Part shown: positions 1 through 14,574 of the stretch, one piece after another | How positions within the stretch are numbered: position 1 is the first letter of the stretch | Layout: each line of letters opens with the position of its first letter | DNA from: a virus | Taxonomy: Duplodnaviria; Heunggongvirae; Uroviricota; Caudoviricetes | Reading direction: 5' to 3' (one strand) | DNA: 14,574 bases | Virus record (IMG/VR): IMGVR_UViG_2851955134_000008 | The notes under the pieces: model-generated | What the model was told of the DNA's origin: nothing | The model's input: only the letters and a program-made list of their open reading frames with translations | The model's database searches: none | Position numbers and translations under genes: made by a program

Positions 1-1284
1 TTACTTCTTCGCCTCTGCAACCACTTTACTACCCACGCCGCGGTTATTGTATTCCCACATGCGGTTGTAGTTAGTGTCATTCAGATTGCGCTGTATTTCG
101 TCGTTATCATCTACGCTGCCGGTATTACCCGCAAACGGACGATTAGAGATCACCGCATCGGCCCACGGTTTAGCCGTGTTAAAACCTTCGTTGATGGCGC
201 TATCACGGATCACCACCTGACCGTTGGTATTGGCATCAACATCCAGCGAGCGGCCCAGTTGCGCCACACCATCACCGAAAGCATTGAAACGGCTGTTTAC
301 GGCGAGGAAACCGTAGTAAATGTTGGACAGCGTAGCCGGTGCAAACACATACGCTTCTTGCTGAGTACGTGAGTTCACCACGCGGAATTCGGTGTTATCG
401 AACACCACTGCGCCGCGACCAGAAACGATATCCACATCCCCTTCAATGTAGCTGTTGGTCACCAGCGTACGCGGCTGACGATTCGTTTCCAGACGGTTCT
501 GCACACCGCTGTTGGTGACAAAGAAGGTGTTCTGACGACCGAGAATGTTAACGTTGTTAATCTGTACCTGGTCACCATCAGTACGCAGTGCCACCGCCGG
601 ATGGTTACCTGCATCTACGCTATCGCCCAGCGTGTTTTCGATGGTCAGATTTTGCAGTTGCAGGCCATTGTTTTGTGACCAGAAGACCGCAGAGCAGAGA
701 ACACCGATACTGTCGCTGCGTTTGCTCTGGCAGCTATCGTACATATACCACGCTGGTTTACCTGGCATATATTTGCCGCGCGGGTTGACGTCGTGACGCC
801 AGTCGGCAGGGCTCATGCCACCATCAAGGGAAAGCCCAATCTTCACATCAATCGGTTTTTCACCTGTACCGTACAGAGTAATTCCACCCGGAGCGGCAGG
901 GACATATACCGTTCCCTGATACTCACCAGGCATCACGGCAATATACTGGCGCTTGTTGGTACGCTTGATAATTGCCGCATCTACCGCCGCCTGAATCGTG
1001 GTATGCGTTACACCTTGAGTGCCCGCCGGGCCGACAACAAAGTCAGGTTGCGCAGGCAGGGTAATCGGGGAAGGATTCCACGCTGCAGCACCTGGTGTCA
1101 GGGATGCAAAATAGTGTTGAGCATCGAAATTCTGCGCTTCTTTTGCCGACAGAATCGGGCGAGAAGAGGTACCAGGCGCGGTTTGATCAGAAGGACGTTG
1201 ATCGGGCGGGGTTGAGCTACAGGCGGTCAGCGTCACGCCAAAAGCCAATGCCAGCGCCAGACGGGAAACTGAAAATGTGTTCAC
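1..1284 (-). CDS. ybhC: YbhC-type outer-membrane lipoprotein (pectinesterase-like / acyl-CoA thioesterase family), chromosomal gene flanking attB-lambda
   Basis: Complete 427-aa ORF with a lipoprotein signal (LTACSS lipobox). It matches my recollection of E. coli YbhC and sits where ybhC lies beside the lambda attachment site. GC content is host-like. Confidence 0.85.
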   Translation of the reverse strand: MNTFSVSRLALALAFGVTLTACSSTPPDQRPSDQTAPGTSSRPILSAKEAQNFDAQHYFASLTPGAAAWNPSPITLPAQPDFVVGPAGTQGVTHTTIQAAVDAAIIKRTNKRQYIAVMPGEYQGTVYVPAAPGGITLYGTGEKPIDVKIGLSLDGGMSPADWRHDVNPRGKYMPGKPAWYMYDSCQSKRSDSIGVLCSAVFWSQNNGLQLQNLTIENTLGDSVDAGNHPAVALRTDGDQVQINNVNILGRQNTFFVTNSGVQNRLETNRQPRTLVTNSYIEGDVDIVSGRGAVVFDNTEFRVVNSRTQQEAYVFAPATLSNIYYGFLAVNSRFNAFGDGVAQLGRSLDVDANTNGQVVIRDSAINEGFNTAKPWADAVISNRPFAGNTGSVDDNDEIQRNLNDTNYNRMWEYNNRGVGSKVVAEAKK

Positions 1285-1315
1285 AGGTTGCTCCGGGCTA
1301 TGAAATAGAAAAATG

Positions 1316-1420
1316 AATCCGTTGAAGCCTGCTTTTTTATACTAAGTTGGCATTATAAAAAAGCATTGCTTATCAATTTGTTGCAACGAACAGGTCACTA
1401 TCAGTCAAAATAAAATCATT
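1316..1420. other. attL: attL (B-O-P' junction) of a lambda-type integration; 15-bp core GCTTTTTTATACTAA at 1331..1345
   Basis: The exact lambda att core is read directly. To its left is GTTGAAGCCT, the attB bacterial arm as I recall it. To its right is GTTGGCATTATAAAAAAGCATTGCTTATCAATTTGTTGCAACGAACAGGTCACTATCAGTCAAAATAAAATCATTATTTGATTTC, which I recall as the lambda P' arm leading into the int 3' end. Confidence 0.85.
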
Positions 1421-1685
1421 ATTTGATTTCAATTTTGTCCCACTCCCTGCCTCTGTCATCACGATACTGTGATGCCATGGTGTCCGACTTATGCCCGAGA
1501 AGATGTTGAGCAAACTTATCGCTTATCTGCTTCTCATAGAGTCTTGCAGACAAACTGCGCAACTCGTGAAAGGTAGGCGGATCCCCTTCGAAGGAAAGAC
1601 CTGATGCTTTTCGTGCGCGCATAAAATACCTTGATACTGTGCCGGATGAAAGCGGTTCGCGACGAGTAGATGCAATTATGGTTTC
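1419..1685 (-). pseudogene. int: Integrase remnant (3' third of lambda-type int, lacks N-terminal arm-binding and core-binding domains and part of the catalytic domain)
   Basis: Only the Int C-terminal segment up to the stop is present. It still includes the region around the catalytic tyrosine (LSARLYEKQ) and an intact internal GGATCC at 1579..1584. No xis ORF is present. Confidence 0.8.
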
Positions 1686-2057
1686 AACCATGTACCGGAT
1701 GTGTTCTGCCATGCGCTCCTGAAACTCAACATCGTCATCAAACGCACGGGTAATGGCTTTTTTGCTGGCCCCGTGGCGTTGTAAATGATCGATGCAGAGT
1801 GATTCAAACAGGTGCTGGGGCAGACCTTTTTCCATGTCGTCTGCCAGTTCTGCCTCTTTCTCTTCACGGGCGATCTGCTGGTAGTGACGCGTCCAGCTCT
1901 GAGCCTCAAGACGATCCTGAATGTAATAAGCGTTCATGGCTGAACTCCTGAAATAGCTGTGAAAATATCGCCCGCGAAATGCCGGGCTGATTAGGAAAAC
2001 AGGAAAGGAGGTTAGTGAATGCTTTTGCTTGATCTCAGTTTCAGTATTAATATCCAT
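1419..2057 (-). CDS. gam: In-frame chimeric ORF: lambda Gam (GamL start 2057, GamS start 1937; first ~124-127 codons) fused to the C-terminal ~85-88 codons of lambda integrase
   Basis: The N-terminal part ([15 protein letters not shown]...[15 protein letters not shown]...EHIRYMV) matches recalled lambda Gam. The C-terminal part ([21 protein letters not shown]...REWDKIEIK) matches the recalled lambda Int C-terminus. A good RBS (CAGGAG) precedes the GamS ATG. Confidence 0.85.
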
Positions 2058-2155
2058 TTTTTATAAGCGTCGACGGCCTCACGAAACATCTTTTCATCGC
2101 CAATAAAAGTGGCGATAGTGAATTTAGTCTGGATAGCCATAAGTGTTTGATCCAT
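2012..2155 (-). CDS. kil: Kil (47-aa host cell-division inhibitor of lambda)
   Basis: [50 protein letters not shown] matches recalled lambda Kil. AGGAG lies 8 nt upstream of the ATG. It overlaps the cIII 3' end as in lambda. Confidence 0.75.
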
Positions 2156-2288
2156 TTTTTGGGACTCCTGGCTGATTAAGTATGTCGATAAGGCGTTTCC
2201 ATCCGTCACGTAATTTACGGGTGATTCGTTCAAGTAAAGATTCGGAAGGGCAGCCAGCAACAGGCCACCCTGCAATGGCATATTGCAT
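2124..2288 (-). CDS. cIII: CIII (54-aa FtsH/HflB inhibitor, lysogeny regulator)
   Basis: I translated this ORF by hand: [54 protein letters not shown]. It matches recalled lambda CIII and is below the 60-aa cutoff of the supplied ORF track. Confidence 0.8.
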   Translation of the reverse strand: MQYAIAGWPVAGCPSESLLERITRKLRDGWKRLIDILNQPGVPKNGSNTYGYPD

Positions 2289-2360
2289 GGTGTGCTCCTT
2301 ATTTATACATAACGAAAAACGCCTCGAGTGAAGCGTTATTGGTATGCGGTAACGCCGCGC

Positions 2361-2729
2361 TCAGGCGGCTTTGATAGTCATATCATCTGAATCAAATATT
2401 CCTGATGTATCGATATCGGTAATTCTTATTCCTTCGCTACCATCCATTGGAGGCCATCCTTCCTGACCATTTCCATCATTCCAGTCGAACTCACACACAA
2501 CACCATATGCATTTAAGTCGCTTGAAATTGCTATAAGCAGAGCATGTTGCGCCAGCATGATTAATACAGCATTTAATACAGAGCCGTGTTTATTGAGTCG
2601 GTATTCAGAGTCTGACCAGAAATTATTAATCTGGTGAAGTTTTTCCTCTGTCATTACGTCATGGTCGATTTCAATTTCTATTGATGCTTTCCAGTCGTAA
2701 TCAATGATGTATTTTTTGATGTTTGACAT
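2361..2729 (-). CDS. ea10: Ea10-like early pL-operon protein (122 aa)
   Basis: 122-aa ORF in the position and orientation of lambda ea10 between cIII and the sieB/N region. The sequence fits my recollection of Ea10, but I am less certain of this one. Confidence 0.65.
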   Translation of the reverse strand: MSNIKKYIIDYDWKASIEIEIDHDVMTEEKLHQINNFWSDSEYRLNKHGSVLNAVLIMLAQHALLIAISSDLNAYGVVCEFDWNDGNGQEGWPPMDGSEGIRITDIDTSGIFDSDDMTIKAA

Positions 2730-2989
2730 CTATTCATATCCTCACAGATAAAAAATCGCCCTCACATTGGAGGGCAAAGAAGATTTCCAATAATCAGAAC
2801 AAGTCGGCTCCTGTTTAGTTACGAGCGACATTGCTCAGTGTATTCACTCGTTGGAATGAATACACAGTGCAGTGTTTATTAGTATGCCTGTCTTTTAACC
2901 ACATCAGGCTCGGTGGTTCTCGTGTACCCCTACAGCGAGAAATCGGATAAACTCTATTCACCCCTACAGAGAGCAAAAGAGAAACGCCG

Positions 2990-3571
2990 ATGAACAACTC
3001 ATGGTGGCAGGAACTAATGCATTTTTTCCTGCAAGGAATGACACTTAAACAGTTGATTCATATGCTAATCATCCTAATCATATTGATTATTGTTATGCCT
3101 GTAAGCGTAAAAGAATGGATAAACCTGCATAATCCAGAAATCCTTCCTCATTACTGGATGTATTACATCCTGTTGTTTTGCGTTAGCTATGTGCTTAACG
3201 GCGTTGTTAATTCCGCTTATCACGCTGTGACTGAAAGAATTGAGATATTCGCTGCTCAGAAGCGCAAATCTAAAGAAGAGAAATACGTGCAAGATTTGTT
3301 TGATTCGTTAACTCTTGGAGAAAGAGCGTATTTGGCATTCGCTGTAGCCGCTAATAACCAGCTAAAGACAGAAAAGGGAAGCCCTGAAGCAATCTCATTG
3401 CTCGAAAAAGGGCTTCTTATTCGGGTACCTTCTGCTACTGGATATCCTGAAATCGACCGTTTTGTTATCCCGGAACGCTATAGAAATGAGTGCTACATTA
3501 GGTTTGCTGGGAAGAAAGACAGTCTTATGGATGAACTTATCGCTCAGGATAAGCATGGCAAAAACAAGTAA
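2990..3571 (+). CDS. sieB: SieB-like superinfection exclusion protein (inner-membrane abortive-infection protein)
   Basis: 193-aa ORF with a hydrophobic N-terminal segment (LIHMLIILIILIIVMPV) and a charged C-terminal domain. It is transcribed opposite to pL, between N and ea10, where sieB lies in lambda and P22. Confidence 0.6.
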   Translation: MNNSWWQELMHFFLQGMTLKQLIHMLIILIILIIVMPVSVKEWINLHNPEILPHYWMYYILLFCVSYVLNGVVNSAYHAVTERIEIFAAQKRKSKEEKYVQDLFDSLTLGERAYLAFAVAANNQLKTEKGSPEAISLLEKGLLIRVPSATGYPEIDRFVIPERYRNECYIRFAGKKDSLMDELIAQDKHGKNK

Positions 3572-3587
3572 TTAGCAAATTAATTTA

Positions 3588-3860
3588 TCATCTCGCCGTC
3601 AGTTGTTTTGATTTCCGGTAGCCTGCCGCGTAAATGGCTACGTTTGGCAGGCAAATACTTCCACTGCATTCATCTGCCTTCTTGCAGCGAAGGCTTCCGA
3701 GTGATGCTGCTTTGTCTGCTCTGACGCAACCAGAGAGCTTTAGCGCAATTTTTCGCGCCAGTCGCTGTTCTTGCATTGCCTGCTCACGTTGAGCCTGTCT
3801 GCGTGCTCTGCGGCGATTTCTGGCGTTATCGTCAGCCAGATATGTAATGACTACTGCCAT
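3588..3860 (-). CDS. N: N-type transcription antitermination protein (P22 gene 24-like C-terminus, distinct arginine-rich motif)
   Basis: 90-aa ORF with an N-terminal arginine-rich motif (NARNRRRARRQAQREQ). Its C-terminus (LPNVAIYAAGYRKSKQLTAR) closely resembles the recalled P22 gp24 C-terminus (LPGVALYAAGHRKSKQITAR). It is the first gene downstream of pL/nutL. Confidence 0.8.
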   Translation of the reverse strand: MAVVITYLADDNARNRRRARRQAQREQAMQEQRLARKIALKLSGCVRADKAASLGSLRCKKADECSGSICLPNVAIYAAGYRKSKQLTAR

Positions 3861-3967
3861 GTTGACCTCCGATGATTGACTTTGGCGGTGACGCGCCGGG
3901 TGCTTATCTTCCGGTTGCCGTCGTGCAGCTGCACTTCACGTCACCCCAAAGCCAACTACTCTTTGGT

Positions 3968-4008
3968 TCCCGCATTTCGGCGGGACAATCCCATCAATGT
4001 TAAAGAGC
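3968..4008 (-). promoter_or_regulatory. Putative nutL: boxA-like GCTCTTTAACA (3998..4008) followed by boxB-like hairpin (3968..3985)
   Basis: On the minus strand GCTCTTTAACA matches the boxA consensus. Twelve nt downstream is a hairpin (TCCCGC-CGAAAT-GCGGGA). It lies between pL and the N start codon. Confidence 0.5.
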
Positions 4009-4055
4009 CTGCCAATCTGTTCCGTTTGGCTACCAGCGTCCTGCCGATGACTTAA

Positions 4056-4108
4056 ATTTAAGATTTCTTTAACTATTGGTCAAGAGCGTTTTTGAAGAAA
4101 ACTTAAAT
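4056..4108 (-). promoter_or_regulatory. OL/pL region: at least two 18-bp P22-type operator sites (4056..4073 ATTTAAGATTTCTTTAAC; 4091..4108 TTTGAAGAAAACTTAAAT)
   Basis: Both sites fit the NNNNAAGNNNNCTTNNNN pattern shared with the three OR sites. They sit upstream of nutL and N on the leftward transcription unit. Confidence 0.6.
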
Positions 4109-4151
4109 TTTGTTGCGAAGCTTAAGTTTTGCTTTGATTTTTAAAGGAAAG

Positions 4152-4172
4152 AAAAAAAGGGGCGAATGCCCC
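4152..4172 (-). terminator. Rho-independent terminator immediately after the repressor gene
   Basis: On the minus strand a GGGGC-ATTC-GCCCC hairpin is followed by TTTTTTTC, starting right after the cI stop codon. Confidence 0.6.
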
Positions 4173-4823
4173 TTATGGAAGGTTTGCTATTTTTGCATCG
4201 ACAACTACACCGATGATTTTGCAGTTCCCGTTGATCTCAATCATCGGATATTGTGGGTTAAGTGGTTTTAGAAACCTTCTGCCAGCATCAATAACTAACT
4301 TCTTGAAAGTTGCCTCGTTTTCTCCTTCGAGCTTTGCCACTACCAGCTTCCCATTACGAGGTTCTACTTCAGGATCGACTAGTATTATCATCCCTTCCGG
4401 GATGCTAAGACCGGCTGGAGCCGTCATCGAATCACCCTTTACGTCCAGCCAAAACGAATCTTCTGAACAATCTACGGTTGTATCGTACCAGTTATCTATT
4501 GCACGCTTATGATATGGCTCTACAGCTTCCATCCAACATCCTGCGCTTACCCAACTAATTAGAGGATACGAACCTCTTGGATCATGCCTGCTGTGATAGG
4601 CAATGTTTGAAAGACTATCTTCTCCTTTCAACAAGTAATCAGGGGAGCACTGTAAAGCCTTGGCTAAAGCCAATAGGTTTTCGCCATTGGGCTCAGTTTC
4701 AGAACGCTCCCATTGGGAAATAGCAACATTAGACACGCCAACCATCTTGCCAAGGGCAGCCTGCCTAATCTTAAGTTCTTTTCTGCGAGCGCGAATACGC
4801 TCACCCATCAGTTGTGTATTCAT
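4173..4823 (-). CDS. cI: Prophage repressor, P22 C2-type (N-terminal HTH, C-terminal LexA-like S24 autopeptidase domain)
   Basis: 216-aa ORF, near-identical over its length to my recollection of P22 C2 (MNTQLMGERIRARRK.LKIRQAALGKMVGVSNVAISQWERSETEPNGENLLAL...). The Ser/Lys dyad context (GDSM ... K) is present. Confidence 0.9.
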   Translation of the reverse strand: MNTQLMGERIRARRKELKIRQAALGKMVGVSNVAISQWERSETEPNGENLLALAKALQCSPDYLLKGEDSLSNIAYHSRHDPRGSYPLISWVSAGCWMEAVEPYHKRAIDNWYDTTVDCSEDSFWLDVKGDSMTAPAGLSIPEGMIILVDPEVEPRNGKLVVAKLEGENEATFKKLVIDAGRRFLKPLNPQYPMIEINGNCKIIGVVVDAKIANLP

Positions 4824-4889
4824 AGTTAAGACATCTTAAATAAACTTGACTTAAGATTCCTTTGATAGATAATTTAAGTGTTCTTTAAT
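4824..4889. promoter_or_regulatory. OR3-OR2-OR1 operators (4824..4841, 4849..4866, 4872..4889) with pR (-35 TTGACT 4846..4851, -10 GATAAT 4868..4873) and divergent pRM
   Basis: Three 18-bp sites fit NNNNAAGNNNNCTTNNNN, with 7- and 5-bp spacers. OR1 ATTTAAGTGTTCTTTAAT matches the recalled P22 OR1. The region lies between the divergent cI and cro starts. Confidence 0.75.
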
Positions 4890-4903
4890 TTCGGAGCGAG
4901 TCT

Positions 4904-5023
4904 ATGTACAAGAAAGATGTTATCGACCACTTCGGAACCCAGCGTGCGGTACCGAATACTGAAGAATTACGCCAAAACACTGACAGGAGCAGGAGTATGA
5001 AGTCAGAGATAACAATCAACTAA
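4904..5023 (+). pseudogene. cro: cro remnant: first 16 codons of a P22-type cro, then unrelated sequence to a stop (39 codons)
   Basis: MYKKDVIDHFGTQRAV matches the recalled P22 Cro N-terminus. The next 23 codons (PNTEELRQNTDRSRSMKSEITIN) do not, and the ORF is too short for a Cro fold. Confidence 0.7.
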
Positions 5024-5085
5024 TACTGTTTTGTTGATTTTTGCTTGTAATTGGCGTTCTGGTCTGAGTTTTGTGGAGTAAGTTG

Positions 5086-5463
5086 ATGCGTGATATTCAG
5101 ATGGTTCTTGAGCGTTGGGGAGCGTGGGCGGCTAATAATCATGAAGATGTGACCTGGTCGTCCATTGCCGCCGGTTTTAAGGGATTAATTCCTTCAAAAG
5201 TAAAATCTCGCCCACAATGTTGTGACGATGACGCGATGATCATTTGCGGGTGCATGGCCCGTCTGAAAAAGAACAACAGCGATTTGCATGATTTATTGGT
5301 GGACTATTATGTCGGCGGCATGACTTTTATGGCGCTTGCACGTAAGCATGGGCGATCTGATTGTTGGGTTGGCAGGATGCTTCAGAAAGCTGAGGGCGTA
5401 GTGGAGGGTATGCTGATGGTGTTGGATCTCCGATTGGAGATGGATGCTGATTGTTCGAAATAA
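5086..5463 (+). CDS. Q: Late-gene antiterminator Q, phage-21 / DLP12 QuuD / P22 gp23 type
   Basis: [37 protein letters not shown]... matches the recalled QuuD/gp23 family. GGAG lies 7 nt upstream of ATG 5086. It is followed by a short leader and tR'. Confidence 0.85.
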
Positions 5464-5562
5464 TTAAAGGAAAAGTTGCTGTCTGATTGTCATTAGTCTA
5501 ACATTTTAAATGTTGGAATCGCAACGTAGTTATTATCATATAACAGCTTGTTTCCTGATTTA

Positions 5563-5590
5563 GCCAGCCTCCCCAAAGGCTGGTCTTTTT
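5563..5590 (+). terminator. tR'-like rho-independent terminator of the short late leader transcript (Q-antiterminated)
   Basis: CCAGCC-TCCCCAAA-GGCTGG hairpin followed by TCTTTTTCT, about 100 nt after the Q stop. The late promoter pR' and qut site are expected in 5464..5562 but are not resolved. Confidence 0.6.
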
Positions 5591-5618
5591 CTAATAAGTA
5601 TTATTTCGGGTAGGGATT

Positions 5619-6143
5619 TTATTGTTTAACCCATAATAATTCATTGACATTGAATCCCAACTTTTGAGCGGTTCGCACATAGTCTGCTTTTACTTTATCT
5701 GGAATAGTTGGGGTCCTTGCCAGAATCCATAGGTATTCTCTGTTCGGACCACTGACAAGAGCATACTTATACTCATCATCCAGTTTGATTACATTATAGC
5801 CACCATAGAAGGGGCCAAAAAACGAAACCTTCAATGCTGCAGTTTTAGTATCTCCAGTAAAGTATGCTTTACCTTCGCTCTCGCTCCATTTATTTTTCGT
5901 TGGATCGTATCCACGGTTAAGTACACGAATCCCTCCGTCGTTCCGTTTTCCATAAGTAGCGCTGACCTGTTCCAGACCACGTTCGAACCGGTTCTCGAGG
6001 CGAGCTATTTCATACCATTTTCCGAGGTAGCGGTTGGCGTCAAAATTTGTAATCGGCTGCACACCTTTAGGTGGTGTCGGGGCCTTACATGCTATAAGAG
6101 TGAAAGAGAGTGCAATGCCAGTCAACACAGGCCATAACTTCAT
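5619..6143 (-). CDS. Blc-like bacterial lipocalin, outer-membrane lipoprotein
   Basis: 174-aa ORF with a lipoprotein signal (LIAC lipobox). It resembles recalled E. coli Blc throughout (NFDANRYLGKWYEIARLENRFERGLEQVSATY ... KVSFFGPFYGGYNVI ... YLWILARTPT). Confidence 0.85.
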   Translation of the reverse strand: MKLWPVLTGIALSFTLIACKAPTPPKGVQPITNFDANRYLGKWYEIARLENRFERGLEQVSATYGKRNDGGIRVLNRGYDPTKNKWSESEGKAYFTGDTKTAALKVSFFGPFYGGYNVIKLDDEYKYALVSGPNREYLWILARTPTIPDKVKADYVRTAQKLGFNVNELLWVKQ

Positions 6144-6335
6144 AATAAATCCTGTACTTTTGATAGTTGAGAGTAAGTATGAAAGATAGATGATTACGAC
6201 CGATCACTTAAAGAACTTTCATACTATATTAGGAATAGTCCATAACAGAAAAATTGTCAGTGATGACGCCAGAAAGGCAATTTATTCCGTGCACTACACA
6301 GTTTATGTGTTAATGAATTAGTCAAGGGGGAGAAT

Positions 6336-7295
6336 ATGATAAAAAAACCTGTGATTGGAATCAGCGGTTGTTTGGCCGGTTCTGCTGTTCGTTTTGATGG
6401 TGGTCACAAAAGAGCTGACTTTTTAATGGACAAATTAGTGGAATGGGTAACATTCAGACCAGTATGTCCGGAAATGGCTATAGGGCTGCCAGTTCCGCGT
6501 CCTGCTCTACGTCTTGTGCGCTCGATGCAAGGAAATATACGGATGTGTTTCAGCCACGACCAGAATGAGGATGTGACAGAGAGAATGACAGAGTTTAGTC
6601 GTTCTTATATGGACAAATTAAAGGATGTATCGGGGTTTGTGGTTTGTGCTAAATCTCCCAGCTGTGGCATGGAGCGCGTGCGTGTCTATGATGAAAATGG
6701 TAATCGAGGTCGTAAAGATGGAGTGGGACTATTTACGAGCACTTTGATGGAAAAGTTTTCCTGGCTACCGGTTGAAGAGGATGGGCGATTACATGATCCA
6801 GTGCTTCGTGAGAATTTTGTTGAAAGAGTTTTTGCTTTGCATGAGCTCAATCACCTTTACAAGGAGAAATTATCAAGAAGAGAGTTATTAGCTTTTCATA
6901 GTCGTTATAAGCTTCAGTTGTTGGCGCATAGTCAGGCAGGCTATAAAGATATGGGACCATTTGTGGCTGCAATACACGAGTGGGCGGACCTTGAATCATA
7001 CTTTGAGGTGTATCGTGATAAGCTGATGGCGATTCTCAGAAAACCTGCATCACGTAAAAATCACACGAATGTGCTGATGCATATACAGGGGTATTTTAGT
7101 AACTACTTAAGTACACGCCAGCGTAAAGAGTTGAGCGAGGTTATACTTAACTATCGTTCTGGCACATTACCTCTTCTTGCGCCGTTGACTCTGCTGAAGC
7201 ATTATCTGGGTGAGTATCCTAATGATTACTTGCTTACACAGAATTACTTCGATCCCTATCCGGACGAACTGGCTCTAAGACTGATGGTAAATTAA
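6336..7295 (+). CDS. DUF523 (TudS-like, putative Fe-S thiouracil desulfidase fold) fused to a DUF1722 (YbgA-like) domain
   Basis: 319-aa ORF with a GGGGG-like RBS (AAGGGGGAG) upstream. The N-terminal third has three cysteines (C12, C44, C105) spaced as in the TudS family as I recall it. The family assignment is from memory and needs an HMM search. Confidence 0.55.
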   Translation: MIKKPVIGISGCLAGSAVRFDGGHKRADFLMDKLVEWVTFRPVCPEMAIGLPVPRPALRLVRSMQGNIRMCFSHDQNEDVTERMTEFSRSYMDKLKDVSGFVVCAKSPSCGMERVRVYDENGNRGRKDGVGLFTSTLMEKFSWLPVEEDGRLHDPVLRENFVERVFALHELNHLYKEKLSRRELLAFHSRYKLQLLAHSQAGYKDMGPFVAAIHEWADLESYFEVYRDKLMAILRKPASRKNHTNVLMHIQGYFSNYLSTRQRKELSEVILNYRSGTLPLLAPLTLLKHYLGEYPNDYLLTQNYFDPYPDELALRLMVN

Positions 7296-7646
7296 TTGTA
7301 TGCGATATCATCCAAAAGGATGAGTTCCTGCATGCAGGATATTTACAATCGTAAAAACTACACTATGATACCCAGAGTGTCAGTTTGTATAAAAACTCTG
7401 TTTACGCTGAAGAAACAATTGAGATGCAACTTAAAGTTGGTAAACATGCCAGTCAAAATATATAATATTATGATTCCACGCAGCTATATATAATATAACA
7501 GATTGGTTTAATAATTTGTCTTTGTGAGTTAAATACATAATTTTATACTTGTGATGCAATGAAATTTTCCTTATTGTTGAACTGGCGAATATTGATTTTC
7601 CACCTATACTTACCTGGTGTAACCCCAATGATATCAGGTGGATAAT

Positions 7647-8378
7647 ATGCCATACATATGTTCTATCATTTTGGTGTTGAACTCGTTTGATGTCCGAATT
7701 GGTAAAGAAGATATTTTGTTTAAAAAAGGAAGTGCTGTTCTCATTGATTACAATTTAAAAGATTTTTTTTCATCAAATATAGATCATGTAATGATCGTAG
7801 ATGTTGAAGAGAAAACAGTTAATGATTTCTTTAAAAGCAACACACTCTCACCTTTTTCTGTAAGAAGGTTTTATCCGGCATACTTGATGGTGGAATGTGA
7901 AGATTTTTCATTGTTAAAGAACTTGATTGCATGCTTGAATTGTGATGGCAGAACTGTGGATTTTGTTAGAAATCAAATATCACTTGCATGTCTTGCTATC
8001 TTATCTTCAGAGAAAATAGTGCAAAGTTTTTTATTTGGATGTCTTAATAGTTTAGGAAGTAAAGTTAAGGCTATTATTCACACGGATATATCTGCAGCAT
8101 GGAGACTTTGTGATATATCTTCAAGACTGTATCTGAGTGAAAGTCTGTTAAAAAGAAAATTAAAGCACGAAGGCTTATCATTTAGTAAGTTAATTCTTGA
8201 AGAGCGAATGGTGATGGCGGAAAGGTTATTAAGCTACAATTTATATTCTGTTGGAAAAGTTGCTGAGATATGCGGTTATGAAAACACGTCATATTTTGTA
8301 AGTGTTTTCAGAAGGTATTTTGGTGTTCCTCCCCATCAATATTCATCAAGATTTTTTTTAGAAAAAGACATGATGTAA
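7647..8378 (+). CDS. AraC/XylS-family transcriptional regulator (AppY/EnvY/GadX-like), in an AT-rich island
   Basis: C-terminal 100 aa carry the two-HTH AraC signature (..LSFSKLILEERMVMAERLL..VGKVAEICGYENTSYFVSVFRRYFGVPPHQY). AGGTGG lies 7 nt upstream of ATG 7647. An alternative GTG start is at 7638. Confidence 0.8.
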   Translation: MPYICSIILVLNSFDVRIGKEDILFKKGSAVLIDYNLKDFFSSNIDHVMIVDVEEKTVNDFFKSNTLSPFSVRRFYPAYLMVECEDFSLLKNLIACLNCDGRTVDFVRNQISLACLAILSSEKIVQSFLFGCLNSLGSKVKAIIHTDISAAWRLCDISSRLYLSESLLKRKLKHEGLSFSKLILEERMVMAERLLSYNLYSVGKVAEICGYENTSYFVSVFRRYFGVPPHQYSSRFFLEKDMM

Positions 8379-8439
8379 CGTGATGCGTTTTAATGATTTT
8401 GTAATTTTCGTATTTGATAATTGTATGATGCTTTCAGCT

Positions 8440-8470
8440 ACGCCAGAATAATCGCGGCGTTTTTCTTTTT
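8440..8470 (+). terminator. Putative rho-independent terminator downstream of the AraC-family gene
   Basis: ACGCC-N11-GGCGT hairpin followed by TTTTTCTTTTT. Confidence 0.45.
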
Positions 8471-8565
8471 GAATAGATGTTCAAGCCTTACGCTAATGTA
8501 ACTTCTATACCTTTCCTCTTCGTTCCGAACCGTGTACACCATCCGTTATTTGCGGAGGTGAGGCT

Positions 8566-8781
8566 ATGAAATCCATGGATAAGTTAACAACGGGTGTCGC
8601 CTATGGCACCTCAGCAGGTAGTGCCGGTTACTGGTTTTTACAGCTGCTCGATAAAGTCACGCCCTCACAGTGGGCAGCAATAGGTGTGCTGGGTAGCCTG
8701 GTATTTGGCCTGCTGACGTACCTGACAAACCTTTATTTCAAGATTAAAGAAGATAAGCGCAAGGCTGCGAGAGGTGAATAA
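8566..8781 (+). CDS. S: Pinholin, phage-21 S21 type, with dual starts (MKSMDK: antiholin from 8566, holin from 8575)
   Basis: 71-aa ORF matching recalled S21/EssD (..[43 protein letters not shown]). Two transmembrane segments. It lies immediately upstream of the endolysin. Confidence 0.9.
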
Positions 8782-9278
8782 TGCCTCCATCATTACGAAA
8801 AGCCGTTGCTGCTGCTATTGGTGGCGGAGCAATTGCTATAGCATCAGTGTTAATCACTGGCCCAAGTGGTAACGATGGTCTGGAAGGTGTCAGCTACATA
8901 CCATACAAAGATATCGTTGGCGTATGGACTGTATGTCACGGGCATACAGGAAAAGACATCATTCCCGGTAAAACGTATACCGAAGCAGAATGCAAAGCCC
9001 TCCTGAATAAAGACCTTGCCACGGTAGCCAGACAAATTAACCCGTACATCAAAGTCGATATACCGGAAACAACGCGCGGCGCTCTTTACTCGTTCGTCTA
9101 TAACGTGGGCGCAGGCAATTTCAGAACATCTACTCTTCTTCGCAAAATAAACCAGGGCGATATCAGGGGCGCATGTGACCAGCTACGTCGCTGGGCATAC
9201 GCTGGCGGTAAGCAATGGAAAGGCCTGATGACTCGTCGTGAGATTGAGCGTGAGGTCTGTTTGTGGGGGCAACAATGA
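8781..9278 (+). CDS. R: SAR endolysin (signal-anchor-release lysozyme), R21 type
   Basis: 165-aa ORF with an N-terminal glycine/alanine-rich SAR segment ([20 protein letters not shown]) followed by a lysozyme domain. Its start overlaps the S stop (TAATG). Confidence 0.9.
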
Positions 9279-9739
9279 GCAGGGTAACCGCGATTATCTC
9301 CGCTCTGGTTATCTGCATCATCGTCTGCCTGTCATGGGCTGTTAATCATTACCGTGATAACGCCATTACCTACAAAGCCCAGCGCGACAAAAATGCCAGA
9401 GAACTGAAGCTGGCGAACGCGGCAATTACTGACATGCAGATGCGTCAGCGTGATGTTGCTGCGCTCGATGCAAAATACACGAAGGAGTTAGCTGATGCGA
9501 AAGCTGAAAATGATGCTCTGCGTGATGATGTTGCCGCTGGTCGTCGTCGGTTGCACATCAAAGCAGTCTGTCAGTCAGTGCGTGAAGCCACCACCGCCTC
9601 CGGCGTGGATAATGCAGCCTCCCCCCGACTGGCAGACACCGCTGAACGGGATTATTTCACCCTCCGGGAACGACTGGTAATGATGCAGGCCCAACTTGAA
9701 GGTGCTCAGCAATACATAACCGAGCAGTGTTTAAAGTAA
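9275..9739 (+). CDS. Rz: Rz i-spanin (inner-membrane spanin subunit)
   Basis: Starts at ATGA, overlapping the R stop. It has an N-terminal transmembrane segment and a coiled-coil-like periplasmic domain. Rz1 is embedded in the +1 frame. Confidence 0.85.
9495..9680 (+). CDS. Rz1: Rz1 o-spanin (outer-membrane lipoprotein), embedded within Rz in a different frame
   Basis: 61-aa ORF with a lipobox (LVVVGC) and a proline-rich mature region ([15 protein letters not shown]), entirely inside Rz. Confidence 0.8.
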
Positions 9740-9876
9740 AATCTTAACTACAATATGATTCATTTTGATGATTGTTTCATAAGGAACAGTGAAGTAAGAT
9801 CTAAGAGGAGTTAAATTTTATACAGTATAATCATAATATTGCAGCAAGGTGGTTATAATTGAAAGAATATTTAGAT

Positions 9877-11334
9877 ATGAATACATCTCATGTAAGAGTT
9901 GTTACTCATATGTGTGGGTTCCTGGTTTGGCTCTATAGTCTTTCAATGTTGCCACCAATGGTTGTAGCATTGTTTTATAAAGAAAAAAGCCTGTTCGTTT
10001 TCTTTATAACTTTCGTTATATTTTTTTGCATTGGTGGCGGAGCGTGGTATACAACTAAGAAATCTGGCATTCAATTACGTACCCGTGATGGGTTTATTAT
10101 AATTGTAATGTTTTGGATTTTGTTTTCTGTTATTAGTGCATTCCCTTTATGGATTGACTCAGAACTTAATTTAACGTTCATTGATGCTCTGTTTGAAGGG
10201 GTTTCTGGAATAACAACAACAGGAGCAACTGTAATTGATGATGTTAGTTCATTACCTCGGGCATATTTGTACTATCGGTCACAGTTAAATTTTATAGGTG
10301 GTTTAGGAGTTATTGTTCTGGCGGTTGCTGTATTGCCATTATTGGGTATTGGTGGTACAAAGCTTTATCAGTCAGAAATGCCGGGGCCATTTAAGGATGA
10401 CAAACTCACTCCCCGCCTGGCCGATACGTCACGGACACTGTGGATAACTTATTCTTTATTAGGTATTGCTTGTATTGTCTGTTATAGACTTGCAGGAATG
10501 CCTTTGTTTGATGCTATTTGTCACGGGATTTCCACAGTTTCGCTTGGTGGTTTCTCAACTCATAGCGAGAGTATCGGATATTTTAATAACTATTTGGTTG
10601 AGCTGGTGGCTGGTTCTTTTTCCCTGCTATCGGCTTTCAACTTCACTCTTTGGTATATTGTTATTAGCAGGAAAACGATAAAACCTTTAATCAGAGATAT
10701 TGAACTTCGTTTCTTTCTGTTAATAGCCTTAGGGGTGATCATTGTTACCTCTTTCCAGGTCTGGCATATAGGTATGTATGACTTGCATGGAAGTTTTATT
10801 CATTCGTTTTTTCTTGCCAGCTCCATGCTCACTGATAATGGTTTAGCTACGCAGGATTATGCAAACTGGCCCACGCACACGATAGTGTTTTTGCTGTCGT
10901 CAAGTTTCTTTGGGGGATGTATAGGTTCAACTTGTGGTGGAATTAAGTCACTTCGATTTCTTATACTTTTCAAACAAAGCAAACACGAGATAAATCAGCT
11001 TTCTCATCCCAGAGCGTTGTTGAGTGTAAATGTAGGAGGGAAGATAGTTACAGATCGTGTAATGAGGTCTGTATGGAGTTTCTTTTTTCTTTATACTCTC
11101 TTCACGGTGTTTTTTATACTGGTGTTAAATGGTATGGGATATGATTTTCTTACATCATTTGCAACAGTGGCTGCATGTATTAATAATATGGGATTAGGTT
11201 TTGGGGCTACTGCATCGTCATTCGGAGTGCTTAATGACATTGCAAAATATTTAATGTGCATAGCTATGATTCTTGGTCGCCTTGAAATTTATCCTGTTAT
11301 TATATTGTTTTCAGGTTTTTTTTGGCGCTCCTAA
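9877..11334 (+). CDS. trkG: TrkG/TrkH-family potassium uptake transporter (prophage-borne, as trkG in the Rac prophage)
   Basis: 485-aa polytopic membrane ORF matching recalled E. coli TrkG from MNTSHVRVVTHMCGFLVWLYSL onward. The region is AT-rich. An alternative in-frame TTG lies at 9859. Confidence 0.9.
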   Translation: MNTSHVRVVTHMCGFLVWLYSLSMLPPMVVALFYKEKSLFVFFITFVIFFCIGGGAWYTTKKSGIQLRTRDGFIIIVMFWILFSVISAFPLWIDSELNLTFIDALFEGVSGITTTGATVIDDVSSLPRAYLYYRSQLNFIGGLGVIVLAVAVLPLLGIGGTKLYQSEMPGPFKDDKLTPRLADTSRTLWITYSLLGIACIVCYRLAGMPLFDAICHGISTVSLGGFSTHSESIGYFNNYLVELVAGSFSLLSAFNFTLWYIVISRKTIKPLIRDIELRFFLLIALGVIIVTSFQVWHIGMYDLHGSFIHSFFLASSMLTDNGLATQDYANWPTHTIVFLLSSSFFGGCIGSTCGGIKSLRFLILFKQSKHEINQLSHPRALLSVNVGGKIVTDRVMRSVWSFFFLYTLFTVFFILVLNGMGYDFLTSFATVAACINNMGLGFGATASSFGVLNDIAKYLMCIAMILGRLEIYPVIILFSGFFWRS

Positions 11335-11420
11335 TATATGGCTGATTTATAATTGTGAGTTTAATATTATATTGACTCACTCATTGATCCAATACCTAAC
11401 TTTACCAGCAACACCTCCGC

Positions 11421-11455
11421 CCCCAGTAGCACTGGCTGCTGGGGTGCGTTTTATT
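11421..11455 (+). terminator. Putative rho-independent terminator after trkG
   Basis: CCCCAG..CTGGGG stem (with internal AGC/GCT pairing) followed by TGCGTTTTATTC. Confidence 0.4.
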
Positions 11456-11471
11456 CATAAAGCAAGGCTGT

Positions 11472-13304
11472 ATGAGCGAGAAATTAAAGATAGTCTATCG
11501 CCCATTACAAGAATTGTCACCGTATGCGCACAACGCCAGGACGCACAGTACTGAGCAGGTGGCACAACTGGTAGAAAGTATTAAGCAATTCGGCTGGACT
11601 AATCCGGTGCTGATTGACGAAAAGGGCGAAATTATTGCGGGTCACGGTCGTGTTATGGCGGCTGAAATGCTCAAAATGGATTCTGTTCCGGTCATTGTTC
11701 TGTCTGGCCTGACGGATGAGCAGAAAAAGGCGTACCGCCTGGCAGATAATCGCCTACCGATGAATGCTGGCTGGGATGAAGATCTGTTGCGGATGGAGCT
11801 GTCGGACCTAATCAATGCTGATTTTGATGTCTCCCTGACAGGCTTCGGCCCGACACAAATTGATGAACTGTTGACGGATGTTTTGCCCGGTACAGGAAAT
11901 AAGGAGGAGGGGAATACCAATATATCCGGCGTCACGGTGGTGTTCCGGGCCGGTGAGCAGGAGCAGACACCGCCGGAGGGATTTGAATCCTCCGGCTCCG
12001 AGACGGTGCTCGGTACAGAAGTGAAATATGACACGCCGATCACCCGGACCATCACGTCGGCAAACATTGACCGTCTGCGTTTTACTTTCGGCGTGCAGGC
12101 ACTGGTGGAAACCACCTCAAAGGGGGACAGGAATCCATCGGAAGTCCGCCTGCTGGTTCAGATACAACGTAACGGTGGCTGGGTGACGGAAAAAGACATC
12201 ACCATTAAGGGTAAAACCACTTCACAGTATCTGGCCTCGGTGGTGGTGGATAACCTGCCGCCGCGCCCGTTCAGTATCCGGATGCGCAGGATGACGCCGG
12301 ACAGCACCACAGACCAGCTGCAGAACAAAACGCTCTGGTCGTCATACACCGAAATTATCGATGTGAAACAGTGCTACCCGAACACGGCACTGTTCGGCGT
12401 GCAGGTGGACTCGGAGCAGTTCGGCAGCCAGCAGGTGAGCCGTAATTATCATCTGCGCGGGCGTATTCTGCAGGTGCCGTCGAATTATAACCCGCAGACG
12501 CGGCAATACAGCGGTATCTGGGACGGAACGTTTAAACCGGCATACAGCAACAACATGGCCTGGTGTATGTGGGATATGCTGACCCATCCGCGCTACGGCA
12601 TGGGGAAACGTCTTGGTGCAGCGGATGTAGATAAATGGGCGCTGTATGTCATCGGCCAGTACTGCGACCAGTCGGTGCCGGACGGCTTTGGCGGCACGGA
12701 GCCGCGCATCACCTGTAATGCGTACCTGACCACACAGCGCAAGGCGTGGGATGTGCTCAGTGATTTCTGCTCGGCGATGCGCTGTATGCCGGTATGGAAC
12801 GGGCAGACGCTGACGTTCGTGCAGGACCGACCATCAGATAAGGTGTGGACCTATAACCGCAGTAATGTGGTGATGCCGGATGATGGCGCGCCGTTCCGCT
12901 ACAGCTTCAGCGCCCTGAAGGACCGCCATAATGCCGTTGAGGTGAACTGGATTGACCCGAACAACGGCTGGGAGACGGCGACAGAGCTTGTTGAAGATAC
13001 GCAGGCCATTGCCCGTTACGGTCGTAACGTCACGAAGATGGATGCCTTTGGCTGTACCAGCCGGGGGCAGGCGCACCGCGCCGGGCTGTGGCTGATTAAA
13101 ACGGAACTGCTGGAAACGCAGACCGTGGACTTCAGCGTGGGTGCGGAAGGGCTTCGCCATGTACCGGGGGATGTCATTGAAATCTGCGATGATGACTATG
13201 CGGGTATCAGCATCGGCGGGCGTGTGCTGGCGGTGAACAGCCAGACCCGGACGCTGACGCTCGACCGTGAAATCACGCTGCCATCCTCCGGTAAATCCGT
13301 TTAA
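11472..13304 (+). CDS. J: In-frame chimera: ParB-like nuclease-domain protein N-terminus (~145 aa, YnaK-like) fused to an internal segment of lambda tail-tip protein J (to about J residue 530), then a stop 3 codons past the J homology
   Basis: Residues 1-145 carry a ParB/Srx-like motif ([11 protein letters not shown]). From [36 protein letters not shown] to REITLPSSG the sequence matches recalled lambda J. J's N-terminal ~65 residues and C-terminal ~600 residues, including the receptor-binding end, are absent. Confidence 0.85.
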
Positions 13305-13608
13305 CCACAGCTCCGTCCCTAAACATCCACTTACTGGAATCATCAGCGCAGCGGTTGGCTGTAATATCTGGAACCTCAACGACGCTATAACCTTCAGGGT
13401 TAAGCGTGGAGGCATCTTTGGTGATGGCGACAATAATATTATTTGCATCGTAAACAATCTTTATTGTGTCTGGCTGAAAGTTTTTCACTTCCTCATACCA
13501 GTTTTTTCCGTCTTCGGACCATAACCAGATAACATCAAAATTCTTTGTTAGCTGATATTGTTCTTTTGTTTTTGGATTTCCAGACTTAATATTTTTTAAA
13601 TGCTGCAT
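13273..13608 (-). pseudogene. tfa: Tail fibre assembly gene (Mu U / e14 TfaE-like family), 3'-truncated at the junction with J and reading antisense into J sequence
   Basis: N-terminus [14 protein letters not shown]...[30 protein letters not shown] resembles the recalled Tfa family. The ORF is 111 aa against roughly 190 aa for that family. Its last codons overlap the J-homologous sequence on the other strand. Confidence 0.6.
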
Positions 13609-13611
13609 AAA

Positions 13612-14574
13612 TTACACCTGTACGACGTTATACCATGTGCCATTGATGTATTTTTGTATTGGTCTGAATACTGCCGGATCATCGCCATCAACTGCACCGA
13701 TAATGCCAAGCCCCGTAATTGCATGACCTGATTTCTCATACATCACGCCTTTTTGCATAGTCTGAACAACACGTGTACCAAGTCGGACATCTCTCACATA
13801 ACGTGAGTCAAAATTACCATAATTGCCGGGAATAACTTGCGCACCGCAAAGCCAGTTGCCATTGTTGTCCATGTACGCCTGACCATCGGTGCCATTGGCT
13901 GTCCTTGAGTTATTAATCATGTAGATGCCAAATTGCTTATTCCCCAGTCCACCAATCATAAATTTGCGATCAGCGTGGTCCTGACGAAGTAATGCCTGCG
14001 CACCATCGGTGGATACCGCATTGCGTCCCAAAATAACATTCTGGTCACGCATATGAATCCACATGCCGGTACTACTGTTAATTGCAAAACGGTTTGCAAA
14101 TATATCCCCTGTAACATCAAGACCATGCCCCATGCTTATCCGACCAGTTCTGAGATTAAGCGTAAAGGGGCGTAGTGGCCCTATATCACCATTTTCTCCC
14201 TCATTCTCTCGTGTAGGGATGATATGCAGGCATTCTTCAGAACGACGAAAAATAGCACCAAAAGATGAATTAAATATCCTCAGTGCATTGACTGTCGATA
14301 TTTTTACTTCACTGCTGAAAAGGGCTTTAACAAGGACAGACAAAGCATCCCATTTAAGAGTCATCAGGTCTTTTGTTGTGGTGCTCTGGCGGCTTCTCCA
14401 TTTGAAATATTCATTGCCGTTGTCGCCTGTTTCAAACCACATGTATGAATCAGTGTCGCTGTCGGCATTATTTTTAAAACCAATCTTTGCCCAGTCAGTA
14501 TTTCTAATCCAGGCAAGGATTGAGTCGTTTTCAAAAGTAAGCCCACCGGACAAGGTATCGCCATTCTTTTGCAC
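13612..14574 (-). CDS. stf: Tail fibre protein, C-terminal portion (5' end lies beyond the window), directly upstream of tfa
   Basis: Open frame from the window edge to a stop at 13612, four nt before the tfa start. The glycine/asparagine-rich sequence is typical of a fibre distal domain. The labelled first Met is not the real start. Confidence 0.6.
   Translation of the reverse strand: MQKNGDTLSGGLTFENDSILAWIRNTDWAKIGFKNNADSDTDSYMWFETGDNGNEYFKWRSRQSTTTKDLMTLKWDALSVLVKALFSSEVKISTVNALRIFNSSFGAIFRRSEECLHIIPTRENEGENGDIGPLRPFTLNLRTGRISMGHGLDVTGDIFANRFAINSSTGMWIHMRDQNVILGRNAVSTDGAQALLRQDHADRKFMIGGLGNKQFGIYMINNSRTANGTDGQAYMDNNGNWLCGAQVIPGNYGNFDSRYVRDVRLGTRVVQTMQKGVMYEKSGHAITGLGIIGAVDGDDPAVFRPIQKYINGTWYNVVQV

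Follow-up and report, generated by a model that had tools for sequence, protein, structure and literature searches.

Short-homology recombination is an established route to spontaneous deletions in Escherichia coli, and illegitimate recombination of this kind has been described in two settings, the deletions in lacI and the origin of lambda bio transducing phages. Internal deletions have removed excision, replication and morphogenesis genes from the defective ("cryptic" or "grounded") lambdoid prophages, among them lambda-B of REL606/BL21 and DLP12, Rac and Qin in K-12. The lambda-B remnant of E. coli B occupies the same attB site as the element described here (PMC4395058). For this element and its joint, the literature yielded only general accounts of grounded prophages and of the E. 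coli B lambda-B remnant.

Two lambda proteins are relevant to the present locus. Gam, produced as GamL and GamS, is an inhibitor of RecBCD (PDB 2uuz, 5mbv), and its N-terminal helix inserts into RecB, thereby plugging the ssDNA channel (PMC5218532); the same source gives a shift of about four-fold in the ciprofloxacin MIC for Gam. The lambda integrase Int is a tyrosine recombinase (PDB 1z1b, 1ae9). In the stretch of DNA analysed here (14,574 nucleotides at its full length, hereafter the window), parts of both genes are joined in one open reading frame. We read this frame, with a probability of about 0.93, as the scar of a deletion in a lambdoid prophage undergoing decay at the lambda attachment site of E. 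coli. The features of the locus are collected in Table 1.

Table 1. Coordinates of the chimeric frame, its joint and the surrounding prophage features (window positions unless stated otherwise)
Feature	Position	Strand	Details
ybhC, host gene, gal side of the lambda attachment site	1..1284	minus	427-aa ORF, Pfam Pectinesterase
attL core GCTTTTTTATACTAA, 15 bp	1331..1345	plus	exact core match; host sequence to the left
Chimeric gam'-'int ORF	1419..2057	minus	212 aa, no internal stop
int 3' fragment, unique to the int parent	1419..1677	minus	Int codons 272-356 and stop; 100% identical to lambda and YSP8-1 int
8-bp microhomology ATGGTTTC	1678..1685		present both in int (lambda 28071..28078) and in gam (lambda 32853..32860); a single copy kept
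gam 5' fragment, unique to the gam parent	1686..2057	minus	codons 1-124 of 138
kil, upstream neighbour in the pL operon	2012..2155	minus	Pfam Lambda_Kil, 72 bits; overlaps the long Gam start
cIII	2124..2288	minus	Pfam Lambda_CIII
cIII RNA thermosensor, intact	2243..2301	minus	Rfam Lambda_thermo RF01804, 88.5 bits; upstream of cIII
N antiterminator, first gene of the leftward operon	3588..3860	minus	Pfam N_peptide
Candidate pL promoter (TTGACC, 17 nt, TAAATT)	4055..4083	minus	consensus scan only, 9/12 matches; assigned by position relative to N and cI
cI-type repressor, intact	4173..4823	minus	216 aa, HTH and Peptidase_S24 (Pfam)
Second, independent deletion joint	4950..4951		truncated cro to just upstream of Q; 2-bp overlap
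610-aa ORF	11472..13304	plus	ParB_N (ynaK-like) N-terminus; gpJ FNIII-A and Phage-tail_3 domains
attR core, intact	L015 15580..15594 (~window 17,050, beyond the window)		adjoins ybhB

The chimeric reading frame and its two parents

The ORF encodes Gam residues 1-127 and Int residues 269-356 in frame, the tripeptide E-T-I (residues 125-127) being common to both parents. An earlier note on this DNA had proposed one ORF that reads Gam from residue 1 to about 124-127 and then the Int C-terminus, and this two-gene in-frame join is confirmed by translation, phmmer and Pfam. An alternative start at the GamS Met41 (base 1937) gives a product of 172 aa. On the integrase side, residues 125-212 are identical to lambda Int 269-356 at 88 of 88 positions (phmmer against PDB 1z1b, 5j0n and 1p7d; tblastn), with 1ae9 also among the mismatch-free phmmer PDB matches. 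On the Gam side, residues 1-127 show 96.9% identity to the same residues of lambda Gam, the substitutions being P17S, A56T, L62I and S101A, and residues 40/41-128 align to GamS in 2uuz and 5mbv (phmmer against PDB sequences).

The domain content is truncated in both halves. The Pfam Gam domain (PF06064) covers residues 41-128 (profile positions 1-88 of 98; 190 bits, cut-off 25), and its C-terminal end, i.e. profile positions 89-98 or lambda Gam residues 128-138, is replaced by Int. Thus, the chimera shares the GamS start and the N-terminal helix with lambda Gam and keeps most of the DNA-mimic Gam body, whereas the last 11 residues (AHHQVDIDSEV) are exchanged for 85 Int residues. Phage_integrase (PF00589) is matched over profile positions 93-168 of 172 (65 bits). 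The C-terminal 88 residues of lambda integrase are retained without change, including the nucleophile Y342, whereas residues 1-268 are missing. Pfam found neither the arm-binding N-domain (PF09003) nor the core-binding domain (PF22022 / PF02899) in the chimera; full-length relatives carry all of these domains. The catalytic set is likewise incomplete, with H308, R311, H333 and Y342 present and R212 and K235 absent (lambda Int positions). Deprived of the arm-binding and core-binding domains as well as of two catalytic residues out of six, the Int fragment would be unable to recombine DNA. An AlphaFold2 model of the chimera, based on a 20-sequence alignment, reached a mean pLDDT of 46 and a pTM of 0.20 and is usable for secondary structure only; in it the joint falls, with low confidence, in the predicted last Gam helix.

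On the gam side, identity is 100% with E. coli YSP8-1 and with many E. coli prophages, 99.6% with Stx phages and 98.1% with lambda. Judged from these identities, the gam allele is of the E. coli prophage/Stx-phage type and not lambda's, and the element is a lambdoid mosaic with a lambda integration module, not lambda itself.

The joint at base resolution

The crossover was placed by base-by-base extension outward from exact anchors on both sides, that is, by the nucleotide alignment to gam and int which the earlier note had proposed as a check. Exact identity to int (lambda 27724..28078; also YSP8-1) reaches window base 1685 and is lost entirely beyond it, where the window reads AACCATGTACCG and int reads TCCGCCAAGAAT. 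Exact identity to gam extends back to base 1678 (lambda 32853) and is lost before it (window GTAGATGCAATT versus gam TGGTGGTGAGCA). The crossover sits inside ATGGTTTC, of which one copy is kept, and the flanks diverge immediately on either side. This alignment upholds the suggestion of a short microhomology-mediated joint. As to its extent, both parents had been thought to encode E-T-I across nt 1677..1685; the codon block stands, but the homology is not shared over all 9 nt. Base 1677 differs between the parents, the Ile codon being ATA in int and ATT in gam, and the microhomology is therefore 8 bp.

The length of this overlap was compared with a random-joint control on the parental sequences. 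Among 200,000 int x gam joints, 0.05% had at least 8 bp of junctional homology (P = 5e-4), and 56% had none. In direct orientation, 23 8-mers are common to int and gam. Words of 8 bp are easy to find in the two genes, yet a joint that falls exactly on one of them is not chance.

The deleted interval

Among RefSeq complete genomes, the nearest undeleted relative is E. coli YSP8-1, which matches the window in five colinear blocks of 99.9-100% identity. Between blocks 1 and 2, the YSP8-1 interval contains int codons 1-268, xis, exo, bet and the gam end, together with six small accessory genes, an IS1, an Ea22-like fragment, a TraR/DksA-type gene, DUF1382 and DUF1317. Missing from the window are the first 268 codons of int, all of xis, the ea/orf genes, exo and bet, and the final 11 codons of gam. 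The deletion amounts to 4,782 bp in lambda coordinates, in line with the roughly 4-5 kb estimated earlier from the lambda map, and to 6,065 bp in YSP8-1, which has an extra IS1; without this IS1, the YSP8-1 interval is ~5.3 kb. For the actual ancestor, the deleted length is given as a range, of about 5.3-6.1 kb. The earlier description of the loss as the "int 5' two-thirds" was right about int and too low on the fraction, which is three quarters (268/356 codons).

With lambda Int, Xis, Exo and Bet as queries, tblastn picked up nothing beyond the parts of the chimera itself, either in the window or in a sister assembly (L015), which covers the whole remnant and runs through attR into ybhB, bioA and uvrB. 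The proposed loss of everything between gam and the int 3' end thus holds for the window and for the complete remnant, with neither xis nor a second int elsewhere in the prophage and no Exo or Bet to provide Red recombination. Since Int and Xis are missing, the element would be unable to excise by itself, and it would have no Red recombination.

The prophage remnant around the joint

The annotation of ybhC is present in every matching E. coli genome. To the right of the attL core, the lambda P' arm runs up to the stop codon of int, whose 3' end follows, window 1331..1685 being 100% identical to lambda 27724..28078. The opposite end was located in L015, which is 99.92% identical to the window over 13.1 kb: here, the phage side of attR carries a P arm 88% identical to lambda, and host sequence lies on the other side toward ybhB. 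The attL and attR cores are ~15.7 kb apart, which gives the size of the remnant, at attB between ybhC and ybhB. Because both cores survive, excision may be conceivable if Int and Xis were supplied in trans. Just inside attR, L015 carries a GGDEF/MASE4 diguanylate cyclase gene.

The outline of the leftward operon is intact, with N, ea10/DUF2528, cIII, kil and the chimera. The cI-type repressor is also intact, at 216 aa, in GCA_009820155.1; it is called as a 119-aa fragment in GCA_946060455.1 and GCA_965180935.1 (L007, L015), and pL may be derepressed in these two.

The second deletion spans 4,654 bp relative to YSP8-1 (L002 12293 to 16948). At window 4904..5086, it cut cro after ~16 codons, joined it to the ylcG 3' end and removed the cro 3' end, cII, O, P, ren, the nin genes and rusA. 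Cargo genes occupy 5619..8378 between Q and the lysis cassette, i.e. a lipocalin gene (minus strand), DUF523/DUF1722 (YbgA-like) and an AraC-type regulator; in Stx phages, stx holds this position. The holin-lysozyme-Rz cassette (8566..9739) is directly followed by trkG (9859..11334, plus strand), a potassium transporter gene known from the Rac prophage of K-12. The 610-aa ORF is a further in-frame deletion fusion in the remnant; at least 10 contigs carry the identical protein, and PGAP calls two separate pseudogenes in FORC_031. Downstream of the ORF lie tail-fibre fragments. Of J and the tail-fibre genes, only fragments are left. Pfam annotation of the remnant gave neither replication nor head genes. 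The loss of int and xis is only one among several lethal defects.

Occurrence of the chimera

At least seven assemblies or read sets of independent origin contain the identical chimera. The 212-aa protein corresponds to GenBank AWS65131.1 (locus tag AM464_21170) on a 5.2-Mb E. coli contig, and the 172-aa form to CAM7397128.1 / MXD32136.1, found on ~10 contigs from three NCBI assemblies and four groups of raw-read assemblies. The carriers comprise GCA_009820155.1, GCA_965180935.1, GCA_946060455.1, AM464 and four Logan runs. In carrier contigs, among them two of 318 kb and 5.2 Mb, ybhC is always found on one side of the chimera and kil with cIII on the other. Relative to the window, identity is at least 99.9% over 12-13 kb, and the carriers therefore represent one small lineage. 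As all copies of the chimera are identical, they give no signal for or against purifying selection.

A contig look-up of the 212-aa form had nothing on record; gene callers choose the Met41 start. None of the 5,426 RefSeq complete E. coli genomes has the joint in one piece. Twelve RefSeq matches at 82% coverage were considered as candidates for the same joint and rejected, as they represent another deletion (E2 type, see below). The exact 42-nt joint has no match in GTDB representative genomes (one per species), the allele being too rare to reach a species-representative genome.

Other deletions at the same site

Three further independent int-gam or int-kil joints were identified at attB(lambda) in other E. 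coli. In the E2 type (L001 4120..5280; 12 RefSeq genomes), 975 nt of int are joined in frame to the 5' part of gam with a 2-bp overlap, the gam portion ending near Gam residue 103 (annotated as 190 nt, beginning at the GamS start). EC01 (L013 3120..4132) combines 930 nt of int with 84 nt of gam, out of frame and with a 5-bp overlap. In TD225-C4 (L012 3120..3907), which keeps 648 nt of int, the joint lies barely within GamL, at its start by kil; it is in frame and has a 3-bp overlap. As in the window, the attL-side 3' end of int is kept and fused to gam or kil, and Xis and Red are lost. The breakpoints differ, as only 267 nt of int are kept in the window, and the overlaps of 2, 5 and 3 bp contrast with the 8 bp found here. 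Moreover, in the search of 5.8 billion protein clusters, C-terminal fragments of lambda-type integrases, labelled "partial", form many clusters whose member counts lie in the tens to hundreds. Given these clusters and the four joints, deletion of the int 5' part with retention of the attL-proximal 3' end is a common fate at attB(lambda).

A sister remnant (L003; FORC_031 and many ETEC O6:H16 genomes) retains int and xis in full and agrees with the window at 99.98% between 5732 and 14574. Its IS1-bounded deletion runs from a DUF2513 gene to the lipocalin gene.

Alternative explanations

The alternative that survives best, though unlikely, is that the chimera is a working Gam-type inhibitor of RecBCD with a new C-terminal tail, maintained by selection that favoured an in-frame fusion. 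It retains Gam 1-127, with both the GamS start at Met41 and the N-terminal helix occupying the ssDNA channel of RecB, it still lies in the pL operon behind N, cIII and kil, and its ORF is intact in every carrier. This intactness, however, reflects recent common descent rather than selection, because the carriers are near-identical. Three of the four independent joints at the locus, including that of the window, are in frame, slightly above the expected one third; with a binomial P of 0.11 this is not significant, and in-frame bias was rejected as a signal of selection. The other joints keep 15 to ~63 Gam residues or are out of frame, and therefore no common Gam function is preserved. The last 10 Pfam Gam positions are missing, with the joint in the predicted last helix of a low-confidence model, and diverged homologues of the fusion were not found in the search of 5.8 billion clusters. 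Most likely, the ORF would be a neutral, pseudogene-like fusion. Since the N-terminal helix and most of the Gam fold are kept, some residual inhibition of RecBCD is possible, with a chance of roughly one in three. A bolder variant is a long shot: gam'-'int would be a domesticated, SOS-inducible RecBCD inhibitor whose Int tail alters stability or partners, and the recurrence in frame would stem from selection for prophage lock-in and for translation at the pL end.

A more remote class of explanations, to which we give very little weight, invokes site-specific deletion by Int at a secondary att site, transposon-driven deletion next to IS1, or a deletion made in laboratory lambda. Copies of IS1 do occur in the corresponding interval of relatives, and the FORC_031-type deletion is bounded by IS1, but the joint in the window has neither IS sequence nor a target duplication. 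An Int-driven event is not favoured either, as ATGGTTTC is unlike the TTTATAC overlap region of the att core. Many lambda derivatives used in the laboratory are devoid of int-red-gam; in the window, however, gam allele, immunity region and cargo are of the kind found in wild E. coli prophages rather than in lambda vectors, and the carriers come from several unrelated sequencing projects. DE3 or another laboratory lambda derivative was rejected because of the wild-prophage immunity, gam allele and cargo, and also because the BamHI site of int is uninterrupted, GGATCC being found at 1579..1584 (corresponding to lambda 27972) just as the earlier note had stated.

A natural full-length family with a Gam-like N-terminus and an integrase-like C-terminus, which had been named as the finding that would speak against a fusion of two lambda genes, is barely credible: the ORF is unbroken and GenBank lists it as a protein, but its halves are 100% identical in nucleotide sequence to the separate int and gam genes of the close relative YSP8-1, in the search of 5.8 billion clustered proteins no other match extends over more than 60% of the chimera or pairs PF06064 with PF00589, and clustering at 90% identity places it in an ordinary Gam cluster of 18 members. 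Just as implausible is a chimeric contig assembled from two prophage regions. Lambdoid prophages do share assembly-breaking repeats, and one carrier assembly (L006) switches prophage after the lysis genes, but the joint recurs with its ybhC and attL and its kil and cIII flanks in ~10 contigs, including independent and raw-read assemblies, and no assembler would be misled by a repeat of only 8 bp.

Proposed origin and comparison with known systems

In summary, the deletion event is real, with no finding that speaks against it, but represents ordinary prophage decay. A single deletion between the two 8-bp direct repeats ATGGTTTC in int and gam kept one copy and removed everything in between. As both repeats encode Glu-Thr-Ile in the same phase, the product is a single open frame in which Int 272-356 comes directly after Gam 1-127. 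Recombination at short homology, independent of RecA, is the probable origin of the deletion, either as replication slippage or by annealing of resected ends at the microhomology after a break. As the pL operon in which it lies is antiterminated by N and controlled by an intact cI-type repressor, the chimera would probably be made only on derepression.

The significance of this joint extends little beyond bookkeeping, namely an annotation fix and a lineage marker. The ORF is currently annotated as "hypothetical protein" or "tyrosine-type recombinase/integrase" and should be annotated as a fused pseudogene gam'-'int; the integrase label could mislead predictors of prophage activity that read an integrase match as mobility. 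The joint itself is an exact and easily typed marker of one small E. coli lineage. Together, the four joints at attB(lambda) form a clean natural series in which excision and Red were lost by short-homology deletions and the attL-proximal end of int was kept.

The scar shares with spontaneous short-repeat deletions in E. coli the occurrence of the same 8-bp word in both parents and the single copy left behind; it differs in the spacing of its repeats, 4.8-6 kb, a large distance if simple slippage is assumed. Like other defective lambdoid prophages, the remnant keeps a lambda-type int end at attL along with repressor, N, Q, lysis cassette and cargo. The lambda-B remnant of REL606 differs in having kept full int and xis and in its other internal content. 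Relative to the cryptic prophages, the distinguishing feature of the present remnant is that one deletion took int, xis and Red, leaving an in-frame gam'-'int ORF.

Follow-up and report, generated by a model that had tools for sequence, protein, structure and literature searches.

A defective lambdoid prophage beside ybhC in Escherichia coli, probably derived from one mosaic phage by four deletions

Analysis of the window (the whole stretch of 14,574 bp) indicated, with a probability of roughly 0.9, that positions 1331-14574 represent the greater part of a lambdoid prophage of about 13.7 kb, now defective ("grounded"), that lies at the lambda attachment site beside ybhC and derives from a single, already mosaic parent through four later deletions. 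The composition jumps, the patchwork of modules and the four deletion scars are genuine, yet textbook for such remnants, and the element is ordinary in this respect. The host chromosome is that of E. coli with its classic lambda insertion site occupied. The host flank ybhC (1-1284, minus strand; GC 0.53) is annotated in FORC_031, YSP8-1 and HeN100 at 100% identity, and the lambda att core GCTTTTTTATACTAA was read directly at 1331-1345, which marks the attL junction and the left end of the prophage. The blastn results showed that window 1331-1685 (att core and int 3′ end) is 100% identical to lambda 27724-28078, of which position 27724 is the start of the annotated core of lambda (27724-27738) and matches window 1331. 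A GC changepoint lies nearby at 1298. At the right end the prophage is still continuing, as the ORF for the tail-fibre C-terminal part runs off at 14574.

The parent would have been one temperate phage that was mosaic before integration, carrying lambda-type int/xis and recombination genes, a P22-type sieB, a repressor and operators of the phage 21 / P22 immC type, a DLP12-type Q and pinholin/endolysin lysis cassette with a three-gene cargo in the Q-S slot, trkG flanked by Rz and a ParB-like gene, lambda-type tail genes, and an invertible tail-fibre segment of the P1/Mu/P2 type. Once this phage had integrated, illegitimate recombination probably deleted four blocks from it, at sites with 8, 2, 3 and 0 bp of microhomology, respectively: int(5′)-xis-exo-bet; cro to ylcG, with the replication origin and genes; the genes for packaging, for the head and for most of the tail; and everything from the 3′ part of J to the end of the expressed tail-fibre genes. 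What was observed are the coordinates, identities, joints and GC statistics given below; the order of the events and the illegitimate-recombination mechanism are what we infer.

Modules of the element and their nearest relatives

The leftward early genes at 1678-2880 (gam-kil-cIII-ea10) were 98.6% identical to lambda 32853-34055 in blastn, with kil, cIII and ea10 at 2012-2729 on the minus strand. The Ea10 protein was 100% identical to that of lambda in blastp, and the cIII RNA thermoregulator was recognized at 2243-2301 (Rfam Lambda_thermo, 88.5 bits). Similarity to lambda and phage 21 ends at 2880 and P22-type sieB similarity begins at 2885 (blastn), leaving an inherited mosaic joint at 2881-2884, where the ral gene is missing; this region is contiguous in YSP8-1. 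Beyond it, window 2885-3650 was 86.8% identical to P22 and holds sieB for superinfection exclusion (2990-3571, plus strand; 84.8% amino acid identity to P22 SieB; Pfam SieB). The adjoining region 3669-4950 (N-cI-cro′) was 85% identical to phage 21 and 83% to P22. It encodes a divergent allele of an N-type antiterminator (3588-3860, minus strand; Pfam N_peptide; 56% to phage 21 N, 36% to P22 gp24) and a full-length cI repressor of 216 aa (4173-4823, minus strand), which matches PDB structures of the P22 C2 N-terminal domain. The earlier note had called the immunity region P22-like; cI is indeed 93.1% identical to P22 C2, but is nearer to phage 21 cI (98.4%). The OR operators and the PRM/PR region (4824-4903) are near-identical to those of phage 21 and P22, and a promoter scan predicted PR with −35 TTGACT at 4846-4851 and −10 GATAAT at 4868-4873 (10/12 matches).

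Region 4950-5445 (ylcG′-Q) was 90.7% identical to DLP12. The Q antiterminator (5086-5463, plus strand; Pfam Phage_antitermQ) is of the DLP12 QuuD type (87.5%) and matched the PDB structure of Q21 at an E-value of only 1.9e-8. PR is now directly upstream of it, and no terminator was predicted on the plus strand between 4880 and 5086. The Q-S slot (5446-8534) is filled by three cargo genes assigned by Pfam and NCBIfam, namely a Blc-like lipocalin (5619-6143, minus strand; GC 0.40), a DUF523/DUF1722 YbgA-like gene (6336-7295, plus strand; GC 0.43) and an AT-rich AraC/YdeO-like regulator (7647-8378, plus strand; GC 0.33), and contains a terminator-like hairpin at 5563-5584. The blastn searches gave no match for this block in lambda, phage 21, P22, DLP12, Rac or Qin. 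In 12 phage records it moves as a single unit (e.g., in IdasGreatGrand at 99.2%). An internal GC changepoint was observed at 7287, despite the block always moving as one in the phage records compared.

The lysis cassette (8566-9739, plus strand) comprises S (8566-8781), R (8781-9278), Rz (9275-9739) and the embedded Rz1 (9495-9680), as assigned by blastp, with S 100% identical to DLP12 EssD, R 97% to DLP12 RrrD, and Rz 96% to lambda. As window 8535-9729 was 94% identical to DLP12 and 90% to phage 21, the proposal that Q and lysis genes are phage-21/DLP12-like fits the lysis genes on both counts, and Q on the DLP12 side only (32% to phage 21 Q). A five-sequence alignment revealed a second inherited mosaic joint, a sharp one, within Rz at 9666/9667, 73 bp ahead of the stop: upstream of it all references are identical, whereas downstream the window is of the Rac type and lambda and DLP12 are of another type.

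Downstream, the proposed Rac-like nature of trkG and ynaK was borne out, since window 9295-11725 (Rz end-trkG-ynaK) was 99.3% identical to Rac. The potassium-transporter cargo gene trkG itself (9877-11334, plus strand; GC 0.365) showed 99.2% amino acid and 99.3% nucleotide identity to Rac trkG, with flanking genes alike, and the window's ParB-like gene runs 184 bp past the end of the Rac ynaK similarity. Cargo without counterpart in lambda, phage 21 or P22 fills 9740-11400 as well as 5446-8534. The joint alignment revealed an in-frame fusion ORF at 11472-13304 (plus strand), in which 146 codons of ParB-like YnaK′ are joined to J codons 56-517, so that the Pfam domains ParB_N, FNIII-A_GpJ and Phage-tail_3 stand in a single ORF. 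The J part (11907-13293) was 96.3% identical to lambda 15670-17056 and 96.9% to phage 21. The early genes and J therefore have the lambda-like character first proposed for a "left arm" and J, although "left arm" was a misnomer and the leftward early genes were meant.

The last 1.28 kb (13292-14574, minus strand) belongs to an invertible tail-fibre segment, of which it is the silent alternative cassette, with tfa′ (to 13608) followed by a tail-fibre C-terminal part (from 13612 to the window end; Pfam Caudo_TAP and Gp34_trimer). This inverted P2/P1/Mu-type cassette was 82-91% identical to the S/U or Sv′/U′ regions of P88, P7, D108, P1 and SfMu, and 100% identical to HeN100 26702-27984. It had been absent from the earlier note.

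Base composition and deletion joints

GC content was examined by a sliding profile and by likelihood segmentation, with 20 mononucleotide shuffles as the control. The segmentation gave six changepoints (1298, 7287, 8590, 9729, 11404 and 13361), against 0 in the 20 shuffles, and the modules match different references, in agreement with the proposed mosaic with sharp composition shifts. As had also been noticed, composition falls in the AraC-like (0.326) and trkG (0.365) blocks and climbs in the J fragment (0.582); S-R-Rz and ybhC have 0.505 and 0.530, and 1.2-kb chunks of the host average 0.520 (sd 0.035). Strong steps were located at cargo-gene edges (Q end/lipocalin, ybgA/AraC, AraC/S, Rz/trkG and trkG/ynaK; −0.23 and +0.15 at the two trkG edges), with one further strong step (−0.21) at the joint of J with the tail-fibre cassette. 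The GC drop at 9729 comes after the Rz joint at 9666/9667. The high GC of J is native to the structural-gene arm of lambda, because lambda bases 1-20000 (0.569) and the lambda counterpart of the J segment (0.581) are equally GC-rich; Rac trkG has a GC of 0.381. The composition jumps are those of AT-rich cargo (AraC-like regulator, trkG and lipocalin), set among phage genes whose composition is ordinary, and of a GC-rich lambda tail relic, not deletion scars. Composition and patchy distribution suggest that the AT-rich genes may be foreign in origin.

At least three deletion junctions had been anticipated; four were found and mapped to the base, at 1678-1685 (J1), 4950-4951 (J2), 11907-11909 (J3) and 13291/13292 (J4), J1 and J2 by alignment with YSP8-1 and J4 with HeN100. 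J1 is an 8-bp microhomology (ATGGTTTC) inside an in-frame Gam(1-127)-Int(269-356) fusion ORF (1419-2057, minus strand), whose parts matched lambda Gam (96.9% identity) and the C-terminus of lambda Int (100%) in blastp, and of which a 172-aa form is called in public assemblies. Relative to YSP8-1, 6,065 bp are missing here, including one IS1 of YSP8-1. At J2, alignment and direct reading showed that 16 codons of cro′ are joined to the ylcG 3′ end through a 2-bp TA (4904-5023, plus strand), with the loss of 4,656 bp that comprise the remainder of cro together with cII, O, P, ren, the nin genes and rusA. J3 is a 3-bp microhomology (GAG) between YnaK′ and J, at which all head and most tail genes are gone. 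At J4, which has no microhomology, mid-J meets the interior of the inverted tail-fibre-assembly gene, and 6,210 bp present in HeN100 (the remainder of J together with lom, stf and tfa) are missing. No significant GC change was detected at J1 (1685), J2 (4951), J3 (11909) or the mosaic joint at 2880 (0.380 vs. 0.403 across it). The earlier interpretation is thus partly supported, as both the mosaic and the deletion scars exist. Against the idea that each boundary is a candidate recombination joint, a significant GC shift is lacking at three of the four deletion joints, strong GC steps sit at cargo edges, the GC of J is native, and the non-deletion joints checked pre-exist elsewhere.

Both fuller and reduced relatives were compared. 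The prophages of YSP8-1 (NZ_CP037910; read as far as the terminase genes), MB30, MB46 and others are fuller and have the same site, immunity, Q, cargo, lysis genes and trkG; YSP8-1 is 99.9-100% identical over window 1-11909, aside from J1, J2 and its own IS1 copies, which the window does not have. Copies of this type keep int-xis-exo-bet, cro-cII-O-P-ren-nin-rusA and terminase genes that the window has lost. HeN100 keeps L-K-I-J-lom-stf-tfa and the inverted cassette, but its J is only 97.7%, not 100%, identical to the J fragment, so the tail end of the parent is reconstructed; the complete undeleted parent was found in no single sequenced relative. The FORC_031-type remnant (NZ_CP013190 and other complete genomes) is 99.98% identical over window 5732-14574, including J3 and J4. 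This remnant still has int, xis and a DUF2513 gene, with an IS1 at the gap and everything from there to the lipocalin gene gone, whereas the window has J1 and J2 and retains gam through cI and Q. J1 and J2 each occurred in 0 of the 5,426 complete genomes searched; the architecture with both was seen in several assemblies of read runs and in at least three assemblies at NCBI.

Alternative origins of the patchwork

The modules are nearest to different named K-12 prophages and phages, and the Rz joint lies at a typical site for homologous exchange between lambdoid elements, as would be expected had resident cryptic prophages (Rac, DLP12, Qin and a lambda-like one) recombined within this chromosome to form the chimera, each boundary being a local joint. 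We consider this highly improbable. The non-deletion joints checked are colinear at 98-100% in fuller prophages and viable phages, including IdasGreatGrand (Q-cargo-lysis block, 97.9-99.2%) and vB_EcoS-683R6 (lysis-trkG-ynaK block, 98.1%), so that they predate the locus; the mosaic was presumably inherited whole, as one phage, with the deletions as the sole local events. The draft assembly L012 (GCA_965180935.1), which goes from Rz to bor-nu1 rather than to trkG, is ambiguous: a separate 6.1-kb contig there starts at window 9544 and carries trkG-ynaK′-J′, and mismatches in contig L012 cluster from 9445, both of which are usual where an assembler has crossed a repeated lysis cassette. A local chimera thus appears largely refuted by the colinear relatives. 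L012, as an apparent mis-join, also illustrates how short-read assemblies err where an E. coli genome has several copies of lambdoid lysis and tail genes, and the patchwork might itself be a chimeric contig from several prophages. However, contig VNXK01000034.1 (GCA_009820155.1) is colinear with the window from end to end at 99.98%, as is GCA_946060455.1 at 99.92%, the order and joints of the window recur in independent assemblies, and J3 and J4 occur in closed complete genomes; on these sequence comparisons an artefact appears refuted for practical purposes.

An unlikely, though less remote, reading is that the remnant is retained as useful to the host. J2 puts Q under the cI-repressed PR, and DNA damage would then turn on Q, the cargo and the intact S-R-Rz/Rz1 without replication or virion genes, as an SOS-triggered autolysis and cargo-expression module. 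It would fit this that cI, OR/PR, Q, S, R, Rz and Rz1 are all intact, that no terminator is predicted between PR and Q, that a viable phage has a late region 99% identical to this one, and that the J1 and J2 architecture persists in the assemblies mentioned above. In three of four sisters, G4848A changes the PR −35 from TTGACT to TTAACT, which could be promoter tuning or silencing. But persistence in a few near-identical isolates reflects shared descent rather than selection, the altered −35 of the sisters and their clustered changes in R and Q could equally well reflect selection against a dangerous cassette, and two in-frame fusions, each with a 1/3 chance, are unremarkable.

Comparison with other lambdoid elements

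No single phage genome covers the window at uniform high identity; the best record matches 47% of it at 93%, and lambda, phage 21 and P22 each cover no more than about half. Their gene order is common to the window, cI and OR match phage 21 and P22, and lambda has the att core, int 3′ end and gam-ea10 in common with it at 98.6-100%, whereas the window has no replication, packaging or head genes. The contrast between a GC-rich structural arm and an AT-richer early region is native to lambda. Lambda-B, which is reported to occupy attB in E. coli B (REL606/BL21) with 12.1 kb (PMC4395058), lies at the same att site beside ybhC with lambda-type int and xis. Beyond that, its genes bear no relation to those of the window: it has ASCH and DUF4752 genes, acyltransferases and other terminase genes but no trkG, lipocalin or imm21-type repressor, and an identity of the window with lambda-B was rejected.

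The K-12 cryptic prophages Rac, DLP12 and Qin are likewise grounded lambdoid remnants with deletion scars, kept lysis genes and cargo. The window element differs from them in its lambda-type integrase and recombination genes, its imm21/P22-type immunity, and its site at att-lambda beside ybhC, Rac being at ttcA and DLP12 at argU. Its Q-S slot holds lipocalin-YbgA-AraC in place of nmpC. AT-rich AraC-type regulators are also present in DLP12 (appY, GC 0.32; ybcM, 0.36).

Attachment site and deletion joints

Host sequence comes first in the window, with ybhC of the gal-bio region on the minus strand at 1-1284. The 15-bp lambda att core, GCTTTTTTATACTAA, was read directly at 1331-1345 and is separated from the end of ybhC by 46 bp. 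By blastn, positions 1331-1685 were 100% identical to lambda 27724-28078, comprising the core and the 3′ end of int. The start coordinate of 1331 proposed in the earlier note coincides exactly with attL, where a prophage occupying the classical lambda attachment site has its left end, and all window sequence to the right of the core is phage-derived. The gene order obtained with blastp and Pfam, int′-gam-kil-cIII-ea10-sieB-N-cI-cro′-Q-cargo-S-R-Rz-trkG-parB′-J′-tfa′/stf′, is lambdoid, cargo denoting the lipocalin, YbgA-like and AraC/YdeO-like genes between Q and S.

Alignment to fuller relatives placed four deletion joints to the base, J1 to J4, where three or more had been claimed (J alone denotes the lambda-type tail gene). 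At J1 (1678-1685), int codon 269 and gam codon 127 meet in an 8-bp microhomology, ATGGTTTC, with a loss of 6,065 bp in the coordinates of YSP8-1, a fuller prophage at the same site, including one strain-specific IS1. At J2 (4950-4951; 2-bp TA), cro breaks off at codon 16 and runs on into the 3′ end of ylcG; the 4,656 bp lost carried the remainder of cro together with cII, O, P, ori, ren, the nin genes and rusA. At J3 (11907-11909; GAG), codon 146 of a ParB-like ynaK homologue is joined in frame to J codon 56, a deletion that took away every packaging and head gene and most of the tail genes. J4 (13291/13292), which shows no microhomology, joins mid-J to the interior of an inverted tfa, and 6,210 bp are lost relative to the related prophage HeN100. 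Two in-frame fusion ORFs result, Gam(1-127)-Int(269-356) from J1 (1419-2057, minus strand) and ParB-like(1-146)-J(56-517) from J3 (11472-13304, plus strand), each of which gene callers report as one protein with a mixture of Pfam domains. Both fusions would fall in frame by chance in about 1 case in 9, and they are therefore unremarkable. The alignment to YSP8-1 is also interrupted at 3545-3554 and 6811-6819, but these breaks were rejected as events of the window, being IS1 insertions in YSP8-1 with 9-10-bp overlaps of the flanking alignments.

The window lacks xis, exo, bet, most of cro, cII, O, P, ori, terminase, the head genes and most tail genes, so that excision, replication and virion production are no longer fully encoded and the prophage is defective. 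With Int cut down to its residues 269-356 and no xis, O, P, ori, terminase or head genes left, the remnant cannot excise, replicate or form particles. The ORFs of cI, N, sieB, cIII, kil, ea10, Q, the lipocalin, the YbgA-like and AraC-like proteins, S, R, Rz/Rz1 and trkG are intact.

Exact 38-nt scans across J1 and J2 gave no match across the collections of genomes, viral sequences and metagenome contigs, the two joints occurred in 0 of 5,426 complete genomes, and no record of the 212-aa Gam-Int ORF was found. A 172-aa form with an internal Gam start is on record and led to sister assemblies; J1 and J2 are present in the draft assemblies GCA_009820155.1, GCA_946060455.1 and GCA_965180935.1 and in several read-run assemblies. 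J3 and J4 are common to the window, FORC_031 (another remnant, NZ_CP013190) and other complete genomes. This distribution suggests that J1 and J2 arose later than J3 and J4.

Ancestry of the modules

Modules were mapped by local blastn and blastp against six references (lambda, phage 21, P22, K-12 Rac, DLP12 and Qin). The gam-kil-cIII-ea10 segment (1678-2880) is 98.6% identical to lambda and 97.4% to phage 21. A full-length cIII RNA thermoregulator (2243-2301, minus strand; Rfam RF01804, 88.5 bits) lies upstream of cIII and is the sole Rfam match in the window, in which no tRNA was found. Similarity to lambda and phage 21 ends at 2881-2884, ral is absent, and a P22-type sieB region follows (2885-3650; 86.8% nt, 85% aa). 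N (3588-3860) is a divergent allele with 56% identity to phage 21 N and 36% to P22 gp24. The repressor gene cI (4173-4823) is 98.4% identical to phage 21 cI and 93.1% to P22 C2, its product matched the PDB P22 C2 DNA-binding domain (E 1.8e-39), and the OR/PR region is nearly identical among the window, phage 21 and P22. Repressor and operator sequences are both of the imm21/P22 immC type, so the description of the immunity region as P22-like was right in kind, but the closest relative is phage 21. The remnant would be expected to give imm21/P22-type immunity and SieB exclusion and to express its cargo genes.

Q (5086-5463) is 87.5% identical to DLP12 QuuD, compared with 32% over 84 aa to phage 21 Q, and the PDB Q21 chains scored only 37 bits; it belongs to the same Pfam family (PF06530) as Q21, yet calling it phage-21-like was wrong. 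The same label, phage-21/DLP12-like, fits the lysis genes S, R and Rz (8566-9739; Rz1 ORF at 9495-9680). S is 100% identical to DLP12 EssD and 86% to S21 of phage 21, R is 97% identical to DLP12 RrrD and 96% to R21, and Rz shows 93-96% identity, with lambda the closest (96%). This cassette of the DLP12/phage 21 type, with a 71-aa S and an RrrD-type lysozyme, has S, R, Rz and Rz1 intact and in order. Between Q and S, the segment 5446-8534 has no counterpart in lambda, phage 21, P22, Rac, DLP12 or Qin; its three genes specify a Blc-like lipocalin (on the minus strand), a YbgA-like (DUF523/DUF1722) protein and a regulator resembling AraC/YdeO.

The segment 9295-11725 is 99.3% identical over 2,431 bp of nucleotide sequence to rzpR-trkG-ynaK of Rac, in agreement with the Rac-like label given to trkG and ynaK. 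In Rac, trkG lies in a prophage at ttcA, whereas here it lies in an att-lambda prophage, and Rac recET, racR, ydaS-W and stfR gave no blastn match in the window. The trkG gene has been described as a trkH-related insertion into Rac, with its own RNA-polymerase-bound promoter reported there (PMC5811629). In the alignment, lambda, DLP12, Rac and the window are identical at the Rz joint up to 9666, and from 9667 the last 24 Rz codons occur in one version in the window and Rac and in another in lambda and DLP12. As read from this alignment, the left boundary of trkG is a classic intragenic lambdoid mosaic joint. At the other end, the ParB-like gene continues for 184 bp (11726-11909) past the end of similarity to K-12 Rac ynaK (position 16631 of the Rac sequence). 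As the window gene is longer by this length, K-12 ynaK appears truncated, with Rac having its own deletion joint there.

The J fragment (11907-13293; codons 56-517) is 96.3% identical to lambda, as its lambda-like designation had implied, and 96.9% to phage 21. Mismatches over 11907-13291 are patchy, with 1 to phage 21 against 16 to lambda before 12164 and a shifted pattern downstream, which suggests intragenic mosaicism. A module missing from the earlier note is the tail-fibre cassette at 13292-14574 (minus strand), whose tail-fibre and tail-fibre-assembly genes are 82-91% identical to those of P88, P7, D108, SfMu and P1. The matches are to the S/U or Sv′/U′ regions, which in P7 and P1 lie within the annotated invertible C-segment, and in HeN100 the inverted cassette stands opposite a forward stf-tfa pair. 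The cassette thus has the inverted alternative tail-fibre C-terminal and assembly genes of a Gin/Cin/Pin-type segment. It is not a working invertible switch, since the forward cassette was deleted by J4 and relatives carry only a 64-aa resolvase remnant, outside the window. In two relatives (13208-14939 and 28089-29820 of their sequences), this resolvase/invertase remnant lies downstream of the inverted cassette and is followed by an intact MASE4-GGDEF diguanylate cyclase gene and then host ybhB. The right end of the prophage falls outside the window, and the cyclase gene looks like further prophage cargo adjoining attR.

Base composition and cargo genes

The GC profile of the window was subjected to likelihood-based binary segmentation, with 20 mononucleotide shuffles as the null. 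Six changepoints were found (1298, 7287, 8590, 9729, 11404 and 13361), and none in the 20 shuffles. The GC fraction was 0.530 in host ybhC, 0.43 in int′-gam-ea10, 0.416 in sieB, 0.455 in N-cI-cro′, 0.460 in Q, 0.401 in the lipocalin gene, 0.43 in the YbgA-like gene, 0.326 in the AraC-like block, 0.505 in S-R-Rz, 0.365 in the trkG block, 0.499 in ynaK′, 0.582 in the J fragment and 0.428 in the inverted tail-fibre cassette, while host chunks of 1.2 kb had a mean of 0.520 (sd 0.035). The drops claimed over AraC and trkG and the rise in J were therefore borne out, far beyond chance.

The accompanying proposal that each composition boundary is a candidate recombination joint held only in part. Comparing 300 bp on either side, GC steps were found at Rz/trkG (−0.23), J4 (−0.21), trkG/ynaK (+0.15), AraC/S (+0.13), attL (−0.12), the Q end/cargo boundary (−0.12), sieB/N (+0.12) and ybgA/AraC (−0.11). 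J1 (+0.06), J2 (+0.01), J3 (+0.06) and the joint at 2880 (+0.02) showed no significant step by this comparison, from which it follows that the GC steps delimit AT-rich cargo genes. The step at J4 arises only because the GC-rich J relic adjoins the AT-richer tail-fibre cassette. J is GC-rich simply because lambda's structural arm is natively so: lambda has a GC fraction of 0.569 over 1-20000, 0.581 in the same J segment and 0.460 from 27724 to its end. By the dinucleotide signature delta*, only the lipocalin (159) and trkG (148) blocks fell outside the host range (maximum 112), and little was gained beyond GC. In such remnants, GC jumps mark cargo genes and the native arm asymmetry of lambda, not deletion scars, which calls for caution in composition-based boundary calling.

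Morons are genes that lie between conserved phage genes in some relatives only, differ in composition, and carry their own promoter and terminator for expression from a repressed prophage. Slot occupancy differs among relatives in both places: between Q and S, DLP12 has nmpC, phage 21 tRNAs, other phages porins and the window lipocalin-YbgA-AraC, and after Rz, bor is found in lambda, phage 21 and DLP12 and trkG in the window and Rac. Composition is also distinct, with GC of 0.326 and 0.365 against 0.505 for S-R-Rz and edge steps reaching −0.23. The pervasive mosaicism of modules, the carriage of morons as cargo and the decay of lambdoid prophages to a grounded state are established phenomena (reviewed in PMC6379469, citing Juhala et al., 2000; Bobay et al., 2014).

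Origin of the mosaic and the PR-Q fusion

In many E. coli genomes, att-lambda is occupied by related prophages, such as those of YSP8-1, FORC_031 and HeN100. YSP8-1 (NZ_CP037910) has a nearly full early and late region, and window 1-11909 is 99.9-100% identical to it apart from J1, J2 and the IS1 copies of YSP8-1; FORC_031 is another deletion derivative at the site, and HeN100 has retained its tail region. The Q-cargo-lysis block recurs at 97.9-99.2% identity in the isolated phage IdasGreatGrand and as a single block in 12 phage records, and the lysis-trkG-ynaK block at 98.1% in phage vB_EcoS-683R6. Colinearity of these blocks in YSP8-1 and phages indicates that the modules were already assembled in a functional phage lineage. 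Judged by these matches, the mosaic was not made at this locus, and the local events are deletions. Contig VNXK01000034.1 is colinear with the whole window at 99.98% identity, which together with the recurring joints excludes an artefact of assembly. Among named elements, Rac, DLP12 and the fuller YSP8-1-type prophages at att-lambda come closest. No name was found for the element itself, which is an ordinary, already sequenced deletion derivative of a known prophage kind. Its importance beyond annotation is small, although with its four joints mapped it provides a clean worked example of the decay of a mosaic lambdoid phage after integration.

The 12.1-kb occupant of att-lambda in E. coli B is lambda-B (PMC4395058). 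Identity of the window with lambda-B was rejected, since the REL606 region (787952-799744) has only int and xis in common with it and is otherwise a different defective prophage; att-lambda is therefore used by different lambda-integrase phages. Contig 22 of GCA_965180935.1 (L012) tracks the window as far as 9664 and from there runs into a lambda-type Rz end-bor-nu1, as would a sister in which trkG-ynaK′-J′ had been swapped for bor-nu1 at the Rz joint. This reading was downgraded because contig 70 of the same assembly starts at window position 9544 and carries trkG-ynaK′-J′, and contig 22 shows clustered mismatches from 9445. An assembler path through the repeated lysis cassette is at least as likely as a real exchange. 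A 119-aa "truncated cI" in this contig and in the sister L013 was likewise rejected as repressor loss, the DNA being identical to the window over 4173-4823 and the difference being one of gene calling only.

PR (TTGACT at 4846, GATAAT ending at 4873) would read straight into Q because J2 took out everything from cro codon 16 to Q. No terminator is predicted between PR and Q, so that loss of the repressor would turn on late transcription and the lysis cassette with no need for N. In effect, the fusion is presumably an extreme form of the lambda nin deletion. It predicts SOS-triggered lysis by a non-replicating remnant and is the only element here with experimental potential. A more ambitious reading concerns the compact, cI-controlled, N-independent circuit rewired by J2 (PR, cro′-′ylcG, Q, the late promoter, cargo and S-R-Rz/Rz1): carriers with damaged DNA would express the cargo and lyse phage-free, and the lineage would retain the circuit, or tune it in the sisters carrying G4848A, as an altruistic autolysis/content-release device. 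We consider this unlikely, at roughly one chance in eight. G4848A, found in three of the four sisters (L011, L012 and L014), changes the third base of the PR −35 element from TTGACT to TTAACT, and TTGACT is kept in the window, L013, phage 21 and P22. The change is possibly a promoter-down or operator change in the rewired circuit. In L013, changes are clustered in R, Q has a substitution and the AraC-like gene is frameshifted.

What the first reader, a model, noticed from the sequence alone, without database searches (positions are those of the whole stretch)
2990..4903. Protective functions kept while mobility is lost: SieB plus a P22-type immunity module in a lambda-type left arm
The repressor, its full OR and OL operator sets, a terminator after cI, and a SieB-like exclusion gene all look intact. 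Integration, replication and structural genes are gone. The immunity specificity is P22-c2-like, although the flanking left-arm genes are lambda-like and the N has its own arginine-rich motif. The remnant would still make its host immune to P22-immunity phages and SieB-sensitive phages.
Basis: inference. Interest (0 to 1): 0.4.

Follow-up and report, generated by a model that had tools for sequence, protein, structure and literature searches.

The report
Decayed prophage keeps P22-type immunity switch
This is an ordinary, recently decayed lambda/P22-hybrid prophage at the E. coli lambda attachment site; its repressor, operators and sieB exclusion gene are intact, but the repressor also holds back a cell-division killer and a lysis cassette, so keeping it need not mean selection for protection.

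Summary
Window 2990..4903 contains an intact P22-type sieB/esc, an N gene with nutL, pL and three OL sites, a strong terminator, a 216-aa repressor 93% identical to P22 C2 with an identical helix-turn-helix, and three OR sites with pR. Int is truncated. Xis, O and P are deleted. Only fragments of structural genes remain.

- The remnant differs from fuller prophages at the same site by two deletions and about 0.05% substitutions, so intact ORFs are expected without selection.
- Protective genes are not the only survivors. Kil, cIII, N, Q and a complete holin/endolysin/spanin cassette also survive.
- The cro-to-ylcG deletion removed nutR and left Q 182 bp downstream of the pR-driven cro start codon. 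The repressor probably has to stay to silence lethal genes.
- Genomes and scaffolds sharing that deletion carry two independent pR hexamer mutations and a kil nonsense mutation.
- An ETEC lineage lost kil through Q in one IS1-flanked deletion that includes sieB and the repressor, yet kept int and xis.

SieB is P22-like, not lambda-like. Immunity to immC-P22 phages such as JEP4 is plausible but untested, and phages carrying an antirepressor should bypass it. This is a new member of a known kind, of low to moderate interest.

The parts
1419..2057 (-). In-frame gam'-'int fusion ORF. It marks deletion D1, which removed the int N-terminal part, xis, the ea genes, exo, bet and the gam 3' end. The junction lies at 1678-1685 with 8 bp of microhomology.
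   Evidence: Pfam finds Gam at residues 41-128 and Phage_integrase at residues 124-201. blastn against the fuller prophage L001 maps the junction.
2012..2155 (-). kil, 47 aa and intact. It encodes a cell-division inhibitor transcribed from pL.
   Evidence: Pfam Lambda_Kil. The toxicity of Kil is described in PMC3961180 and PMC11762379. Five related contigs carry K33stop at window position 2059.
2124..2301 (-). cIII (2124..2288) with its 5' thermoregulator RNA element (2243..2301).
   Evidence: Pfam Lambda_CIII. Rfam Lambda_thermo scores 88.5 bits, E 7e-21.
2361..2729 (-). ea10-like gene (DUF2528).
   Evidence: Pfam DUF2528. It lies in the block that is 98.6% identical to lambda.
2885..2969 (+). 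85-bp block just upstream of sieB, nearly invariant in lambda, P22 and this window. It probably carries the sieB promoter.
   Evidence: Three-way alignment. The blastn blocks agree. The promoter assignment rests on my recollection of Ranade and Poteete 1993 and was not verified here.
2990..3571 (+). sieB, 193 aa, P22 type. The internal Esc start M25 is at 3062.
   Evidence: Pfam SieB. phrog_1301 matches full length. It is 84% identical to P22 SieB and 24% identical to lambda SieB. The esc annotation comes from AB426868.
3588..3860 (-). N antiterminator, 90 aa, with the arginine-rich stretch NARNRRRARRQAQRE.
   Evidence: Pfam N_peptide. It is 97-99% identical to N of phages JEP4, HK140 and ECP1.
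3968..4009 (-). nutL. boxA GCTCTTTAA lies at 4000-4009 and the boxB hairpin UCCCGC-CGAAAU-GCGGGA lies at 3968-3985.
   Evidence: The fold shows the hairpin. The same hairpin sits downstream of cro, as nutR, in the fuller prophage L001. The window has only this one copy.
4055..4137 (-). pL (-10 at 4055-4060, -35 at 4078-4083) with OL1 4056-4073, OL2 4091-4108 and OL3 4120-4137.
   Evidence: Promoter scan. Alignments to P22 and JEP4. Exact operator-core matches.
4150..4174 (-). Intrinsic terminator immediately after the repressor stop codon.
   Evidence: Terminator scan. Free energy -12.2 kcal/mol, z -3.3. The hairpin is conserved in P22 and JEP4, but the T-run is present only here and in JEP4.
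4173..4823 (-). Repressor, 216 aa, P22 C2 type, with the autocleavage site and Ser-Lys dyad.
4824..4889 (.). OR3 4824-4841, OR2 4849-4866 and OR1 4872-4889. pR has -35 at 4846-4851 and -10 at 4868-4873.
4904..5023 (+). Truncated cro: 16 native codons followed by 23 foreign codons. It marks deletion D2, with the junction at 4950/4951. D2 removed the cro 3' end, nutR, cII, O, P, ren, the nin genes, rusA and the ylcG 5' end.
   Evidence: Translation. blastn against L001.
5086..5584 (+). Q antiterminator (5086..5463), a candidate pR' and the promoter-proximal terminator tR' (5563-5584). The Q start codon lies 182 bp downstream of the cro' start codon, and no terminator is predicted between them.
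   Evidence: Pfam Phage_antitermQ matches 1-118 of 118 positions. Terminator scan. Sequence read directly.
8566..9739 (+). Complete lysis cassette: holin S (8566..8781), endolysin R (8781..9278) and spanins Rz (9263..9739) and Rz1 (9495..9680).
   Evidence: Full-length PHROG matches. Pfam calls on the near-identical locus L006.

Best explanation
The window is the E. coli chromosome at the lambda attachment site, next to ybhC. It carries a lambda/P22 mosaic prophage that had already lost its morphogenesis genes and then lost two more blocks. D2 runs from cro to ylcG and came first. D1 runs from int to gam.

What lies between the two deletions is a complete lysogenic-maintenance unit:
- A P22-C2-type repressor is made from PRM and its transcript is stopped by a strong terminator.
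- The repressor binds three OR and three OL sites and shuts pR and pL.
- sieB/esc is transcribed from its own promoter on the other strand.

So the host probably gets immunity to immC-P22 phages that lack an antirepressor, plus SieB-type abortive exclusion. This part is inferred.

The repressor is also the only brake on functions that can kill the cell. pL drives N, ea10, cIII and kil. After D2, pR reads through a 39-codon cro stub straight into Q, with no nutR, tR1 or Cro. Q can then switch on the intact holin, endolysin and spanin genes.

I therefore read the retention of the repressor and operators mainly as recency plus a constraint: losing the repressor alone would be lethal. Protection is probably a real but unproven side benefit.

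Shown: the anatomy, the homologies, the two deletions, their order, and the variants in related contigs. Inferred: expression, immunity, lethality on derepression, and selection on pR and kil.
For: - Identity and intactness of every element.
- Site and fuller relatives: 99.9-100% identity with strain MB46, with two clean deletion junctions.
- Neither junction occurs in any of 5426 complete E. coli genomes. Both occur in a few draft genomes and metagenome scaffolds.
- L020 has D2 without D1, so D2 came first.
- nutR is present in the fuller prophage and absent from the window.
- No terminator is predicted between pR and Q.
- Among 10 D2 carriers, 5 have pR -35 TTGACT>TTAACT and 1 has pR -10 GATAAT>GTTAAT. 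Among contigs with the D1 fusion, 5 have kil K33stop.
- The TTAACT allele has no exact match in the 488 complete genomes that carry this OR region, whereas the window allele is exact in 70.
- A rough binomial for two pR-hexamer hits among 22 isolated changes gives 5e-4, or 4e-3 for a three-promoter target.
- Kil 1-32 would cut into the helix-turn-helix core at residues 4-38 (PMC11762379).
- The ETEC lineage lost kil, sieB, N, cI and Q in a single IS1-flanked deletion while keeping int and xis.
- Precedent: RacR, the repressor of the cryptic prophage Rac, is essential because it silences toxic neighbours (PMC5700373, PMC5700377).
- A viable E. coli phage, JEP4, has a 97% identical repressor and identical OR1, OR3 and OL2.
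Against: - Nothing here measures expression, immunity or lethality.
- The five carriers of the -35 mutation may descend from one event, so only two independent pR events are certain.
- The enrichment test is post hoc and the carrier sample is small.
- Four D2 carriers, including this window, have wild-type pR and kil and are evidently viable. The configuration is tolerated while the repressor works.
- Whether Q from pR can drive transcription across about 3 kb of cargo, including a convergent blc gene, to reach S is assumed from the shared architecture of the fuller prophages. It has not been shown.
- The pR mutations could also act by raising PRM activity rather than by lowering Q expression.
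Confidence: 0.6

Rival explanations
1. Adaptive retention. The repressor-operator module and sieB persist because they protect the host from homoimmune and SieB-sensitive phages. Selection has kept them while the mobility genes decayed.
For: - Both genes are of the kind expressed from a prophage, and both are full length.
- No related contig has a change in sieB. Only one has a missense change in cI.
- Phages with the same immunity type infect E. coli, for example JEP4.
- Exclusion by P22 C2 and SieB is documented (PMC10883804).
Against: - Divergence from fuller prophages is about 0.05%, so intactness carries no signal of selection.
- Kil, N, Q and the lysis genes are equally intact.
- The ETEC lineage dropped the whole protective block and kept int and xis.
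- Many immC-P22 phages carry an antirepressor region, JEP4 included, and this would bypass repressor-only immunity.
- SieB has no hit in the PADLOC defence models, and no E. coli phage is known to be sensitive to it.
Confidence: 0.25
2. Pure recency. The region is intact only because the deletions are very young. There is neither host benefit nor constraint, and it will decay like the rest.
For: - There are 0 differences over 3274 bp and 6 over about 11 kb against a fuller prophage. The chance of no substitution in the 1.9-kb region is 0.35.
- The junctions are rare: absent from 5426 complete genomes, and seen on about 10 and 7 contigs in the large collection.
Against: - The few changes that have accumulated in related contigs fall on the pR hexamers twice and on kil as a nonsense mutation. 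That is not what neutral decay predicts.
- Co-loss of cI with kil and Q in the ETEC lineage fits a constraint.
Confidence: 0.15
3. The module is P22-like in sequence but not in specificity or function. Operator and repressor changes would make it heteroimmune to P22-immunity phages, or the repressor would be inactive.
For: - 11 of 108 operator positions differ from P22: OR2 3, OR3 1, OL1 4 and OL3 3.
- The repressor has 15 substitutions, including K16E and S54A in the N-terminal domain.
Against: - The helix-turn-helix at residues 21-53 is identical, and OR1 and OL2 are identical.
- The same repressor-operator set is 100% identical in fuller prophages, and the exact OR sequence occurs in 70 complete genomes.
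- It is 97% identical in the viable phage JEP4, so the pair is a working one.
- An inactive repressor would leave kil and Q unrepressed.
Confidence: 0.1

Closest known systems
Salmonella phage P22 immC region (c2, OR/OL, PRM/pR/pL, cro)
   Same: - The gene order is N, OL/pL, c2, OR/pR, cro.
- The repressor is 93% identical with an identical helix-turn-helix.
- OR1 and OL2 are identical, and the pR hexamers are identical.
- A hairpin follows the c2 stop codon.
   Different: - It sits in an E. coli chromosome beside lambda-type gam, kil, cIII and ea10.
- cro is cut after codon 16.
- No immI (mnt/arc/ant) is present.
- The hairpin after c2 has a run of seven T, which P22 lacks.
- OR2, OL1 and OL3 carry 3-4 substitutions each.
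- N and nutL are a different allele.
P22 sieB/esc superinfection exclusion system
   Same: - 84% identity and the same length class.
- The same position and orientation between N and the rest of the left arm.
- The internal Met25 (Esc start) is kept.
- The upstream 85-bp block is conserved.
   Different: - The C-terminal third is diverged.
- The sas antisense promoter was not verified. Only a 9/12 promoter-like site on the minus strand at 3105-3077 was found.
- No phenotype is known in E. coli.
Rac cryptic prophage of E. coli K-12 (racR, ydaS/T, kilR, sieB, trkG)
   Same: - It is a defective lambdoid prophage.
- It keeps a repressor that is indispensable because it silences toxic neighbours, together with sieB, a kil gene and a trkG cargo gene (PMC5700373, PMC5700377, PMC12482147). 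The presence of sieB and trkG in Rac is from my own knowledge.
- The right part of this window, from trkG through ParB'-J' to the tail-fibre fragments, resembles Rac's layout.
   Different: - A different attachment site, att-lambda versus ttcA.
- A different repressor family and operators.
- Here the lethal output includes a Q-driven lysis cassette placed close downstream of pR by a deletion.
Escherichia phage JEP4 (Lederbergvirus) and HK140/ECP1
   Same: - JEP4 has the same N allele (97-99% identity across these phages) and nutL.
- Its repressor is 97% identical.
- OR1, OR3 and OL2 are identical, and it has the same T-run terminator.
   Different: - These are complete, viable phages with morphogenesis genes.
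- JEP4 has an immI-like region.
- No sieB is annotated in JEP4, and the blastn match skips the sieB region.
Laboratory lambda imm22 hybrid phages
   Same: Lambda arms combined with the P22 immunity region. This comparison is from my own knowledge and was not tested here.
   Different: This element is natural and defective. The P22-type segment here also includes sieB.

Membership tests
CI/C2/LexA-type phage repressor (HTH plus S24 self-cleaving domain) | N-terminal helix-turn-helix DNA-binding domain. | tested here: met
   Pfam HTH_3 at residues 10-64, 61.8 bits. Residues 1-76 match the P22 C2 N-terminal-domain structures 1adr and 2r1j at E 1e-37 to 1e-39.
CI/C2/LexA-type phage repressor (HTH plus S24 self-cleaving domain) | C-terminal S24 peptidase domain with an Ala-Gly cleavage site and a Ser-Lys dyad. 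| tested here: met
   Pfam Peptidase_S24 matches 1-116 of 116 positions at 107 bits. A94-G95, S132 (in GDSM) and K174 (in FKKL) are invariant against P22 C2. The C-terminal domain aligns with lambda cI structures.
CI/C2/LexA-type phage repressor (HTH plus S24 self-cleaving domain) | Cognate palindromic operators in triplets on both sides of the gene, overlapping divergent promoters. | tested here: met
   Four exact and one one-mismatch 18-bp sites flank the gene, plus an irregular OL3. Five exact core matches are found against 0.23 expected. They are positionally homologous to the P22 and JEP4 operators.
CI/C2/LexA-type phage repressor (HTH plus S24 self-cleaving domain) | Demonstrated operator binding, repression and RecA-stimulated cleavage. 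| not testable with these tools
   Needs biochemistry or genetics.
SieB superinfection exclusion (PF14163; P22 type) | Sequence membership above the curated threshold, over the full length. | tested here: met
   Pfam SieB scores 90.4 bits against a cutoff of 26. phrog_1301 matches 1-193 of 193 positions, E 6e-124. Identity to P22 SieB is 84%.
SieB superinfection exclusion (PF14163; P22 type) | In-frame internal start that gives Esc, the self-immunity product. | tested here: met
   Esc is annotated from codon 25 of P22 sieB. Met25 is conserved here.
SieB superinfection exclusion (PF14163; P22 type) | Own promoter, active in the lysogen and opposite to pL transcription, plus the sas antisense RNA. 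| tested here: inconclusive
   The orientation and the conserved 85-bp upstream block fit. The consensus scan finds no strong promoter there, and only a weak minus-strand site inside sieB.
SieB superinfection exclusion (PF14163; P22 type) | Abortive exclusion of superinfecting phages. | not testable with these tools
   Needs plating and one-step growth experiments.
Lambdoid N antitermination system | N protein with an N-terminal arginine-rich motif, and a nut site (boxA plus boxB hairpin) in the pL transcript. | tested here: met
   Pfam N_peptide at 57.5 bits. boxA and the boxB hairpin lie downstream of pL. An identical boxB occurs at nutR in the fuller prophage.
Defective (cryptic) prophage | Loss of integration/excision, replication and morphogenesis functions relative to a complete relative. 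| tested here: met
   Int survives only as a C-terminal fragment fused to Gam. xis through bet, and cro' through ylcG, are deleted relative to L001. Only J, tfa and stf fragments remain. The element ends shortly beyond the window in the related locus L005.

The most novel reading that the evidence does not exclude
The cro-to-ylcG deletion turned this remnant into a repressor-gated suicide switch. DNA damage or an incoming antirepressor would derepress pR, which now reads directly into Q and from there to the holin, endolysin and spanin genes, while pL gives Kil. The recurrent pR hexamer mutations (-35 G>A and -10 A>T) and the kil nonsense mutation in related genomes would then be selection caught in the act of defusing the switch. 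That would give a step-by-step natural record of prophage domestication. Alternatively, in the lineages that keep it, the switch acts as an altruistic abortive-infection trigger.
Probability: 0.3. Interest if true: 0.5.

Novelty: new member of a known kind. Interest (0 to 1): 0.28.

Why it matters
Taken alone, the region is a textbook P22-type immunity switch with sieB inside one of many E. coli lambdoid remnants. Standard annotation pipelines already label its genes.

Its modest value is as a clean natural example of how prophages decay. The same element at one site exists in at least four states:
- nearly full;
- D2 only;
- D2 plus D1;
- the IS1 deletion.

The few later point mutations fall on the promoter and the toxin gene that the remaining repressor has to control. 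If confirmed, this supports the idea that repressors of cryptic prophages persist because they hold lethal genes hostage, as RacR does, rather than because they protect the host. It would also provide a tractable system to test that idea.

Tried and rejected
- The 212-aa gam'-'int fusion was not on record. The 172-aa form starting at Met41 was.
- Two draft assemblies call the repressor as 119 aa, which looked like a truncation. The DNA has no difference from the window in 4173..4823, so this is a gene-calling artefact.
- Exact scans for the D2 junction in JGI metagenome contigs and in GTDB species-representative genomes found nothing.
- Weak Rfam hits (RefA1 at 4025-4176 and Betaproteobacteria_toxic_sRNA at 5549-5592) fall far below the gathering scores and overlap the cI and tR' terminator hairpins. 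I rejected them.
- The operator-core pattern with one mismatch allowed is not enriched over the whole window (11 matches against 7.2 expected). Only the exact pattern is informative.
- The exact match at 5858-5871 inside blc is treated as chance.
- No PADLOC defence model matches SieB, ea10, N or the cargo genes. The repressor hits only generic HTH models.
- I could not retrieve the original P22 operator and sieB promoter papers. Operator names follow positional homology and my recollection.
Full report
**1. What the window is**

The left end encodes YbhC (1..1284, minus strand), the host gene next to the lambda attachment site. From about 1419 onward the window is a lambdoid prophage.

Strain MB46 and a handful of other complete E. 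coli genomes carry a fuller version at the same site. Its gene order is int, xis, ea genes, exo, bet, gam, kil, cIII, DUF2528, sieB, N, repressor, cro, cII, O, P, ren, nin genes, rusA, ylcG, Q, blc, ybgA, an AraC-like gene, holin, endolysin, Rz and trkG. Even that version has no head or tail genes.

Against it the window is 99.9-100% identical, with six mismatches in about 11 kb and none in 1678-4951. It has two clean deletions.
- D1 joins int to gam at 1678-1685 with 8 bp of microhomology. It creates an in-frame gam'-'int ORF with Pfam Gam and Phage_integrase domains.
- D2 joins cro codon 16 to the 3' part of ylcG at 4950/4951. It leaves a 39-codon cro stub.

Neither junction is found in any of 5426 complete E. 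coli genomes. Both occur in a few draft genomes and metagenome scaffolds. Scaffold L020 has D2 but an intact gam, so D2 preceded D1.

**2. Check of the observation**

- sieB (2990..3571) is a full-length P22-type gene. It scores 90 bits against Pfam SieB and matches phrog_1301 over 1-193 of 193 positions. It is 84% identical to P22 SieB but only 24% identical to lambda SieB. The internal Met25 that starts Esc in P22 is kept.
- N (3588..3860) matches Pfam N_peptide. Its allele is that of the viable E. coli phages JEP4, HK140 and ECP1, at 97-99% identity.
- Downstream of pL lie boxA (4000-4009) and a boxB hairpin (3968-3985). The same hairpin occurs after cro, as nutR, in the fuller prophage and is missing from the window.
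- pL (TTGACC, 17 bp, TAAATT) and pR (TTGACT, 16 bp, GATAAT) are found by the scan.
- The repressor (4173..4823) has HTH_3 and Peptidase_S24 domains and is 93% identical to P22 C2. Its helix-turn-helix is identical, and it keeps A94-G95, S132 and K174. Its N-terminal domain matches the solved C2 structures.
- A hairpin with seven following T sits right after its stop codon. The free energy is -12.2 kcal/mol, and no shuffle folds as well.

Operators by position:
- OR1 (4872-4889) and OL2 (4091-4108) are identical to P22.
- OR3 differs at one central base.
- OR2 differs at 3 positions, OL1 at 4 and OL3 at 3.
- OL3 is irregular in P22 too.
- The operator core occurs exactly five times against 0.23 expected, and four of those flank the repressor gene.

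**3. Mosaic structure**

Window 1678-2880 is 98.6% identical to lambda and covers gam to just past ea10. Windows 2885-3650 and 3992-4951 are 83-87% identical to P22, and the N/nutL segment between them is a third type. An 85-bp block just upstream of sieB is almost invariant in lambda, P22 and the window, although the SieB proteins differ greatly. From memory of Ranade and Poteete 1993, the lambda sieB promoter was found by its homology to that of P22. I could not retrieve that paper.

**4. What else survives**

The remnant keeps more than protective genes.
- kil (47 aa), cIII with its thermoregulator RNA (Rfam 88.5 bits), ea10 and N are intact.
- Q is intact, followed by a promoter-proximal terminator.
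- A complete lysis cassette is intact: holin, endolysin, Rz and Rz1.

D2 removed nutR, the sequence downstream of cro where tR1 lies in lambda, cII, O, P and the nin region. pR now reads through the cro stub into Q, whose start codon lies 182 bp downstream of the cro' start codon. No terminator is predicted between them.

Kil blocks cell division (PMC3961180; PMC11762379). A repressor that must stay because it silences toxic neighbours is known from Rac (PMC5700373, PMC5700377).

**5. Variants in related contigs**

Among the ten distinct sequences that share D2, point changes are few but pointed.
- Five carry 4848 G>A, which changes the pR -35 from TTGACT to TTAACT.
- One (L020) carries 4869 A>T, which changes the pR -10 from GATAAT to GTTAAT.
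- Five contigs with D1 carry 2059 T>A, which is kil K33stop.
- One has a 1-bp deletion between OL2 and OL3.

The window has the ancestral alleles. It is identical to the fuller prophage at these positions, and P22 also has TTGACT. The TTAACT allele has no exact match among the 488 complete genomes that carry this OR region, while the window's allele is exact in 70. A rough post hoc binomial for two pR-hexamer hits among 22 isolated changes gives 5e-4, or 4e-3 for a target of three promoters. Kil 1-32 would cut into the helix-turn-helix core at residues 4-38, and even the 1-36 form is about tenfold weaker.

Caveat: the -35 allele may be a single event, so only two independent pR events are certain.

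**6. A counterexample lineage**

In ETEC-type genomes such as FORC_031, with at least eleven in the top hits, the same element has one IS1-flanked deletion that runs from an ea gene into blc. It removes exo through kil, sieB, N, the repressor, cro through Q. It keeps int and xis as well as the lysis genes and trkG. Protective genes were therefore lost while mobility genes stayed. The repressor went together with the pL and pR outputs it controls.

**7. Interpretation**

At 0.05% divergence about one substitution is expected in the 1.9-kb region, and the chance of none is 0.35. Intact ORFs therefore say nothing about selection.

My best reading is a recently decayed prophage whose maintenance circuit still works. 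The repressor is retained mainly because losing it alone would unleash kil and the Q-driven lysis genes. Protection from homoimmune phages and SieB exclusion are probable by-products.

Limits on the protection claim:
- Repressor-only immunity is expected to fail against phages that bring an antirepressor. Ant inhibits C2 (PMC12111858), and JEP4 has an immI-like region.
- SieB aborts P22-like phages but not P22 itself, through Esc and sas (PMC10883804, PMC12197685).
- Which E. coli phages are sensitive to this SieB is unknown.

**8. Novelty and score**

The elements are all of known kinds and are labelled by standard annotation. The exact doubly deleted remnant is rare and uncharacterised, so I class it as a new member of a known kind. 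The pR and kil variants in related contigs are the most interesting by-product and deserve a proper phylogenetic count and simple genetics. Overall interest is low to moderate.

Noticed in passing
window 4848 and 4869 (pR hexamers); loci L006, L007/L014, L009, L016, L019, L020: Six of the ten sequences that share the cro-ylcG deletion carry a pR hexamer mutation. Five have -35 TTGACT>TTAACT and one has -10 GATAAT>GTTAAT. The TTAACT allele has no exact match in the 488 complete E. coli genomes with this OR region.
   Followed up: partly
window 2059 (kil codon 33); loci L006, L007, L009, L010, L011: A T>A change makes kil K33stop in five related contigs. The window itself has the intact 47-codon kil.
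   Followed up: partly
L005 (E. coli FORC_031, NZ_CP013190) 4476-6094: ETEC-type genomes have the same element with one IS1-flanked deletion from an ea gene into blc. It removes exo through kil, sieB, N, cI, cro through Q. It keeps int, xis, the lysis genes and trkG.
   Followed up: partly
window 2885-2969: An 85-bp block upstream of sieB is almost invariant in lambda, P22 and this window, although the SieB proteins are only 24% identical between the lambda and P22 types. It contains a GCCTG...CAGGC hairpin and a CCCCTACAG direct repeat. It may be the sieB promoter or a module-boundary sequence.
   Followed up: partly
window 11472-13304: One 610-aa ORF fuses a ParB-like N-terminal domain (ynaK-like) to an internal fragment of tail-tip protein J. 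With trkG upstream and tail-fibre fragments downstream on the other strand, the right part resembles the Rac prophage layout.
   Followed up: no
window 5619-8378: Cargo genes sit between Q/tR' and the holin gene: blc (lipocalin, minus strand, convergent with late transcription), a YbgA-family gene (DUF523/DUF1722) and an AraC-like regulator. The AraC-like gene is frameshifted in two related contigs (L008 and L017).
   Followed up: no
window 2243-2301: The lambda cIII thermoregulator RNA element is present and matches full length (Rfam RF01804, 88.5 bits).
   Followed up: yes
L007/L014 and L008/L015, repressor gene: Two draft assemblies call the repressor as a 119-aa protein that lacks the HTH. 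The DNA is identical to the window there, so this is a gene-calling artefact, not a truncation.
   Followed up: yes
L006, window-equivalent 4108-4111: One related genome has lost one T from the four-T run between OL2 and OL3, which changes the operator spacing by 1 bp.
   Followed up: no
window 5858-5871: An exact match to the P22-type operator core (TAAAGTATGCTTTA) lies inside blc. It is probably chance.
   Followed up: no

Follow-up and report, generated by a model that had tools for sequence, protein, structure and literature searches.

Known circuits of damage-triggered lysis

[quoted passage not shown] A prophage origin is assumed for it, and AlpA shows no sequence homology to lambda Q or to other antiterminators (PMC7969949). 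A short chain from DNA damage to lysis of the producer cell, with lysis genes of phage type or dedicated ones at its end, is also found in the R/F-pyocins of P. aeruginosa under PrtR-PrtN control and in the colicins with SOS-controlled lysis genes (PMC8609362; PMC12066065).

The intact lambdoid cascade runs from pR over N/nutR, tR1-tR2 and the nin region to Q and from there over pR'-tR' to the lysis genes S-R-Rz. In the lambda nin5 deletion the terminators ahead of Q are lost and Q becomes independent of N. In E. coli K-12, the lysis cassette essD-rrrD-rzpD/rzoD of the cryptic prophage DLP12 is under the control of a QuuD-type Q according to a report cited in PMC7918800.

The DNA analysed here, a stretch of 14,574 nucleotides referred to as the window, contains a non-replicating, non-excising lambda/P22-hybrid prophage remnant, located at the lambda attachment site. 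Its genes for replication, excision and the virion have been lost, and besides the deletion described below the element has two other large ones (gam'-'int at 1678-1685 and parB'-'J near 11909). The exclusion gene sieB was kept. We read the locus, with a probability of about 0.6, as an SOS-wired short circuit in which a single deletion of 4,655 bp put the antiterminator gene Q behind the C2-repressed promoter pR, by accident and not as a tuned device; on the evidence of its genes and signals the remnant probably lyses its E. coli host on DNA damage.

The logic of repressor, antiterminator and lysis is already known from Alp (PMC7969949). In Alp a self-cleaving repressor is followed by an antiterminator and by lysis, and the anatomy of the window, with pR at 4846-4873 and Q starting at 5086, predicts the same order. 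However, Alp is a fixed chromosomal system of P. aeruginosa with a demonstrated role, whereas the element in the window is a deletion allele that is rarely found, in a prophage still recognisable as lambdoid. Unlike Alp, it still has the pL-N-cIII-kil arm and cargo genes, and it carries signs of disarming. As AlpA has no homology to Q, the resemblance is one of logic and not of family. The pyocin and colicin systems release a defined weapon, while none is evident in the window. To our knowledge, these systems are controlled by a transcription activator or directly by LexA, and no antiterminator takes part.

Parts and order in the window are those of the intact lambdoid cascade, with the difference that the delayed route, dependent on N and moderated by Cro, has given way to one step from promoter to gene and that no phage can result. 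The lambda nin5 deletion likewise gives an N-independent Q, but the deletion in the window is far larger and takes in cro, nutR, cII, O and P as well. DLP12 shares with the window the gene order rusA-ylcG-Q-cargo-S-R-Rz, a Q that is 88% identical (QuuD), an R that is 97% identical (RrrD) and a pre-Q leader that differs by one base. In contrast, the stretch of DLP12 that was examined contains no repressor gene, operators or pR before quuD, its nin genes are still there, and Q differs in its C-terminal third, as does the DNA following it.

The deletion and its junction

Comparison of the flanks with the intact sister prophage NZ_AP022245.1 (L001), hereafter the parent, revealed that 4,655 bp are missing from the window. 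The parent matches window positions 1678-4951 at 100% and 4950-7507 at 99.9% identity, and in the parent these blocks are separated by 4,655 bp. The junction, which the preliminary description had left to be placed by alignment, falls at 4950..4951 in a TA microhomology of 2 bp and joins cro codon 16 to ylcG codon 31. According to the parent, the deleted stretch comprised cro codons 17-61, nutR, cII, O, P, ren, ninB, a methyltransferase gene, ninE, ninX, a DUF1364 remnant, rusA and ylcG up to its codon 30, while the last third of ylcG borders the deletion on the right and was kept. The absence of cII, the replication genes and the nin region between cro and Q, noticed from the sequence alone, is thus borne out by the gap against the parent. 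The parent has nutR and a strong tR2-like terminator (8 pairs, 6 G-C, between ren and ninB) located between pR and Q. Both are deleted in the window, in which no boxA is left between pR and Q, and Q would no longer be N-dependent because of the loss of nutR and of this terminator.

What remains of cro is an open reading frame of 39 amino acids at 4904..5022 on the plus strand, in which 16 cro codons are fused out of frame to the ylcG tail. Its N-terminus MYKKDVIDHFGTQRAV is that of P22 Cro (PDB 1rzs) and of the parent's intact Cro, and alignment to both confirmed that homology ends after codon 16 (nt 4951), as had been stated. The stub had no Pfam match. It is not a Cro: instead of the functional cro of a P22-type immunity region, 16 of 61 codons are left, the remainder being out-of-frame ylcG. 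As the stub retains 16 of the 61 residues, the negative feedback by Cro is predicted to be lost, in agreement with the earlier proposal.

Repressor, operators and pR

The repressor, described before as LexA-like, turned out to be an intact protein of 216 amino acids with a helix-turn-helix and an S24 domain (4173..4823, minus strand; Pfam HTH_3 6e-17, Peptidase_S24 6e-31). It is of the C2 type expected in a P22 immunity region, residues 1-76 being nearly identical to P22 C2 (1adr, E 2e-39), and the Ala-Gly cleavage site (VSAGCW) and the motifs GDSM and FKKL were recognised by eye. The gene is identical in all carriers of the deletion except L007 (Y86S). Gene calls of 119 amino acids in L002 and L003 were considered as natural repressor knock-outs and rejected: the DNA of both is identical to the window over 4173-4823, so the short calls reflect the gene caller's choice of start codon.

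Three 18-bp right operators, OR3 (4824-4841), OR2 (4849-4866) and OR1 (4872-4889), match the pattern ANTNAAGNNNNCTTNANT with 0, 1 and 0 mismatches, respectively. This pattern is the operator consensus of P22. As in P22-type regions, the operators overlap divergent promoters, with pR overlapping OR2 and OR1 and with pRM as a candidate only, and 70 complete E. coli genomes contain the same 90-nt right operator region without a change. The predicted pR (4846..4873, plus strand; TTGACT, 16-nt spacer, GATAAT; inferred start near 4880) is the top promoter match of the region (10/12) and also has the top PWM score. An alternative -10 element, TAATTT at 4870-4875, scores almost equally; if it is the one in use, the change 4869 A>T discussed below would matter less. 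Judged by sequence, neither pR nor the three operators differ from their counterparts in intact prophages. The distance of about 180 bp given earlier between pR and Q holds from the ATG of cro to the ATG of Q, but from the pR -10 (4868-4873) to the Q ATG it is about 210 nt.

The leader between pR and Q

The preliminary description saw no strong intrinsic terminator between pR and Q, and this stood: on the plus strand between 4824 and 5563 the terminator scan called none. The sole terminator-like feature between pR and Q, missed by the scan, is a weak AU-rich hairpin followed by a U-run at 5014..5048 (plus strand), within the native ylcG-Q spacer. Its stem (5014-5020/5033-5039) contains 2 G-C pairs and closes a 12-nt loop (-7.2 kcal/mol, z = -1.4), it is followed by UUUUGCUUG, and the stop codon of the cro stub (5020-5022) sits in its 5' arm. 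The isolated phage IdasGreatGrand and K-12 DLP12 have the element in identical form, and it could attenuate unmodified pR transcripts. As a whole, the leader from pR to Q shows no more structure than shuffled sequence (z = -0.4). A search of the whole window with Rfam returned the cIII thermoregulator only, and no known RNA element from pR to tR'.

Q, the late control region and the lysis genes

The gene directly after the cro stub is Q, as had been stated for position 5086. It encodes an antiterminator of 125 amino acids of the Q21/QuuD family (5086..5463, plus strand) that matches PF06530 end to end (2e-51) as well as the Q21 structures 6p18/6jnx (E 2e-8), is preceded by a Shine-Dalgarno sequence (GGAG, 5075-5078) and is identical to the Q of the parent.

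A Q-dependent late cassette is defined by a Q gene, directly followed by pR' with a Q binding element and a sigma-dependent pause element, and then by a terminator and late genes (bioRxiv 10.1101/651190). In the window, family membership of Q is clear from the matches given above. The candidate pR' (5476..5504, plus strand; TTGCTG, 17-nt spacer, TAACAT) has the best PWM score after Q but is weak by consensus; it is overlapped by a 10-nt inverted repeat (5497-5517), and an 8-nt direct repeat CTGATTGT occurs at 5447 and 5483. Hexamers resembling a -10 element at 5531-5539 may belong to a candidate pause element. The intrinsic terminator ahead of the late genes, tR' (5563..5590, plus strand), consists of a G+C-rich hairpin at 5563-5584 (8 pairs, 5 G-C) and a T-run and folds with -14.2 kcal/mol (z = -3.0), a stability reached by 0 of 200 shuffles. 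In phage IdasGreatGrand the leader ahead of Q shows no difference, and the region following Q differs at a common C/T site (5585) only.

Between tR' and the lysis genes three cargo genes were assigned by Pfam, a lipocalin (5619-6143, minus strand), a YbgA-like protein (6336-7295, plus strand) and an AraC-family regulator (7638-8378, plus strand), an order that the intact prophage and phage IdasGreatGrand share. They are followed on the plus strand by the S21-type holin S (8566-8781), identical to the parent's S, the R21/RrrD-like endolysin R (8781-9278; 97% identical to RrrD 4zpu and R21 3hde), Rz (9263/9275-9739) and Rz1 (9495-9680), likewise assigned by Pfam. None of the lysis proteins is shortened, and they closely resemble the crystallised R21/RrrD; the segment ylcG-Q-cargo-S-R-Rz is 97.9% identical in IdasGreatGrand, an isolated, viable phage. 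By sequence, Q and the lysis genes carry no inactivating mutations, which is what had been supposed.

The leftward early arm, read from the minus strand under the same repressor, comprises pL (4083-4055), nutL (boxA 4008-3999, boxB about 3986-3968) and N (3588-3860; N_peptide match). Further left of N lie cIII (2124-2288; Lambda_CIII match, with the cIII thermoregulator) and kil (2012-2155; Lambda_Kil match).

The proposed circuit

With this junction, the kept parts and only a weak hairpin between pR and Q, the cascade from repressor cleavage over Q to lysis is anatomically sound. In an undamaged cell, C2 bound to OR1 and OR2 would keep pR shut. Upon DNA damage, RecA-stimulated self-cleavage of C2 would open pR and pL. 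The pR transcript would consist of the cro stub and Q, and as no effective terminator is predicted between them, Q would be made at once and without N. Q would then board polymerase at the late promoter just past its own gene and pass tR' (5563-5590), and transcription would run through the three cargo genes into S-R-Rz/Rz1, resulting in lysis without phage release. As Cro is absent, pR, pL and pRM would never be turned down later. A second prophage of the same immunity, or a missing factor, elsewhere in the host genome could alter the outcome.

Carriers of the junction and mutations in pR

The exact 39-residue fusion ORF was called on seven other contigs, two from E. coli at NCBI and five from ENA metagenome assemblies, and a variant differing in two residues was found in a Logan assembly. 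GCA_946060455.1 comes from a carrier isolate. The cro-ylcG junction was found in none of 5,426 complete E. coli genomes, nor in the GTDB species representatives, the JGI metagenomes or IMG/VR. The junction is real but rare; for screening, carriers of the allele can be recognised by the 34-mer CAGCGTGCGGTACCGAATACTGAAGAATTACGCC.

Eight carriers were compared, the window and the seven other assemblies, and what is new here is that four of the eight carry a mutation in a pR hexamer. In three, the -35 element is changed from TTGACT to TTAACT (4848 G>A), and in one the -10 element from GATAAT to GTTAAT (4869 A>T); wild-type pR is found in the window and three others. Both sites fall between the operators. 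Among 504 intact copies in complete genomes, 4848A occurs once and 4869T never; since the 90-nt mutant queries were unable to exclude pR variants in diverged copies, this search was redone with 40-mers that seed only on the variant. That two of 28 isolated variant positions lie within the 12 hexamer bases has a Poisson P of 7e-4, and the comparison of carriers (4/8) with intact copies (1/504) a Fisher P of 1e-7, figures to be read in view of the fact that the argument concerns two independent mutations found post hoc. As the pR variants are frequent in carriers and near-absent in intact copies, they suggest a short circuit that is live and costly rather than a refined switch. By its wild-type pR and Q, the window copy appears as the armed state, and in the carrier lineage there are signs of disarming at pR. 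Any cost would be tolerable, given wild-type pR in three carriers and the window.

Further differences among the carriers were followed up. L003 has a private change in Q (A15G); of the 3,783 places in complete genomes that matched the Q region, none was a full-length match to it. The change 5585 C>T in L004 and L007, which lengthens the T-run of tR', was considered as compensatory and rejected: 508 complete genomes match it exactly over a 90-mer, which makes it a common allele, and phage IdasGreatGrand has it too. Similarly, 5068 G>T, 5214 A>G and Q P36T in L005 and L006 were rejected as damage to Q, as all three are the states of K-12 DLP12; 5068T has an exact match in 1,592 complete genomes.

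Alternative readings

The two-step lysis switch of the preliminary description stood as far as the wiring is concerned, with repressor, pR, Q, tR' and lysis genes in place, but not as a designed device: rarity and pR mutations in half of the carriers fit a hazardous short circuit under disarmament better than a maintained device. A rather unlikely alternative is that the locus is inert wreckage, left by random loss in a dying prophage, with the path from pR over Q to lysis below a harmful level and the pR variants as neutral decay. Unmodified pR transcripts might yield too little Q, the late promoter might lack strength, or holin and endolysin might be made in too small a dose. The weak hairpin ahead of Q and the weak candidate pR' would be in line with this, as would the two other large deletions, the evident survival of the half of the carriers that have wild-type pR, and the similar Q-lysis cassette of DLP12, which is harmless in K-12. 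However, DLP12 has no repressor-controlled strong promoter before quuD, so its harmlessness is not transferable; all other parts of the element are identical to working phage sequence, and neutral decay would have had to strike the 12 hexamer bases twice in 28 positions, at the P of 7e-4 given above.

Two further readings assign the circuit a role, or the beginning of one. In the first, which we consider unlikely, an Alp-like death module is seen at its birth: one deletion would have made a repressor-antiterminator-lysis device, of which armed and pR-down versions coexist in a commensal E. coli lineage. The second, which is likewise unlikely, is that selection has kept the circuit as an Alp-like device for self-lysis, serving the release of cell contents upon DNA damage or abortive infection by way of an incoming phage's antirepressor acting on C2. 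The likeness to AlpR-AlpA-AlpBCDE, itself thought to be prophage-derived (PMC7969949), speaks for such domestication, and so do the intact repressor, Q and lysis genes of the window, the retention of sieB and the occurrence of the junction in several structural backgrounds that differ in the DNA past Rz and in whether the gam-int deletion is present. It is opposed by the rarity of the allele, found in 0 of 5,426 complete genomes and in none of the GTDB representatives, JGI metagenomes or IMG/VR, by the damage to pR in half of the carriers, and by the late operon, where Pfam revealed neither a toxin nor a bacteriocin nor any other obvious product for release. That the cro-ylcG join is a chimeric contig or a sampling effect is highly improbable, as its absence from all complete E. 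coli genomes is set against an identical fusion ORF on seven other contigs from independent isolates and metagenomes, contigs of 85 kb and 318 kb with the same chromosomal flank among the carriers, and a sequence variant of the ORF in another assembly.

Implications for prophage-derived lysis circuits

Alp and the lysis control of pyocins are presumed to descend from prophages, but intermediates are rarely encountered. In the present case, sequences exist for the parent and for several descendants, and the deletion is known to the base; the descendants suggest the next stage, in which the promoter that feeds Q is struck repeatedly. If lysis proves to be SOS- and Q-dependent, a single deletion can create an Alp-like circuit, the cost or benefit of which would be directly measurable. 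If the locus is instead an Alp-like module at its birth, it would offer a natural test of whether such a circuit is selected, for altruistic lysis or for abortive infection triggered by an antirepressor, or only tolerated. In practical terms, confirmed lysis would mean that DNA-damaging antibiotics can make even a short prophage remnant, listed as defective in the annotation, lethal to its host.

Organization of the degraded prophage

The left end of the window is occupied by ybhC (1-1284, minus strand), the gene adjoining the lambda attachment site, and the remainder is a degraded lambdoid prophage. Its left part contains a gam'-'int fusion, kil, cIII, a DUF2528 gene, sieB and N, followed by the gene of a P22 C2-type repressor (4173-4823, minus strand), the right operator region, a cro stub of 39 amino acids (4904-5022), Q (5086-5463) and a hairpin terminator (5563-5590). 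Three cargo genes, encoding a lipocalin (on the opposite strand), a YbgA-like and an AraC-family protein, lie between this terminator and the genes for an S21-type holin, an R21/RrrD-like endolysin, Rz and Rz1 (8566-9739), and the right end of the prophage comprises trkG, a parB'-'J fusion and tail-fibre genes. The window lacks genes for replication, excision and the virion, and hence no phage can be produced. The sole Rfam match, the lambda cIII thermoregulator element (2243-2301, minus strand, 88.5 bits), indicates that the leftward early arm is lambda-like, whereas the immunity region is P22-like.

The potassium transporter gene trkG (9859-11334, plus strand), located inside the prophage directly 3' of Rz, also follows Rz in the intact sister prophage and would be crossed by any Q-modified late transcription. 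The AraC-family cargo gene (7638-8378, plus strand) is intact in the window and is repeatedly lost among relatives: independent single-base deletions are found at 7763 and 8352 in two related contigs (L003 and L005, respectively), and the sister prophage carries IS1 in place of window 7508-8517.

A rare deletion between cro and ylcG

The whole stretch 4100-5620 was found in one place in none of 5,426 complete E. coli genomes; its halves are each matched perfectly in hundreds of them. Both halves occur within one intact prophage, that of strain WP8-S18-CRE-02 (NZ_AP022245.1; the sister prophage mentioned above, hereafter the parent), at the same chromosomal site as in the window, with 1678-4951 aligning at 100%, 4950-7507 at 99.9%, and 4,655 bp separating the blocks in the parent. 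Lost are cro codons 17-61, cII, O, P, ren, ninB, a methyltransferase gene, ninE, ninX, a DUF1364 remnant, rusA and ylcG codons 1-30. As TA is all that the flanks have in common at the join, the deletion is illegitimate. The stub retains 16 codons that are the same as in P22 Cro (1rzs) and then enters ylcG out of frame, ending with a stop at 5020-5022. The preliminary description had placed the end of Cro homology at codon 16 (nt 4951) and the start of Q at 5086, which matches the junction with the parent and P22 Cro, and its statement that the genes between cro and Q are absent is borne out by the missing 4,655-bp segment with cII, O, P and the nin genes.

The deletion allele is real and rare. 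That the join is an artefact is extremely improbable, as the exact fusion ORF was called on seven other contigs (two from E. coli and five from gut-type metagenome assemblies) and a variant differing in two residues in one further assembly; GTDB representatives, JGI metagenomes and IMG/VR, searched for exact matches, gave no more copies of the junction. It occurs with and without a gam-int deletion and with differing DNA 3' of Rz, and has therefore survived subsequent rearrangements.

This gam-int event is a second large deletion, in which gam was joined to the 3' end of int over an 8-bp overlap (fusion ORF 1419-2057, minus strand, junction 1678-1685) with loss of bet, exo, xis and most of int; the deletion between cro and Q may be the older one, because one contig, L008, has the latter without the former. 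A third deletion, by which head and tail genes were lost, is marked by a break near 11909 in an ORF of 610 amino acids (11472-13304, plus strand; Pfam ParB_N, FNIII-A_GpJ and Phage-tail_3), which is ParB-like at its N-terminus and continues as the C-terminal part of the tail protein J.

Connection of pR to Q

The repressor contains HTH_3 and Peptidase_S24 domains, and its residues 1-76 are nearly identical to the crystallised P22 C2. Three operators of 18 bp each, OR3 (4824-4841), OR2 (4849-4866) and OR1 (4872-4889), fit the P22 operator consensus, and the top promoter match of the region is pR (TTGACT-16-GATAAT, 4846-4873).

In the parent, two barriers lie between pR and Q. The first is nutR just 3' of cro, with the boxA TGCTCTTTAACA and a boxB hairpin that is the same as at nutL, and the second is a strong intrinsic terminator in the ren/ninB interval, with eight pairs (six G-C) and a T-run, at the position of lambda tR2. 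Both are within the deleted segment; pL, nutL and N are retained on the left arm of the window. Between pR and Q of the window no boxA is present, and a terminator scan of the plus strand was empty across 4824-5563, in agreement with the earlier view that no strong terminator separates them. The leader overall is not more structured than shuffled sequence, and just a weak AU-rich hairpin was flagged (stem 5014-5020/5033-5039, then UUUUGCUUG; -7.2 kcal/mol, z = -1.4), which belongs to the native ylcG-Q spacer and has the same sequence in K-12 DLP12 and an isolated phage. Since the stop codon of the cro stub lies in its 5' arm, ribosomes ending the stub should impede its folding. Q has GGAG seven bases 5' of its ATG. 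As nutR and the terminator are deleted, no terminator is called and this GGAG is in place, we accept pR as the predicted direct driver of Q, acting without N. The lambda nin5 deletion follows the same principle.

Q and the late module

The Q protein, identical to that of the parent, belongs to the Q21 family (PF06530; PDB 6p18/6jnx, E 2e-8). It is 88% identical to K-12 QuuD, the differences clustering in the C-terminal third and 3' of the gene; in the alignment of 5086-5620 with the K-12 DLP12 stretch (L010, 2957-3560), the first ~76 residues are almost those of QuuD, and the final third of the protein is diverged, as is the whole of the DNA beyond the stop codon. Such mosaicism is what joint change of the DNA-binding part of Q with its target site would predict.

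The best promoter candidate 3' of Q is a putative late promoter (TTGCTG-17-TAACAT, 5476-5504) with a likewise putative pause element, and a strong terminator hairpin follows (5563-5584; -14.2 kcal/mol, z = -3.0). Without Q, this promoter would give a short terminated RNA of ~80 nt as in other lambdoid phages, for which this late layout was described (bioRxiv 10.1101/651190). A 10-nt inverted repeat, TCTAACATTT / AAATGTTGGA (5497-5517), overlaps its -10 element and an 8-nt direct repeat, CTGATTGT, is located at 5447 and 5483, either of which could be a protein-binding site, e.g., a Q binding element.

The endolysin shows 97% identity to RrrD (4zpu) and R21 (3hde). IdasGreatGrand, an isolated phage, carries the stretch from ylcG to Rz at 97.9% identity. 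Its leader before Q is identical to that of the window and its post-Q region differs at the common 5585 C/T site only; a late module of this kind is therefore functional in a viable phage. A Q-lipocalin-ybgA-lysis block with ~91% identity to window 4950-9664 is also found in LR597644, LR595860, NC_049947 and other records, which comprise lambda entries designated Lambda_ev* or Lambda_2E9 and phage 1H12.

Variation among carriers of the junction

The seven related contigs were aligned to the window (identity 99.2-99.9%), which together with it make eight carriers. In three contigs from different samples (L002, L004 and L007), 4848 G>A changes the -35 element of pR from TTGACT to TTAACT, and in L008 one of just two differences from the window over 3.4 kb, 4869 A>T, changes the -10 element from GATAAT to GTTAAT. 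Both positions are in inter-operator spacers and outside the pRM candidate hexamers, and the substitutions look like pure pR mutations; an alternative -10 element, TAATTT, two bases downstream, scores almost equally. For comparison, 488 complete genomes (504 copies) have the operator region adjoining intact cro, and the variants were sought with 40-mers able to seed only on the variant base. 4869T was found in none of the 504 copies and 4848A in one, a prophage of strain 6629 (NZ_CP075006.1, 9001-9036) retaining cro, cII, O, P and nin genes, so that 4848A is not confined to deletion carriers. Two of 28 isolated variant positions (~8.7 kb) fall within the 12 hexamer bases (Poisson P = 7e-4, post hoc; P = 0.01 with the target widened to 50 nt) and pR variants occur in 4/8 carriers versus 1/504 intact copies (Fisher P = 1e-7, post hoc), these statistics resting on just two independent promoter events.

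pR is intact in the window and three other carriers. Among the latter, the closest relative of the window, L003, has a private A15G substitution (L003 10226, window 5129) in the conserved ERWGAWA stretch that Q shares with Q21; a full-length match to it was absent from the 3,783 Q-region matches (places) obtained in complete genomes, and the change could represent another way of disarming the circuit. The variants 5585T, 5068T, 5214G and Q P36T were rejected as circuit hits, being ordinary polymorphisms. In addition to its -35 mutation, L007 carries a repressor Y86S substitution (position 554, window 4567) in the linker immediately preceding the region of cleavage.

Our post hoc reading of the two promoter events is that lowering pR became advantageous once Q sat behind it. 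Such an advantage implies that the path from pR via Q to lysis is live; that the element is instead an inert remnant is possible but rather unlikely. Variation among the carriers fits a hazardous accident undergoing disarming better than a refined switch. A selected self-lysis or abortive-infection module is judged unlikely.

Proposed mechanism and relation to known systems

The anatomy and the behaviour of the family suggest, with a probability of about 0.6, that C2 cleavage leads through pR and Q to lysis without phage. pR and pL would be shut by C2 until DNA damage causes its RecA-stimulated cleavage, upon which pR would immediately express the cro stub and Q, and pL would express N, cIII and Kil. 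Polymerase modified by Q at the late promoter would then pass tR', cross the cargo genes and reach S-R-Rz/Rz1, and the cell would lyse, releasing no phage. With Cro lost, pR and pL would not be turned down and pRM would escape the repression that normally locks the lytic state, an effect that would be minor after the holin fires. The SOS-triggered lysis switch of the preliminary description is supported in part: the anatomy is correct and the mechanism plausible; however, its logic is not conceptually new and the variation among carriers speaks against a refined switch.

The same logic is found in the Alp system of Pseudomonas aeruginosa, in which AlpR self-cleaves upon DNA damage, thereby derepressing alpA, and AlpA acts as processive antiterminator taking polymerase into alpBCDE, resulting in lysis; a prophage origin was suggested by the authors (PMC7969949; PMC9371919). 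As AlpA has no sequence relation to Q (PMC7969949), the window element would be Alp-like in its working and not a member of the Alp family. By descent, it is grouped with lambdoid Q-lysis cassettes such as that of DLP12, whose lysis genes are Q-controlled according to work cited in PMC7918800. Unlike the window, the DLP12 stretch examined has no repressor-controlled promoter before quuD. The SOS trigger is also common to the lysis control of pyocins and colicins, which as far as known acts through activators or LexA directly. Together, the parent, the deletion and its descendants constitute a testable picture of a possible origin of an Alp-like module.

Follow-up and report, generated by a model that had tools for sequence, protein, structure and literature searches.

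A conserved three-gene block (blc, rudS and an AraC-type regulator gene) between Q and S of a lambda-like coliphage lineage as a probable stress-tolerance moron

The slot between the antiterminator gene Q and the holin gene S of lambda-like phages is known to hold morons: an nmpC-type porin gene lies between the same Q and S in DLP12, 434B, ev243 and 4A7, and stx occupies this slot in Stx phages. Of 19 infant-gut lambdas, more than 50% are already on record as carrying a lipocalin gene, blc, as a moron (PMC6969025), and AppY, YdeO, PatE and PsrB are all regulators of gadE/AR2 (PMC10057817, PMC10877973). Proteins in which DUF523 is fused to DUF1722 have been described as RudS tRNA 4-thiouridine (s4U) desulfidases (Jamontas et al., NAR 2024, PMC11417400). 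Near-UV light targets s4U in tRNA and thereby sets off growth delay and an accumulation of ppGpp; the Pseudomonas putida enzyme RudS_KT relieves this delay (PMC11417400). One RudS protein, RudS_vir, is encoded by phage 1H12; its cluster ligands were given as Cys12, Cys44 and Cys110, its over-expression in E. coli reduced the s4U content of tRNA, and it gave the shortest lag on 4-thiouracil (PMC11417400). Among the well-expressed orthologues it was the weaker tRNA desulfidase, as assayed by over-expression only, and E. coli itself was said to lack RudS (PMC11417400). In the mlrB(orf242)-orf319 locus of Salmonella SPI-2 the MlrA-like MerR regulator represses orf319, which encodes RudS_ST and whose deletion left macrophage survival unchanged.

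The window analysed here is a 14,574-nt stretch of viral DNA (IMG/VR record IMGVR_UViG_2851955134_000008) that carries a prophage adjoining ybhC. The first-pass annotation had placed three cargo genes between Q/tR' and the holin gene, and all three ORFs were found intact at that place and in that orientation. The flanks were also as described, with Q at 5086-5463, a sole predicted terminator at 5563 and a P21-type holin gene from 8566. The features of the region are as follows.

5086-5463, + strand: antiterminator Q of the DLP12 quuD type, bordering the cargo slot on the left; Pfam PF06530, E = 2.5e-51
5464-5562, + strand: Q-proximal leader, expected to hold pR' and the Q-loading site
5563-5592, + strand: tR'-like intrinsic terminator (terminator prediction and folding)
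5619-6143, - strand: blc2, outer-membrane lipocalin lipoprotein (predicted location), 174 aa (Pfam and NCBIfam profile matches)
6144-6335, no strand: divergent blc/rudS control region, 34% GC
6336-7295, + strand: rudS, TudS(DUF523)-DUF1722 fusion, 319 aa (Pfam PF04463 and PF08349)
7296-7337, + strand: stable hairpin immediately downstream of the rudS stop codon (folding)
7342-7369, + strand: predicted sigma-70-like promoter (promoter scan, 10 of 12 matches)
7647-8378, + strand: AraC/XylS-type regulator of the AppY/YdeO/PatE group, 243 aa, 32% GC (Pfam HTH_18 and HTH_AraC)
8440-8470, + strand: predicted intrinsic terminator between the regulator gene and S (from other alleles)
8566-8781, + strand: phage-21-type holin S with the dual start MKSM, right border of the slot; Pfam PF04971, E = 2e-35

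In the Pfam profile search the holin gene was followed by lysozyme and Rz/Rz1 genes. Up to position 5445, Q was about 90% identical in nucleotide sequence to K-12 quuD; homology to the DLP12 prophage of K-12 ended there and restarted at 8555, and in comparison with other phages it restarted at about 8535. The variable block therefore spans approximately 5446-8535, so that the Q-proximal leader falls inside it. The insert proposed at 5600-8565 is real, but on its left side the variable block extends slightly beyond these coordinates. The GC content was 32% in the regulator gene, 43-44% in blc and rudS and 48-53% in Q, S, R and Rz. The prophage of the window is heavily deleted, as revealed by Gam-Int, cro'-'ylcG and ynaK-J fusions.

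The order Q, blc (opposite strand), rudS, araC, S, R, Rz was observed in the isolated phages 1H12 and IdasGreatGrand, and ten related Lambda_ records carry the block in the same order between Q and S. At least 80% of the block was present in 991 of 5426 complete E. coli genomes (18%). It occurs in at least three allelic forms (≥99%, ~94% and ~89% identity) and at no fewer than two prophage sites, ybhC (the window, L001) and Qin in strain HS. In the complete E. coli genomes the three genes were nearly always found together; the exceptions include genomes that retain only blc and rudS and genomes that retain only the regulator gene. The dN/dS values of 0.06-0.26 indicate purifying selection on each of the three genes. 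About one-tenth of the listed block copies carry IS insertions, which indicates that the block is not indispensable. Within the phage collection the leader and the block were found only in combination. In PHROGs the three proteins belong to existing families labelled 'unknown function'. The block behaves as a phage moron in that a porin gene takes its place between the same Q and S in relatives. The idea that the cargo sits in a lysogenic-conversion slot is thereby borne out, both by the nmpC-type porin gene of DLP12 and its sister phages and by the isolated phages with the same trio.

Profile searches returned the lipocalin, DUF523/DUF1722 and AraC-type HTH families that had been assigned to the three genes from the letters alone, including the middle gene, which this check could have moved to a different family. 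The middle protein matched PF04463 (2-thiour_desulf/DUF523) over residues 7-149 (E = 4.5e-40) and DUF1722 (PF08349) over residues 192-309 (E = 5.8e-41), both domains lying in one polypeptide. The TudS-like three-cysteine pattern noticed earlier was present as Cys12, Cys44 and Cys110, the positions published for RudS_vir (PMC11417400). Together with E46, R55, S107 and S109 they make up all cluster and catalytic residues, and they match C17/C49/C114/E51/R60/S111/S113 of RudS_KT by a constant offset. The TudS alignment spans C12 and the CPE motif. The protein was 93% identical (21 substitutions) to 1H12 gp66, which is RudS_vir, and dN/dS of the gene was 0.11-0.21. By sequence the middle gene is rudS and would encode a [4Fe-4S] tRNA 4-thiouridine desulfidase, the activity being assigned from the 93%-identical 1H12 protein. 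The earlier view of this gene as uncharacterised has to be abandoned, since it belongs to the RudS family and its 1H12 orthologue has been assayed (PMC11417400).

The opposite-strand gene, blc2, encodes a protein that matched Pfam Lipocalin_2 (PF08212, E = 7e-44), the NCBIfam Blc subfamily NF007786 (316 bits against a cut-off of 267) and the PDB Blc structure 3mbt (E = 3.5e-69). It was 97% identical to the Blc of 1H12 and 60% identical to K-12 Blc, and the dN/dS of its gene was 0.06-0.12. The lipobox reads LIAC with Cys19, and the +2 residue is Lys, not Asp. By the +2 rule for lipoprotein sorting, the product is predicted to be directed to the outer membrane.

The third protein matched Pfam HTH_18 (E = 1e-14) and HTH_AraC. 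Its start is likely the ATG at 7647 rather than position 7638, as in RefSeq, which gives 243 aa. Full-length alignments showed 54% identity to ECs_0287 of strain Sakai and 32% to both AppY and YdeO; we infer that ECs_0287 is PatE from its position in prophage Sp1/OI-8 and not from a named record. The YdeO equivalog model NF007407 scored the regulator at 127 bits, far under its cut-off of 348; the protein is a relative of YdeO but not YdeO itself. The AlphaFold2 model of the regulator (pLDDT 79.6) had its best full-length fold matches in CsvR, Rns and ToxT, with TM scores of only 0.53-0.58 and 17-20% identity. The protein was 83% identical to its 1H12 counterpart, and dN/dS of the gene was 0.21-0.26. 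By analogy with AppY, YdeO, PatE and PsrB, the regulator most probably targets the gadE/hdeAB acid-resistance circuit.

The promoters and terminators of the block are consensus matches and should be read as predictions; promoter-like matches in the region numbered 14 against 11.9 expected from shuffles, i.e. they were not in excess. The tR'-like hairpin at 5563-5584, GCCAGCCTCCCCAAAGGCTGGT followed by CTTTTTCT, was the sole intrinsic terminator predicted within 4800-8800. It lies 25 nt from the blc stop codon, folds with -14.2 kcal/mol (z = -3.0; none of 200 shuffles was as stable) and is kept in the HS and 1H12 alleles. The leader at 5464-5562 was found only in cassette-bearing phages. When it was compared with the DLP12 leader in search of pR', only short shared blocks emerged, such as ATATAACAG. 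Candidates for pR', read by eye, are TTGCTG-17-TAACAT (5476-5504) and TTGGAA-18-CATATA (5513-5542).

Downstream of rudS, the hairpin at 7296-7337 (-19.3 kcal/mol, z = -3.9) has no T run after it and its sequence is not kept in 1H12; a role in ending or stabilising the transcript is possible. The promoter block TTTACA-N16-TATGAT (7342-7369) was invariant even in the divergent 1H12 allele, whereas its surroundings vary. It likely drives the regulator gene, with an implied leader of about 275 nt. A small ORF at 7296-7493 in the rudS-regulator spacer was not conserved and had inter-allele indels of at least 54 nt, and this ORF was treated as non-coding. The terminator before S consists in 1H12, HS and IdasGreatGrand of ACGCCAG-AATAATCG-CTGGCGT followed by T5CT5, with invariant columns, and the predicted element rests on these alleles rather than on the copy in the window. 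In the latter a 1-nt deletion has weakened it: the stem has just 5 bp and its fold is no better than that of shuffles. An Rfam E-value scan of 4800-9000 gave only chance-level matches and no hidden RNA element.

The blc/rudS control region contains the dyad AAATTG-N21-CAATTT at 6251-6283, which resembles the published MlrA box (PMC9662190). However, such a dyad is expected by chance 0.05 times per window, 10 of 200 shuffles also matched, and the right arm is mutated in 1H12, which makes the evidence weak. The idea that rudS is preceded by an MlrA/MlrB operator like that of Salmonella orf319 was rejected: the spacing is off by one and the dyad is missing from the chromosomal loci. The dyad is thus at most a weak candidate for an MlrA-type operator.

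The pair blc-rudS is a chromosomal one in Enterobacter, Leclercia and some Citrobacter species. At most Enterobacter and Leclercia loci, and at some others, a Blc homologue (77-82% identity) is encoded divergently upstream of RudS (66-76%). In C. sedlakii it directly adjoins rudS, and in E. cloacae an MlrA-like regulator gene and a transthyretin-like gene separate the two. The phage and C. sedlakii blc-rudS intergenic regions showed no alignable similarity, and the idea of their shared ancestry was dropped for this reason. No PatE-like gene was present in the chromosomal blc-rudS loci examined. This, and the GC content of 32% against 43-44%, points to a separate origin of the AT-rich regulator gene.

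Taken together, we consider it likely that the block is a conserved and mobile three-gene moron in the Q-S slot of one lambda-like coliphage lineage, which gives the host stress tolerance. The blc-rudS pair derives from an enterobacterial chromosome, where an MlrA-like MerR regulator accompanies it, and the regulator gene came from a separate AT-rich source. Each gene would be under its own promoter. The block is presumed to be bracketed by tR' and the pre-S terminator, and this arrangement would allow its expression in the lysogen without switching on lysis. After induction, the Q-modified polymerase would read through the block, transcribing rudS and the regulator gene in the sense direction and blc in antisense. 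Of the co-induction with lysis that the first-pass annotation had foreseen, the part concerning rudS and the regulator gene may stand, as both lie on the late-transcript strand. However, blc lies on the opposite strand and, being read antisense, cannot be co-induced via Q read-through. The rudS product would convert s4U8/9 of host tRNA back to uridine, and the regulator would plug into host stress regulons. E. coli, which has no rudS of its own, would thereby gain s4U erasure as a lysogen and suffer less growth arrest after near-UV exposure; a second Blc and an extra acid-stress regulator would come with it.

We also considered that the block serves the lytic cycle, i.e. that after UV induction Q read-through makes RudS together with the late genes, s4U is stripped and late protein synthesis is spared near-UV cross-links and the stringent response, with the regulator reprogramming host transcription late in infection. 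It fits this that rudS and the regulator gene have the orientation of the late transcript and are placed between the leader/tR' and S, with terminators that a Q-modified polymerase should ignore. The constant company of leader and block in the phage collection and the relief by RudS_KT of the s4U-mediated growth delay (PMC11417400) also fit. In a further version RudS, encoded on the Q-dependent late transcript, would be the phage's own tRNA-modification eraser and would remove the near-UV sensor s4U from host tRNA upon induction by sunlight or UV. Host stress physiology would meanwhile be tuned by Blc and the PatE-like regulator. If true, this would be the first phage to erase a host tRNA modification for its own benefit. 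However, RudS does not repair tRNA that is already cross-linked and would have to act before irradiation, and blc is antisense to the late transcript. A conserved promoter block and a conserved terminator lie around the regulator gene and suggest that it is expressed autonomously, the block is under purifying selection in virion-less defective prophages, that of the window included, and sister phages thrive with a porin gene in the slot. The lytic-cycle role is therefore unlikely in our view, and the eraser version of it is equally unlikely.

A self-contained regulon appeared quite improbable; in it, the AraC-type protein would have taken over from the lost MlrA-like regulator and would set blc and rudS expression according to a lipid or fatty-acid signal that Blc helps to handle. 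Blc is a lipid-binding lipocalin, the chromosomal blc-rudS loci have a dedicated regulator that the phage version lacks, the three genes are nearly always together, and the predicted fold of the regulator may place it closest to the fatty-acid-binding Rns, CsvR and ToxT. On the other hand, no binding motif of the regulator is known or was found, and its closest characterised relatives act on host acid-resistance genes rather than on neighbours. Moreover, in phages mEp332 and ev099 the gene for the PatE-like homologue is the only one of the three and sits between the tail-fibre genes and int, and genomes with blc and rudS only, or with the regulator gene only, speak against such a unit. It is scarcely credible that the block consists of chromosomal genes stranded by flanking deletions, or that it is an anti-phage defence or superinfection-exclusion module: the window prophage is heavily deleted, blc and rudS have chromosomal homologues in other genera and the outer-membrane lipoproteins of some phages block receptors, but the same block lies in the same position inside complete genomes of isolated phages and at two prophage sites and so is not deletion-trapped DNA, it matches no E. 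coli core locus (K-12 Blc at 60%; K-12 YbgA is DUF1722 alone), none of the three proteins matched a PADLOC family at E ≤ 0.01, and the Enterobacter Blc homologues are outside phage contexts.

The statement that E. coli lacks RudS needs correcting, given that 991 of 5426 complete genomes carry the rudS-bearing block. With 18% of genomes so equipped, strains may differ in tRNA s4U content, near-UV growth delay and sensitivity to solar/UVA disinfection according to this one prophage block. Its regulator would also be one more AraC-type protein through which prophages rewire acid resistance.

Compared with the described Q-S morons, the block shares the slot and the rusA-ylcG-Q / S-R-Rz backbone, and its first cargo gene has the same reversed orientation as nmpC; however, it comprises three genes, encodes neither a porin nor a toxin, and has a different Q-proximal leader. 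RudS of the window and RudS_vir (H3V29_gp66) are both TudS-DUF1722 proteins of 319 aa with the same Cys12/Cys44/Cys110 and Glu/Arg/Ser/Ser residues, and their genes have the same neighbours and Q-S position. The window gene is nevertheless a different allele and lies in a defective prophage, and the phage context and neighbours were outside the coverage of the RudS_vir publication (PMC11417400). E. coli Blc (b4149) and the blc2 product are alike in fold family, length and lipoprotein signal but only 60% identical, the latter being closer to the second Blc of Enterobacter/Citrobacter; the b4149 gene follows ampC, whereas blc2 is phage-borne and divergent from rudS. The chromosomal blc-rudS loci of Enterobacter, Leclercia and Citrobacter carry an MlrA-like MerR regulator gene and often a transthyretin-like gene, both absent from the phage block, which has instead an AraC-type gene downstream and unrelated intergenic sequences. 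Like PatE and PsrA/PsrB of EHEC prophages and AppY of DLP12, the regulator is prophage-borne, encoded by an AT-rich gene and about 245 aa long, and it carries a double HTH at its C terminus. None of these proteins, nor YdeO, is its orthologue, and its gene is in the Q-S slot, whereas the genes for the PatE-like proteins (ECs_0287 and the homologues in mEp332 and ev099) are found past the tail-fibre genes. As RudS activity (PMC11417400), blc as a moron (PMC6969025) and the AppY/YdeO/PatE/PsrB group have all been studied before, the block is an ordinary moron of largely known parts and no new kind of system, and it offers a well-defined and easily testable example of lysogenic conversion.

To the right of ybhC, the window holds a strongly deleted lambda-like prophage, in which a Gam-Int fusion ORF, sieB-like and N-like genes, an S24-type repressor gene and Q are followed by three cargo genes and then by a phage-21-type holin gene, lysozyme, Rz/Rz1, trkG and tail remnants. 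Q, the holin, lysozyme, Rz, the repressor and TrkH were all supported by Pfam. The located features are as follows.

1-1284, minus strand: ybhC, left end of the window
4173-4823: S24-type repressor gene, intact
5086-5463: Q (Pfam)
5619-6143, minus strand: blc-like lipocalin gene (Lipocalin_2, E = 7e-44)
6336-7295: rudS, a DUF523+DUF1722 fusion (two domains, E = 4.5e-40 and 5.8e-41)
From 7647 (likely start): AraC-type regulator gene (HTH_18, E = 1e-14)
8566-8781: phage-21-type holin gene, S (Pfam)

The ORF and Pfam check placed the three cargo ORFs exactly where the first-pass annotation had put them, and its family assignments (lipocalin, DUF523/DUF1722 and AraC) were upheld by Pfam and NCBIfam profile searches. 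The lipocalin scored 316 bits against the NCBIfam Blc model (cut-off 267), and the regulator is likely to start at ATG 7647 rather than at GTG 7638. All three proteins belong to existing PHROG families, and none of them matched a known defence system. The phage Blc shares only 60% identity with the native Blc of E. coli, and the phage protein's lipobox (LIAC, Cys19) with Lys at +2 implies an outer-membrane lipoprotein. More than half of 19 infant-gut lambdas have already been reported to carry blc as a moron (PMC6969025).

The 3.1-kb block between Q and S was found in 991 of 5426 complete E. coli genomes (coverage of at least 80%), where its alleles showed at least 99%, about 94% or about 89% identity. 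It was also present in 12 phage records, and each exact cargo protein occurred on at least 1000 contigs of E. coli, E. fergusonii and E. albertii. The isolated phages 1H12 and IdasGreatGrand share the identical order rusA, ylcG, Q, blc (on the opposite strand), rudS, regulator, S, R and Rz. The block occupies the ybhC site in the window and in E. coli strain 63-2, whereas E. coli HS has the 94% allele in a Qin-site prophage whose holin is followed by a different lysozyme and spanin. Homology between the window and DLP12 of K-12 stops at 5445 and restarts at 8555; in DLP12, 434B, ev243 and 4A7 an nmpC/ompD-type porin gene, likewise on the opposite strand, lies between the same Q and S. No phage in the collection had the Q-proximal leader (5446-5625) without the block, and the similarity of the S region to other phages starts at about 8535. 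Pairwise dN/dS values among the three allele groups were 0.06-0.12 for blc, 0.11-0.21 for rudS and 0.21-0.26 for the regulator, comparable to those of Q and S. The spread, the sharing of the slot and the dN/dS values together indicate that the block is a retained and exchangeable unit of cargo occupying a classic moron slot. The earlier reading of the Q-S interval as a cargo insert was borne out by the gene order in 1H12 and IdasGreatGrand and by the porin found elsewhere in the same slot. The block's occurrence in phages and at two prophage sites excludes that these are chromosomal genes trapped by deletions.

In roughly a tenth of the listed genomes, IS1, IS2 or IS3 was inserted within the block, several copies splitting rudS, and a few listed genomes retained blc and rudS alone or rudS and the regulator alone (matches H1, H13, H19, H22-H25, H43, H49, H60 and H65 of the genome search carried an IS or a partial block). 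Two short contigs labelled as a Candidatus Nanosynbacter MAG, JARKOR010000151.1 (locus L057) and JARKOR010000135.1 (locus L062), carried the E. coli phage block, with proteins 94-100% identical; E. coli or phage DNA was almost certainly misassigned to this Saccharibacteria MAG during binning.

The earlier reading of the middle gene needs one correction: the gene is already characterised, and a phage homologue has been assayed. TudS-DUF1722 fusions, named RudS, take sulfur off tRNA 4-thiouridine (s4U) (Jamontas et al., NAR 2024, PMC11417400). RudS over-expression in E. coli decreased s4U 4.7- to 26-fold, and that of RudS_KT from P. putida also lessened the UVA-induced growth delay (PMC11417400). 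One of the six proteins tested, RudS_vir (Cys12, Cys44 and Cys110), is gp66 of 1H12; it was active on tRNA, but below what its expression level would suggest, and gave the shortest lag on free 4-thiouracil (PMC11417400). The window protein is 93% identical to RudS_vir across all 319 residues and retains C12, C44, E46, R55, S107, S109 and C110; mutating any of the seven counterpart residues essentially abolished the activity of RudS_KT (PMC11417400). Judged by its identity and conserved residues, the middle gene is RudS. E. coli has been said to be without RudS (PMC11417400), which is true of K-12 but untrue of the 18% of genomes that carry the block. In BL21(DE3), the host of the published over-expression assays (PMC11417400), a Qin-region prophage contains blc together with no more than the initial ~150 nt of rudS (NC_012971.2, 1588189-1589207; match H75).

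The regulator aligns along its entire length with ECs_0287 (54% identity), the AraC-type protein encoded at the end of Sakai prophage Sp1. patE is z0321 in OI-8 (PMC10877973), and from the shared position we infer that ECs_0287 is PatE. Identity to AppY (DLP12) and to YdeO was 32% each, and the score fell far under the YdeO equivalog cut-off, which excluded YdeO proper. This narrow family hardly extends beyond Escherichia prophages; mEp332 and ev099 carry copies of about 52% identity between the tail-fibre genes and int. Along its whole length, the AlphaFold2 model of the regulator (pLDDT 79.6) matched CsvR, Rns and ToxT, with TM 0.53-0.58. AppY, YdeO, PatE and PsrB alike activate the gadE/AR2 acid-resistance circuit (PMC10877973, PMC10057817), and by extrapolation this circuit would also be the most likely target of the block's regulator.

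Chromosomal RudS homologues of 66-76% identity were found in Citrobacter, Enterobacter, Kluyvera, Leclercia, Klebsiella oxytoca, Pectobacterium and others, and upstream of rudS, in divergent orientation, most of the Enterobacter and Leclercia loci and a few more encode a Blc homologue (77-82% identity). In E. cloacae, genes for an MlrA-like MerR regulator and a transthyretin-like protein separate the two homologues, whereas in C. sedlakii they are directly adjacent, as in the phage. The Salmonella orthologue orf319 is repressed by MlrB and MlrA (bioRxiv 10.1101/2021.03.09.434593). No PatE-like gene was found in the chromosomal blc-rudS loci, and the GC content of the regulator gene is 32%, compared with 43-44% for blc and rudS. 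The block is therefore composite, a captured chromosomal pair minus its MerR regulator joined to an AT-rich regulator gene of other origin. The blc/rudS control region contains a dyad, AAATTG-N21-CAATTT (6251-6283; 0.05 expected by chance per window), which resembles the E. coli MlrA box AAAATTGTACA-N12-TGTACAATTTT, although the spacing differs by one and the right arm is mutated in 1H12.

Within 4800-8800 a single intrinsic terminator was predicted, at 5563-5584 and followed by a T run, 100 nt past the Q stop codon and 25 nt short of the blc stop codon; it folded far better than shuffled sequences (z = -3.0). A promoter-like TTTACA-N16-TATGAT (7342-7369) is unchanged even in the divergent 1H12 allele, with the remaining spacer full of indels. 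The regulator-S gap of the other alleles carries a canonical terminator with invariant columns (a 7-bp stem, then T5CT5), intact in 1H12, in HS and even in the 99%-identical IdasGreatGrand. In the window (8440-8470), however, one stem T is lost (ACGCC...GGCGT vs ACGCCAG...CTGGCGT), and this copy no longer folds better than shuffles; here the lysis genes may be exposed to leaky transcription from the regulator gene. With the leader and tR' upstream and a terminator before S, the cargo could be expressed in the lysogen without transcription of the lysis genes, and Q-modified polymerase would read onward from the leader across rudS and the regulator gene to S, taking blc antisense. The co-induction by Q proposed earlier therefore suits rudS and the regulator, which share the late strand, but not blc, which opposes the late transcript. 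The Q-proximal leader of K-12 DLP12 (3340-3530 of compared locus L070) contains a GC-rich hairpin, GGGGCGTTGAGACGCCCC, with a T run on the opposite strand; the hairpin resembles a terminator serving the convergent nmpC side and not a tR'.

Several junctions in the window record deletions. The Gam-Int ORF (1419-2057, minus strand), made up of ~127 N-terminal residues from lambda Gam and ~85 C-terminal residues from lambda Int, is the scar of a deletion that took out bet, exo and xis. Within 4846-5086, a pR-like promoter (TTGACT-16-GATAAT) was observed, and the cro start (4905) runs, near 4950, into the 3' end of ylcG. The entire cII-O-P-nin region is absent, so that Q lies about 200 nt from pR, under the intact repressor. 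S, R, Rz and Rz1 appear intact, and in this remnant the SOS response could still directly drive Q, cargo and lysis. As in the Rac prophage, trkG follows Rz (within 9859-13304), and the next ORF (11472-13304) has a ynaK/ParB-like N-terminus and a tail-tip J-like C-terminus, a fusion indicating that the head and tail genes were deleted.

We found no paper on the three genes as a unit, on tests of the regulator, or on the benefit of RudS to lysogen or phage. Overall, the first-pass finding was correct and its interpretation supported, apart from the middle gene, which has already been characterised, and the co-induction of blc, which lies opposite to the late strand. Two prospects are new here: E. 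coli strains may vary in s4U-dependent UVA physiology according to whether a prophage brings in RudS, and the phage might, though this is improbable, exploit the removal of a tRNA modification to express its own late genes. Every component of the block belongs to a described family, prophage AraC regulators of the AppY/YdeO/PatE/PsrB group are a studied theme, and the block is already known in kind and largely in detail.

Follow-up and report, generated by a model that had tools for sequence, protein, structure and literature searches.

DLP12 (qsr') of E. coli K-12 is the textbook case of a lysis cassette kept in a defective lambdoid prophage. Its lysis module is reportedly conserved and transcribed, with an effect on OMV production (PMC7918800). 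When prophages are considered as a whole, incomplete ones preferentially lose their lysis genes (PMC7744054). The laboratory phage 434B carries a cassette identical to that of DLP12 (1372 of 1372 bases), which supports the functionality of cassettes of this type. A second K-12 prophage, Rac, keeps the order rzpR'-rzoR-trkG-ynaK, and at the family level the reference system is phage 21, with its S21 pinholin and R21 SAR endolysin. In phage lambda, the C-terminal ends of the Rz and Rz1 proteins interact.

The window, by which we mean the whole 14,574-nt stretch of DNA analyzed here, contains a remnant of about 13.5 kb of an E. coli prophage with P22-type immunity located at att-lambda (ybhC-ybhB). 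Four lysis genes lie on its + strand between positions 8566 and 9739, with coordinates taken from the open reading frame (ORF) listing and from direct reading of the sequence. S (8566..8781) encodes a 71-aa class II holin (pinholin) that starts with MKSMDK, and R (8781..9278) encodes a 165-aa SAR endolysin (GH24 lysozyme) with a Gly/Ala-rich N-terminal signal-anchor-release (SAR) domain. The i-spanin gene Rz (9275..9739; ATG at 9275) specifies 154 aa, with an N-terminal TM helix followed by a periplasmic domain, and the gene for the 61-aa o-spanin lipoprotein, Rz1 (9495..9680), is embedded entirely within Rz in the +1 frame [(9495-9275) mod 3 = 1]. S and R overlap in TAATG, where the final A of the S stop codon TAA (8779-8781) is the first base of the R ATG (8781-8783), and R and Rz overlap in ATGA, where the R stop codon TGA (9276-9278) is overlapped by the Rz ATG (9275-9277). 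In Pfam searches, all four proteins scored far above the gathering thresholds: S matched PF04971 (P21 holin S; 121 bits, cutoff 26), R matched PF00959 (phage lysozyme; 155 bits), Rz matched PF03245 (180 bits), and Rz1 matched PF06085 (69.5 bits). PHROG holin families were also matched by S, and phrog_13 was matched by Rz over residues 1-154 of 154. The NCBIfam search returned no model naming S, Rz, Rz1, or Q, and gave only sub-threshold matches to unrelated equivalogs for R. Each lysis protein has the length of its reference or one additional residue at the Rac-type C-terminus. The initial annotation had claimed four full-length genes with these overlaps, an Rz1 in the +1 frame, and a dual start in S, and this description is borne out by the ORF listing, the direct reading, and the Pfam results.

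The S protein is identical (71/71) to EssD of K-12 DLP12 and to the phage 434B product annotated as antiholin / holin class II. ATG codons are present at 8566 and 8575, with GGAGGTGAGG upstream, and use of both is predicted from sequence: initiation at Met1 would yield a 71-aa antiholin, and initiation at Met4 (ATG at 8575) a 68-aa holin. Only residues 33-58 (TMD2) of S pass the hydropathy threshold; the Gly/Ala/Ser-rich residues 8-28 (TMD1) are weakly hydrophobic and fall below it. TMD2 carries G40, S44, and G48 (GxxxSxxxG), which we take to be the motif positions of the S21 literature. The R protein matched RrrD (PDB 4ZPU) with 364 bits and 160 of 165 residues identical, and matched PDB 3HDE, presumably R21 of phage 21, with 361 bits over its full length. 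Its catalytic Glu-Asp-Thr triad is in place (E35, D44, and T50), its sole hydrophobic stretch is the Gly/Ala-rich SAR domain (residues 5-31), and residues 1-60 are identical to those of RrrD. The five differences from RrrD (M61I, L62P, K67E, K129R, and T138A) spare the catalytic residues.

The Rz protein has a TMD within residues 1-27, contains Cys99 and Cys152, and matches Rz of phage vB_EcoS-683R6 in length. Rz1 has a VVGC lipobox with Cys20, followed by Cys29 and a PPPPP run, and is identical (61/61) to RzoR of K-12. The Rz sequence is of Rac type from about 9295 onward, with 99.3% identity to K-12 Rac over 9295-11725. Moreover, the C-termini of Rz and Rz1 (in Rz1, ...SGNDW) change jointly to the Rac / 683R6 type after 9664. 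These features assign S and R to the phage 21 / DLP12 type, and the 3' part of Rz/Rz1 to the Rac type. All sequence features checked for the pinholin, SAR endolysin, and embedded spanin identities given previously are present. Judged by its genes, the cassette consists of four complete lysis genes of ordinary phage-21/DLP12 type, and it forms an intact, presumably functional lambdoid lysis module.

The immunity region lies to the left. On the - strand, c2 (4173..4823) encodes a P22-type repressor (phrog_4) whose N-domain is of the HTH class and whose C-domain is a self-cleaving S24 domain; the N-domain is identical to the P22 C2 repressor (PDB 1ADR) at 71 of 76 residues, the C-domain is homologous to that of lambda cI, and an identical product is recorded with PF01381 and PF00717. 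Disruption of c2 was considered for two assemblies, in which the gene is called as 119 aa, and was rejected; the DNA is identical to the window and the start-codon choice differs. The OR operator region and predicted pR promoter follow (4824..4903, + strand), with a -35 of TTGACT (4846-4851) and a -10 of GATAAT (4868-4873). This is the best promoter-like site within 4100-10000 (10 of 12 positions matched), and it is identical in cro-intact sister prophages. The putative OR operators were assigned by eye from P22-like TTAAG....CTTAA half-sites.

Downstream of pR, cro' is fused to the 3' end of ylcG in a 39-aa ORF (4904..5023, + strand). The deletion junction is at 4950/4951, where homology to the sister prophage MB30 jumps (L004 19359 to 24014), and the deletion removed cro(3')-cII-O-P-ren-nin-rusA-ylcG(5'). 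The cro'-ylcG junction was recognized in seven contigs by the fusion peptide and in L020 by alignment, and it was found in none of 5426 complete E. coli genomes; the 32-nt cro'-Q junction was not found in scans of IMG/VR and JGI metagenomes. This cro'-Q remnant has lasted long enough to be found in at least eight contigs, which come from different samples and show recombination tracts as well as additional deletions.

Q (5086..5463, + strand) is an intact late-gene antiterminator of the QuuD type (PF06530, 173 bits; phrog_79) and a distant relative of the solved Q21. Positions 4950-8742, including Q, show zero differences from MB30. The region that follows (5464..5592, + strand) is where the pR' late promoter is predicted to lie, together with a tR' terminator-like site on the + strand formed by a hairpin (5563-5584; -14.2 kcal/mol, z = -3.0 compared to shuffles) plus a T-run, which polymerase modified by Q would have to read through. 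The tR' hairpin lies 100 nt past Q, and S-R-Rz follow 3.1 kb downstream on the same strand; the homology of the Q region to DLP12 stops at 5445. Three cargo genes separate Q from S: blc, encoding a lipocalin (5619-6143, - strand), a ybgA-like DUF523/DUF1722 gene (6336-7295, + strand), and a low-GC gene for an AraC-family regulator (7647-8378, + strand), all matching Pfam families and PHROG families of phage origin. Numerous other prophages have this cargo block (5619..8378) in the same place between Q and S, and the GC content is 32-33% over 7201-8400. Directly downstream of Rz is a further cargo gene, trkG (9877..11334, + strand), for a potassium transporter (PF02386, 480 bits); the Rz-trkG order also occurs in K-12 Rac and in phage vB_EcoS-683R6.

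As mapped by alignment, at least four deletions made this remnant: int(5')-gam(3'), cro(3')-ylcG(5'), ynaK(3')-J(5'), and J(3')-tfa(5'). The first left a Gam-Int' fusion ORF (1419..2057, - strand) with its junction at 1678-1685 (8-bp overlap), and alignment to MB30 shows that the 5' part of int, xis, exo, bet, and the 3' end of gam were removed. The called product of this fusion matches Pfam Gam and Phage_integrase; an exact look-up of the 212-aa ORF gave no match, and gene callers choose a shorter 172-aa start. On the right, ynaK'-J' is an in-frame fusion (11472-13304, junction 11909/11910) with Pfam ParB_N and GpJ domains, and tfa' (13273-13608, - strand) and a tail-fibre C-terminal fragment (13612-14574, - strand) are remnants of the structural module. 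RefSeq labels these three pieces as partial pseudogenes in the ETEC copy. Within the window we found no replication genes (O, P, ren, and nin), no terminase, and no head or tail genes beyond the three tail-gene fragments, and where contigs align collinearly with the entire window, its right end is followed by nothing more than a resolvase fragment and host genes. These losses bear out the earlier claim that the prophage cannot make virions.

The age of this decay can be read from sister prophages. This prophage also occupies the ybhC-ybhB site in MB30, YSP8-1, MB46, ET474, HeN100, and EC529, where cro-O-P-nin are still present and terminase, head, or tail genes have been kept to varying extents. 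The window differs from MB30 at 4 of 11,933 aligned bases, from YSP8-1 at 7 of 12,716 bases, from the ETEC copy at 3 of 10,528 bases, and from near-complete sister prophages overall at 4-14 positions in about 12 kb. For the 1.17-kb cassette, about 0.4 substitutions would be expected under neutrality and one was observed (9166, R K129R; nonsynonymous, with no synonymous change), so that the intactness of the cassette is what neutral, recent decay predicts. Moreover, IS elements destroyed the cassette independently in three of eight sister copies, namely by insertion of ISKpn26 into S at 8739-8742 in MB30, by insertion of IS3 into R at 8889-8891 in HeN100, and by IS3 with loss of 8624-9610 (S into Rz) in EC529. 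In the initial annotation, the intact cassette plus Q had been taken to suggest selection or recent decay. Recent decay is upheld by the few differences from the sister prophages, and selection for retention finds no support, given the three knockouts and the single nonsynonymous change. We conclude that the cassette is very probably intact by default, because the deletions are very recent on the point-mutation scale, and that the sequence comparisons do not support selection for its retention. Purifying selection after loss of phage autonomy was not detected (one nonsynonymous change, no synonymous change, and three of eight copies knocked out) in a comparison of very low power, and weak selection may be compatible with recent decay.

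An alternative is that the host retains the cassette and Q under purifying selection for a benefit of low-level expression, for example in peptidoglycan turnover, vesicle control, or biofilm formation, as has been proposed for DLP12, whose module is reported to be conserved and transcribed and to influence OMV production (PMC7918800). An intact cassette occurs in five of the eight sister structures, as well as in over 25 ETEC genomes that lack c2 and Q, and its dN/dS is 0.07-0.09 compared to DLP12 and phage 683R6. However, identity between the window and the ETEC copies is 100% even across pseudogene fragments, so that these copies say nothing about constraint. The dN/dS check against DLP12 had been proposed earlier, and phage 683R6 was used alongside; we rejected the resulting values as a test of post-decay selection, since nearly all of the divergence is older than the decay and the low ratio reflects the past of these genes in working phages. 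Domestication would also have to accommodate the three IS knockouts, a sole post-split change that is nonsynonymous, and the preferential loss of lysis genes from incomplete prophages in general (PMC7744054). We consider domestication unlikely. At least 80% of the cassette is found in 3582 of 5426 complete E. coli genomes, none of which has the structure of the window (the best covers 82% in several pieces). Given this frequency and the precedent of DLP12 (PMC7918800), the description of an intact cassette plus Q as notable was overstated.

If the cassette is expressed, C2 would be expected to block pR, and pR to drive Q. Q would then act at pR'/tR', and transcription would read through the blc/ybgA/araC-like cargo into S-R-Rz/Rz1. 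By analogy with the phage 21 and lambda paradigms, R would be exported by Sec and tethered in an inactive state in the inner membrane by its SAR domain, while the S68 holin would accumulate, restrained by the S71 antiholin, until triggering. Triggered S would form small holes that collapse the membrane potential, R would be freed into the periplasm, refold, and cut peptidoglycan, and the Rz/Rz1 complex, spanning the periplasm, would disrupt the outer membrane.

This scheme would fail if the cassette looked intact yet were dead, whether because missense changes had inactivated R or because transcription had been lost. Such a reading could draw on the five substitutions relative to the solved RrrD, on the lack of a strong promoter-like site directly upstream of S (8379-8565), and on the deletion of Q and pR' in the ETEC sister lineage. 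However, three of the substitutions (I61, P62, and E68) are shared with vB_EcoS-683R6, which was deposited as a phage genome, and the catalytic triad and SAR domain are unchanged. Likewise, Q, pR, and c2 of the window are identical to those of cro-keeping sister prophages. A terminator between the araC-like gene and S was considered and rejected; this interval contains no strong terminator, and its weak hairpin (-7 to -8 kcal/mol) is no better than shuffles. We regard a dead cassette as very improbable.

A different reading concerns the cro-ylcG deletion itself, which placed Q about 210 nt downstream of pR without cro, nutR, or terminators between them. A lapse of C2 repression (SOS) could then fire Q and the lysis genes, and promoter-down, Q, or IS mutations could give hosts a way out; the window might represent an unattenuated ancestral state, although we hold this only tentatively. 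The remnant would then be a minimal SOS-triggered autolysis switch (C2, pR, Q, and pinholin/SAR endolysin/spanin) that needs no Cro, N, or replication. It is possible, but in our judgment doubtful, that this switch is active and costly, that descendants are being disarmed at pR, Q, or tR' or by IS elements, and that the window is the still-armed ancestral allele. The + strand of 4874-5086, which spans the junction, has no terminator-like site. The -35 or -10 of pR is changed in five of the eight other junction-bearing contigs: the -35 TTGACT is TTAACT (4848) in four, and the -10 GATAAT is GTTAAT (4869) in one. Among complete, cro-intact genomes, 4848A occurs once and 4869T never, with the operator region present in 487 genomes. 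The first search for these variants used 80-nt queries, which could miss diverged operator haplotypes, and it was redone with 40-nt queries seeding only on the variant. Further junction-bearing contigs carry A15G or P36T in Q, or a C>T change that lengthens the T-run of tR'. In addition, of seven simple IS insertions in sister prophages, two lie in S or R compared to 0.2-0.3 expected by length, with small numbers and with IS target preference uncontrolled. Against this reading, the four 4848A contigs form a single clade, so that there are only two independent promoter events, and 4848A could have come by recombination, since it is also present in one cro-intact prophage. Moreover, variants are no denser in the pR-Q segment (7 of 21 sites in 17% of the length) than in the araC-like gene (6 of 21 sites in 16%). 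The reading was also partly formed after the data were seen, and both the promoter effect and lysis are sequence-based predictions.

The survey of the cassette adds little in itself: its gene set, overlaps, and survival in a defective lambdoid prophage are long-established features of DLP12, and RefSeq already lists the proteins under the EssD and RrrD names. The att-lambda prophage family, with many sister copies at different stages of decay, offers a way to measure the order in which functions are lost and to ask whether lysis genes are actively purged. The pR-Q fusion would provide a natural minimal circuit for repressor-controlled lysis. If this circuit were live, the host would lyse on DNA damage without phage production, which would be relevant to how cell contents are released in a lineage that is related to enterotoxigenic E. 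coli.

Compared to known systems, the locus closely resembles DLP12. Both are defective lambdoid prophages with the order Q - cargo - S - R - Rz/Rz1 (quuD ... essD-rrrD-rzpD/rzoD in DLP12), and they share the gene overlaps, the dual start, and a QuuD-type Q (90.7% nucleotide identity), with S identical at 71/71 and R at 160/165 residues and 95.9% nucleotide identity over 8551-9664. In contrast to DLP12, which carries nmpC::IS5 between Q and S, the window has the blc/ybgA/araC-like cargo, and upstream of S the two are unrelated until position 8551, so that the promoters reported for DLP12 cannot simply be carried over. The last 75 nt of Rz/Rz1 are of Rac type, bor is replaced by trkG, and the prophage lies at att-lambda rather than at argU, with a P22-type c2 kept and adjoining Q. 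With phage 21 the window shares PF04971, the MKSM dual start, the SAR domain, and E35/D44/T50, although the likeness to S21 is at the family level. With Rac of K-12 it shares the 99.3% identity over 9295-11725, an Rz1 equal to RzoR, and trkG-ynaK downstream; however, S, R, and the 5' half of Rz, complete in the window, are deleted in Rac, where rzpR is a 300-nt pseudogene. Phages vB_EcoS-683R6 (ON470595), ev207, 2G7b, and PhiR11_1, all deposited as phage genomes, have the same S-R-Rz(-Rz1) with 96-97.5% identity but, unlike the window, have complete virion modules. In vB_EcoS-683R6 the Rac-type Rz end is likewise followed by trkG and a ParB-like gene, and then by the terminase, whereas its Q is different and tRNA genes lie upstream of S. 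A defective lambdoid prophage that keeps Q and S-R-Rz/Rz1 is already known from K-12 DLP12.

The lysis genes at 8566-9739 are all full length, as the initial annotation had described them. The ORF list and the sequence place S at 8566-8781 (71 aa; beginning MKSMDK, with Met1 and Met4), R at 8781-9278 (165 aa), Rz at 9275-9739 (154 aa), and Rz1 at 9495-9680 (61 aa), in the +1 frame within Rz. At the S/R boundary, a TAATG uses one A for both the stop codon of S and the start codon of R, and an ATGA at the R/Rz boundary overlaps the TGA of R with the ATG of Rz. Each of the four products widely exceeded its Pfam threshold (S, PF04971, 121 bits; R, PF00959, 155 bits; Rz, PF03245, 180 bits; Rz1, PF06085, 69.5 bits) and was placed in a PHROG lysis family. 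By sequence, S-R-Rz/Rz1 belongs to the phage 21/DLP12 pinholin and SAR endolysin family, with a lambda-type embedded spanin pair, and all of the features of these proteins that could be checked were found. S is identical at 71/71 residues to EssD of the K-12 cryptic prophage DLP12 and to the antiholin/class II holin annotated in phage 434B; its helix 1 is weakly hydrophobic and rich in Gly, Ala, and Ser, and its hydrophobic helix 2 bears G40/S44/G48, the glycine zipper positions of the phage 21 and lambda literature. R matches the solved DLP12 protein RrrD (PDB 4ZPU) at 160/165 residues and PDB 3HDE with 361 bits, has a Gly/Ala-rich N-terminus as its only hydrophobic stretch, and retains E35, D44, and T50, presumably the catalytic triad as numbered in that literature. 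Rz has an N-terminal membrane helix with Cys99 and Cys152, and Rz1 has a VVGC lipobox (Cys20), Cys29, and a proline run; the spanin cysteine positions likewise follow the phage 21 and lambda literature.

Alignments indicate that the cassette is a mosaic of DLP12-like and Rac-like parts. The stretch 8551-9664 is 95.9% identical to DLP12, and the sequence from 9295 onward is 99.3% identical to rzpR'-rzoR-trkG-ynaK of the K-12 Rac prophage; both Rz and Rz1 have Rac-type C-termini, and Rz1 is identical to RzoR at 61/61 residues. In near-identical contigs, changes in R or Rz are clustered, with 4-5 or more per 50-350 bp (window positions 8963-9026 in L012 and L018, 9445-9494 in L011 and L019, and 8915-9269 in L013), and in one such contig R I61M/P62L/E68K is a reversion to the DLP12 type. 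We read these clusters as short recombination patches swapped with other resident lambdoid prophages. Directly 3' of Rz lies trkG (9877-11334; GC 37-40%), an arrangement also seen in K-12 Rac and phage vB_EcoS-683R6, which implies that this host-type K+ transporter is late-operon cargo of a lambdoid phage family.

The surrounding prophage cannot make virions, as first proposed: neither the window nor the contigs collinear with it retain genes for replication, terminase, head, or tail shaft. From a left end within ybhC, the host gene flanking the lambda attachment site, the remnant runs through a Gam-Int' fusion ORF (1419-2057, minus strand), kil/cIII, a DUF2528 gene, sieB, and an N-like gene to a P22-type c2 repressor gene (4173-4823; N-domain 71/76 identical to PDB 1ADR), the operator/pR region, 16 cro codons joined to the ylcG 3' end, and Q. 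Beyond Q, a cargo block (blc, ybgA-like, and AraC-like genes) is followed by S-R-Rz/Rz1, trkG, an in-frame ynaK'-J' fusion, and tfa and tail-fibre genes, both truncated. Contigs collinear with the whole window carry beyond its right end only a resolvase fragment, a diguanylate cyclase gene, and ybhB-bioA. Alignment to sister copies of the prophage places deletions at 1678-1685 (int'-gam), 4950/4951 (cro'-ylcG'), and 11909/11910 (ynaK'-J'). The Gam-Int' ORF is the product of the first, at an 8-bp microhomology (1678-1685); with no xis and no N-terminal part of the integrase, the remnant would be unable to excise by its own means. The ynaK'-J' fusion (11472-13304) joins the ParB-like 5' part of ynaK to an internal piece of the tail-tip gene J in a 610-aa ORF, and the identical product is called in 10 or more isolate and metagenome contigs. 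The lowest GC of the window (32-33%, 7201-8400) includes the araC-like gene (7647-8378), which in relatives shows several point changes and single-base losses in T- or G-runs (7763 in L012; 8352 in L014; 8367 in YSP8-1, MB46, and ET474); these losses could be sequencing errors or reflect a variable C-terminus. In YSP8-1, the tfa'/tail-fibre C-terminal piece (13292-14069; 18951-19728 in YSP8-1) has the opposite orientation to the remainder of the prophage, and in relatives it adjoins a 64-aa resolvase/invertase fragment; it appears to be what is left of a Pin/Gin-type invertible tail-fibre segment.

Many E. coli carry this prophage at the same site, degraded to various extents. MB30 keeps int through Q, the lysis region, and the terminase, portal, and head genes. 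In YSP8-1, MB46, and ET474 the early region is whole, but an IS1 lies in the large terminase gene and most structural genes behind it are missing; HeN100 and EC529 show further, different patterns. The ETEC O6:H16 lineage has the ynaK'-J' and J'-tfa' junctions in common with the window and an IS1-linked deletion from the DUF2513 gene to blc that takes out c2 and Q. With deletions set aside, the window and MB30 show 4 mismatches in 11,933 positions; the comparison with YSP8-1 gives 7 in 12,716 and that with the ETEC copy 3 in 10,528. The intact cassette had been attributed to selection or recent decay, and the 4-7 differences from MB30 and YSP8-1 support recent decay. At that divergence, the 1,174-bp cassette should show ~0.4 substitutions, and one is observed (9166; a conservative nonsynonymous change, R K129R). 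The J', tfa', and stf' pseudogene fragments are unchanged to the same degree, so the intactness of the cassette is the neutral expectation and gives no signal of constraint. The suggested dN/dS estimate was indeed low for S, R, and the non-overlapping part of Rz (0.085 against DLP12; 0.068 against vB_EcoS-683R6), but this divergence built up while the genes served working phages. The cassette is disrupted by ISKpn26 within S (8739-8742) in MB30 (L004 27630-29045), by IS3 within R (8889-8891) in HeN100 (L026 9781-11539), and by IS3 with loss of 8624-9610, from S into Rz, in EC529 (L027 21068-22325). These independent, IS-mediated knockouts, 3 of 8 structural variants at this chromosomal site, argue against protection of the cassette. 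Among simple IS insertions, 2 of 7 fall in the cassette compared to 0.2-0.3 expected by length (roughly P = 0.02-0.04, from small numbers and with IS target preference uncontrolled). A survey of prophage gene content reported preferential loss of lysis genes from incomplete prophages (PMC7744054). Selection for retention is not supported.

Within 4824-5086, the deletion that starts at cro codon 17 and runs to the ylcG end (junction 4950/4951) brings the presumed C2-controlled pR to ~210 nt upstream of Q. This pR is the region's best promoter-like site, with a -35 TTGACT (4846-4851) and a -10 GATAAT (4868-4873), and no terminator-like site was found between it and the Q start. A strong hairpin and T-run within ~100 nt after Q (5563-5592, z = -3.0) fit a putative pR'-tR' unit, of which pR' itself could not be placed. 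If this wiring is real, SOS induction would lead to C2 cleavage, expression of Q, and then expression of S-R-Rz/Rz1, with no need for Cro, N, or replication. The junction was found in none of 5426 complete genomes and had no match in IMG/VR or JGI metagenomes; it occurs in 8 contigs of a larger collection, isolate assemblies and metagenome scaffolds among them. One of these keeps full gam and bet sequence upstream and another has a different gene after S, implying that the junction predates the int'-gam deletion.

A pR hexamer is altered in 5 of these 8 contigs (-35 TTAACT, 4848 G>A, in four; -10 GTTAAT, 4869 A>T, in one), a C>T change lengthens the tR' T-run in two, and two have missense changes in Q (A15G, P36T); the window has the ancestral base at all of these sites. 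The operator region is present in 487 complete genomes, all with intact cro and 83 with an identical 80-mer; among the 5426, 4848A occurs in one (strain 6629, cro intact) and 4869T in none. Attenuation of a dangerous circuit would be expected to leave such variants, yet this reading is weak: the 4848A contigs form a single clade, leaving just two independent promoter events, and overall, variants are no denser in pR-Q than in the araC-like gene. The repressor-pR-Q-lysis short circuit, with its possible signs of disarming in relatives, is the only part that might repay work.

A defective lambdoid prophage that keeps Q and an intact S-R-Rz/Rz1 is already known. Of 5426 complete E. coli genomes, 3582 contain 80% or more of the cassette, and its identity in deposited phage genomes is 96-97.5%. 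The known case of Q with intact S-R-Rz/Rz1 is DLP12; its module is described as integrally conserved and transcribed, and its effects on vesicles, the cell wall, and biofilm have been studied (PMC7918800). Laboratory phage 434B (OL657227, deposited as 'mutant phage 434B') shows 0 differences in 1372 bases from K-12 DLP12 across nmpC::IS5-essD-rrrD-rzpD, and apparently obtained its lysis genes from that cryptic prophage.

Follow-up and report, generated by a model that had tools for sequence, protein, structure and literature searches.

A chimeric ParB-like::J open reading frame as a probable decay scar of a lambdoid prophage at att-lambda in Escherichia coli

The Rac prophage of E. coli K-12 provides one of the closest known counterparts of the locus described here. 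In K-12 Rac, trkG is followed by ynaK (b1365), and a deletion with its start inside this ParB-like gene has taken out packaging and head genes and fused ynaK codon ~85 to ydaY; by comparison with phage vB_EcoS-666R9 the deletion spans ~11.6 kb, and it leaves a tape-measure fragment behind. This deletion, different from the one at the present locus, has shortened K-12 YnaK to 87 aa. Other decay joints in cryptic lambdoid prophages of E. coli, such as the Qin nohA–J joint of strain 17MR471 and the H'–J56 remnants at att-lambda, likewise combine large deletions of the late region with microhomologies of 2–4 nt and chimeric ORFs that contain fragments of J. They differ from the present locus in their left partners, and enter J either at codon 56 or elsewhere (nt ~179, codon ~101, codon ~328). 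A protein with the same two parents is encoded in strain TUM10008 (WP_241380650.1, 1339 aa), where a ParB-like gene located directly after trkG is joined in frame to J codon 56. In contrast to the locus described here, its ParB-like part extends to codon 258, its J is complete to the natural stop and is followed by intact downstream tail-fibre genes, and its chromosomal location is next to sitD.

The window analysed here is the whole 14,574-nt stretch of IMG/VR record IMGVR_UViG_2851955134_000008. A six-frame ORF list with translations revealed a 610-codon ORF (610 aa) which starts with ATG, ends with TAA and consists of three parts: ParB-like codons 1–145, J-derived codons 146–607, and three antisense-derived codons followed by the stop (Table 1). 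The window differs from K-12 Rac in that the breakpoint in the ParB-like gene lies at codon 146, the partner is J codon 56, and the element occupies att-lambda. The K-12 Rac deletion, independent and starting in the same gene, was counted in favour of reading the present ORF as a product of decay.

Table 1. Features of the chimeric ORF and of the prophage remnant around it (window coordinates)
Feature	Coordinates	Strand	Basis and remarks
int'::gam chimeric ORF	1419-2057	-	Gam domain fused to integrase C-terminus; further deletion joint
S24-type repressor (cI)	4173-4823	-	Directly adjoins Q; further deletion joint
Q	5071-5463		Upstream of lysis genes
trkG, potassium transporter (cargo)	9877..11334	+	Pfam TrkH, 8.9e-144; FORC_031 RefSeq annotation
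Terminator-like hairpin	11421..11454	+	10-bp stem with 7 G-C pairs, then T-rich tail; consensus scan, pattern match only
Chimeric ORF	11472-13304	+	ORF list and translation; TAA at 13302-13304
ParB-like fragment (codons 1-145)	11472..11906	+	N-terminal ParB/Srx-like domain; parent is a 263-aa Rac-type protein (full-length YnaK)
Left joint, shared GAG codon (3-nt microhomology)	11907..11909	+	Three-way alignment of window and both parents; ParB parent matches through 11909, J from 11907
J fragment	11907..13293	+	Corresponds to nt 166-1552 (residues 56-517) of lambda J; residues 1-55 and 518-1132 absent
Right joint, shared TA dinucleotide	13292..13293		J matches end at 13293, tail-fibre assembly matches start at 13292
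Codons K, S, V (remainder) and TAA	13294..13304	+	Antisense strand of tail-fibre assembly fragment; translation and alignment; first base of these codons is J-derived 13293
Tail-fibre assembly gene, U'-type, truncated	13292..13608	-	~105 N-terminal codons, C-terminus missing; RefSeq pseudogene
Tail-fibre gene, Sv'-type C-terminal variable part	13612..14574	-	Pfam Gp34_trimer, 4.5e-11; N-terminus missing; runs off the window

The N-terminal part is, judged by its sequence, a genuine but truncated ParB-like protein. Residues 1–145 match PHROG 620, 'ParB-like partition protein' (1.1e-71; profile positions 3–146 of 217 covered), and residues 23–90 match Pfam ParB_N (PF02195) with 27.4 bits, barely above the cut-off of 26.3. 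Spo0J/ParB structures give weak matches. The translation contains the GxxR motif of the ParB N-terminal domain at residues 54–64, which we take to be the ParB arginine-patch motif. At the DNA level, the ORF agrees with K-12 ynaK at every one of its first 254 nt (100% identity). Codons 1–145 show 98.2% identity to the 792-nt 'ParB' gene of vB_EcoS-666R9, and over the first 446 nt of the ORF the identity to this gene and to its relatives is 98%. Compared with the full-length phage subfamily (263 aa), only residues 1–145 or 146 are kept and the C-terminal 117 residues are lost.

In the J-derived part, ORF nt 436–1822 align to lambda J by blastn at 96.3% DNA identity, with 51 mismatches and no gap, and the fragment is 96–98% identical at the DNA level to J of many lambda-like phages. 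Fusion residues 146–610 align by blastp to lambda J 56–520 at 97.8%, and residues 146–607 share ~98% amino acid identity with residues 56–517 of lambda gpJ (PDB 8iyk and related), the structure 8iyk being also the one matched by this part in a structure search. Both central domains of gpJ are present: FNIII-A_GpJ (PF24801) at ORF residues 176–297 (4.7e-42) and Phage-tail_3 (PF13550) at residues 420–587 (3.3e-43). The native N-terminus is absent, the ParB-like gene standing upstream of codon 56, and so are the C-terminal Ig/FN3 repeats and the receptor-binding domain, so that the product lacks the C-terminal 615 residues of J. With foreign sequence at both ends and both of these J regions missing, the chimera as read from its sequence would not be able to work as a tail tip.

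Both joints were placed by alignment. At the left joint the shared GAG serves both as ParB-like codon 146 and as J codon 56, and the frame is kept because both parents are in phase 0. At the right joint, J codon 517/518 meets an inverted tail-fibre assembly gene midway along its length. An earlier note, based on the letters of the window and their translations, had proposed an in-frame ParB-like::J chimera with a breakpoint near 11907, after 145 residues, and a J segment ending near 13293 with a stop three codons later. Alignment of the window with its parents identified these as proposed and located the breakpoints accordingly, and the loss of the receptor-binding end of J was also borne out. 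The number of J codons lost at the left joint had been estimated at ~65; J homology in fact begins at codon 56, and the loss amounts to 55.

Phage vB_EcoS-666R9, an essentially intact Rac-like phage, indicates what has been lost. Its trkG is followed by the 263-aa ParB-like gene, by a gene of glucosyltransferase type, a small ORF and the small and large terminase genes, and then by portal, coat and head-tail genes, tail tube, a ydaY-like chaperone, tape measure, and M, L, K and I. This order agrees with the earlier suggestion that the ParB-like domain is of the kind found upstream of terminase genes, and with the suggested removal of the terminase, head and tail shaft genes, all of which lie between the two parents in this phage. 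Since vB_EcoS-666R9 holds the complete order from trkG to I, the whole morphogenetic block (packaging, head and tail) is judged, by this sequence comparison, to be missing from the window element. The span from ParB codon 146 to J codon 56, ~18 kb, is an estimate, as the vB_EcoS-666R9 record stops in gene I, before J.

Our preferred reading, to which we assign a probability of roughly 0.85, is that the ORF is a chimeric pseudogene that spans two deletion joints of an extensively decayed lambdoid prophage at att-lambda. The anatomy of the ORF, its parents, both joints and their occurrence across genomes were shown directly. At the left joint, codon 146 of the ParB-like gene, the gene just after trkG, is connected to codon 56 of a lambda-type J. 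Given that the two joints share only 2–3 nt, both would have been made by microhomology-mediated illegitimate recombination rather than by homologous or site-specific recombination. Their combined effect would have been the loss of the ~18 kb with the genes for packaging, head and tail, followed by loss of the C-terminal half of J, of lom and of most of the tail-fibre region. The reading frame would have been kept by chance, with a probability of 1 in 3, and any transcription would represent read-through of the Q-dependent late operon. The product would presumably be without a function of its own.

The surroundings of the ORF describe the element further. In the closest complete genomes (FORC_031, E2386 and others), it lies at att-lambda, between ybhC and ybhB/bioA. 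The Rac prophage as defined in K-12 occupies instead the ttcA site beside ompN and uspF, and in the window element only the trkG–ynaK' segment is Rac-like, the backbone (a lambda-type int remnant at att-lambda) being not Rac. The gene order is ybhC, int'::gam ORF, kil, DUF2528, sieB, N, S24-type repressor, Q, cargo, lysis genes, trkG, chimera and U'/Sv'; between Q and trkG there are lipocalin, YbgA-like and AraC-like cargo genes, then essD, rrrD and Rz. The succession of trkG and a ParB-like gene is common to the window, K-12 Rac and intact Rac-like phages such as vB_EcoS-666R9. Downstream, the U'-type fragment is 87–96% identical to the U' genes of P7, P1, D108 and P88 and to the equivalent in strain 81009, and its sequence points to an origin in the inverted half of an invertible tail-fibre segment.

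Further deletion joints (int'::gam, and cI beside Q) lie within the window, in line with a history of decay. The element is a multiply deleted lambdoid prophage, and the chimeric ORF accounts for two of its several deletion joints. Window positions 1686–5731 were not found contiguously in any of 5,426 complete E. coli genomes. Relatives of the FORC_031 type show an IS1-associated replacement in this region, and Q is kept in the window, unlike in FORC_031.

The distribution of the joints argues against an assembly artefact and, together with protein searches, against a natural ParB–J protein family. Of 5,426 complete E. coli genomes, 27 contain the full length of a 216-nt query across the left joint as one uninterrupted match at 100% identity, and 27 likewise contain a 211-nt query across the right joint in one piece; the strains listed for the two queries coincide, with identities of 99.5–100%. 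The left joint is also present in one IMG/VR contig and three metagenome contigs, and its identical form in these and in the 27 complete genomes, each sequenced independently, is difficult to reconcile with an artefact. The carriers are near-identical in sequence and probably represent one lineage. By their strain names, they are mostly human diarrhoeal isolates, several of them O6:H16, and they include the enterotoxigenic reference strains TW10598 and B2C.

RefSeq treats the two halves in these genomes as separate partial pseudogenes (ynaK' and J') and not as one ORF. It annotates the 1339-aa ParB::J ORF of TUM10008 as an ordinary gpJ, as might be expected if a natural family existed. Both halves have full-length, separate parents with 97–98% DNA identity, however, and among the 150 best matches of a HMMER search that covered 1.84 billion representative proteins, a single one spans both halves: P0008, a contig-truncated copy of the same fusion covering query residues 1–414. 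The other matches among the best 150 are J homologues, aligned from query residue ~110–145 onward to their own residues ~24–60. A natural family of such proteins, which according to the earlier note would have spoken against a chimera, was rejected on these grounds, and we regard either a natural family or an assembly artefact as extremely improbable.

A rival reading is that the chimera, with its ParB-like N-terminal domain fused to the hub-forming part of J, has been domesticated as an expressed protein that benefits the host, for instance by interfering with tail assembly of incoming lambdoid phages or with DNA handling. The ORF keeps the native ynaK start with a short Shine-Dalgarno-like AAGG upstream, and it lies downstream of the retained Q antiterminator, the lysis cassette and trkG, so that Q-modified late transcription of this operon could in principle read through into it. 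Most carriers have an intact ORF: it is open in five of the six relatives inspected (identical in L027; with one substitution, R599C, in L001, L002, L026 and L028). This observation, with the native start, was counted against the decay reading, in that the ORF may be expressed. As the carriers are near-identical and apparently of one lineage, however, an intact ORF says little on selection, and the copy of the sixth relative (L013) is frameshifted at about codon 397.

Other evidence also weighs against domestication. The ParB-like part has lost its C-terminal 117 residues, the J part residues 1–55 and everything beyond 517, and the C-terminus of the product is antisense-derived. Three changes in the J part (N178S, V218F and L276M) are missing from all three J alleles compared (2H10, lambda and Z142-3), a putative terminator hairpin separates trkG from the ORF, and no family of such proteins appears among the best 150 matches of 1.84 billion. 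Several related junctions are in frame, which would fit a selected product; two of the three other DNA-level J56 junctions inspected (TUM10008 and Z142-3) are in frame with the upstream gene and could hint at selection for in-frame joints. Against such selection, the L031 junction is out of frame and the L009 junction has an antisense partner. Taken together, we consider a domesticated role very unlikely.

What is unusual about the left joint is the position at which it enters J. Besides the window joint, the same J breakpoint, to the nucleotide, occurs in at least six other junction types. Position nt 166–168 of lambda-type J (GA followed by GGGGAATACC) bounds seven joints that retain the right side, whose partners are ParB codon 146, ParB codon 258, a tail-chaperone filler, antisense ynfO, a large terminase and two different tape-measure genes. 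In each of these right-retaining joints the J-derived DNA begins at GGGGAATACC and the partner ends with GA, the overlap being GA, GAG or GAGG. Two of these loci, TUM10008 and Z142-3, surfaced in the search with the left joint as ParB and J pieces a few hundred bases apart. In TUM10008 and one metagenome contig, ParB codon 258 is joined to J56. In Z142-3, at the true Rac site, an intact ParB gene and 47 codons of the next gene are followed by a 50-nt filler and by J from codon 56; the filler is copied from a small gene by the tape measure (L005 33297-33346), and the joint microhomologies are CATC and TGA. Strain 2020CK-00188 shares the att-lambda backbone of the window; there, antisense ynfO is joined at the same J nucleotide with a GA overlap. 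The protein search added a large terminase (~394 aa) joined to J56, a lambda-type tape measure H (...FAVLE) joined to EGNTNIAGV at att-lambda (the H'–J56 joint), and a different tape-measure gene joined to J56 out of frame.

In addition, two joints that retain the left side end at the same site and keep only J codons 1–56. In one of them J(1–168) adjoins P4-like satellite DNA at a point ~140 nt away from the satellite cos site; the overlap is GAG, and there are 10/13 flanking matches. In the other J(1–167) is joined to antisense sitA. In the left- and right-retaining joints alike, the sequence common to J and its partner is GA or at most GAGG. Other positions in J are used as well: nt ~179 with nohA, codon ~101 with two partners and codon ~328 with two partners. 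From these sequences, J appears to be a frequent right-hand deletion end in general, among which codon 56 stands out.

These findings bear on whether the left joint arose in one step, as the earlier note had proposed. According to this view, a single deletion of ~18 kb within one Rac-like prophage joined codon 146 of the ParB-like gene to codon 56 of its own intact J. The net structure fits, being exactly a deletion from ParB codon 146 to J codon 56 when compared with an intact Rac-like phage with lambda-like H, M, L, K and I, and the 3-nt GAG microhomology suffices for illegitimate recombination. In line with this notion, the J fragment of the window differs from the intact J allele of phage 2H10 by only 2 nt over the first 465 nt, and independent one-step events ending at codon 56 would be expected if this site is truly fragile. 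Doubt on a single step comes from the same J breakpoint in the other junction types and from TUM10008 as a possible intermediate.

In this regard, the ParB258–J56 form of TUM10008 and the metagenome contig has the same J end together with the ParB variants of the window, Gly126 and Lys144, and an in-frame deletion of 336 bp between GGAG repeats would turn it into the window form. Alleles similar to these two variants are common in intact ParB-like copies. At this chromosomal site, other strains carry tape-measure H'–J56 and ynfO'–J56 joints. Between the ParB parent and the H'–J56 joint, 7 nt (GGAGGAG) are shared, as compared with 3 nt for intact J, and the prophage backbone, as described above, is not that of Rac. 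It is possible that the J56 boundary pre-existed and that the ParB side was joined later, through a ParB258–J56 form or by recombination with an H'–J56 joint; TUM10008 may represent such an intermediate or a parallel event. We hold a one-step origin to be plausible, at somewhat less than even odds.

A common origin of all J56 joints was considered and rejected: their first 465 nt differ by 8–27 nt between junction types without grouping against intact J alleles, and J fragments taken from different joints diverge from one another to the extent that random J alleles do. This comparison is not decisive in itself, as gene conversion from intact J copies could overwrite the fragments. The H'–J56 joint as a widespread ancestor was likewise rejected, the joint being found in none of 5,426 complete genomes.

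The recurrence of the breakpoint might alternatively reflect a property of the site. J nt 166–168 would then be truly fragile, or the target of an enzyme, with large deletions starting there and extending to either side, and the window chimera would be one of many independent products; a site-specific break, or the excision of a mobile element, would be followed by microhomology end-joining. Deletions promoted by the IS-excision enhancer (IEE) offer an analogy: they run outward from an insertion sequence, with one fixed and one variable end and 2–4 nt of microhomology, and range in size from a few nt to >40 kb; IEE is reported in >30% of E. coli assemblies (PMC9943667). By analogy, an IEE-promoted deletion anchored at an IS would give the pattern seen at J56, that is, a fixed end, a variable end and short microhomology. 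The J56 joints differ from IEE deletions in that no insertion sequence was seen at J codon 56 in any locus examined.

Several searches for a structural cause at J56 gave negative results. No J::IS allele was found in three exact-pattern scans of viral contigs and a sampled 1.9-kb BLAST, which together make a weak test, and the 56-aa J(1–56) entries in the protein collection, first considered as IS-truncated genes, were rejected as contig ends. Local alignment of the left partners with the sequence upstream of J56 gave scores for extended short homology within ~1–2 SD of shuffled controls; additional homology is clear for the lambda H partner alone (CGGTnCTGGA plus GAGG). DNA folding at J56 is not significant (z = -1.3), and no repeat ends at this point. 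J has no Chi site that could protect its end, the only one of the window being at 10602, in trkG. By eye, the site bears no convincing likeness to a Pin/Gin-type crossover site (gix consensus), and its partners are not sites of this type either. The literature on ynaK yielded nothing relevant to a ParB–J joint. We entertain a fragile or targeted site only tentatively, and with some doubt.

Our results place the chimera as one more scar of the process by which lambdoid prophages lose their virion genes and keep cargo such as trkG, lysis genes and fragments of tail-fibre genes. They also illustrate that such joints are annotated inconsistently, as two pseudogenes in the carriers of the window form and as an 'intact' 1339-aa gpJ in TUM10008. 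The chimera itself is ordinary, and the recurrent breakpoint at J codon 56 is the sole feature of possible specialist interest. If it is a true fragile site or enzyme target, it would constitute a natural, sequence-defined hot spot of illegitimate recombination in E. coli prophages that is open to experiment.

The J side of the chimera's left joint lies at a nucleotide that recurs as a boundary at other loci (see table). The boundary, between GA and GGGGAATACC at J codon 56, is found in at least seven junctions in which J is retained from that codon on, and the same nucleotide also bounds two junctions that retain only J codons 1-56. The partners joined at this point are not related to one another, and what they have in common with J is a microhomology of just 2-4 nt. 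An IS, a Chi site, a hairpin and a repeat were looked for at the boundary and none was found. Within the window, the Chi sequence GCTGGTGG occurs as a single copy, inside trkG. In E. coli TW10598 (L144), another carrier of the chimera, trkG is interrupted by IS1, the chimeric ORF downstream being unaffected.

Contigs that end exactly at J nt 168, the last nucleotide of codon 56, occur in many E. coli draft assemblies (L134-L140 and about 190 more). These ends suggest that the sequence branches at exactly this nucleotide in the genomes concerned. An exact 56-aa J(1-56) 'protein', recorded from 155 contigs, is on record because the draft contigs stop there.

Table. Locations of the junctions and associated features
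Feature	Location	Strand	Description
Boundary at J codon 56	window 11907-11909; L007, L008, L009, L016, L030, L031, L032-34, L062, L129		
ParB::J fusion, E. coli TUM10008	L008 7673-11692		ParB(1-258)::J(56-end), 1339 aa
Satellite/J joint	L129 11329-12995		cos-proximal region of a P4-like satellite joined to J(1-168)
ynaK, K-12 MG1655 Rac	L141 4378-4981		87 aa
Chi sequence	window 10602-10609		within trkG
Second in-frame chimeric ORF	window 1419-2057	minus	Gam and integrase pieces, 212 aa
Repressor-Q region	window 4173-5463	minus (repressor); plus (Q)	S24/LexA-type repressor gene, Q antiterminator gene

The TUM10008 fusion (WP_241380650.1) carries the ordinary RefSeq label 'phage attachment tail tip protein J'. 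At the satellite joint, IS5 comes next, and in 843 E. coli genomes the P4-like sequence involved directly follows the delta gene. On the ParB-like side, K-12 ynaK is itself a deletion product: its homology to the intact 263-aa gene ends at about codon 85, and past this point homology restarts about 11.6 kb further on, in the ydaY-like gene that an intact Rac-like phage carries.

Other positions in J also serve as joints. Codon ~101 is joined to two different left partners, lambda gpA and a tape-measure-like gene (L035-37, L038), and ACC is common to J and both of them. Codon ~328 likewise has two left partners, lambda H and another gene (proteins P0096 and P0101). In the H fusion the protein sequences are similar across the joint (H ...MWDAVLD, J ...AWDVLSD), a likeness which suggests that H and J would share a short DNA homology there.

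Further marks of deletion are present in the window. The second chimeric ORF fuses a Gam host-nuclease-inhibitor domain (residues 41-128) to a C-terminal integrase fragment (residues 124-201), and therefore implies a deletion that took out xis, exo, bet and most of int. None of the complete E. coli genomes (5,426 in all) has window 1686-5731 as one contiguous stretch; in the closest chimera carriers, of the FORC_031 type, it is replaced by a different 2.5-kb stretch with IS1, and these carriers, unlike the window, are without Q. In the window, the repressor gene lies only about 250 nt from Q, and cro, cII, O, P and the nin region are absent. Q, and via Q the lysis genes, may now be driven directly by a repressor-controlled promoter.

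Follow-up and report, generated by a model that had tools for sequence, protein, structure and literature searches.

A very probable remnant of a tail-fibre inversion switch, joined to gene J by a deletion in a decayed lambdoid prophage

Introduction

Invertible tail-fibre segments have been described as the C-segment of phages P7 and P1 (invertase Cin), the G-segment of Mu and D108 (Gin) and, in a defective Escherichia coli prophage, the P-segment of e14 (PinE). The C-segment, for which P7 offers curated annotation of the segment itself, cix and cin, is ordered Sc, cix, Sv-U ... U'-Sv', cix, cin, so that the constant part of the fibre is followed by a pair of antiparallel Sv+U cassettes between two inverted crossover sites, with the invertase gene next to one of these. 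Experiments have shown that PinQ, from prophage Qin, acts in trans on the e14 segment and inverts it too, and the e14 chimera StfE2 is reported to interfere with phage adsorption (PMC12529663).

We analysed a 14,574-nt stretch of DNA from a tailed virus (Caudoviricetes; IMG/VR record IMGVR_UViG_2851955134_000008), hereafter the window, at whose right-hand end a truncated gene J meets an oppositely directed tail-fibre block. An initial annotation had offered three readings of this block: one half of a Pin/Gin-type invertible segment, a large inversion, or a piece of a second prophage. Comparison with intact relatives indicates that the block is very probably the silent half that is left of a tail-fibre flip-switch, brought next to J by a 6.2-kb deletion.

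Results

Truncated genes on either side of a strand change

As initially annotated, the coding strand changes at the J break: the plus-strand ORF at 11472..13304 stops there, and on the minus strand an ORF of 111 aa (13273..13608) and one of at least 320 aa (13612..14574) point towards it. The features of this region are:

11472..11909, plus strand: ynaK', N-terminal fragment (~146 codons) of a ParB/Srx-like gene, Pfam ParB_N
11907..13293, plus strand: J', internal fragment of tail-tip gene J (codons ~56-517 of 1137), both ends missing
13292..13293, no strand: deletion junction, TA microhomology on both sides of the join (J and tfa'), 6,208 bp of the intact relative absent
13273..13608, minus strand: tfa' (U'-type, truncated), Pfam Caudo_TAP, 106 native residues
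13612..14574, minus strand: Sv', alternative variable C-terminal part of the side tail fibre, Pfam Gp34_trimer

On the plus strand, the match to relatives whose ParB gene is longer stops at 11909, and ynaK' lies in frame with J', supplying the start codon of a 610-aa chimeric ORF (11472..13304) with Pfam domains FNIII-A_GpJ and Phage-tail_3. J' is 99.86% identical to positions 13001..14387 of the nearly intact relative L004 (strain 63-2), which fall within a full-length J of 1137 aa. The window thus holds an internal part of J fused at its 5' end to ynaK', rather than a complete J/TipJ with its N-terminal and C-terminal receptor-binding regions. Another related locus, L002, has ynaK' joined directly to a full-length tfa', which at first suggested a recurrent left breakpoint shared with the window. 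We rejected this, since base-level comparison placed the ynaK endpoints at 11885-11892 in L002 and at 11903-11909 in the window, making the two deletions independent. The query L002:7500-9560, which ends in IS26, matched 116 genomes, a count in which L002-type and L004-type loci are not told apart and which gives no frequency for either.

The native stretch of tfa' is 13292..13608. The remaining nucleotides of the ORF (13273..13291) complete codon 106 and then add five codons foreign to the gene (RRMAA) and a stop; all of this is antisense J sequence, just as the initial annotation had proposed for the last codons of this gene. Of its 111 residues, 106 are identical to residues 1-106 of the 175-aa protein WP_001164109.1. 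Against the Mu U/lambda Tfa-type profile Caudo_TAP (PF02413), the ORF matches positions 2-55 of 131 only (E = 3.6e-8), as a truncated member of the family, and for the 175-aa relative the match extends over positions 2-131 (E = 4.8e-37). The gene is therefore truncated, but the earlier estimate of about half the expected length was too low, with ~61% (106 of 175 codons) retained; the full-length protein in relatives has 175 aa, not the size seen here. That full-length form is 97% identical in amino acid sequence to U' of phage P7, making tfa' the U' orthologue.

Sv' lacks the constant N-terminal part of a side tail fibre, and its open frame runs 39 nt beyond the window end. It is 100% identical to L004 20916..21878, and over the last 339 aa of P7 Sv' its amino acid identity is 87%. 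DNA alignments of the block with P7, P1, D108, SfMu and P2-like phages gave 87-92% identity in their Sv'/U' or S/U regions. The gene identities first assigned by inspection are thus borne out by the Pfam matches for tail fibre, tfa and J and by the homology to U' and Sv' of P7.

An invertible tail-fibre segment in intact relatives

L004 lies at the same attachment site as the window lineage, between ybhC and ybhB/bio, and has the order J, lom, stf, tfa (plus strand), tfa' (minus), Sv' (minus), crossover site, invertase stub. Its annotation lists J (1137 aa), stf (945 aa), a minus-strand tfa' of 175 aa and a minus-strand partial tail fibre, then, rightmost, a 64-aa recombinase, a tfa fragment, a diguanylate cyclase and ybhB. 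Two 38-nt inverted repeats, 92% complementary, occur in L004 at 18846-18883 and 21895-21932, 3,011 nt apart; each contains one of the two L004 copies of a 26-bp crossover site (none expected by chance), and together they delimit a segment of 3.0 kb. In L007 (strain PEC1003), at the same attachment site and with the same protein accessions, this segment lies in exactly the opposite orientation. Over its 3.0-kb interior the two loci are 100% identical, and the only six mismatches all fall in the stationary outer half-sites, so that exchange is confined to the crossover sites. Each of the two orientations has 100% identical matches in several genomes.

No stop codon interrupts translation across the native junction or across the flipped one. 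One orientation joins the constant part of stf to Sv and the other joins it in frame to Sv'; in L007 the flipped fusion reads in frame into an intact 959-aa Sc-Sv' fibre that ends in the window's Sv'. The intact relatives thus carry a Cin/Gin/Pin-type invertible tail-fibre segment, with both antiparallel fibre and assembly cassettes, of which the window has Sv' and the truncated tfa'.

A 6,208-bp deletion joins J to tfa'

Base-level alignment placed the join between J and tfa' homology at a 2-bp overlap, TA, at 13292-13293, J identity running up to 13293 and tfa'/Sv' identity beginning at 13292, within the range of about 13291..13294 first proposed for the breakpoint. At 99.4-99.9% identity, 27 complete E. 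coli genomes, among them several labelled O6:H16, contain the junction as a single unbroken match; it is therefore real rather than an artefact of assembly. Because the whole window was matched by none of the genomes in the collection, the sequence to its right was taken from these 27 junction-sharing genomes, with L001 as the extending locus.

Both flanks of the junction, 11907..13293 and 13292..14574, are collinear with L004, where they lie 6,208 bp apart; the right flank corresponds to L004 20596..21878 at 100% identity and on the same strand. This collinearity excludes the large inversion that the initial annotation had entertained. An inversion of any kind ending at the J break, whether site-specific by Pin or chromosomal, would have turned a plus-strand stf/tfa block to face J, and the strand flips exactly at the junction of a locus from a family that does invert. 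Yet the two sides of the junction keep the relative orientation that they have in the intact relative, only 6,208 bp nearer to each other, and the segment has two native states, one of which places tfa' and Sv' on the minus strand; moreover, the breakpoints do not resemble the 26-bp crossover site and have TA alone in common. We therefore regard inversion at this junction as extremely improbable. The proposal of a Pin/Gin-type segment was right in that the block is one half of such a segment, but the strand flip was not made by inversion.

The relatives also bear on the third reading, a block from an unrelated prophage (e.g., P2-, Mu- or P1-like) inserted into or recombined with a lambdoid J. 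A foreign source might be suspected from the fall in GC content, from ~0.60 in J to 0.37-0.46 in the tfa'/Sv' block, and from the nearest phage DNA relatives of the block, which are P2-like, Mu-like and P1/P7 rather than lambda. However, in the relatives the block is integral to one lambdoid prophage at the same attachment site, which removes the second prophage as originally proposed; it lies downstream of the stf of that prophage, inversion brings the constant part of this gene into frame with Sv', and the mosaicism of Sv/U cassettes is ancient and family-wide, not made at this junction. A second-prophage origin is thus very improbable.

In our reading, which we consider very probable, the window is a lambdoid prophage in advanced decay, integrated at the lambda attachment site, and one deletion of 6,208 bp, illegitimate in kind and with 2 bp of microhomology, took place in it while the segment lay with Sv' and tfa' on the minus strand; the truncated J therefore abuts the truncated 3' end of tfa'. 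The deletion removed the last 620 codons of J, lom, the whole of stf with the left crossover site and Sv, tfa, and the last 69-70 codons of tfa', and left tfa' minus its C-terminus, Sv', one orphan crossover site and an already dead invertase stub. Illegitimate recombination is suggested by the short overlap and by at least three further internal deletion junctions in the window, with overlaps of 2-8 bp. The four junctions make this a clean, fully reconstructable case of stepwise prophage decay.

One crossover site and an invertase stub beyond the window

The initial annotation had predicted an invertase gene and crossover sites just beyond the window. In L001, which represents the window's own lineage and whose right-hand end is the same as that of L004, a gix-like 26-bp crossover site, TTCCTGTAAACCGAGGTTTTAGATAA, lies 25 bp beyond the window end, with the open frame of Sv' running into it, and in the genomes extending the window a serine-recombinase reading frame begins 105 bp beyond it. 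The prediction thus held for the presence of both elements, but the site is single and the gene a stub. Allowing up to three mismatches, there was no copy of the site in the window and no second copy in L001, compared with the two inverted copies in L004; the left site falls inside the 6.2-kb deletion.

The stub has 78 codons of Pin homology, interrupted by TGA at codon 65, and is then fused to the tail end of another tfa. Its 64-aa ORF covers positions 2-73 of the 145 of Pfam Resolvase; its DNA is 74% identical to the 5' part of pinE, and homology to PinE stops at about codon 78. The window lineage thus has this stub in place of a full small serine recombinase of ~185-195 aa, in which a catalytic domain is followed by a C-terminal HTH. 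Since the same stub occurs in all five related loci examined (L001, L002, L004, L007 and L008), the invertase was probably truncated first and the deletion came later. L004 and L007 differ by an exact inversion and yet both have the truncated invertase, which implies that inversions among the relatives are catalysed in trans by an invertase encoded elsewhere. The Fis-dependent recombinational enhancer is placed within cin in the P7 annotation, and the stub keeps the corresponding 5' region.

An invertase-family enzyme must therefore have acted on the segment in relatives, and invertases can occasionally use secondary sites, so the deletion might be ascribed to a serine invertase acting on pseudo-sites in J and tfa'. 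We give this hardly any credence: neither breakpoint resembles the crossover site, in keeping with the empty search of the window described above, the breakpoint flanks have only 2 bp in common, and the other junctions of the window, at least three with overlaps of 2-8 bp, fit general decay by illegitimate recombination. Illegitimate deletion remains our preferred reading.

Status of the remnant

The switch in the window's lineage is dead. With a single crossover site left nothing there can invert, and inversion should not be expected. The constant fibre part has been deleted, and the Sv' frame opens at the orphan site with nothing upstream. A consensus promoter scan for Sv' found two promoter-like sites, compared with 4.0 expected by chance; together with the absent constant part this suggests that Sv' and tfa' are promoterless and unexpressed. 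The remnant block is non-functional.

Discussion

This is a case of ordinary prophage decay, involving a type of switch that is already known, and it matters little beyond correct annotation. J', tfa' and Sv' are best annotated not as genes but as pseudogene remnants of a dead Cin/Gin/Pin-type switch; the ORFs of 610 aa and 111 aa are chimeric artefacts of deletion. The relatives, whose segment flips despite their own truncated invertase, provide evidence from natural populations of cross-talk between prophage invertases.

It is most unlikely that the orphan half-switch is anything but inert, whether through pairing of its site in trans or through a transcribed Sv'/tfa' remnant. Nothing observed here speaks for either version. 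Were it so, Pin-family invertases acting in trans could bring the surviving site, together with the stub and its putative enhancer, into pairing with sites elsewhere among the prophages of the cell, giving large chromosomal inversions or grafting Sv' onto the fibre gene of another prophage; the promoterless remnant, if transcribed, could interfere with phage adsorption, as StfE2 of e14 is reported to do.

Comparison with known systems

The Rac prophage of K-12 and the window are both decayed lambdoid prophages with trkG cargo, and window positions 9295..11725 (the rzpR-trkG-ynaK region) are 99.3% identical to Rac. We rejected Rac as the source, since the trkG-ynaK module alone matches: Rac has no match to J' or to the tfa'/Sv' block. 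The integration sites differ (ybhC/ybhB for the window, the ttcA/uspF side for Rac), and pinR of Rac is a different, intact recombinase, unrelated in sequence.

For the G-segment of Mu and D108, DNA identity to the S/U and invertase regions of D108 and SfMu is ~91-93%; the 26-bp site of the window lineage would differ at one position from the gix sequence of Mu (TTCCTGTAAACCGAGGTTTTGGATAA). Unlike Mu and D108, however, the element is a prophage rather than a transposable phage, its invertase is a stub and its lone site cannot recombine in cis.

The e14 segment, too, is an invertible tail-fibre segment within a defective E. coli prophage, and the trans inversion that the relatives imply parallels the action of PinQ on e14 (PMC12529663). 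As a direct homologue we rejected the e14 P-segment: the tfa' and Sv' proteins have no detectable similarity to TfaE, TfaP or StfE, and the stub alone resembles its e14 counterpart. In addition, e14 retains both sites and an intact pinE, and the window lineage has neither the second site nor a working invertase.

The intact relatives of the window have the same architecture as the C-segments of P7 and P1, from the constant fibre part to the invertase by one site. The differences lie partly in the host element, here not P1 but a lambdoid prophage, whose stf has an N-terminus of lambda type (Pfam phage_tail_N), and partly in the segment, which is 3.0 kb in the window's relatives as against 4.0 kb in P7, with a crossover site ~108 codons deeper in the Sv' homology and gix-like rather than cix-like. 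In the window's lineage one of the two sites, half of the segment and the greater part of the invertase have been lost.

The J break and its neighbouring reading frames

The initial annotation had described a truncated J tail-tip gene at which the coding strand flips, abutted by a minus-strand block of tail-fibre and tail-fibre assembly (tfa) sequence, a description that open reading frames (ORFs), Pfam matches and base composition bear out. GC content, ~0.60 in J, is lower in the minus-strand block (0.37-0.46), and both minus-strand ORFs point towards the plus-strand one.

ORFs around the J break (window positions)
11472..13304, plus strand: chimeric ORF, 610 aa; Pfam ParB_N, FNIII-A_GpJ and Phage-tail_3
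13273..13608, minus strand: tfa' (tail-fibre assembly, U'-type), 111 aa; Caudo_TAP, profile positions 2-55 of 131 only
13612..14574, minus strand: Sv' (alternative variable C-terminal part of the side tail fibre), at least 320 aa; Gp34_trimer fibre domain

The first ~146 codons of the plus-strand ORF are a ParB/Srx-like fragment (ynaK') and the remainder an internal piece of J (J'). The deletion joining them is in frame by chance, giving a 610-codon ORF with its own ATG that is gene-like in look, yet a fusion of two pseudogene fragments; in related genomes PGAP calls the two parts separate pseudogenes.

The junction region (12600..14574) is shared by 27 complete E. coli genomes (several carry the label O6:H16), in each as one unbroken match with 99.4-99.9% identity, and is therefore real and inherited rather than an assembly artefact; no genome in the collection matched the whole window. 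One of the 27, L001 (NZ_CP024275.1), supplies sequence beyond the window; subtracting 1401 from an L001 position gives the window position. Its element occupies the lambda attachment region, with ybhC on one side and ybhB/bioA on the other, and starts with an integrase and excisionase adjoining ybhC.

Origin of the junction by deletion

A much more complete prophage, with the same site and the same right-hand end, is found in strain 63-2 (L004, NZ_CP050040.1). Its head and tail genes are followed in order by J (1137 aa), lom, stf (945 aa, beginning with a lambda-type phage_tail_N domain by Pfam), tfa (plus strand, 177 aa), tfa' (minus strand, 175 aa), partial fibre (minus strand), a 64-codon recombinase stub, a tfa fragment, a diguanylate cyclase gene and ybhB. 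Two blocks of the window align with it, collinear and on the same strand: 11907..13293 with L004 13001..14387 (99.86%), and 13292..14574 with L004 20596..21878 (100%). When the three sequences were compared side by side, only the TA at 13292-13293 was common to both sides of the join. The junction therefore arose by deletion of 6,208 bp, with a microhomology of 2 bp. Codons 518-1137 of J, lom, stf in its entirety, tfa and the final 69-70 codons of tfa' were lost; the truncated tfa' product is identical to its full-length form over 106 residues and ends in RRMAA-stop, encoded by antisense J. The strand flip needs no inversion, because tfa' and Sv' are already on the minus strand in L004.

Against the fuller same-site prophages L004 and L008 (strain ET474), the window has at least four internal deletion junctions, with overlaps of 2-8 bp.

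Deletion junctions in the window
~1678-1685: integrase to gam region, most of it (~6.0 kb) lost
4950-4951: cro to upstream of Q, ~4.7 kb lost
11903-11909: ynaK (ParB-like gene) to J codon 56, everything between lost
13292-13293: J' to tfa', 6,208 bp lost

Other relatives have lost overlapping regions through different events: in L002, an 8-bp overlap marks the join between ynaK' and the spacer that separates tfa from tfa', and L008 has an IS1-associated deletion extending from terminase into tfa'. Independent illegitimate deletions of this sort are what a defective prophage ordinarily shows.

The 5' end of J' (11903-11909) lies within 1-3 bp of that of a J fragment (9842-9847) in L005, a Rac-locus prophage of strain Z142-3, where the partner is a 56-bp piece of a gene upstream of the tape-measure gene. 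Such a near-identical J endpoint (…GAGGGGAATACC) with two different left partners is either an unexplained coincidence or a deletion hotspot. L002 is itself a copy of the decayed prophage, carried by the 145-kb plasmid pABWA45_1 (NZ_CP022155.1); it runs from integrase to stub, within which IS26 ends it. Mobilisation has thus taken a remnant of a chromosomal prophage to a resistance-type plasmid.

Cargo genes

The trkG gene (9877-11334, plus strand) is intact at 485 codons, with four substitutions relative to K-12 TrkG and identity to the intact ET474 copy. The prophage has therefore kept its potassium-transporter cargo while losing nearly all else. In L001, the junction genome in which trkG was examined, the gene is annotated as frameshifted, and the alignment has a 1-nt length difference from the window. 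Three apparent cargo genes, conserved in fuller relatives of the prophage family, lie at 5619-8378, between the Q-region remnant and the lysis genes: a Blc-like lipocalin lipoprotein (minus strand), a YbgA-like DUF523/DUF1722 protein (plus) and an AraC/YdeO-like regulator (plus).

An orphan site and an invertase stub

The initial annotation had predicted an invertase and crossover sites just beyond the window. Both elements are there, but the invertase is a dead stub and L001 has a single site. The Sv' frame stays open as far as L001 16014, and the 26-bp gix-like site, TTCCTGTAAACCGAGGTTTTAGATAA, lies at L001 16000-16025, 25 bp beyond the window end (one copy in L001, none in the window). At L001 16080, 105 bp beyond the window end, begins a 64-codon ORF annotated as a 'recombinase family protein'; it matches Resolvase profile positions 2-73 of 145 and has TGA in place of Arg65 of e14 PinE. 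The stub region (to L001 16406, 431 bp beyond the window end) is also a fusion made by deletion: Pin homology reaches ~codon 78 and is followed, on the same strand, by the ~30 final codons of a lambda-type tfa (WKKYRVLLNRV...DIEWP), then by the diguanylate cyclase gene and ybhB. This fusion points to an older rearrangement at the prophage right end, and is common to the relatives that keep that end (L001, L004, L007 and L008; in L002 the stub is cut short by IS26).

Inversion in related prophages

In L004 a pair of inverted repeats of 38 nt, 92% complementary, lies at 18846-18883 (within stf) and 21895-21932 (adjoining the stub), each containing one 26-bp site where chance predicts 0 copies. 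Inverting the segment in silico joins the constant part of stf to Sv' in frame, and the flipped and native junctions each occur at 100% identity in several genomes. In strain PEC1003 (L007) this prophage occupies the identical site, but its segment is inverted. The products of J, lom, the two tfa genes and the stub have the same accessions as in L004, and the fibre gene is intact, with 959 codons and the Sv' sequence of the window as its 3' end. The interior of the 3.0-kb segment is 100% identical between the two, and the sole six mismatches are polymorphic outer half-sites, stationary on inversion, a hallmark of conservative site-specific exchange inside the sites. The window's tfa'/Sv' block is half of an invertible segment.

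These near-identical prophages thus differ by an exact tail-fibre inversion (L004 18846-21932) and share the same 64-codon stub (WP_206050173.1). The decayed relative L008 also has the segment flipped, with the stub allele of L001 (WP_001378636.1). From exact inversion despite a shared stub we infer catalysis in trans; the simplest reading is that inversion went on after the resident invertase died, via an invertase encoded elsewhere in the genome. Such action has a precedent: PinQ of prophage Qin has been shown experimentally to invert the e14 P-segment (PMC12529663).

State of the remnant and comparison with known systems

In the window lineage the constant fibre part is gone, the assembly gene is truncated, the invertase is dead and one site remains. 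Promoter-like sites in the remnant were not above chance (2 found, 4.0 expected). We conclude that the remnant is non-functional there, and presumably not expressed. The proposal that the block is half of an invertible tail-fibre segment is thus upheld as to its identity, but a deletion put it beside J and the switch is dead.

Protein comparison found no detectable similarity between the block and TfaE, TfaP or StfE of e14. The Sv'/U' or S/U regions of P7, P1, D108, SfMu and P2-like phages have 87-92% DNA identity to it. The P7 record has a curated C-segment with cix sites, Sv', U', and cin with its enhancer; P7 U' has 97% amino acid identity to full-length tfa', and the last 339 residues of P7 Sv' have 87% to the window Sv'. 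The system in the window is of a known kind, and decayed.
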